A stretch of DNA of 33,348 nt from an uncultured Clostridia bacterium (GCA_937913075.1 CALEPU010000210.1:1-33348); one strand, 5' to 3'; shown: positions 1-33,348, numbered from the stretch's first letter. Notes: a model not told the origin generated them from the letters alone. Made by a program: numbers and translations.

Positions 1-2
1 AT

Positions 3-572
3 ACCTATCTTGAAGCCAATAACCAAAATGCTTACATCAAGCCGGCAGACCACGAGGTAAAGAAAACAAGGAAGCACAGGAACAACATCTTCCACAAGGA
101 CAATATGCCGTATGACGCAGAAAACGATCGCTTCACCTGCCCGAACGGGAAGCACCTGATCCACTCGTATGATAAGGATGTAAAGACGGATAACGGCTAT
201 CCGGTCAAAAAGAGCTATTACGTATGCGAGAGCTGTGAGGGTTGTCCTTACAGGGAGCAGTGCTTCAAGGGGCAGTATGAGAACCGGAAGATAGAGCTCT
301 CCAAAACAATGCGCCGCCAAAAGGAAGAAGCCGAGGAAAGGATCTCGACTCCCAAAGGCATACTTCTCCGCGTGAACCGATCCATACAGGTCGAGGGAGT
401 TTTCGGAGTCTTAAAGCAGGACTACGGCTTCAGGCGCTTCCTTACCAGAGGAAAAAAGAACAACGAAACACGTCTCTTTATCCTCGCCATGGCTTTTAAC
501 ATACAAAAGCTGTGCTCAAGAATCGCCAACGGACGGTTCGGAAAAGCGCTCTTCGAGCTGAAAGCGGCGTAA
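3..572 (+). CDS. IS1182-family (IS5-like DDE) transposase, C-terminal part; 5' end lies outside the window
   Basis: Frame 3 is open from the window edge (TYLEANNQNAYIKPADHE...) to the stop at 572. It has a Cys-rich block (CPNGKHL...CESCEGCPYREQC) and a tail (VEGVFGVLKQDYGFRRFLTRGKKN...AMAFNIQKL) typical of IS1182-type transposases. Motif recognition only. Confidence 0.75.
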   Translation, partial: TYLEANNQNAYIKPADHEVKKTRKHRNNIFHKDNMPYDAENDRFTCPNGKHLIHSYDKDVKTDNGYPVKKSYYVCESCEGCPYREQCFKGQYENRKIELSKTMRRQKEEAEERISTPKGILLRVNRSIQVEGVFGVLKQDYGFRRFLTRGKKNNETRLFILAMAFNIQKLCSRIANGRFGKALFELKAA

Positions 573-712
573 AAACGGCTCCCAAAAGAATAAAAAAGAA
601 AGACCTTCTGTTTGCTGTACCCCAAAATGAATCAAAGGCCGCGAGCTTCGTCCACCGCTCTATCAAAAACGGCTCTACCTGCTCAAAACAACGAAATACA
701 CGAAAAGAAAGA

Positions 713-749
713 GGCTGTTGCCTGCAATTTGATTGCATTTGCAACAGCC
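713..749 (+). terminator. Long imperfect hairpin followed by a T-run; possibly a terminator or an IS-end structure
   Basis: GGCTGTTGC-C-TGCAAT-TTG-ATTGCA-TT-GCAACAGCC, followed by CGATTTTGTT. It lies 140 nt after the transposase stop and directly before the tRNA-Trp fragment. Confidence 0.4.
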
Positions 750-757
750 CGATTTTG

Positions 758-787
758 TTGGCAGGGGCACTAAGATTCTGAACTCAG
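758..787 (-). pseudogene. Partial duplicate of the tRNA-Trp 3' end (acceptor 3' strand plus T-arm)
   Basis: TTGGCAGGGGCACTAAGATTC at 758-778 is identical to 916-936. Similarity continues (GAACTCAG) after a 1-nt insertion. There is no D-arm or anticodon arm. Confidence 0.6.
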
Positions 788-883
788 CGCAGCGACCTAC
801 TTTTTATCTGCCCCGCCTCCGTGCCGCTGCGCAGCTTTGCGCAGGCGCAAAGCGGATTTCAAATATTCTCTCTCTTTGCCATC

Positions 884-908
884 GAAAAGGAAGTGCCGCC
901 GGCACTCC
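884..908 (-). terminator. Intrinsic terminator downstream of tRNA-Trp
   Basis: The minus strand reads GGAGTGCC-GGC-GGCACTTCC followed by TTTTCG, starting 9 nt after the tRNA CCA end. Confidence 0.55.
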
Positions 909-916
909 CTTTTCAT

Positions 917-990
917 TGGCAGGGGCACTAAGATTCGAACTCAGAAGAACGGTTTTGGAGACCGCTATGTTACCATTACATCATGCCCCT
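917..990 (-). tRNA. trnW: tRNA-Trp (anticodon CCA), 74 nt, CCA end encoded
   Basis: Hand-folded cloverleaf. Acceptor AGGGGCA/TGCCCCT; D stem ATGT/ACAT; anticodon stem GCGGT/ACCGT with loop CTCCAAA; T stem CTGAG/CTTAG with loop TTCGAAT; discriminator G plus CCA. Confidence 0.9.
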
Positions 991-1056
991 ATTTTGCTGT
1001 CGAGCGGTATTATAGCACCAAAGGGCTGCCATGTCAAGCCGAAAAATAAAAAAATG

Positions 1057-1085
1057 TTGACGGCGGCGGCTGCTGAGGGTACAAT
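1057..1085 (+). promoter_or_regulatory. Sigma-A type promoter TTGACG-17-TACAAT
   Basis: -35 at 1057-1062, a 17-nt spacer, -10 at 1080-1085. The ATG of the next gene starts 8 nt after the -10 with no SD. Confidence 0.5.
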
Positions 1086-1092
1086 CCATTAT

Positions 1093-1716
1093 ATGAAGGT
1101 TCGATTGGTTATTGTGAATACTGAGGACTGCGTAAGGCTTTTGAAGGAGCCGGCGCGGTTCTGTTCCGTGGGGCGTTTGGAGCGTTGTCGGAAGGCTTTG
1201 GATGCGCGTGTGCGTCAGCAGGGCTATGCGGCGGAGCTTGCACTAAGCTATTGCTTATCCGGCGAGGCGCTGCTTCCGCCTGTATATCATTACGAAAAGA
1301 GCGGCAAGCCCGTCATTGACGGCGGGTATATTTCTCTTTCGCATTCGGGGAAATATGCCGTATGTGCTTATGCCGATTGTCCGGTCGGTGTTGATATTGA
1401 AGTCAACAGGGTGGTCTCCCCCGCTCTTTCGCGCAGGATACTTTGCGAGGCCGAGCGGAAAGAATACAGGGCGGCTCCGGACAACGAGTATCTTCTGCGC
1501 AAATTCGTTATCAAAGAGGCGTATTTTAAAATGACCGGAGAAGGTATTGGCGGGCGGTTTACCGACCTGCATGAACAAAACCGAATGCTGCTGCGCTGCG
1601 GCGAACCCGTTGGGTATGTCAGCAAGTTCAGCCCGGAGTATGCTGTCGGCTGCATCGTTACGGAAGATAAGCTTACGCCTTATGATATTGAGATCGAATA
1701 CTTAAAGGACTGTTGA
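1093..1716 (+). CDS. 4'-phosphopantetheinyl transferase, Sfp type
   Basis: GKPVIDGGYISLSHSGKYAVCAYADCPVGVDIE and FVIKEAYFKMTGEG are the classic Sfp/AcpT motifs. The start is moved to ATG 1093 because the longer ORF (733) overlaps tRNA-Trp, its terminator and the promoter. Confidence 0.85.
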   Translation: MKVRLVIVNTEDCVRLLKEPARFCSVGRLERCRKALDARVRQQGYAAELALSYCLSGEALLPPVYHYEKSGKPVIDGGYISLSHSGKYAVCAYADCPVGVDIEVNRVVSPALSRRILCEAERKEYRAAPDNEYLLRKFVIKEAYFKMTGEGIGGRFTDLHEQNRMLLRCGEPVGYVSKFSPEYAVGCIVTEDKLTPYDIEIEYLKDC

Positions 1717-1859
1717 ACTGTTACCCACCTCATGTGGGTCGGGTCGTTTGCAAGCCGACAAGGACCGCTCTTGTGAATTCAGCTAAGCAGACTTTCAGTG
1801 CTTCGACAACATATACGGGTTGAGCTCCTTGGCGTTGAAGCCATCGGGCAGGTATTCCT

Positions 1860-2261
1860 TTGGGATACCGACAATACAAAAGCGACCCAAAGGAATGCAG
1901 AAATTGTCCATACATAGGCCGATGTACAACGAACAAGAAGTTTCAAAAGACTGTAACGATCCATATATGGAATGAATACGTAGAGCAAGCCGAGGAGATA
2001 CGGCACACAAAATTAGGAAGAGAGACCTACAACCGGCGAAAGGAGACGATAGAGCGAGTTTTTGCGGACGCCAAAGAGAAACACGGAATGCGATACACCC
2101 CCTACCGAGGCCTGACAGCAGTAAGGAAATGGGTACTTCTCAAGTTCGCCGCAATGAACCTCAAAAAGATGGCGATCAGAAAGTGGTGGGAGTACCGCCA
2201 TTTCTGCCGCATCGTTTTCAATGTTCTTCCCATACCTTTTATGTTTGAAAATAACCCCTGA
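1860..2261 (+). pseudogene. IS1182-family transposase, C-terminal ~130-aa remnant
   Basis: GYRQYKSDPKECRNCPYIGRCTT...TIHIWNEYVEQAEEIRHT...RRKETIERVFADAKEKHGMRYTPYRGL...LKFAAMNLKKMA matches the last third of IS1182-type transposases. In-frame stops lie just upstream (1821, 1833), and there is no DDE N-terminal region. It is divergent from the copy at 3-572. Confidence 0.7.
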
Positions 2262-2283
2262 GGACGTCGCCTCGGGGGTTATT
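2250..2283. other. 14-bp-stem hairpin overlapping the transposase-remnant stop; an IS-end structure or terminator
   Basis: AATAACCCCTGAGG-ACGTCG-CCTCGGGGGTTATT, with one G-T wobble. Confidence 0.4.
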
Positions 2284-2294
2284 TGACAGGCTGC

Positions 2295-2319
2295 GAGGAG
2301 CCGCGAAAGGCGGCTCCTC
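2295..2319. terminator. GC-rich hairpin between the IS remnant and the pepF 3' end
   Basis: GAGGAGCCGC-GAAAG-GCGGCTCCTC, followed by TTT on the plus strand. It lies 17 nt beyond the pepF stop on the minus strand. Confidence 0.5.
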
Positions 2320-2336
2320 TTTACAGAAAATTGCGA

Positions 2337-4139
2337 TTACTTCATCAGCTCTTCCATCTCGTCAAGAAGCTCTCCGAAGAGCTTCAATGCCTCATTGATG
2401 GGCGCGGCTGTCGTCATATCGACGCCGGCATACTTCAGAATGCTGATGGGATCGGTGCTGCCGCCTGCGGAGAGGAACTTCTTATAGTCCTTGACGGCGG
2501 GCTCGCCCTCAGTGAGGATGCGGTTTGCTATGGCGCAGGCTGCGGAGAAGCCGGTAGCATACTGGAATACGTAGAAGTTATAGAAGAAGTGCGGAATGCG
2601 CTCCCACTCGTAAGCGATCTCCGGGTCTATCACAATGGAGTCGCCGAAGTAGAACTTGTTGAGCTCATAATACTTCTCGCAGAGGGCGTCGGCAGTAAGA
2701 GTCTCGCCCTTCTCGGCAAGCTCGTTCATAAAGAGCTCGAATTCTGCGAACATGGTCTGGCGGTAGACGGTGCCGCGGAAGCTCTCGAGGAAGTGATTGA
2801 TGAGGTAAGCCCTCTCGCGCTTATCGGTGGTGTTATTGAGCAGGTACCTGACGAGCAGCACCTCGTTGCAGGTAGAGGCTATCTCAGCCACGAATATGAC
2901 ATAATCCTGCTGACAGACGGGCTGATTCTTCATGGAATAGACGGTATGGAGCGAATGACCCATCTCATGGGCGATGGTGAACATGCTGTCGAGGGTATCC
3001 TTCTGGTTGAGAAGCACGTAGGGGTGCGGATCGCCGCAGGAGGAGTACGCGCCGCCGCGCTTGCCCTCATTCTCATAAACGTCTATCCAGCGGTTGTTGA
3101 AGCCCTCCGTGAGGATGTCGATATAGTCCTGTCCGAGAGGAGCGAGCGCCTTGATTATGATCTGCTTTGCCTCCTCGTAGGGTATCTCACGGTCTGCATC
3201 GCCAACGATGGGAGTATAGAGGTCGTACATATGCAGCTCGTCAACGCCCATGAGCTTCTTACGGAGCTCGACGTACTTGTGCATATAGCCTATATTGTTA
3301 TGCACCGCCTCGATGAGGTTGTGATATACGGATACAGGTACCTCGGTAGAATCAAGCGCGGCATGGAGCGTGGACTCATAATTCCTTGCCTGCGCGTTGA
3401 AGATAAGCCCCTTGACCTGAGAGTCGAGGAACGCGGCGGAGGTGTTTTTAAACTGAGCAAAGGTATGATACAGGGACTCGAAAGCAGCCCTGCGGACATT
3501 GACGTCAGGATTCTCGAGCAGGGGTACGAAAGAGCCCTGAGTGACCTTGAGAACGTTGCCCTCGCTGTCGGTGATGTCGGGGAATTTGAGGTCCGCATTG
3601 CGGAAGGCGGAAGCCGTCTCGCCGGGAGCGTTCGTCACCTGACCGGAAAGAGCCAAAATGCGCTCCTCTGCGTCGGAGAGAGTATGGGGCTTATAGTGGC
3701 GGATCTTCGAGAGCTTGCGGGTGTAGAGTTTAAGCTCGGGCTTTGCCTCATAGAAGCCTGCAAGGGTCTCATCGGGTATGGAAATGATCTCGGGAGTTGA
3801 GAAAGAATCCGCTGAAGCTATCGCAACGTAGAGGTTCATTATCTTGCCCTTCAACCCCTGATAGAAGGAATTGCCGGTATCCTCGTCGGATTTGCGCATA
3901 GCGTAGTTGACAAGGCGCTCGATCTTGACCTGCATCTCGTCGCAAAGCTGCAAATAATCGCAGAGTGTATCGGCGGACTCCGCAAGCCTGCCGCGGAAGG
4001 AAGCGAGCTTGCCGGGATAGACCTTTGCGTTTTCAAGCGCCTCATCCCAAAGGGCGTCGGTAGCAAAAAGATCCTCAGTCGCCCATGTAAACTGCTTTTC
4101 GACCTCGGAACGCTTGGGTATCTGCTTTTGTTTTGCCAT
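2337..4139 (-). CDS. pepF: Oligoendopeptidase F (M3B metallopeptidase)
   Basis: 600 aa with the HEMGH zinc motif (FTIAHEMGHSLH). The N-terminus (EVEKQFTWATEDLF) and length are typical of PepF. GGAGG SD 8 nt upstream of the ATG. Confidence 0.93.
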   Translation of the reverse strand: MAKQKQIPKRSEVEKQFTWATEDLFATDALWDEALENAKVYPGKLASFRGRLAESADTLCDYLQLCDEMQVKIERLVNYAMRKSDEDTGNSFYQGLKGKIMNLYVAIASADSFSTPEIISIPDETLAGFYEAKPELKLYTRKLSKIRHYKPHTLSDAEERILALSGQVTNAPGETASAFRNADLKFPDITDSEGNVLKVTQGSFVPLLENPDVNVRRAAFESLYHTFAQFKNTSAAFLDSQVKGLIFNAQARNYESTLHAALDSTEVPVSVYHNLIEAVHNNIGYMHKYVELRKKLMGVDELHMYDLYTPIVGDADREIPYEEAKQIIIKALAPLGQDYIDILTEGFNNRWIDVYENEGKRGGAYSSCGDPHPYVLLNQKDTLDSMFTIAHEMGHSLHTVYSMKNQPVCQQDYVIFVAEIASTCNEVLLVRYLLNNTTDKRERAYLINHFLESFRGTVYRQTMFAEFELFMNELAEKGETLTADALCEKYYELNKFYFGDSIVIDPEIAYEWERIPHFFYNFYVFQYATGFSAACAIANRILTEGEPAVKDYKKFLSAGGSTDPISILKYAGVDMTTAAPINEALKLFGELLDEMEELMK

Positions 4140-4294
4140 AGTAATTTCCTCCTGCTGAATTTGCGGCTGAGCCGCACAAGATTTGACAGCTTATTTTACC
4201 ATGTTTTTGTCCGCGTGTACAGTGGCATTGAGAGTTTGCATTGCGAATTTTACAGGAGTTTTTCGCAGAAAAACATGTCATTGGAACAAAACGG

Positions 4295-4323
4295 TTGACA
4301 AACTTGCATTTTTGTGCTACAAT
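4295..4323 (+). promoter_or_regulatory. Consensus sigma-A promoter TTGACA-17-TACAAT
   Basis: -35 at 4295-4300 and -10 at 4318-4323, inside the annotated 5' part of ORF 4241..7597. Confidence 0.5.
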
Positions 4324-4366
4324 TACCCATTCAAGAGACTCTGTTGTTTACGTCAATATTTTAAGC

Positions 4367-7300
4367 GTGGGGTGCAATTTGTCCGACAACTCGCGGATAA
4401 CCGAATTACTTTTGCCCACCGAGGCTTTGGAGCGCTCGCTTTATTTGCGTGGGCGTGTTGACCTGCCTCTTATTGCAGAACTGACGGGGCTTACTGAGGG
4501 CGAGGCTTTCGGCAAGCTTCAAGGGCTTATATATTACGACCCTGTTGAGGACAAGCCCGTTACCGCCGGCGAGTATCTTTCGGGCAACGTATTAAAAAAG
4601 CTTAACGCCGCCAAGAAGTACATGAAGCGCGAAGAGGAGCGCGGCGTGCCGGAGCGGAGTTTTTGCGTAGATTACAACAAAAACATCGAAGCTCTGAACA
4701 GCATAATGCCGCCGCTCGTTCCTGCCGAGGATATAAAGGCGACGATAGGCAGCCCGTGGATACCTTCGTGGGTGTACCGAGATTTTTTGATAGCGCTCAT
4801 AGGCATTAAAACGAGCGGCGGGCGTAAGGCAAGGCTCATGGTGGAGTACGTGCGCGCGGCGAACCACTACATAATCCACGGCAAGCGCAACTATGAAGGC
4901 TTCACAAGGGCGAGGCTCACCTACGGAACCGAGCGAATGAACGCCTTTGAAATAATGGAGCGCATGCTCAATTCGCGCGAGATCGCCGTTTACGACAACG
5001 CCTCGGTACCGGGCAAGGCACTGCCCGTCCGCAGGATAAACAAAAACGAGACGCTTTTGGCGCAGGAGCGTATGCGTCAGATCGAAGAAAAGTTCAGTCT
5101 GTGGCTCTTCCGCGACGAACCGCGCCGCTCTCGTCTGTTAAATCATTATAACGAATCCTTCGGGGCGATCCGCCCCCGCATATACGACGGCAGTAAGCTT
5201 GTGCTGCCCGGCAAAAACCCGGACATCAGGTTACAGCCGTATCAGCTTGACGCGGTGTGCCGGATAGTCAACTCAAAGAACACACTGCTGGCGCATCAGG
5301 TCGGCGCCGGCAAGACCTACGCCATGGCTGCCGCGGCAATGGAGCTTAGGCGTGTGGGGCTTTCGCGCCGCAATCTTTTCGTGGTGCCCAACAACATACT
5401 TGACCAATGGCATACGGAGTTTTTAAAGCTCTATCCGGATGCTGAGCTTATGGTGATAGAGCCGCGCGACTTCACGCCTTCGCGCAGGCAGGCGGTACTT
5501 AAAAGCATCTGCGAGAGCGACTCAGACGCGATAATAATGGGCTACGGCAGCTTCTCCCTGATCCCCCTCTCAAAACATGAGCGGGAGAAGGAGATGCTTG
5601 ACGCAATGGCGCAGATCTCCGAGTGTATGCGCGACGCGGTCTACAACGACGCTTATATGGTGCTCAATCGCTATTCCGCCCGAATTGAGCGGCGCTTGCA
5701 AAAGCTTTGGGACGATGAGGAGCCCGCCGCCGAGGGGGAGCTCTGCTTTGACGATTTGGGGATCGACACACTTTTTGTGGATGAGGCTCACAACTTTAAA
5801 AACATCAGCATCGAGACAAAGCACGGCGCGCTGCCGGGGCTCAATACCAAGGGCTCTAAAAGGTGCGACGACCTTATGGCAAAGGTGCGCTACATACAGA
5901 GGACACACGGCGGCAGGGGCGTTGTATTTGCCACCGGCACTCCTATAACCAACTCGGTATCCGATCTATACACAATGCTTTTATACCTCGCCTACGAGCG
6001 GCTTGAAGAGATGAATCTTTTGGAGTTTGACAACTGGGTCAAGCTTTTCTCAGAGGTCACCGAGGAGTTTGAGGTCGAGGCAAACGGCATCGGTTACAGA
6101 CTCCGCCGCAGGCTCAGCAGGTACCACAACCTGCCCGAGCTTTCGCTACTGCTCTCCGATATCGCCGATCTGCATTTTTCCCGCGACGACGAGCAAAAGC
6201 TGCCGTCGAGCATAAACTATATCAACTGCACGGTGCCTGCGTCGGATGCGCTGCGGCGTTATATCGCCGAGCTTGCCAAGCGTGCCGATACCGTTAAGGC
6301 AGGGCTCGTTCCCCGCACGGAGGACAACATGCTCAAAATAACCACCGACGGGCGCAAGGCGGCGCTCGATATGCGGCTTGTGGACCCCTCGGCGCAGGAT
6401 ATTCCCGATTCCAAGCTCAACGCCTGCGTTAAAAACGTGTTTGAGATATGGAGCGGCGACAAGGCGGTCACACAGCTCGTCTTCTTAGACCAGAGCACGC
6501 CGAAGGAAGGCTTCAATCTTTACGACGATATGAAGAACAAGCTCTGCGCACTTGGCGTCCCCAATAAGGAGATAGCATTTGTACACGATGCGGTGAACGA
6601 CGGCATGCGAGCGACGCTTTTCAACAAGGTGCGCCGCGGCGAGGTACGCATATTGATCGGCTCCACTTTCAAGCTTGGCATCGGCGCTAATGTGCAGGAT
6701 AAGCTTTGGGCGGTGCATCACCTCGACATCCCGTGGCGCCCCTCCGACGTTACGCAGCGCGAGGGACGTATGCTGCGTCAGGGCAACCGTAACGACGAGG
6801 TCGCCATATACCGCTACATCACCAACGGCAGCTTCGACGCCTACTCATGGCAGCTTTTGGAGAATAAGCAGCGCTTCACCTCGCAGATAGTCAACGGCGA
6901 GCATCCTTCAAGAAACGGCGACGAGGTAGACGAGGTGGTGCTTACTTACAGCGAAGTCAAGAGCCTTGCGGTCGGCAATCCTTTAATAAAGCGCAGGATA
7001 GAGCTCGAGACGGAGCTCCAAAGGAAGTCGATGCTGCGTGCTCGTGTTGAGCATGCGAGGGACAGCGCGAAGGAACGGCTGCTGCAATTCCCCGGGCTTA
7101 TAGCCCAGCAAGAGGAGAGCATTGCAAAGCTCGCGCAGGATATGAAAACAGCAGCCGATACCAAGTCCGAGGATTACTCAATCGAGATAGAGGGCGAGGT
7201 ATTTACAAGGCGCCGCGACGCAGGCACGAGGCTTTTGGAGCTGACGGACGACTACGCGTATCTGCATGAGCCAATCAGGATAGGCAGTTTCCGTGGGTTC

Positions 7301-7597
7301 CCACTCTACCTCACCAACGACAGCTCGGGTCTGCACAGGGTGTTTATGCTGCGCGGCAGTCTGCCCTATACAGTGGAGCTTTCAGAGAGCGCACAGGGGC
7401 AGGCGCAGAGGCTTGACAACGCGGTCGCCGCCATCGCCAAAAGGCACGCCGACGCGGTGCTGAACCTTGAACGTCTTCGCGGCGACGAGGCGGCTCTGCG
7501 TGAGCAGGTAGAGGCTGTAAACCCCTACGAGGCGGAGATACGGCAGCTCTCCCGTGAGCTGCGCCGTGTGAGTATTGAGCTCGGCATGGATCAGTAA
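4367..7597 (+). CDS. SNF2/DEAD-like superfamily-2 helicase; a stand-alone helicase module (start codon uncertain)
   Basis: Motif I LLAHQVGAGKTY, motif II FVDEAHNFKN, FATGTPITNS, motif VI QREGRMLRQGN. Flanking regions (EYLSGNV..KL, TYGTERMNAFEIMERMLN, AVGNPLIKRRIELE) match the C-terminal ~1,050 aa of large methyltransferase-helicase fusions. The first in-frame candidates after the promoter are GTG 4367 and TTG 4379; there is no clear SD. Confidence 0.8.
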   Translation: MGCNLSDNSRITELLLPTEALERSLYLRGRVDLPLIAELTGLTEGEAFGKLQGLIYYDPVEDKPVTAGEYLSGNVLKKLNAAKKYMKREEERGVPERSFCVDYNKNIEALNSIMPPLVPAEDIKATIGSPWIPSWVYRDFLIALIGIKTSGGRKARLMVEYVRAANHYIIHGKRNYEGFTRARLTYGTERMNAFEIMERMLNSREIAVYDNASVPGKALPVRRINKNETLLAQERMRQIEEKFSLWLFRDEPRRSRLLNHYNESFGAIRPRIYDGSKLVLPGKNPDIRLQPYQLDAVCRIVNSKNTLLAHQVGAGKTYAMAAAAMELRRVGLSRRNLFVVPNNILDQWHTEFLKLYPDAELMVIEPRDFTPSRRQAVLKSICESDSDAIIMGYGSFSLIPLSKHEREKEMLDAMAQISECMRDAVYNDAYMVLNRYSARIERRLQKLWDDEEPAAEGELCFDDLGIDTLFVDEAHNFKNISIETKHGALPGLNTKGSKRCDDLMAKVRYIQRTHGGRGVVFATGTPITNSVSDLYTMLLYLAYERLEEMNLLEFDNWVKLFSEVTEEFEVEANGIGYRLRRRLSRYHNLPELSLLLSDIADLHFSRDDEQKLPSSINYINCTVPASDALRRYIAELAKRADTVKAGLVPRTEDNMLKITTDGRKAALDMRLVDPSAQDIPDSKLNACVKNVFEIWSGDKAVTQLVFLDQSTPKEGFNLYDDMKNKLCALGVPNKEIAFVHDAVNDGMRATLFNKVRRGEVRILIGSTFKLGIGANVQDKLWAVHHLDIPWRPSDVTQREGRMLRQGNRNDEVAIYRYITNGSFDAYSWQLLENKQRFTSQIVNGEHPSRNGDEVDEVVLTYSEVKSLAVGNPLIKRRIELETELQRKSMLRARVEHARDSAKERLLQFPGLIAQQEESIAKLAQDMKTAADTKSEDYSIEIEGEVFTRRRDAGTRLLELTDDYAYLHEPIRIGSFRGFPLYLTNDSSGLHRVFMLRGSLPYTVELSESAQGQAQRLDNAVAAIAKRHADAVLNLERLRGDEAALREQVEAVNPYEAEIRQLSRELRRVSIELGMDQ

Positions 7598-7601
7598 CGT
7601 C

Positions 7602-7617
7602 AATATCCGCGGATATT
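7602..7617. promoter_or_regulatory. Perfect 16-bp palindrome AATATCCGCGGATATT
   Basis: It sits 5 nt after the helicase stop and 24 nt before the -35 of the next promoter. Function unknown. Confidence 0.25.
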
Positions 7618-7640
7618 ATATCTGATTTTCGGTTTGGCTA

Positions 7641-7669
7641 TTGACAAAAGCGGCGAATTATCGGATAAT
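7641..7669 (+). promoter_or_regulatory. Sigma-A promoter TTGACA-17-GATAAT
   Basis: -35 at 7641-7646 and -10 at 7664-7669. SD (GAAAGGAG) lies before ATG 7725. Confidence 0.55.
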
Positions 7670-7724
7670 ATGATTGGTTAAAAAGTAAACCTGTGTTTAC
7701 ATATACTTTGAAAGGAGCACTATT

Positions 7725-9107
7725 ATGGGTCTTATTAAAACCGCATTGGGCGCTATCGGCGGTACGCTTGCCGATAGCTGGCTCGAATACTTCTATTGCG
7801 AAGCACTGCCTGAGGACGTACTTGCCGTCAAGGGCAAAAAGCGCGTTTCCGGCCGCAGCAGCAACACCAAGGGCGAGGACAACATAATCTCCAACGGCTC
7901 CATTATCGCCGTTGCCGACGGTCAGTGCATGATCATAGTCGATCAGGGCTATGTTGTTGAGCTCTGCGCCGAGCCCGGCGAGTTCAAGTACGACACCTCC
8001 ACCTCCCCCTCCATCTTCTCCGGCAAGCTTGGCGAGAGCATCGTCGCCACCTTCAAGGAGATGTGGGAAAGGTTCAAGATGGGCGGCAGCCCCGGCAAGG
8101 ATCAGCGTGTTTATTACATCAACACCAAGGAGATAATCGGCAACAAGTACGGCACCGCCAACCCCGTACCCTTCCGTGTGGTCGATAAGAACATCAACCT
8201 CGATATGGATATCGGCATCAAGTGCTTCGGTGAGTATTCTTACAAGATCACCAACCCGATCCTCTTCTACAAGAACGTTACCGGCAACTTCTCCGATAAA
8301 TATACGAGGGACAGAATAGACAGTCAGCTCAAGACCGAGCTTTTGACCGCGCTGCAGCCCTCGTTCGCCAAGATAAGCGAGCAGGGCATCAGATACAGCG
8401 CTCTGCCCGGCCACACCGATGAGATCGCCACAGCTTTAAACGAAGTCCTTTCCGACAAATGGGGGGATCTCCGCGGCATAAGCGTAGTATCCTTCGGCGT
8501 AAGCTCCGTCACCGCCAACAAGGAGGATGAGGACAGGATCAAGGAATTGCAGGCTCATGCTACTCTGCGCGATCCCAACATGGCAGCCGCTCACCTTGCA
8601 GGCGCTCAGGCACAGGCAATGCAGGACGCCGCCAAGAATGAGGGTCAGGGCGCATTCATGGCATTTGCAGGCATGAATATGGCCGGCAACGCGGGCATGA
8701 ACACCGCCAACCTCTTCCAGCTCGGTCAGCAGCAGGCACAGCAGCAGGCGGCAGCCAACGGATGGACCTGCTCCTGCGGCACTGTAAATCAGGGCAAGTT
8801 CTGCCAGGGCTGCGGCAAGCCCCAGCCTGCCCCCGCCGGAAGCTGGACCTGCACCTGCGGCGCTGTAAACAACGGCAATTTCTGTCAGAGCTGCGGCGCT
8901 AAGAAGCCAGAGGAGACCAAGGGCTGGACCTGCTCCTGCGGAGCCGTAAATCAGGGCAATTTCTGCCACGAGTGCGGCGCCAAGAAGCCCGCTGATGCTC
9001 CGCTCTATCGCTGCGATAAATGCGGCTGGGAGCCCGCGGATCCCACCAATCCTCCCAAGTTCTGCCCCGAGTGCGGCGACGTGTTCGACGAGAACGATAA
9101 GGCGTAA
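7725..9107 (+). CDS. SPFH/Band-7 family protein (YdjI-like, 'virion core protein-like') with C-terminal tandem zinc ribbons
   Basis: The N-terminus MGLIKTALGAIGGTLADSW...IISNGSIIAVADGQCMIIVDQG is typical of the YdjI-type SPFH family. A Q/A-rich linker follows. Then come three GWTCxCGxVNxGxFCxxCGxKKP ribbons plus a fourth, CDKCG...CPECG. Confidence 0.85.
   Translation: MGLIKTALGAIGGTLADSWLEYFYCEALPEDVLAVKGKKRVSGRSSNTKGEDNIISNGSIIAVADGQCMIIVDQGYVVELCAEPGEFKYDTSTSPSIFSGKLGESIVATFKEMWERFKMGGSPGKDQRVYYINTKEIIGNKYGTANPVPFRVVDKNINLDMDIGIKCFGEYSYKITNPILFYKNVTGNFSDKYTRDRIDSQLKTELLTALQPSFAKISEQGIRYSALPGHTDEIATALNEVLSDKWGDLRGISVVSFGVSSVTANKEDEDRIKELQAHATLRDPNMAAAHLAGAQAQAMQDAAKNEGQGAFMAFAGMNMAGNAGMNTANLFQLGQQQAQQQAAANGWTCSCGTVNQGKFCQGCGKPQPAPAGSWTCTCGAVNNGNFCQSCGAKKPEETKGWTCSCGAVNQGNFCHECGAKKPADAPLYRCDKCGWEPADPTNPPKFCPECGDVFDENDKA
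8758..9000 (+). repeat. Three tandem 81-bp (27-codon) repeats encoding zinc-ribbon modules
   Basis: TGGACCTGC recurs at 8763, 8844 and 8925 (period 81 nt), with conserved flanking codons. Confidence 0.85.
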
Positions 9108-9122
9108 TGCCAAGCATATTTC

Positions 9123-9149
9123 GAGCCCGGTTTCCCGGGCTCTTTTTTT
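9123..9149 (+). terminator. Intrinsic terminator
   Basis: GAGCCCGG-TTTC-CCGGGCTC followed by TTTTTTT, 16 nt after the stop at 9107. Confidence 0.85.
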
Positions 9150-9200
9150 ACAAAAAATAACGACCGCGGACTGACCGCAGCCGTTACCGTGCATAAGTTG

Positions 9201-9416
9201 TTATGCTGCTCTGACCTGCTCGATAAGGTCGTTCAGCGTTGAGCAGGAGCCGTCGCTGATGAGTACGTCATACTCATCCTCAAGCTCCAACACGAGATCC
9301 TCCACGTCAAACATATCCATGTGGAGCTGAGCGGGAGTGCTCTCAGGTGTAATTTCTTCAACGGGAACGCCAACGAGCTCATGGACAAAGGCACATACCC
9401 TTGCAAAAATATCCAT
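9201..9416 (-). CDS. Acyl-carrier-protein-like small acidic protein lacking the phosphopantetheine serine
   Basis: 71 aa. It aligns by eye to the ACP helix II region, but the DSL motif reads DMF (LHMDMFDVEDLVLELEDEY). GGAGG SD upstream. Confidence 0.6.
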   Translation of the reverse strand: MDIFARVCAFVHELVGVPVEEITPESTPAQLHMDMFDVEDLVLELEDEYDVLISDGSCSTLNDLIEQVRAA

Positions 9417-9563
9417 ACGTCCTCCAAATGATGCCGAATTAATCAGCTATATAAATAAATATGCGGCAATGACACACATCATGCCGCAAAATATTATACA
9501 CCCATGAAGGCACAATGTCAAATTTTATTGTAAATTTAATGAATATTGAGAACGCAGCAACCG

Positions 9564-9974
9564 TCAGGCGCAATACTTAACGAGGTAATCGGGGCAGGGT
9601 GCGCCGCCGTCGTTGATGCTTATGACGACGTCGGCTCCCGTCTTATCCGCAAAAGCGGCAAAGTAGTCGAACACCGGCTCGAGCATTTCAAGGGGCTCGT
9701 CCGCAAGCTTGGCAAAGCCGTTGATATAGAGCGCTTCAAGATCGAAATCACGCGCAGCTATGCCGGCGGCGAAGCCCATAAGCATTTGCTTGCCGGCAAT
9801 GCCGTACTCCGCAGCATTGATGAAGCGAATATCGCGTTTGAGATCGTACATATGATCCTCGTCCTTGTCGATGAAGACGACAGTGCCGCTTGCCTTTTCC
9901 AAACGCTCGTTTGCCTCTGCGCACATCTGCCTTGACTTGCCCATGCCCCGATTGCCGAAAATCACCTTTAACAT
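9564..9974 (-). CDS. Small P-loop NTPase of unknown function (136 aa)
   Basis: Walker A GNRGMGKS and Walker B-like TVVFIDKDED. The start is moved to ATG 9974 (AAGGAG SD 7 nt upstream). A terminator-like hairpin (GCGGCATGA..TCATTGCCGC plus a T-rich tail) follows the stop. Confidence 0.6.
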   Translation of the reverse strand: MLKVIFGNRGMGKSRQMCAEANERLEKASGTVVFIDKDEDHMYDLKRDIRFINAAEYGIAGKQMLMGFAAGIAARDFDLEALYINGFAKLADEPLEMLEPVFDYFAAFADKTGADVVISINDGGAPCPDYLVKYCA

Positions 9975-10100
9975 ACCCGCACTCCTTACAGTTATTTGAG
10001 CAAATTCTCTATACATACTATCATATTTTTAACCTCTGCGCAACCGTTTTGAGGGCAAACGTGAAAATTTTAAAATTTTTTTAAACTTTTGATGGAGAGG

Positions 10101-10129
10101 TTGAAAGCAATTCAAGAGCAGATTATAAT
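10101..10129 (+). promoter_or_regulatory. Sigma-A promoter TTGAAA-17-TATAAT
   Basis: -35 at 10101-10106 and -10 at 10124-10129. The ATG at 10136 starts 7 nt after the -10 with no SD. Confidence 0.5.
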
Positions 10130-10135
10130 GCTGAT

Positions 10136-10921
10136 ATGAAAACCAAAGCCTCTAAAAATAATACTCTGCTGCGGATTGCAATGATACTCGCAGGAATGGC
10201 GCTTATTCTCGACACAATGTTTGTGCTGACGAGAAGCAGCGCGACTTTGGGCGTAATAATGCCCGCGATCATTGGCTCTCCCCTGCTTATCTGCGGGCTT
10301 GCCCTGCCTCTGATATCAAAATGGAGCCGTAAAAGCCGGATCATCAAGGCGCTTACGAGACTGATGATCGCGGTGTACGTGCTGTTCACGCTCTTGTTCG
10401 GGCTGACGACGACGCTGATACTGTTAAACTCCGCTCCGCCGGAAGAGTCTGCCGAAGTGCTTATCGTGCTCGGCTGCGGAATACGCGGTGACAGACCCAC
10501 GATTACCTTGAAGTACAGGCTCGACAAGGCAGCGGAGTATCTTAACGCAAATCCATCCGCTTTGTGTATTGTCAGCGGAGGTCAGAGCAGCGACGAAACA
10601 TGCAGCGAGGCATCCGTCATGCGGAGCTACCTTATTCGCAAGGGCATCGTGGAAGAGCGAATAATAATGGAAGACAAGTCCGAGAGCACCGAAGAAAATT
10701 TTGCATTTACAAAGCAAATTCTCGAGGAGCAGCTCGGAGGCGAAAAGCAAGTTGTTTTCATTACAACTCGTTTTCACGTTTATCGTTCGGAGCTTGTTGC
10801 AAATAAGCAGGGAATTGACGCGCAGGGCATACCGGCGAAGGGCGTTTGGTACATCACCTTTAATGATTACCTAAGGGAATGTGCCGCGCTGACGAAGTAT
10901 TTTCTGTCGGGAAGAATTTGA
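10136..10921 (+). CDS. YdcF/DUF218 (SanA/ElyC-like) membrane-anchored protein
   Basis: N-terminal TM helices, then VLIVLGCGIRGDRPT...IVSGGQ...SEASVMRSYL...STEENF...FITTRFHVYRS, the DUF218 signature. Confidence 0.85.
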   Translation: MKTKASKNNTLLRIAMILAGMALILDTMFVLTRSSATLGVIMPAIIGSPLLICGLALPLISKWSRKSRIIKALTRLMIAVYVLFTLLFGLTTTLILLNSAPPEESAEVLIVLGCGIRGDRPTITLKYRLDKAAEYLNANPSALCIVSGGQSSDETCSEASVMRSYLIRKGIVEERIIMEDKSESTEENFAFTKQILEEQLGGEKQVVFITTRFHVYRSELVANKQGIDAQGIPAKGVWYITFNDYLRECAALTKYFLSGRI

Positions 10922-10951
10922 CGCTGTAAATTGATGACGAACAAAAACCGA

Positions 10952-10977
10952 GCCCCGCACGGCGAACCGTGCGGGGC
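10952..10977. terminator. Bidirectional intrinsic terminator between convergent genes
   Basis: GCCCCGCACGG-CGAA-CCGTGCGGGGC, with TTTA on the plus strand and TCGGTTTTTG on the minus strand. Confidence 0.8.
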
Positions 10978-11026
10978 TTTATAGGTGTTGATCACGGCAA
11001 GCTTAAAGCTCGCCCTGCGTCAGTCA

Positions 11027-13480
11027 TTAAGCAACGAGCATGCCATAGAGAACCGCGATATCAGCGAAATCTACGGTGCCGTCGTTGTTGACATCAGCAT
11101 TGATAAGGCCCTGCTCGGCAAGATCGTAGTTGCCGAGGAGGAACATATACATGTAGGATACATCCGCGAAATCTACAATGCCATCGCAGTTTGCATCACC
11201 GATGAGCTCGGTACCGGGCTCAACGGCATCGGCGGTGTAGATAACGGTAACGGTAACAGCGGAGGTGCCCATGGTGCCGGAAACTACAGTCTGAGAGGCA
11301 GTATAGCCCTCGATCACGGGGCTGGTTACAGAGTAAGCAGCGCCGTAGTTGTAGTTCTGGGTGTAGGTGGTGGCGGCGGTGGTGCCATCAGCATACTTGT
11401 AGTAAATGGTCAGCCTGTAGCTGTTGATGGTGTACTGAGCGGTAACGACCGTGTCAGCAGTGATGTTGGTGAAGGTCTTATCCCAACCGGTGAAGGTGTA
11501 GCCTACGCGGGAGGGATTTGCGGGAGCGGTAGCTGCGCCGCCCTCAACGACCTGCTGGGTGGAAAGAACGGTGCCGTTCCAATCCTTGAAGGTTACGGTG
11601 TAGTAAACGGGCTCGGGCTCGCTGGAGGTGATCAGCTTATAGAACTTGATAGCAGAACCGCTCTTGGAAGTGGTGTACCTGACGGTGTTACTGCTGGAGT
11701 AGGAGAGGTAGTAGTAACCCTCGCTGTCGATCTGGTTGTTGAGATACTGGTTGGAATCATACAGCCAGGTAACAGCAGTGGAGCCGGGATACAAATACTC
11801 GCTGGAATCAAGGCTCATGTAGACGCCGGCAGCCTCGTTGTAGAAGGAGTAACCGGAAGTAGCGTTACCGGAAGCTACCCAAAGGACCTTAGCCTCGTTA
11901 GAAGAGGAAACGGTGCAGGTGTCATCGCTGTTGATGGTAACGGCAACAGGGGTGAGGTAATGACCGCTGGTAACAGCAGTGTTGCCTACCGCATAACCGG
12001 AAGTACCAGAGATAGCGGAGCTGTCGACAATGATGTAGGTGCCGCCGTTCTCGATGGTATCAACAAGAGCATAGCCCTCGAAATCCTCAACGGTGATGGT
12101 AGAGGTAGCGGTATAGGTGGTGCTGGTGGTGTTGTCCAGTACGCGGACGGTAAGGGTAGCAGTGCCCGCCCTAACGCCCGTTACAACGCCGGAGCTGTTG
12201 ACGGTAGCAACAGAGGTGTTGGAGCTGGTGTAGGAGCTGACGGTGTAATCTGCGTTGGAGGGATTAACGGTAAGCTGAGCCTGTGCAGTGCCGCCGGTTA
12301 CAACGCTTACGTTAGCAACGGATACAGAGGTGATGGGATCGGGCTCGGAATCGCCGAACATTACCCAATCACTGGTGGGAGTCTGATGACTGTCGGGGTT
12401 GGACGGGAAGGAATCAGTGGGGCTCATTACGATGGGCCACGCTGCGCCGGAAGAAGAGGAGTATGCGGGATCCCAGTTGCCGTACTGGCTCGTCATCTTG
12501 GCGAACGCCTGAGCAACGGTATCGCCCTCACGCATTCTGTTCCAGAAATAAGCCTCATACTTATAATCACCGGTGAAGGAGACGGACTGAGAATAGCCGT
12601 AAACAACGCCCGCGCCAGCAGCAAGCAGAGCAGTACCGGTCTTGCCGCCGCCGGAGAGCTTCATGCCCTCGCACATTGCCATCCAAACCATGCAGTTGGA
12701 AAGAGTTCCGCCGCAGTGGTTCTGAACGTAACGACCGTCAATGCCGTACCAGGAAGAGCCATTGTAAGCCCAACCGTTGGAGTAGTCGGAGGAGGTAAGG
12801 CTGGTGGAGCTGGTCAACTGGATGTAAGAGGTGCTGGAGTAGGAAGCACCGTGGGAATCGTAAATGACGATGCCCTTGTTAAGGTGACCGGTCGCAATTG
12901 CGGTGCCGTACGCATCGCTGTTGTAAAGCTTGGACAGTGTGCCGCCAAGGTCGGTGGCAAGCTGAGCAGCCTCGGTCTTGTACTGATCGGTGAAGCTGGA
13001 ATCGCTGGAATACCAGGGACCGACGAGCAGGACGTTGTTAGAGGTGGGACCATTGGAGGACTTGGTGCCGGAAGCCTCAGCCCTAACGGCTGCGACCTCA
13101 ACGATGGTCTCCATCATTTCCTCAGTGATGCTGGAAACATGAGGGATGTTGCGGAGCTTGTAATCATAGCCGCCGTGCATGCCCTTGGTAGTGAAGGAGA
13201 AGCCGTTGTCATCGAGATCGGCAATGCTGCCCTCGTCAATGTAGGGGCTCTCAAGAGCTGCCTTATAGACAGCCATTGTGCACTCGGCAGGGGTTGCGCC
13301 CTGAGCGAGCATGTCGGCCTCGACCTTATCAAGGGGAGCCCAAACCATTTTCCAATAGGCGTCGGTCTGCTTCTCGTCGATCTTGAGAGCGACATCCTCA
13401 GCGAATGCAGCGACCGGTATAACGGTCATGAGCATGAGCGCGACGACGATGGCAGCGAGTATCTTGTTGGTGCGTGTCAT
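11027..13480 (-). CDS. Secreted multidomain protein: clan-CD-like cysteine peptidase core, Big_2 Ig-like domain, unknown beta-rich domain, Listeria-Bacteroides-type repeat(s), C-terminal type-I dockerin
   Basis: Signal peptide MTRTNKILAAIVVALMLMTVIPVAAFA. His/Cys dyad contexts IVIYDSHGAS and VWMAMCEGMK. Big_2-like VATVNSSGVVTGVRAGTATLTV. YTVTFKDWNGTVL...GYTFTGWD repeat. Dockerin duplicated EF-hand segments DANCDGIVDFADV and DVNNDGTVDFADI. AGGAGG SD. The peptidase assignment is tentative. Confidence 0.85.
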   Translation of the reverse strand: MTRTNKILAAIVVALMLMTVIPVAAFAEDVALKIDEKQTDAYWKMVWAPLDKVEADMLAQGATPAECTMAVYKAALESPYIDEGSIADLDDNGFSFTTKGMHGGYDYKLRNIPHVSSITEEMMETIVEVAAVRAEASGTKSSNGPTSNNVLLVGPWYSSDSSFTDQYKTEAAQLATDLGGTLSKLYNSDAYGTAIATGHLNKGIVIYDSHGASYSSTSYIQLTSSTSLTSSDYSNGWAYNGSSWYGIDGRYVQNHCGGTLSNCMVWMAMCEGMKLSGGGKTGTALLAAGAGVVYGYSQSVSFTGDYKYEAYFWNRMREGDTVAQAFAKMTSQYGNWDPAYSSSSGAAWPIVMSPTDSFPSNPDSHQTPTSDWVMFGDSEPDPITSVSVANVSVVTGGTAQAQLTVNPSNADYTVSSYTSSNTSVATVNSSGVVTGVRAGTATLTVRVLDNTTSTTYTATSTITVEDFEGYALVDTIENGGTYIIVDSSAISGTSGYAVGNTAVTSGHYLTPVAVTINSDDTCTVSSSNEAKVLWVASGNATSGYSFYNEAAGVYMSLDSSEYLYPGSTAVTWLYDSNQYLNNQIDSEGYYYLSYSSSNTVRYTTSKSGSAIKFYKLITSSEPEPVYYTVTFKDWNGTVLSTQQVVEGGAATAPANPSRVGYTFTGWDKTFTNITADTVVTAQYTINSYRLTIYYKYADGTTAATTYTQNYNYGAAYSVTSPVIEGYTASQTVVSGTMGTSAVTVTVIYTADAVEPGTELIGDANCDGIVDFADVSYMYMFLLGNYDLAEQGLINADVNNDGTVDFADIAVLYGMLVA

Positions 13481-13616
13481 TGTTGTTCTTTCCTCCTAAA
13501 TAGAATCTGAAAGGGAACATGCGGAGCGGTATAAGCCGCCCGTATATATCCTTTTAGATATTATACCATCTTCTTACATTCTTTTCCACCCTTTTTTTAA
13601 AATAATTGGCTGTCTG

Positions 13617-13637
13617 TTTGTGAACTTTTTGTGAACT
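13617..13637 (-). promoter_or_regulatory. Direct repeat TTTGTGAACT x2 with 11-bp phasing, ~140 nt upstream of the dockerin gene start
   Basis: 13617-13626 and 13628-13637 are identical. On the gene strand they read AGTTCACAAA-A-AGTTCACAAA. Confidence 0.3.
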
Positions 13638-13745
13638 AAATGTGGCGCGGCTCTTTTGGGCTCTCTCCCCTCCCCTCTTTCTTTGAGCGCGGCTGCCGCC
13701 GGCGGAAGCAATATAGTAAGGTTTTGCCTGCTGCCGTTTAAAAAA

Positions 13746-13773
13746 TTGACATTCATGCCAGCTATGATATAAT
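13746..13773 (+). promoter_or_regulatory. Sigma-A promoter TTGACA-16-TATAAT with TG extension
   Basis: -35 at 13746-13751; TGATATAAT ends at 13773. SD AAAGGAG lies before ATG 13815. Confidence 0.55.
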
Positions 13774-13814
13774 AGGTAAAATCAAACGATAGACAAAAAA
13801 AGGAGTCGTAAGTT

Positions 13815-14423
13815 ATGAAGCGCGGCAAGCTTCCCTCGACATTGGTGTTTGAGACGGAGAGGCTGTTCGTAAGGGAGTTCACTTCGGAGGACGCACCTGC
13901 GGTTTTTGCTTACGCGGGCGATATGGAAAACTGCGCCTTTATGTCTTGGGCTCCCGAGAGCTATGAGGACGTTTGTTCATTTATAAATCACAGGCTTGCA
14001 ACGCAGATCGAGAGCCCCCGCAGGGTGTACGACCTTGCAGTGTGCCTCAAAACGAGCGGCGAGCTCATAGGCTCCGTCGGGCTCTATATTGATAATGAAG
14101 GCAGCCAGGCTGAGCTCGGCTGGATATTCAACAAGCGTTTCTGGCATTGTGGCTATGCAACGGAAGCCGCGCGAGGCTTTATGCGGCTGGGCTTTCTGGC
14201 ACTCGACCTGCATAGGATATATGCGAAATGCGACGACAAAAACACCGCTTCCTACCGCGTGATGGAGCGCCTCGGAATGAGGCGCGAGGCGCATTTTATC
14301 AAGGATATCCGTACAAAGGTGATGGGACGGGAGGAATGGCGCAGCACTTATCTCTACGCAATGCTGCAAAAGGAATATCTGATGACGCTCTTCGACGGCG
14401 ATCACGAGCCTTGCCTGAGCTGA
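13815..14423 (+). CDS. GNAT family N-acetyltransferase (RimJ/RimL-like)
   Basis: ETERLFVREFTSEDA...ELGWIFNKRFWHCGYATEAARGFMRLGF...HRIYAKCDDKNTASYRVMERLGMRRE is a typical Acetyltransf_3-type pattern. Confidence 0.88.
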   Translation: MKRGKLPSTLVFETERLFVREFTSEDAPAVFAYAGDMENCAFMSWAPESYEDVCSFINHRLATQIESPRRVYDLAVCLKTSGELIGSVGLYIDNEGSQAELGWIFNKRFWHCGYATEAARGFMRLGFLALDLHRIYAKCDDKNTASYRVMERLGMRREAHFIKDIRTKVMGREEWRSTYLYAMLQKEYLMTLFDGDHEPCLS

Positions 14424-14486
14424 CGCTTTCACAGATATTTCACCGCGCCGCAGGGCTTATGTAACAGCGATTTCACAATTTATTCA

Positions 14487-14515
14487 TTGAAACGACGAGC
14501 GGAATGTTGTATAAT
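14487..14515 (+). promoter_or_regulatory. Sigma-A promoter TTGAAA-17-TATAAT
   Basis: -35 at 14487-14492 and -10 at 14510-14515. This places the ORF-track start (14515) upstream of the transcript. Confidence 0.5.
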
Positions 14516-14547
14516 TGATTACAGACTTATTCTCGGAGGTAACAGAA

Positions 14548-15561
14548 TTGAACAAGATAAAGGCATTAAAGCTTTTTGCTATAATACTGATCGTGGTGCT
14601 GACGGCGGTCTTGGGCTTCGGCTGCTCGTCTTCAAATGAAACGGTCGATCCTACGGATGATCCGACCGAAGTATCAGCTGTAACCGCTTCGCCCGACGGC
14701 GAGGTCACGGCTTCGCCCACCAAGGAGGCAAGCGCGGGTACCGACGATCCATCCGATCCATCCGATCCCTCTGCCACACAGCAGACCGGCGCCGAGACGG
14801 GCGATCCCGAGGATACCGATACGCCCGAAGGCTCAGCCAAACCGCTTGAGACTTTCGACGGCACCGTACCCACTTCGACGCCAAGCCCCATGGGCACGTT
14901 AAATCCCAATCTTCCCGTATTTACGCATGCTCCCACCGCAGCTCCGACCTCGGCCGCGGCCACTCCTCTGCCCAATAACGAGTTTGAGGCGCACTACGGC
15001 GGCGCGTCCGCGGACTGCTCCGGGCTTGCCGTCGGGGACAGCTTTTACTGGACGCTCGATCTTTTAAATGAAGGCAGCCGTCTCTGGTCGGCTCAGTGGC
15101 TCATCGATTATCCGGAAAGCCTTTTGGAGATAACGGCTTATTCCGTTACCTGGTCCGAGGGCATAACCGCCATTACCAACGCCTCATGGGATGACGAGAC
15201 CGATTGGAGCGACAAGCCCGCTTTCGTCTGCAACCCGACCTATATGGGCAACACGGGCGGTCATCCAAAGGGTGAGGCCGGCAATATGTACGCCAACGTC
15301 GGTATGTATCTGACCAGCTTCCATCACTACGGCGTGCAGATGTCGGGCTCCATGATAAGGCTTAAATTCACAATAAAGGCAATGCCCTCCTCCTCGCAGT
15401 TGAAGCACGATGAAGGCGGCGATTATCTTGAGATACCCATTCTCGTGTGCGAGAGCACGGCGTTCATCGATGCGCCTGCCGACTCCGCCGTGCAGCCCTA
15501 CACCTGCACTCCGCACGGCACGGTTACCTGCGAGCCGGGCAAGCTTTATTTCAAGCACTGA
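14548..15561 (+). CDS. Lipoprotein with a P/T/D/S-rich linker and a C-terminal cohesin-like beta-sandwich domain (tentative)
   Basis: TTG start 8 nt after GGAGG. Signal peptide plus lipobox (LTAVLGFG-C). ~110-aa low-complexity linker (DPSDPSDPS...). The C-terminal ~190 aa has a cohesin-like pattern (VGDSFYWTLDL...AQWLIDYPESLLEIT...GSMIRLKFTIKAMP). Confidence 0.7.
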   Translation: MNKIKALKLFAIILIVVLTAVLGFGCSSSNETVDPTDDPTEVSAVTASPDGEVTASPTKEASAGTDDPSDPSDPSATQQTGAETGDPEDTDTPEGSAKPLETFDGTVPTSTPSPMGTLNPNLPVFTHAPTAAPTSAAATPLPNNEFEAHYGGASADCSGLAVGDSFYWTLDLLNEGSRLWSAQWLIDYPESLLEITAYSVTWSEGITAITNASWDDETDWSDKPAFVCNPTYMGNTGGHPKGEAGNMYANVGMYLTSFHHYGVQMSGSMIRLKFTIKAMPSSSQLKHDEGGDYLEIPILVCESTAFIDAPADSAVQPYTCTPHGTVTCEPGKLYFKH

Positions 15562-15613
15562 TCACTCCCGCTGCTGCGGTTGATAAAAAATTCTATTTAC
15601 GGAGGATATTATT

Positions 15614-16159
15614 ATGAACAAAAAGTGGATCTGCCCCGTTTGCGGCTATGTACACGAGGGTCCTACTCCCCCCGAGTTCTGCCCCCAGTGCAGGGTTCCC
15701 GGCTCCAAGTTCAAGGAGCAGGCTGCCGAGATGAGCTGGGCCGCCGAGCACGTCGTCGGCATTGCGCAGGGCGTGCGTGAGGACATTTTGAACGACCTGC
15801 GCTCTAACTTCAACGGCGAGTGCAGCGAGGTCGGTATGTACCTTGCAATGGCAAGGGTCGCCTACCGCGAGGGCTATCCCGAGATCGGCCTCTATTGGGA
15901 GAAGGCTGCTTGGGAAGAGGCGGAGCATGCCGCCAAGTTCGCGGAGCTCCTCGGCGAGGTAGTGACCGACAGCACCAAGAAGAACCTCGAGATGCGCGTT
16001 GACGCCGAGAACGGCGCTACCGCCGGCAAGACCGACCTCGCAAAGCGCGCGAAGGAGCTCGGTCTTGACGCTATCCACGACACCGTCCACGAGATGGCAA
16101 GGGACGAGGCAAGGCACGGCAAGGCGCTCAAGGGGCTGCTGGACAGGTATTTCGGCTGA
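15614..16159 (+). CDS. rbr: Reverse rubrerythrin (N-terminal rubredoxin-like domain, C-terminal diiron ferritin-like domain)
   Basis: CPVCGYV...CPQC at the N-terminus. Diiron ligand helices [17 protein letters not shown] and [18 protein letters not shown]. Confidence 0.9.
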
Positions 16160-16195
16160 ACTTAAAAGCCGCTTAAATCAAGCACCTCCAAGGGG

Positions 16196-16225
16196 GAGGG
16201 GAGAAATCCTTTCCCTCTTATTTTG
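16196..16225 (+). terminator. Possible terminator of the rubrerythrin gene
   Basis: GAGGG(GAG)AAA-TCC-TTTCCCTC with a 3-nt bulge, followed by TTATTTTG. Confidence 0.4.
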
Positions 16226-16345
16226 TCCTTCGGCTGCTCCAAAAGTGCCCTTCGGCGCGTCCCGCTCCCTCTTCCAGTAGCAAAAAGGAGCTTGATAGTG
16301 TCCACGAAAAATGTGTCCCTGATTTTTGACTGATAGACAAAAGGA

Positions 16346-16366
16346 GAGCGGGGACGCGCCCCGCTC
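16346..16366 (-). terminator. Terminator hairpin downstream of the SHOCT gene
   Basis: GAGCGGGG-CGCGT-CCCCGCTC on the minus strand, followed by TCCTTTTGTCT, 16 nt after the stop. Confidence 0.55.
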
Positions 16367-16381
16367 CCATAAGTACAGTAT

Positions 16382-16993
16382 TTACAGTCCTAAAAGTTGT
16401 TTTTTCTTCGCATCAAACTCTTCCTGAGAGATAGCGCCATTGTCAAGCAGATCTTTGTATTTTTTAAGCTCGTCTGCATTACTTTGCAGGATTTCTTGCT
16501 TAATTGTAGAAGTTGCAGTAGGTTTGCTTTGTCTGTCAACCAAAAGTTTACTGATTGCTTCATGCAATTCATCACGATTTTTAAGCATTGCAAACTTTAT
16601 TGCACCAGAAGCAGTAGTAACAGCAAGCCCACTAAAAATACTTGTTCCAACAGCAGTGATTGAATCAAGTGGTAAATCGACCCTCTTTCCTGCTGCGTTA
16701 AGACCAAAAACCCGTTTATCAGTGACTGTGATTTGAACCTTTGACCATCTCTTATAAATGATAAATCCGATAATGGCCAGCACAATGATTGCAGGATAGA
16801 GTGCATAATTTGCGTCATTCCAGAAACCGAATCCAAGAAGAAAGCCCAGCTTATAATCATTCCATTGATTAGCAAAGCTTATTGATACTGAAAAGTTATA
16901 AATAATTGTGCCGATTAAGCCAATAATGGGTAAAAGCATGCAAAAGAGCTTTGAATCCTTCAATTCGCCCTTAATAATAGTTTTTTCTTCCAT
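16382..16993 (-). CDS. Membrane protein with a bacterial PH-like domain and a C-terminal SHOCT domain
   Basis: Two predicted TM segments. ITVTDKRVFGL...VDLPLDSITAV is a PH-like core. The C-terminal ELKKYKDLLDNGAISQEEFDAKKKQLLGL is the SHOCT signature. Start ATG 16993 is preferred (AAAGGGG 8 nt upstream); ATG 17011 is the alternative. AT-rich coding sequence. Confidence 0.8.
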   Translation of the reverse strand: MEEKTIIKGELKDSKLFCMLLPIIGLIGTIIYNFSVSISFANQWNDYKLGFLLGFGFWNDANYALYPAIIVLAIIGFIIYKRWSKVQITVTDKRVFGLNAAGKRVDLPLDSITAVGTSIFSGLAVTTASGAIKFAMLKNRDELHEAISKLLVDRQSKPTATSTIKQEILQSNADELKKYKDLLDNGAISQEEFDAKKKQLLGL

Positions 16994-17223
16994 GATAATC
17001 GCCCCTTTCATTTGTTATCAGTTAAATTTCGTACCGCCAACTGTATCGGCAGCGGTACGCCCTTCATTTGAATATACCTTGATACCGTATTTGCACTGCT
17101 GCCTATTTTACGACCAACAGTGACCTAAGTGCCTAACTCTTTATAGAGCCGCTACATCTCTACAATTTTAATTTTTACAGACGGATTATCAAACATATTT
17201 CCTCCCATGTTTTTTATGTTCTA

Positions 17224-17433
17224 CTAAAAATCCTTACCAAGGCAAAAAGAGCATGCCTTCGCAACCTTTTTCCCATCAGGAAGACAGTCTTTCGCCTCTT
17301 GAAAAGAATTGAACAATCGCATGTTGCCTTCTTGTATTTGGCTTAGTTTGCACCTGCCATCGGTCGAGCTTGCATCATGGATCGTCCTCGTACTTAAATT
17401 GAGCAAGTACGTCATCGTTTTTCTTTGTTCCAT
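17224..17433 (-). CDS. Small (69 aa) putative zinc-binding protein, H-x8-C...C-x2-C
   Basis: Strong SD AGGAGGAG 4 nt before ATG 17433. TIHDASSTDGRCKLSQI...AKACSFC. The longer 137-aa ORF would run through the leader structure and terminator. Confidence 0.6.
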   Translation of the reverse strand: MEQRKTMTYLLNLSTRTIHDASSTDGRCKLSQIQEGNMRLFNSFQEAKDCLPDGKKVAKACSFCLGKDF

Positions 17434-17445
17434 TATTCTCCTCCT

Positions 17446-17479
17446 ATAATAAAAAGTGGCACAGCCGAAGCCATGCCAC
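17446..17479 (-). terminator. Intrinsic terminator/attenuator inside the leader, 12 nt upstream of the small-protein SD
   Basis: The minus strand reads GUGGCAUGGC-UUCG-GCUGUGCCAC (10 bp, UUCG tetraloop) followed by UUUUUAUUAU. Confidence 0.6.
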
Positions 17480-17504
17480 CGAAAAATGCACAGCTCCGTT
17501 TGTT

Positions 17505-17621
17505 GCCACACAAACTTCCGACATGCCAAAACCAGATGCCCAAGTGGAACCTGCATTTTTGCCGAAAAGCAAAAACGCACCCGGTATTGGCCGATTGTCG
17601 GAAAGTATTCGTTTGTGTGGC
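17505..17621 (-). ncRNA. ~117-nt rod-like structured leader RNA (unclassified cis-regulatory element or small RNA)
   Basis: Nested complementary segments: GCCACACAAA/UUUGUGUGGC; UUCCGACA/UGUCGGAA; GCCAAUACCGGGUGC/GCAUCUGGUUUUGGC (with G-U pairs); and an inner hairpin GUUUUUGC-UUUUCG-GCAAAAAU. The 5' end coincides with the predicted TSS. Confidence 0.4.
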
Positions 17622-17627
17622 ATAAAT

Positions 17628-17656
17628 ATAATACCACAGCTTTGATGTGAACGCAA
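17628..17656 (-). promoter_or_regulatory. Sigma-A promoter TTGCGT-17-TATTAT with TG extension (minus strand)
   Basis: -35 at 17656-17651; -10 at 17633-17628, preceded by TGG. The predicted TSS is near 17621. Confidence 0.5.
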
Positions 17657-17692
17657 TACTCTTTTGAATTTTTTGTATCATGCAGATGTTAA

Positions 17693-17975
17693 AAAGGAAG
17701 GGCGCTCGCCCTTCCCCAGCTTGATGACAAAGCCCGTTTGCTGCCCTTCCCCTACAGAGGGGAAGGTGTCAACGAGCCTTTTAGGGCGAGTTGACGGATG
17801 AGGTGGTGGCTGGAGTTGTGTTCAAAAAACTTAGTAAAATCAAGAACTTCTACCACCTCTTCCACCGCTTCGCTGCGCTTGCGGTCCCCCTTCCCCTCGG
17901 TAGGGGAAGGTTGTATGCTTGCGTGCAAAAAGGGTTTGTCAGCGGTCTGAGGAAGGGCGCTCGCCCTTCCCTTTA
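17693..17975. repeat. ~285-bp imperfect palindromic element (MITE/REP-like) carrying four GC-rich hairpins
   Basis: GGAAGGGCGCTCGCCCTTCC at 17696-17715 and 17951-17970. CCTTCCCCT-nnnn-AGGGGAAGG at 17745-17766 and 17889-17910. GAGGTGGT (17811) pairs with ACCACCTC (17852). The arms align as inverted repeats (GATGACAAAGCCC vs GCTGACAAACCC) around a centre near 17833. Confidence 0.6.
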
Positions 17976-17977
17976 AC

Positions 17978-19021
17978 TTACAGATCGTTATCCTGATACG
18001 GGGTATCTTCGAGGCCTTCTTCCCTGAGCTTCTTCACCTTTTTATCAAGCGCGGGCTTCAACAGGTTTTTGAACCGATTCGTGCCGCCGAACAGTCTGAC
18101 GAGCGTTGGGCTGATAAAATAATATGTACGGATGAATGCACGTCCTCTGCTTGTTTCGGCAAGCCTTTGATCGCGGTAGCGTCTGAGCGTCCAAACCTCG
18201 GGGCAGTCGTAAGAGCCGTAGACGGCTGTAGCTATATAGCAGCCCGTCTTTTTTGCATTTAACGAGAATGACGGTTCGAACATCCTGATTTTAGATACAT
18301 GCTCTTTAATAGTCGCCTTGCCCGCGTCAACGTCGTCGGTCATATCTAACACGGACTTATGGATCGCGATCGCCTTCTTCCAGCAGGGCACGGCGTTCTC
18401 CTTTGCGTATTCGCTGCCGAGCTGCTCCATGATACCGTCGCCGAACCTATAAAGGAGCTGCGCGGCGGACATACTGACGGCGGCGTGCTGCTGTGTGCTC
18501 TCGATTGCTGGCTCTTCCTCGGCTTTGTATTCGGTCTCGGAGCTTTCAAAGATATCTTCCGCGAACTCCAAGGTCCTTTCGCGCACTTCCTTAACGGCGT
18601 CAGCGCGGTCTTCGGAAGCCTCGACCTTTTCCTTGATGAGGGACAGTATGATATCGTCCATTTTCGAGAGCCTTTTCGCGGCGAGCTCGGGCTCCTCCTC
18701 GGCACTTTCCTGCGCCCGGTAATAGGCGGAATACAGGCATGCCTCCCAGCATGAAGGATCTTTGAGCAATATCTGTTCATAGTATCTGACGGCTCCGGGA
18801 GCGTCATCGGCAAAGCGCGCTCTCCTTGCGAGCACGAAAAGGTTTTTGAGCTCCTGCGACCGATCTATACTGACGGAGCCCTTGACGGTGACCGTCCCCT
18901 CGACAAACAGCTTCCTTGCCTCTTCAACGGTGTACTTCGTGCCGCACGATTGGCAGACGTAATAGCCGTTCTCCTTTATTATATCGTTGCTCGTGCACAT
19001 TTCACATTTGAGTGGGTTCAT
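17978..19021 (-). CDS. Hypothetical protein: N-terminal zinc ribbon, helical acidic middle, conserved C-terminal Cys-containing module
   Basis: CEMCTS...CQSCG ribbon. C-terminal GCYIATAVYGSYDCPEVWTLRRYRD...GRAFIRTYYFISP motif. GGAGG SD 6 nt upstream. Confidence 0.75.
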   Translation of the reverse strand: MNPLKCEMCTSNDIIKENGYYVCQSCGTKYTVEEARKLFVEGTVTVKGSVSIDRSQELKNLFVLARRARFADDAPGAVRYYEQILLKDPSCWEACLYSAYYRAQESAEEEPELAAKRLSKMDDIILSLIKEKVEASEDRADAVKEVRERTLEFAEDIFESSETEYKAEEEPAIESTQQHAAVSMSAAQLLYRFGDGIMEQLGSEYAKENAVPCWKKAIAIHKSVLDMTDDVDAGKATIKEHVSKIRMFEPSFSLNAKKTGCYIATAVYGSYDCPEVWTLRRYRDQRLAETSRGRAFIRTYYFISPTLVRLFGGTNRFKNLLKPALDKKVKKLREEGLEDTPYQDNDL

Positions 19022-19195
19022 CAGCCGCCTCCGTTGCCGTGTGATTGAAGCCGTCAGGGATCAAAAGAGCTCTTCAAGTATTTTAATCCAAAGCAAGGAG
19101 GCTGTCAACAAAGGCGGGGGTCAAATTTCGGCTGTACTTTTAGGCGCGCTTGCGGTATAATGTATCAATGAGATTTGTATTGCAAGGAGCAATCA

Positions 19196-20002
19196 ATGAA
19201 ACGGGTACTTGGCTGCATCCGCAGAGCGGATGAACGATACGGATTGATACACGATGGGGACAGCATTTGCGTGGGCGTAAGCGGCGGCAAGGACAGTCTT
19301 TTGCTTTTATACGGGCTGACGCTTTACAAGATGTTTTCTAAAAAGCATTACGAGGTACGAGGCGTGATGCTCGACCTGGGGCTTGTGGAGCAGGACTACA
19401 CCGCTCTTTTAGACTGGGCTGAGAGCGTAGGAGTACAGCTCGAGATATTGAAGACGGACATTGGCGACGTGGTATTCAACGTGCGCAAGGAGAAGAACCC
19501 ATGCGCCTTATGCGCCAAGTTCCGCAGGGGCGCTCTCAACACAGCCGCGCGCGAACGAGGCTGCAATCTTATCGCACTGGGGCATAACCGTGAGGACGTT
19601 TTGGAGACTTTTCTTCTGAGTCTGTTTTACGAGAGCAGGCTCAATACCTTTGCGCCGGTAACCTATATGGACAGGATGGACGTTACCATAATACGACCGC
19701 TCGTCTTCTTCCCCGACAAGGAGGCGCTATCGGCTGCGCGGCGCTTGGGACTGCCGGTGCAGAAGCCTAACTGTCCCGTGGCGGGCTTTACCAAGCGCGA
19801 GGAGATGAAAAACCTTTTAAAGGATTTCCGCCGAATAGTGCCCGATCCGGAAGAAAGGCTGATGAAGGCGATATCGGATGTGAGTCAGTACGGAATGTGG
19901 GACAGGATGAAGCTGCCTCCCAACGCACTTACGGGTCGCGAGCCGCAGTTGTTTGATACCGAAAGCTACAAGCTGAGCAAGGAGAACCAAGATGGAAGAT
20001 AA
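19196..20002 (+). CDS. PP-loop ATPase, TtcA-like tRNA thiolation enzyme family
   Basis: PP-loop VGVSGGKDS; Cys motifs NPCALCAKFRRG and KPNCPV. Start ATG 19196, with AAGGAG 7 nt upstream. Confidence 0.8.
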   Translation: MKRVLGCIRRADERYGLIHDGDSICVGVSGGKDSLLLLYGLTLYKMFSKKHYEVRGVMLDLGLVEQDYTALLDWAESVGVQLEILKTDIGDVVFNVRKEKNPCALCAKFRRGALNTAARERGCNLIALGHNREDVLETFLLSLFYESRLNTFAPVTYMDRMDVTIIRPLVFFPDKEALSAARRLGLPVQKPNCPVAGFTKREEMKNLLKDFRRIVPDPEERLMKAISDVSQYGMWDRMKLPPNALTGREPQLFDTESYKLSKENQDGR

Positions 20003-21392
20003 GAGCAGGATCAATTTTGAGGACACTAATCTTATTGATACGGCAAAGATACGCGAGAGCGCTGAAAAAGCCGCGGCGGACAGCGAGTCCGGCGCCTCTG
20101 AGCCTGAGCTGACGCTCTTTGAGGACGTTGCTCAGAAGGAGCAGGAGCTTGTACAGCGGGACGAGAACCGTCGCAAGGCTCGCACTGCCATGACCGCGAT
20201 AATCTGCGGACTTGCGGGGCTTTTGCTCGGCATCGGGCTGACGCTGCTGCTGGTAGGCATTGAATGCGGCGGGCTCGACAAGCTGCGTTCCGTCAAGCTC
20301 ATGGGCGAATATGATTCCTCGCTTTTCAGCGAGCTGTTATACCGCATCGAGACTCTGCACTTCGGTGAGACGCCTTCCGCCGAGGAGCTGAAAAACGCCG
20401 CCGCGCACGCCATGGTCGACGCTGTCGGCGACAGGTACGCGGCTTATTTCAGCAAGGAGGAGTACAGCGATTACATTTCGAGCATAAACGGCAACATCAA
20501 GGGAGGCGTCGGCATTTCGGTATATGCTCCTGACGAGAACGGAGCGCTAATACACAGGGTCTACGAGGGTACCTTTGCCGATCAGGCAGGCGTAAGATCG
20601 GGCGATATAATAATCGCTCTTGACGGCGTTGCCGTGGGCGGCAAGACGATCGACGAGCTTGTTGACATGATAGGCGGAGACGAGGGCACGACGGTAGAAT
20701 TTACCGTCAAGCGCGGAGACGAAACGCTGAGCATGGACGTTATGCGCGGCAACGTGTACATTAAGCGGGTCGAATACTTTATGCTCGACAACGGCATGGG
20801 GTACTTATATCTCTCCTCCTTTACGGGCGAAGCGGAAAACGAGTTCCGTGCGGCACTCGACGATCTTGAGGCTAAGGGTGCGACGGCTCTTGTTATCGAC
20901 CTGCGCGACAATCCCGGCGGCAGCCTCAGCACCGTCGTCAATATCTGCGACATGCTGCTGCCTCAGTGTACGATAGCCTCAATGCGCGGCAACACTACCG
21001 ACCCGACGCAGTATTTTTACTCCGACGCGGCGATGTGCGCTCTTCCCTTTGCGGTGCTTGTTAACGACGGCTCCGCCTCCGCGAGCGAGATATTCGCCGG
21101 CGCAATGCAGGACAACGGCAGGGCGAAGATAATCGGCACGCAGACCTATGGCAAGGGCATAGTGCAGACTACGTTTACATTAAACGACGATCACGGCTAT
21201 ATCAAGCTCACCACGGACGCTTACTTTACGCCCAACGGCACGAGCCTTTCCGGCACAGGCGTCACTCCCGACATAGTTGTGGAGCTGCCGGAGGAGCTGC
21301 AGGGCGCCGACGTTTACACTCTCTACACCCAATACCGCGACAGTGATACCCAGCTTAACGCTGCTATAGAGCTGCTGACGAAGGGCGAATAA
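19992..21392 (+). CDS. S41 family C-terminal processing peptidase with TM anchor and PDZ domain
   Basis: PDZ GVRSGDIIIALDGV; catalytic region DLRDNPGGSL and NDGSASASEIFAGAMQDNGRAKIIGTQTYGKG. It overlaps the previous gene by 11 nt. Confidence 0.9.
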   Translation: MEDKSRINFEDTNLIDTAKIRESAEKAAADSESGASEPELTLFEDVAQKEQELVQRDENRRKARTAMTAIICGLAGLLLGIGLTLLLVGIECGGLDKLRSVKLMGEYDSSLFSELLYRIETLHFGETPSAEELKNAAAHAMVDAVGDRYAAYFSKEEYSDYISSINGNIKGGVGISVYAPDENGALIHRVYEGTFADQAGVRSGDIIIALDGVAVGGKTIDELVDMIGGDEGTTVEFTVKRGDETLSMDVMRGNVYIKRVEYFMLDNGMGYLYLSSFTGEAENEFRAALDDLEAKGATALVIDLRDNPGGSLSTVVNICDMLLPQCTIASMRGNTTDPTQYFYSDAAMCALPFAVLVNDGSASASEIFAGAMQDNGRAKIIGTQTYGKGIVQTTFTLNDDHGYIKLTTDAYFTPNGTSLSGTGVTPDIVVELPEELQGADVYTLYTQYRDSDTQLNAAIELLTKGE

Positions 21393-21481
21393 CAAAAAGA
21401 ATAACACGAATCGGAGCTTTGACCCATACCCCTCCCCCTTCAGGCGGGGTACGGGCATTTGCGCTTTGAGCGGAGGAAAAG

Positions 21482-24400
21482 ATGTCTACAAAAAACGTGC
21501 TTGAAATATTGCATAACAGCGGCGAATACATGCGTCTTATCGAAGCCTTGCGGCACGGAGAGGGCGCTTTGAGCGTGTTCGGGCTCGGCGAGGCGCAGAG
21601 GCTGCACACGGTGAGCGCGCTGTATTCCGATATGGAAGGCGCATTGATGCTCGTTGCACCGAGCGCCGCCGCTGCGAACCGTGTTCATGAGGAGCTCTCG
21701 CAATACTGTGAGGATGCGCTGCTCTTCCCGCCGCGGGAGCTGCCGCTCGCCGTTCAGCACTACACGGAGTCTCCCGCGACAGCGGCGCAGAGGCTTACCT
21801 GTATGGAGCGGCTTATATCCGGCGGCAAGGTGTTGATAGTGACCTGCATCGAGGCGCTGATGCAAAGGATGGCGCCGCCCGAGCTCATTACGGATGCTAC
21901 GCACACCGTTCGCGTCGGCATGAGGATACAGCCGGATGCGCTGTTAAAAAAGTTTATAGACGCGGGCTATGTGCGGGAGGAGCTTTGCGAGGGGCGCGGG
22001 CAGGTGACCAAGCGCGGAGCATATATCGACATATATCCGCTCACCGCAAAAAATCCTGTGAGAATTGAGTTTTTTGACGACGAGATCGACACCCTCAGAG
22101 AGTTTGACCCTATAACTCAGCGGTCGATCGAAAACATAGATTTTGCGGTGATACCGCCTGCGACGGAGCTGCCCCTGACGCAGGAGCTCAAAAGGCGCGG
22201 CATTGCGGCGCTTCGCGATAAGCCGCGCTATGCCGAGGAGACCGAGATGCTGCGTGCCGGCGGCACGCCCGATAACGCTTTGATGCTGCTGCCGGTATTC
22301 TGCCGTGAGGAAATAAGCCTTTGCGATTATCTTGAAAAGGACGCTGTGATCGTGATAGACGAGCCCTCCCGCGCGGAGGAGAGCGGCAAGCTCGTATTCA
22401 ATGAGTTTCTTTCGGGGCTTTCCTCGGTGCTTGCCGAGGGCAGCGGGCACGAAAAGCAGGAGGGCTTGGTACACTCTGCTCTCGATACGATAACTCGTCT
22501 CGACACAACGCGCACGGTTATGCTCTTCTCCCTGACACGAAGCTACGGTTTGATACGTTCGAAGGGGCTGTTTAAATTTGAGACGCGTCCCGTTTCGCGT
22601 TACATGGGCAGGATAGAGCTTCTGCGCGACGACGTTGCGCTCTGGCGGCAAAAGGGATACACTGTGCTGCTCTACGCGGGGCAGCACGCAAGGAGACTTC
22701 ACGACAGCCTTTCCGATCTTGATACCGAGCTCGCCTACGCCGAAAGCCTCGACCGCGCCTTTGTGCCGCGTGAGTGCATAATAATCGGCGAGTCCATACC
22801 GCGCGGGTTCGAGTACCCGGAGCTGAAGCTCGCCGCAGTATCGGAATACGAGATATACGGCACAGAAACGAGGGCAAAGGCGCATCCCGCAAAAAAGCGC
22901 GCAGCGCTTGCCTTTACCGAGCTTGAGGTGGGTGACCTTATAGTTCACGAGGCGCACGGAATAGGAAGATTTACCGGCGTCAAGACGCTGACTGTTGACG
23001 GCAGATCGCGCGATTATATCGAGCTTGCCTACCTTGCGGGCGACAAGCTTTTTATACCGACAGATCAACTGGACCGCGTACAGAAGTACATCGGCGGCGA
23101 CGAGGGCAAGACCAAGCTTTCAAAGCTCGGCTCGGGCGAATGGCAGAGGACTGTCGCACGATCGCGCGAGAGCGCAAGAAAGCTCGCATTTGACCTTGTT
23201 GCGCTCTACGGGCAGAGAAGCCGCATCAAGGGGCATGCCTTTTCAAAGGACACCCCGTGGCAGACGAGGCTCGAAGCGAGCTTTCCCCACACGGAGACGG
23301 CGGATCAGCTCACAAGTATTGCAGAGATAAAGGCCGATATGGAGAGCACGCGGATAATGGACCGTCTGCTCTGCGGCGACGTCGGCTACGGCAAGACGGA
23401 GGTTGCGCTGCGAGCCGCCTTCAAATGCGCCATGGACGGCAAGCAGTGCGCGGTGCTGGTGCCTACGACCATACTCGCCCAACAGCACTACAACACCTTC
23501 TCATCGCGCTTTGCGGGGTTCCCTGTAAATGTTGAGCTTTTATCGAGGTTCAGGACGGAGCATGAAGCGGCTTTAATAAAGGAGCGGCTGAAAAAGGGCG
23601 ATATCGACGTGATAATCGGCACTCATTCCCTGCTTGCGAAATCGGTCAAATTCCACGATCTCGGGCTTTTGATAATCGACGAGGAGCAAAGATTCGGGGT
23701 CAATCACAAGGAGCAGATCAAGGAGCTTAAACGGACTGTCGACGTGCTGACGCTCTCCGCGACGCCGATACCCCGCACGCTGCACATGAGCCTTGCCGGG
23801 ATACGCGACATGAGTGTTATCGAGACTCCGCCGGAGGCAAGGTATCCGGTACAAACGATCGTCTGCGAATACAACGAGGCTATGGTCCGAGAGGCTATAC
23901 TGAAAGAGACAGCAAGAGGCGGTCAGGTATACTTCGTTTACAATATAGTCAAGACGATGGAGCTGTTTGCGGGCAAGCTTTCCGAGCTCGTGCCTGAGGC
24001 GCGGGTCGCCTATGCCCACGGGCAGATGAGCGAGCGTCAGCTTGAACGCACTATGCTCGATTTTATGGAGGGCAAATACGACGTGCTGCTGTGCAGTACC
24101 ATTATTGAAAGCGGTCTCGATATCACCAACGTCAACACGATGATAGTGTACGACGCGGACAAGATGGGGCTGTCACAGCTTTATCAGCTTCGCGGCAGGG
24201 TCGGCAGGGGCGCAAGGCTCGGTTATGCCTATCTCACCTTCCGTCACGACAAGGTGCTGACGGAGATAGCCGACAAGAGGCTGACTGCTATCCGTGAGTT
24301 CACACAGTTTGGCGCGGGGTTCAAGATAGCCATGCGCGACCTTGAAATAAGGGGCGCGGGCGACGTTTTGGGCGCGGAGCAGTCGGGGCACATGGCTGAG

Positions 24401-24964
24401 GTCGGCTATGAGCTTTACTGCAAGCTCATTGGCAACGCCATAAAGGAGGCTAAGAACGAGCCGATCGTTCCCGAGCTCGACGCCGTTATGGAAATACCGC
24501 TCGACGCGCACATACCGCCAAAGTACATCCCAAGAGAGCAGGGCCGCATTGCGATGTACAAGCGAATCGCTGCTATCACCGACCTCGATACGCTGCGCGA
24601 CGTGGAGGATGAGCTTATCGACCGCTATGGCGATATACCCAAGCCCGTTATGAATTTGCTTGAAATATCGCTCTACAAGGCAAGGGCTGAGGCATTGGGG
24701 CTTGCAGCAGTCTCGGTCAAAGCCGAGGAAGCGAAGCTTACCTTCGCGCCTGAGGCCAAGCTCGATCCTGCGGCGTTCATGCAGGCTGTCGCCTCAACAG
24801 AGGGCGCGCAGGTGCTGACGAAAAAGTCCGGCTCCGGCGATAGCGGCGTAACGACTCTGCTTTTGATAAAGCGCAGGCACAGAACGCAGGAGGCTATGTT
24901 TGAAGCCGCAAAGGAAGCTATCGACCTTTTGCTTTCGTGCGTGAAGAGACACGAGGAGATCTGA
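21482..24964 (+). CDS. mfd: Transcription-repair coupling factor
   Basis: 1160 aa. UvrB-homology N-terminus, RNAP-interaction region (GDLIVHEAHGIGRF), SF2 motifs GDVGYGKTEVA, DEEQRFG and QLRGRVGR, and a TRCF C-terminal domain. Confidence 0.95.
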   Translation: MSTKNVLEILHNSGEYMRLIEALRHGEGALSVFGLGEAQRLHTVSALYSDMEGALMLVAPSAAAANRVHEELSQYCEDALLFPPRELPLAVQHYTESPATAAQRLTCMERLISGGKVLIVTCIEALMQRMAPPELITDATHTVRVGMRIQPDALLKKFIDAGYVREELCEGRGQVTKRGAYIDIYPLTAKNPVRIEFFDDEIDTLREFDPITQRSIENIDFAVIPPATELPLTQELKRRGIAALRDKPRYAEETEMLRAGGTPDNALMLLPVFCREEISLCDYLEKDAVIVIDEPSRAEESGKLVFNEFLSGLSSVLAEGSGHEKQEGLVHSALDTITRLDTTRTVMLFSLTRSYGLIRSKGLFKFETRPVSRYMGRIELLRDDVALWRQKGYTVLLYAGQHARRLHDSLSDLDTELAYAESLDRAFVPRECIIIGESIPRGFEYPELKLAAVSEYEIYGTETRAKAHPAKKRAALAFTELEVGDLIVHEAHGIGRFTGVKTLTVDGRSRDYIELAYLAGDKLFIPTDQLDRVQKYIGGDEGKTKLSKLGSGEWQRTVARSRESARKLAFDLVALYGQRSRIKGHAFSKDTPWQTRLEASFPHTETADQLTSIAEIKADMESTRIMDRLLCGDVGYGKTEVALRAAFKCAMDGKQCAVLVPTTILAQQHYNTFSSRFAGFPVNVELLSRFRTEHEAALIKERLKKGDIDVIIGTHSLLAKSVKFHDLGLLIIDEEQRFGVNHKEQIKELKRTVDVLTLSATPIPRTLHMSLAGIRDMSVIETPPEARYPVQTIVCEYNEAMVREAILKETARGGQVYFVYNIVKTMELFAGKLSELVPEARVAYAHGQMSERQLERTMLDFMEGKYDVLLCSTIIESGLDITNVNTMIVYDADKMGLSQLYQLRGRVGRGARLGYAYLTFRHDKVLTEIADKRLTAIREFTQFGAGFKIAMRDLEIRGAGDVLGAEQSGHMAEVGYELYCKLIGNAIKEAKNEPIVPELDAVMEIPLDAHIPPKYIPREQGRIAMYKRIAAITDLDTLRDVEDELIDRYGDIPKPVMNLLEISLYKARAEALGLAAVSVKAEEAKLTFAPEAKLDPAAFMQAVASTEGAQVLTKKSGSGDSGVTTLLLIKRRHRTQEAMFEAAKEAIDLLLSCVKRHEEI

Positions 24965-24994
24965 ATAGTCATTAGGAGATCTAACGGAGGAAAA

Positions 24995-26317
24995 ATGTAC
25001 GAAGAACTTATAAACGCTGTCAGGAACGATCTTATCCCCTCGCTCGGCGTGACCGAGCCGGGAAGCATCGCCTTTGCCGCCGCTTCCGCAGCGCGCGCTT
25101 TGGGCGGCAGAGTAACGCGGGTGAAGGTGCGGCTCAATTCCTGCATTTACAAGAACTCGTTTACCTGCGCCGTGCCCGGAACGGACGGAATGGGCTGTGC
25201 CTTGGCGGCGGCTTTGGGCGCTGTTTGCGGCGACCCATCAAAAAAGCTGATGTCGACGGAAGGCGCGACGAACGCGGATATTGCGGAGGCAAAGCGGCTT
25301 GTAGAAGCAGGGGCTGCGACCGCGGAGCTTATCGGTATCTCCCCTGATATACTTATAGAGGCGGAAGTCGAGACCGAGAACGGAACGGCGAAGGCTGTTG
25401 TCGCCGGCAGGCACGACAGGCTTGTGAAGCTGACGGTAAACGGGCAGGAAATACCGATGGCAGATGTCGAATCCTCGGCAGAAGCCTACGAGGTAAAGGT
25501 ATCCTCATATTCCCTCTCGGAGCTTCTTAACTGCGTCGAGGGCGCCGAAGGGCTTGAATTCCTTTCCGACGCAGTTAAGATGAACATGGCGTTGTATGAC
25601 GAGGGCAAAAAGCAGGGGCTCTTGGCGCTCACCGGCGCAAGATTTATCACGGACGAGCCATGTCCTTCCGCAGAGAAATTTGCGGAGCTTCTGACCTGCG
25701 GCGCGATAGAGGCGCGGGTACGCGGGGCTTCGGCGCCCGCTATGGCGATAACGGGCAGCGGCAGTCACGGGATACTCTGCACGCTGCCGGTATTTGCGGC
25801 ATATGTCTTTTCGGGCGTAAAGACCGAGCGGGATCTGCACGACGATGAGCCGACCCTTCGCCGCGCACTATTGCTCTCCTGTCTTATAACAAAGTACATA
25901 AAGGAGCTTTCGGGGCTTTTATCCACTGCCTGCGGGTGCGTGCTCGCGGGAGGCACCGGCGCGGCTTTGGGGATAACCTATGTTTTGAGCAAGCGCCTCT
26001 TCCCCGCCGCTTCGAGGCATGAGCTTATTGAGCGGCTTACGAATGCGCTGAGCTCAATGGCGGCTTCCGTCACGGGTATGATATGCCACGGCGGAAACAC
26101 GGGCTGCTCGTTAAAGGCTGCTGTCGGCGTCAATATGGCGTTCAGCGCGGCAGAAATGGCGCTTGCGGGGCAAGGAGCCGAGAGCGTGCACGGTATACTG
26201 GGACACACACCTGAGGAGACCATGCGAAACATGGGGCGCGTGGCGGCGGATATGCTGCCCTTGGAAAGCACCATAGTCGATATAATGAATTGTAAAGCGA
26301 AGCAAAAGCTGATATAA
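24995..26317 (+). CDS. UPF0597/YhaM-type serine dehydratase-like protein (L-cysteine desulfidase family)
   Basis: The N-terminal PSLGVTEPGSIAFAAA motif and ~440-aa length are typical of the family. GGAGG SD. Confidence 0.85.
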   Translation: MYEELINAVRNDLIPSLGVTEPGSIAFAAASAARALGGRVTRVKVRLNSCIYKNSFTCAVPGTDGMGCALAAALGAVCGDPSKKLMSTEGATNADIAEAKRLVEAGAATAELIGISPDILIEAEVETENGTAKAVVAGRHDRLVKLTVNGQEIPMADVESSAEAYEVKVSSYSLSELLNCVEGAEGLEFLSDAVKMNMALYDEGKKQGLLALTGARFITDEPCPSAEKFAELLTCGAIEARVRGASAPAMAITGSGSHGILCTLPVFAAYVFSGVKTERDLHDDEPTLRRALLLSCLITKYIKELSGLLSTACGCVLAGGTGAALGITYVLSKRLFPAASRHELIERLTNALSSMAASVTGMICHGGNTGCSLKAAVGVNMAFSAAEMALAGQGAESVHGILGHTPEETMRNMGRVAADMLPLESTIVDIMNCKAKQKLI

Positions 26318-26351
26318 TAGCGTCAGCGAAACCAAAAATACGGAGGCGCGT

Positions 26352-26756
26352 ATGGAATACATTGATTTTGGAAGCACCGGTATGAGGGTATCGAGAGTAG
26401 GCTTCGGCGGGATACCCATTCAGAGGATAGATGAGGAAGGCACTGCCGTTCTTATTGAGAAGCTTTTAGCCTGCGGCGTCAATTATATCGACACCGCAAG
26501 AGGCTACACAGTCAGCGAGGAATACATCGGGTACGCCATAGAAAAGCTCGGCTGCCGCAGCAAGCTTTATCTTGCTACAAAAAGCATGGCGGCTGACAAG
26601 GCTGGCATGGAGGCTGATATCGCGCGCAGCATGAAAAACCTGCGCACCGATTATATAGACCTCTATCAGCTCCACAATCCCGGAATGGCAAAGCTCGACA
26701 CGATACTTGCGGAAGGCGGAGCCTTTGAAGAGCTGATTGAAGCAAAGGCGGCAAAA
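26352..26756 (+). pseudogene. Aldo/keto reductase, N-terminal ~134 codons only (cut at the seam)
   Basis: GMRVSRVGFGGIPIQR, NYIDTARGY, YIDLYQLHNP and LIEAKAA, then the AKR similarity stops mid-barrel. GGAGG SD upstream. The end coordinate is approximate. Confidence 0.8.
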
Positions 26757-26768
26757 ACTAGCGTGAAT

Positions 26769-28256
26769 GATTTGAAATTACTTTTCATTGTTTTTTTTAT
26801 TTGCATTTTTATCCTGCTAATGCAATTTGTATGGATGCACATTAAAGATTTGGTGGGAAAAGGTGTAGAAATAAAAGTTTTGGCAGAGTTTTTCGTTTAT
26901 GCGGTAGCCTCTGTTGTGCCTCTTGCTCTGCCACTCGCAATCTTGCTTGCTTCGCTAATCTCGTTCGGCAATCTTGGTGAGAAATTCGAACTCACGGCGA
27001 TGAAATCAGCGGGTATATCTCTCTTTCGAATAATGCAGCCTTTGACTATCGCTGTTGTAGTCATTTCTCTCGGGGCGTTTTATTTTTCCAATAATGTTCT
27101 TCCCACGTCTCAGGTTAAGCTGTGGGCTTTGATTTTCTCATTGCGTCAGAAATCACCGGAGATGGAGATACCGGAGGGTGAGTTTTACGACGGGATACCG
27201 GGATATAATATCTATGTCCGGCACAAAGATCATAAGACCGCCATGCTCTATGATATGATGATCTATGACTATTCGCACGGATTTCAGAACGCTAAAGTAA
27301 TGGTCGCTGATTCGGGCAAGATATATTTCACGGAAGATAAACATTATTTGCTTTTGAATCTGTATAGCGGCGAGTCGTTTGAGAATTTGGATGTGCAGCA
27401 GCAGAAGGCGACGAAGACGAAGGATAAGATACCCTATCGCAGGGAGTCGTTTTCGGAAAAGCAGATGCTGATTGATTTCTCTACTGAGTTCAATCGTTAT
27501 GACGAGTCGGTATTGCAAGATCAGCATGTGTCAAAAAATGTGGTAGAGTTGGTGGAATCGATAGATTCGGTAAATGTGTTGGCGCATATTCGCAGTGGCG
27601 AGCAGAGTGCTCAGATGGTGAAGGACAGATATTTCGGCAGGGAGAGAAAGGCGGGGCAGCAAGTGGTAGAGGCAAGTGAGATAGACAAGCAAGTTCAAAA
27701 CGGATACAAGTTCAGCAGTGTTGACAGTATGTATGCGGCATTGACTTCGACGCAAAAGGAGAAGGCTCTTCAGACTGCTATCGATAAGGCAAAGGCGATG
27801 CAGGATCAGTTTGAGTATAATGCCATTATGCTTGACGAATATAAGCGTTATGTGAGAAAGCACGAAATAGAGTTGCACCGCAAATTCACTTTGGCTTTTG
27901 CGTGCCTCATTTTCTTCTTTATCGGTGCCCCTCTCGGTGCCATTATCCGCAAGGGCGGACTCGGAGCACCGGTGGTTATCAGTGTGATAATGTTTATTAT
28001 CTATTATATCATTGATAATACGGGATATAAGATGGCGCGAGAGGCTTTATGGCCGACATGGGCAGGTATGTGGCTGTCATCGTTTGTGTTGCTGCCAATA
28101 GGCATTTTCCTGACATATAAGGCCGCTGCGGATTCCGCTCTATTCAATCCGGAAGCATGGATCAAGGTATGGGACAAAATCAAAACAGGAGTACGGAATT
28201 CACGGAACAATATATTTAGAGAACGTAAGTTACAGAAAAATAATAATTCAAAATGA
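26769..28256 (+). CDS. LptF/LptG (YjgP/YjgQ) family LPS-export permease, long Bacteroidota form, 5'-truncated at the seam
   Basis: [26 protein letters not shown]...[35 protein letters not shown]...[19 protein letters not shown]. About 15 N-terminal residues are missing. The start coordinate is approximate. Confidence 0.85.
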
Positions 28257-29488
28257 ATACAATAGAAGAGGCTGTTGCCGACATTAGAGACGGTAAATTC
28301 GTAATTGTTGTGGACGATGAGGATAGGGAGAATGAAGGTGATTTCATTATTGCCGCTGAGCATATCACGCCCGACAAGGTCAATTTTATGCTCAAGTATG
28401 GTAGGGGTGTTCTTTGTGCACCAATAACGGAAGAGCGTTGTGCAGAACTTGGTCTTATTCATCAGGTTCAGCAGAATACATCCATGCTTGGTACGCCGTT
28501 TACCATAACGGTTGATTATCTGCCGGGCTGTACGACCGGCGTATCTGCCCACGATAGGGCAACTACTATTCGCGCCCTTGCTGACCCGCAGTCCAAACCT
28601 CAGGATTTCGGCAGACCCGGACATATCAATCCTCTCTATGCCAAATCTAACGGCGTGTTGCAGCGAGCCGGACACACGGAAGCTGCTATTGACCTGTGTA
28701 AGTTGGCAGGTCTGACACCTGCTGCCGCGCTTATCGAGATTATGAATGAAGACGGCACGATGGCGCGGATGGCACAGTTAGAACAAGTGGCAGCAGAGCA
28801 TCAGTTGAAAGTGATATCCATCAAAGACCTTATTGCCTATAGATTGCAGAGTGTCAGCGGTAATGACTCTGCCACGCCATGCAATGTAGAGCAGGAATTT
28901 TTGGTGGAGAAAGGTGTTACAGTAACTTTGCCGACTCAATATGGCAATTTTATGCTTACTCCTTTCCGGCAACTCTCTAACGGATTAGAGCATATAGCAC
29001 TCGTGAAAGGTGATATAGGTGATAAGCCTGTATTATGCAGAGTACATTCGTCGTGTATGACAGGTGATATATTCGGTTCACTCAGGTGCGAGTGCGGTGA
29101 ACAACTGCACAAGGCAATGCAGATGATCGAAAAAGAAGGCAGAGGTGTTATAGTATATATGAACCAAGAGGGGCGCGGAATAGGGCTGATGAAGAAGATT
29201 GAGGCGTATGCTCTGCAAGAGCAAGGACTTGATACCGTAGAGGCAAATGTCCACCTCGGTTTCGACCCCGATGAAAGAGACTACGGCGTCGGAGCGCAGA
29301 TACTGAAACTGCTCGGCGCAACTAAATTGAGATTGATGACCAATAACCCCGTTAAGCGCGTAGGCTTGGAGTCATACGGCATTCAAATCGTTGAAAATGT
29401 GCCAATCGAAATAGCCCCCAATAAGTATAATAGGCGATATATGCTGACGAAGAAAGAAAAGATGCATCATAATCTGCATCTTGTGTGA
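28253..29488 (+). CDS. ribBA: Bifunctional 3,4-dihydroxy-2-butanone-4-phosphate synthase / GTP cyclohydrolase II
   Basis: [12 protein letters not shown] and RAGHTEA (DHBP synthase). [18 protein letters not shown] and NQEGRGIGL (GCH II). ATGA overlap with the upstream stop. Confidence 0.93.
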
Positions 29489-29554
29489 GAAAAGCACTTC
29501 GTAAATACGCCGAGAGTAAAACAGAGGGGATAAGGTATTTGTTAAAAGCGAGAG

Positions 29555-30070
29555 ATGAAAATAGGAATAATAGGTCCGGAGTCAGTAGGTAAAACTCGTT
29601 TGTCACAGCAACTTGCGCAGTATTTCAACGGAATCGTTGTGCCTGAGTTCGCAAGAGAGTATGTGGAGCAACTCGGCAGGCCGTACAATTATGAGGATGT
29701 CTGTTATATAGCTGAGCAGAATAAAAACTATTGCTTATCTCAAGATAAGACTGTATTTTTTGATACCGAATTGATTGTAACAAAGGTGTGGCTTGATGAG
29801 GTCTATCACAGAAGACCTTCATGGATAACCGACCCGATCCCCGAAGATTACCAAATGGACGTGTATCTTCTTCTGTATCCTGATATTGAATGGGAACAAG
29901 ATTCGGTTAGAGAAAACGGTGCACAAGAGAGAAGAATGGAATTATTTGAATGTTACAAAAAAGAGGTAGAAGCAACGAAGAAGCCGTTTGCAATAATATG
30001 CGGTCAAGGCGAAACGAGAATGTGGAATGCTCTGTCGGCTATACAAGAATGTGACATTTTGGCACACTGA
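29555..30070 (+). CDS. AAA_28-type ATPase (NadR C-terminal kinase-like)
   Basis: Walker A GPESVGKT, followed by VPEFAREY and FFDT motifs typical of the family. Confidence 0.7.
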   Translation: MKIGIIGPESVGKTRLSQQLAQYFNGIVVPEFAREYVEQLGRPYNYEDVCYIAEQNKNYCLSQDKTVFFDTELIVTKVWLDEVYHRRPSWITDPIPEDYQMDVYLLLYPDIEWEQDSVRENGAQERRMELFECYKKEVEATKKPFAIICGQGETRMWNALSAIQECDILAH

Positions 30071-30173
30071 CGGTAATTGGCAAGAAAATTGTGCGTGCTG
30101 ATGTAGAAACGAGTACGGAAAACGGAAAGTGAGGAAAACGGAAAGTACGAATTTTTTAGATAAATATAAAATT

Positions 30174-30743
30174 ATGGACGAGATAAAAAACGAAGAGAAT
30201 ACCGCTATGGATGTAGAGCAGGTAGAAACTGAAAAAGTGGAAGAGACCTCAGTTGCAGCCGATGCGGCAGAGGCTACAGAAGAGGAAACTCTCGAAAAGC
30301 AACTTAGTGATGCCAACGTTGAGATTGCTGATTTGAAAGACAAGAATCTCAGAATGATGGCAGAGTTTGATAATTTCCGCAGGCGAACGGCAAAAGAGAA
30401 ACTTGATATTCAGAAGAATGCCGGCGAGCGTATTTTTATTGATATGCTCTCGCTTATTGACGACTTCGAGAGAGCGGAGCAAGCAATGAGAAAGACGGAT
30501 GATATTGATGCCGTGAAACAAGGTGTTGAGCTTATTCATAAGAAGTTTATTACCTTCCTTCAGGATAACGATGTCAAGGAGATAGCCACAGAGGGCGAGT
30601 CGTTTAATACCGACCTGCACGATGCTATCACCACACTAAGCGCAGGTGAAGAAAACAAAGGTAAGATTATCGACTGCACACAAAAAGGTTATACTCTTGG
30701 AGATAAGGTGATACGCTTTGCCAAGGTGGTTGTGGGAGAATAG
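30174..30743 (+). CDS. grpE: Nucleotide exchange factor GrpE
   Basis: Acidic N-terminus, then NLRMMAEFDNFRRRTAKE and a C-terminal beta domain (GYTLGDKVIRFAKVVV). Start ATG 30174 is preferred over the GTG at 30129. Confidence 0.9.
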   Translation: MDEIKNEENTAMDVEQVETEKVEETSVAADAAEATEEETLEKQLSDANVEIADLKDKNLRMMAEFDNFRRRTAKEKLDIQKNAGERIFIDMLSLIDDFERAEQAMRKTDDIDAVKQGVELIHKKFITFLQDNDVKEIATEGESFNTDLHDAITTLSAGEENKGKIIDCTQKGYTLGDKVIRFAKVVVGE

Positions 30744-30827
30744 GTGTAAGTTATGGGTGTTCGGCTATTAAGCCGTGAATTTAATGAGTGATTAAGTTAT
30801 TAGTGATTAGTGATAAGAGATAATATT

Positions 30828-32000
30828 ATGGCTAAGAGAGATTACTATGAGGTGCTTGATGTCGCCAAAACGGCTACGGCAGAAGAGATAAAAAAAGCTT
30901 ATAGGAAAAAAGCTATTCAATATCATCCTGATAAGAACCCCGGCGACAAGGATGCAGAGGAAAAGTTTAAGGAAGCCGCTGAGGCATACGAGGTGCTGAG
31001 CGACCCGCAGAAGCGTGAGCAGTACGATAGATTCGGCTTTGCCGGACTCGGCAGCGCAGGCTATGGGGGACAGCAGATGGATATGTCGGATATCTTTGCT
31101 AAATTCGGTGATTTATTCAGCGATCTGTTAGGTGGCGGCGGAGGAGGAAATTTCCATGTCAATTTCAACGGACAAGAGTTTCAGTTTGGCGGCGGTGGCA
31201 GCAGACGGCAAAGGCGTGGTAGTGACCTGCGGATAAAGGTGAAGGTGACGCTTGAAGAAGTGGCAACCGGAGTTGATAAGAAGGTGAAGGTGAAGAAGAT
31301 GGTTGCTTGCCCGCAATGCCATGGTTCAGGTAGTGCCGACGGACAGACAGAGACCTGCTCAACCTGCAAAGGCTCCGGCAGAATACAACGCACAAGGCAA
31401 GGTATTTTCGGCTTGCAAGTAGTCCAAGAGATGTGTCCTGACTGCGGTGGTGAAGGTAAAAAGATTAAGAATAAATGTCCGCGCTGCAATGGCGAAGGCA
31501 TAGTTCGCGATGAGGAGATAATAACTATCCATATTCCTGCCGGAGTAGCAGAGGGTATGCAACTTACCGTTTCAGGCAAGGGCAATGCTGCGCCGCGTGG
31601 CGGTGTCCCCGGGGACTTGCTCGTGCTGATAGAAGAAGAGGAACATAAAGAACTTATAAGAGACGAATGTAATCTTATCTATAATCTTCTCCTCTCTGTA
31701 CCTACTGCCGCCTTAGGCGGACAAGTGGAGATACCATCGCTGCAAGGGCCGCTGAAGATTAATATACCGGAAGGAACGCAGCCGGGAAAGGTGTTGAGAC
31801 TAAGAGGCAAAGGGCTGCCGCAGATTGACGGATACGGCAGGCAGGTAATGCAAGGTGACTTGCTCGTGAATATAGGGGTTTATATACCTGAAAAATTGTC
31901 GAAGGAGGAGAAGAAGTGGTTTGAAAAATTCTCCGATTCGCCAAACGCTGCACCCGGCTCTGCCAATAAACGCAGTTTCTTCCATAACCTCTTCGGATGA
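30828..32000 (+). CDS. dnaJ: Molecular chaperone DnaJ
   Basis: J domain [10 protein letters not shown]...YHPDKNP; G/F region; four CxxCxGxG zinc motifs ([32 protein letters not shown]). Confidence 0.95.
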
Positions 32001-32063
32001 AACTATATGTAAATATCCTGACTTCAAGAAAAATTCAGCATTTTCTCGTAGTTTTAGTTATGT

Positions 32064-32091
32064 GTCTCCGAGTATGTCCATACTCGGAGAC
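32064..32091 (+). terminator. Hairpin downstream of dnaJ
   Basis: GTCTCCGAGTAT-GTCC-ATACTCGGAGAC, followed by TTTGAC. Confidence 0.5.
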
Positions 32092-32268
32092 TTTGACTAT
32101 CTATGGGGTGGATACTCTGACCGAGTTTACCTTCGAGGAGAACAGAGAGGAGTTCTGCAATGACGCTCTGTATCCGGAGAGGATGATGGGTGAACCTCAA
32201 ATATGAATTTTAATAAGTTTTTGAAAAAAAACTTGTGTAATCAAGAAAATAAAATTATCTTTGCAAAT

Positions 32269-32817
32269 ATGTCATATACAGCAAAAAATAAGGCAGATAA
32301 CCCTATGCTGAGGATGACGATGTCGTTCGGGGTATCAACGGGACTATGGATAGGTGCTAAATTTATACTCAATGCGCTGAGCATAAATCACGCTTGGGTG
32401 GGAATTGTAGTGTGGCTTGTGAATCTGTACATCCTGTTTTTGTTCTACTCTTCTACTTTGATATATCGCTTTAGAGAAAAGGGCGGAAATATATCGTTTT
32501 CAGAGGCGTATTCTTTCATCTTATTGTTAATGTTTTTCAGTGCGATTATCGCTGCTGCGGTAAGGTGGATATATCTCTCGTTCTTTGATTCTTCGTATCT
32601 GAGTCTGATGTACGAGCAAACAATGCCGGTGCTCGAAAAGATGATGCCCGCAGAAATAGATGAGGTTGAGATGCGTCTGAGAGAATTTCTTGTGCCTATT
32701 AGGTTCTCTCTGTTCTACATATTCTACGACCTTATTGTCGCTTCCGTTTTAGGACTTATTCTTGCGCCTATCGTAAGAAAGAGCAAGAATATCTTGCCCG
32801 ACGATTTCGAAGATTAA
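32269..32817 (+). CDS. DUF4199-like multi-pass membrane protein (start uncertain)
   Basis: Four hydrophobic segments, ~180 aa. Its position directly upstream of a GT2 gene matches the DUF4199-GT2 pairing common in Bacteroidota. A TAnnTTTG -7 box at 32256-32263 argues against the ORF-track start at 32203; ATG 32305 is an alternative start. Confidence 0.6.
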   Translation: MSYTAKNKADNPMLRMTMSFGVSTGLWIGAKFILNALSINHAWVGIVVWLVNLYILFLFYSSTLIYRFREKGGNISFSEAYSFILLLMFFSAIIAAAVRWIYLSFFDSSYLSLMYEQTMPVLEKMMPAEIDEVEMRLREFLVPIRFSLFYIFYDLIVASVLGLILAPIVRKSKNILPDDFED

Positions 32818-32902
32818 ATGGTCTTTAAATGGTCTTTAAATGGTCTTTAAATAGTCTTTAAATAGTCTTTAAATGGTCTTTAAATAGTCTTTAAATTATC
32901 TT
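32815..32902. repeat. Tandem repeat, 8 copies of an 11-bp unit TAAAT(G/A)GTCTT
   Basis: Units start at 32815, 32826, 32837, 32848, 32859, 32870, 32881 and 32892 (the last is degenerate, TAAATTATCTT). The first unit contains the upstream stop codon. The array ends 14 nt before ATG 32917. Confidence 0.95.
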
Positions 32903-32916
32903 AAAATCCCATATTA

Positions 32917-33348
32917 ATGTTGGATATTTCAATAGTAATACCGCTATATAACGAGGCAGAGTCGCTGCCTCACTTGTTCGAGTGGATAGAGCGCGTTATG
33001 GCTGAGAATAGATTTCAGTATGAAGTCATTTTTGTCAATGATGGTTCAACAGATAACTCTTGGTTGGTAATAGAAACCCTGAAGAAGCAGCACAGTGAGG
33101 TGGTGAGAGCCATTTCGTTCCGTCACAACTACGGCAAGAGTGCTGCCCTGTATTGCGGTTTTAAGGCTGCGCAAGGAGAAGTGGTTATCACTATGGATGC
33201 CGATATGCAGGACTCCCCTGACGAGATACCGGAACTCTATCGTATGATTAAGGAGGACGGTTACGACCTTGTCAGCGGCTGGAAACAAAAGCGATATGAT
33301 AATGCTCTGACAAAGAATCTTCCGTCAAAACTATTCAATGCAACAGCA
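32917..33348 (+). CDS. Family 2 glycosyltransferase (DPM1/ArnC-like), 3' end outside the window
   Basis: Hand translation is open to the window end: MLDISIVIPLYNEAESLPHL...VIFVNDGSTDNS...ITMDADMQDSPDEIP...SGWKQKRYD. It is not in the ORF track because no stop is reached. Confidence 0.85.
   Translation, partial: MLDISIVIPLYNEAESLPHLFEWIERVMAENRFQYEVIFVNDGSTDNSWLVIETLKKQHSEVVRAISFRHNYGKSAALYCGFKAAQGEVVITMDADMQDSPDEIPELYRMIKEDGYDLVSGWKQKRYDNALTKNLPSKLFNATA

Follow-up and report, generated by a model that had tools for sequence, protein, structure and literature searches.

The window analysed here, a single whole metagenome contig of 33,348 nt that is continuous and contains no Ns, is very probably a three-piece assembly chimera, in which a segment of a Clostridia chromosome (block A) is joined through a short bridge from a third locus (B) to a segment of Paludibacteraceae DNA (block C). 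Its anatomy is A, then B, then C, with three sources and two joins. The seam consists of two junctions 38 nt apart, at 26753/26754 and 26791/26792. A first-pass annotation of this DNA had described two genes cut at one point; that description has to be amended, as the two cuts are separate and are spanned by a 71-nt bridge from a third locus, which is new with respect to the earlier reading. The interpretation that annotation preferred, an assembly chimera rather than an inter-phylum insertion, is supported by the native contexts found elsewhere, by the collinearity of block A with a Clostridia relative and by the overlaps at the bridge. The seam is that of an ordinary chimeric contig and is not a biological feature.

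The two sides of the seam come from different organisms, the left being collinear with the Clostridia MAG GCA_017541305.1 and the right being Bacteroidales. A sliding GC profile falls from ~0.56 to ~0.44 across the seam, and taken whole the left block has a GC content of 0.534 and the right block one of 0.440. Canonical tetranucleotide profiles of chunks of the left block correlate with the Clostridia MAG at r=0.86-0.88 and with Bacteroidales flanks at 0.30-0.47, the corresponding values for the right chunks being 0.18-0.33 and 0.82-0.90, and the correlation flips inside one 3-kb step at the seam. Shine-Dalgarno sequences (GGAGG/AAGGA) precede the well-defined starts of the left block and none of five starts on the right. 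Hence GC content, tetranucleotide usage and Shine-Dalgarno usage all change at the seam, and together with the relatives found for each side they bear out the two-organism seam read in the first-pass annotation. That annotation had named GC and tetranucleotide profiles as a check, and both, when run, change abruptly at this place. Its five hand counts of GC are exact (66.7, 51.7, 50.0, 31.7 and 48.3%), its contrast of Shine-Dalgarno sites on the left with none on the right holds for the well-defined left starts and the five right starts, and the individual landmarks that it listed are also present: a dockerin protein (11027..13480, minus strand) and a lipobox lipoprotein (14515..15561) on the left, and on the right a TAnnTTTG box (TATCTTTG, 32256-32263) within a block of core housekeeping genes in which we find the truncated lptF, ribBA, grpE and dnaJ.

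Block A (1..26753, plus strand) is assigned to a Clostridia-type genome by gene order, blastn and tetranucleotide composition (r=0.88 to GCA_017541305.1). It encodes a dockerin protein, a lipoprotein, a rubrerythrin, a TtcA-like PP-loop protein and an S41 peptidase, together with Mfd, an SDH-alpha-like protein and the N-terminus of an aldo/keto reductase (AKR), domains having been assigned with Pfam. From 17.4 to 26.75 kb the gene order matches that of contig JAFXZJ010000028.1 of the Clostridia MAG, which shares with the window the succession of a zinc-ribbon protein on the minus strand, the PP-loop protein, the S41 peptidase, Mfd, the SDH-alpha-like protein and the AKR. The blastn alignment between the two runs at 69-78% identity from position 17440 and stops exactly at 26753.

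The AKR gene (26352..26753, plus strand, PF00248) is truncated to residues 1-134, ending ...ELIEAKAA, and the Aldo_ket_red match covers just positions 3-129 of the 291 in the Pfam profile. The best homologue among the matches listed, a protein from ‘MAG: Clostridia bacterium’ that is 76% identical, has a query coverage ending at residue 134; in the AKR alignment homology is gone past this residue, and a codon-by-codon comparison with JAFXZJ010000028.1 agrees. Beyond residue 134 other AKR homologues read GKIGHIG, and the intact AKR of the Clostridia MAG and of other homologues continues ...EAKAAGKIGHIGLTAHS with no break at this point. The Pfam match and the alignment to the MAG contig therefore agree with the earlier view of a Clostridia-type AKR cut mid-domain at residue 134 (~26753). 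The four left-block proteins looked up in a collection of 15 billion proteins are present solely on the 33,348-nt contig, and an exact-protein look-up of the fusion open reading frame and three left-block proteins found no copy on any other contig; hence block A has no near-identical reference in the collections searched, the best relative having ~70% DNA and 76% protein identity. As a separate observation, the same AKR gene in the nearest Clostridia relative is itself cut by a contig end, at residue 213 (10001..10640 of JAFXZJ010000028.1). The region downstream of the AKR may thus be hard to assemble in this lineage, and this may explain a free end of block A open to mis-joining.

Block C (26792..33348, plus strand, GC 0.44) is a Paludibacteraceae (Bacteroidales) housekeeping segment that extends to the contig end, its genes as identified with Pfam being the truncated lptF, ribBA, an AAA_28/NadR-like kinase, grpE, dnaJ and a DUF4199 gene. 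It matches three contigs from independent assemblies at 99.3-99.6% identity, the differences being 16-31 scattered SNPs; the three are ERZ842392 NODE_1553 (L001), ERZ842375 NODE_345 (L002) and a Logan contig of run ERR1278104 (L003). The second of these is the same contig as CAKZZM010000085.1 (L060) of ‘uncultured Bacteroidales bacterium ERR1278072_bin.1’, a MAG of the GTDB collection, to which the right side of the window is 99.5-100% identical. The other 58 relatives, found among species genomes, are Paludibacteraceae or Bacteroidales MAGs with LptF proteins 50-83% identical. The identity of the window to the three near-identical contigs ends abruptly at 26791/26792, and all three run on leftward into native genes, namely the N-terminal part of lptF and then cdd, upstream of which the references carry HAD, NUDIX, TonB-dependent receptor, MFS, MerR, SLT/LysM, DUF5683 and ParB genes.

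The first gene of block C is a member of the lptF/lptG permease family (26792..28256, plus strand, PF03739) that retains residues 23-509 of a native protein of 509 aa. The native gene starts at a TTG (position 8475 of L002) overlapping the cdd stop, and encodes MRIIKKIDTYLLKNFLGLFLLT followed by FFICIF...; MRIIKKIDTYLLKNFLGLFLLT is the conserved LptF N-terminus of 22 residues that is absent from the window copy. Among 59 related loci, cdd lies immediately upstream of lptF in 52 and ribBA directly downstream in 55, and the N-terminal motif IKKIDxYLLKxFLGL is kept in 56 of the 59 related LptF proteins. Given this conservation of the native N-terminus and of the cdd-lptF-ribBA order, the window lptF is a 5'-truncated copy of a conserved housekeeping gene. 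Two details of the earlier reading shift accordingly: the permease, which had been read from ~26769 and thought to lack about 15 residues, begins at 26792 and has lost 22. We also observed that in the reference records (L002 at 8475..8478, and L008-L066) the gene caller began lptF at an internal ATG, giving 473 aa, while in the Paludibacteraceae references the true start lies further upstream, at a TTG, GTG or ATG overlapping the stop of cdd, and gives 509 aa. As the conserved N-terminus lies upstream of the annotated ATG, LptF is systematically mis-started in these records.

The bridge (26732..26802, 71 nt, minus strand) is 100% identical, as the reverse complement, to positions 399..469 of contig FLNY01001700.1 (GCA_900089705.1). 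There the stretch comprises 14 nt of upstream sequence and the first 19 codons of a lipoprotein-like gene (ORF 413..1633, 406 aa), in reverse orientation relative to the window, and an OMP beta-barrel gene lies next downstream. An exact scan of a metagenome collection with the bridge returned this one contig, and a scan of GTDB species genomes gave 0 matches; the complete A-B-C junction was seen in no other record, the exact bridge scans having given the native B locus only. The sequence is carried also by a contig of the MEGAHIT assembly ERZ922529 (run ERR1278104, PRJEB12797, ‘bioreactor metagenome’). A relative of the lipoprotein gene (L067) sits among TonB-receptor, Por_Secre_tail and OMP beta-barrel genes, and on the strength of this gene neighbourhood the bridge derives from a Bacteroidota-type genome. 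Run ERR1278104 contains both the B gene and block C, showing that these two sources co-exist in one sample of the project. The window itself probably comes from bioreactor project PRJEB12797, where the references for B and C occur; a literature search found no publication describing the project.

Within the bridge three parts can be told apart. The first 22 nt (26732..26753, strand not applicable; GCTGATTGAAGCAAAGGCGGCA) are the overlap of A and B, being identical to B and encoding the AKR residues LIEAKAA. When compared with the Clostridia relative this string shows differences at third codon positions, mostly synonymous with one I to M change, and this pattern, taken with the conserved coding of LIEAKAA, suggests that the 22-mer would be native to A as well as to B. 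The next 38 nt (26754..26791, minus strand, 26% GC; AAAACTAGCGTGAATGATTTGAAATTACTTTTCATTGT) belong to B only and match neither the AKR nor lptF. The last 11 nt (26792..26802, strand not applicable; TTTTTTTATTT) form a T-rich overlap of B and C, as seen in a three-way alignment of the window, the reverse complement of FLNY01001700.1 and L002. Assuming uniform bases, the chance that a blunt join would show such shared strings is ~6e-14 for at least 22 nt and ~2e-7 for at least 11 nt.

Two other readings of the 38 nt were considered. A second copy, which would be a sign of duplication or inversion by template switching, was sought in the window and in L001-L003; none was found, only chance matches of up to 10 nt. 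Translated, the stretch also loosely resembles NFLGLFLLTFF and could have been a divergent LptF N-terminus. This was rejected on the grounds that it is 100% antisense of the start of the lipoprotein gene, and is further ruled out by the N-termini of related LptF proteins, which read IKKIDxYLLKxFLGL. The corresponding residues 135-147 of the window reading frame are read from the antisense strand of a region that codes for a signal peptide, and their resemblance to a transmembrane helix is only apparent.

The two truncated genes and the bridge are read through by a chimeric open reading frame of 634 aa (26352..28256, plus strand) made up of AKR residues 1-134, 13 antisense-derived residues and LptF residues 23-509; Pfam finds Aldo_ket_red first and then LptF_LptG at residues 141-590. 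This frame is a chance in-frame, artefactual read-through. To stay open it needs the right phase (~1 in 3) multiplied by the chance of no stop in 13 codons, which is unremarkable. The frame resembles a natural multidomain fusion protein in being uninterrupted and in carrying two Pfam domains (PF00248 and PF03739). It differs in that both domains are cut, the AKR at profile position 129 of 291 and LptF within TM1, half of which is missing, and in that the linker is the antisense of an unrelated gene. Furthermore, the LptF domain PF03739 occurs in 0 of the 120 AKR homologues listed, and the architecture is repeated neither in these nor in the 59 lptF loci. The complete domains and recurrence expected of a natural AKR-LptF fusion were thus not seen in the 120 AKR matches listed or the 59 lptF loci, and the exact 634-aa protein is on no other contig on record.

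Native continuation across the breakpoint is seen for block C in L001, L002/L060 and L003, and for the bridge in FLNY01001700.1 and the ERZ922529 contig. For the breakpoint of block A there is a relative of 70-78% identity only, in which the AKR reads through. From these contexts we infer that the join originated in the assembly graph, where the assembler path would have run from one genome into two others within a single short-read contig. Starting in the Clostridia chromosome, the path would exit block A inside the AKR via the 22-nt string that matches the antisense of the lipoprotein 5' end, follow B for 38 nt, and leave B for C via the T-rich string of 11 nt that also occurs at codons 23-26 of the Paludibacteraceae lptF. 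It would then follow C for 6.5 kb up to the contig end, the 634-aa reading frame being a by-product. If so, block A taken alone would either end at the break or continue into ...EAKAAGKIGHIG...

Tens to hundreds of 21/22-mers are expected to be common to a 3-Mb genome and 100-500 Mb of sequence from the rest of a metagenome, and assemblers take wrong turns at such k-mers when the native continuations are thin. The 22-nt overlap would suit an assembler that works through several k values, as metaSPAdes and MEGAHIT do, at its k=21 stage, and sister contigs bear NODE_ and k127_ names. The 11-nt overlap, shorter than the usual k, would suit error k-mers arising in the T-run, or else a heuristic that closes tips or gaps. 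The SPAdes gap closer takes overlaps of ~10 nt.

Of the misassembly types in the CAMI benchmark metagenomes, inter-genome translocation is reported to be the most prevalent (PMC9661791). The window resembles the inter-genome translocations of short-read metagenome assemblies, as classed by metaQUAST and metaMIC (PMC9661791), in several respects: its composition switches abruptly between two sides from different phyla, its joins fall at short exact shared strings with genes cut on both sides, and its parts are intact elsewhere, C and B as such and A in a relative of ~70% DNA identity with an intact AKR. It differs in being three-part, with a bridge of a third locus of which 38 nt are unique, and in having an overlap of 11 nt that is below the usual k.

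The same joins could have been made in vitro during library preparation, if the PCR switched templates or the amplification jumped at microhomologies and the product was then assembled faithfully. The exact 22- and 11-nt microhomologies are as expected of a template-switch product, and 11 nt lies below any normal k of a de Bruijn graph. However, two switches within 71 nt of one molecule would be required and this rare molecule would have to outweigh the native continuations of all three genomes, whereas a short third-genome piece acting as a graph bridge is a typical signature of assembly. We therefore regard an in-vitro origin as improbable; it too would be an artefact, of the wet laboratory and not of the graph.

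The first-pass annotation had left the choice between a chimera and a concatenation, and of these the chimera stands while plain concatenation does not. Concatenation would mean that two or three finished contigs were pasted together during scaffolding, by a tool for binning or merging, or in data handling. Both main blocks do end within genes, as is usual for contig ends, but the joins contain no N gap and are not blunt, lying at exact overlaps of 22 and 11 nt, and no 71-nt ‘contig’ would be available as a unit to paste. These overlaps disfavour concatenation, and we consider it very improbable.

The remaining alternative is a real integration, in which a Clostridia cell captured at least 6.5 kb of a Paludibacteraceae chromosome, along with 38 nt of filler derived from a different Bacteroidota gene, through illegitimate recombination at microhomologies that disrupted the AKR. 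Signatures of mobility were searched for at the seam. No direct or inverted repeats beyond chance were found between 26000 and 27600, tRNA and Rfam scans found no tRNA near the seam (the sole tRNA of the window is at 917-990), and Pfam found no integrase or transposase, the flanking genes being those for the SDH-alpha-like protein, AKR, LptF and RibBA. The same absence of repeats, att sites, integrase and transposase had been noted from the sequence at first reading, and the repeat, tRNA and Pfam scans agree with it. There is also no second border at which host sequence resumes, block C reaching the contig end at 33348, and the reference contigs that match C go on in Bacteroidales genes.

Like a horizontally acquired genomic island, the window has a block of foreign composition and taxonomy adjoining native genes. 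Unlike such an island, it has a border without integrase, att site, tRNA or IS and shows one border only, its cargo is housekeeping and not accessory, both border genes are cut mid-domain, and block C is nearly the same in sequence as a genome assembled from the project that also yielded B. Thus, although microhomology and filler DNA can arise in illegitimate recombination and the window sequence is unbroken, we hold a real integration to be extremely improbable: its cargo would be useless or untranslatable in a monoderm and has no Shine-Dalgarno sites before its genes, the composition of block C is wholly unameliorated and its sequence is 99.3-99.6% that of Paludibacteraceae assemblies from the project that also holds B, the contig shows no return into Clostridia or mobility element at the seam, and the junction recurs in no other record. 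Were the junction nevertheless physically real, housekeeping DNA would have passed between phyla very recently, into a Clostridia cell in the reactor, and would still be unameliorated.

With the three-piece assembly chimera as the preferred reading, the seam carries no biological weight, since there is here neither a fusion enzyme nor an inter-phylum transfer. Its relevance is to database hygiene, as the contig is held in the NCBI and ENA collections. If a binning step placed it in a Clostridia MAG, protein databases would receive a false AKR-LptF protein of 634 aa, and 6.5 kb of Bacteroidales genes (grpE, dnaJ, ribBA and lptF) would stand within an otherwise Clostridia contig. Automated screens could then take the contig for a spectacular case of horizontal gene transfer, or for evidence that a Gram-positive organism has LPS-transport genes. 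The contig is also a worked example of how a 38-nt bridge from a third genome, with shared strings of 22 and 11 nt, suffices to join two phyla in a short-read assembly.

Some further features of the Clostridia block lie away from the seam. Near its left end are two different DDE_Tnp_1_6 transposase C-terminal fragments (105..572 and 1860..2261, both on the plus strand) with a mutual identity of 27%. The contig starts inside the first of them, and so its left end probably marks the boundary of an IS-type repeat. Between them is a tRNA-Trp(cca) gene (917..990, minus strand), and a 26-nt direct repeat (753..778 and 911..936, 92% identical) has its second copy overlapping the tRNA 3' end. This partial duplication of a tRNA 3' end, 158 nt apart and beside transposase remnants, could have been left by an old integration as an att-like scar.

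An 841-aa open reading frame on the plus strand (10985..13510) has no Pfam match and mirrors the 817-aa gene at 11027..13480 on the minus strand, which has a signal peptide, repeats and a C-terminal dockerin; the plus-strand frame is almost certainly a spurious antisense ORF. The tetranucleotide profile of the dockerin-gene region is itself odd, correlating at r=0.44 with the Clostridia reference and at 0.19 with the Bacteroidales one. Finally, a low-GC islet (~16200..17500, GC 0.39-0.44) lies within the surrounding Clostridia sequence of 0.53-0.57 GC and encodes a membrane protein with a SHOCT domain (16382..17011, minus strand). The synteny shared with the Clostridia MAG begins only at ~17440, and the stretch could represent either a variable region or a small islet that was acquired.
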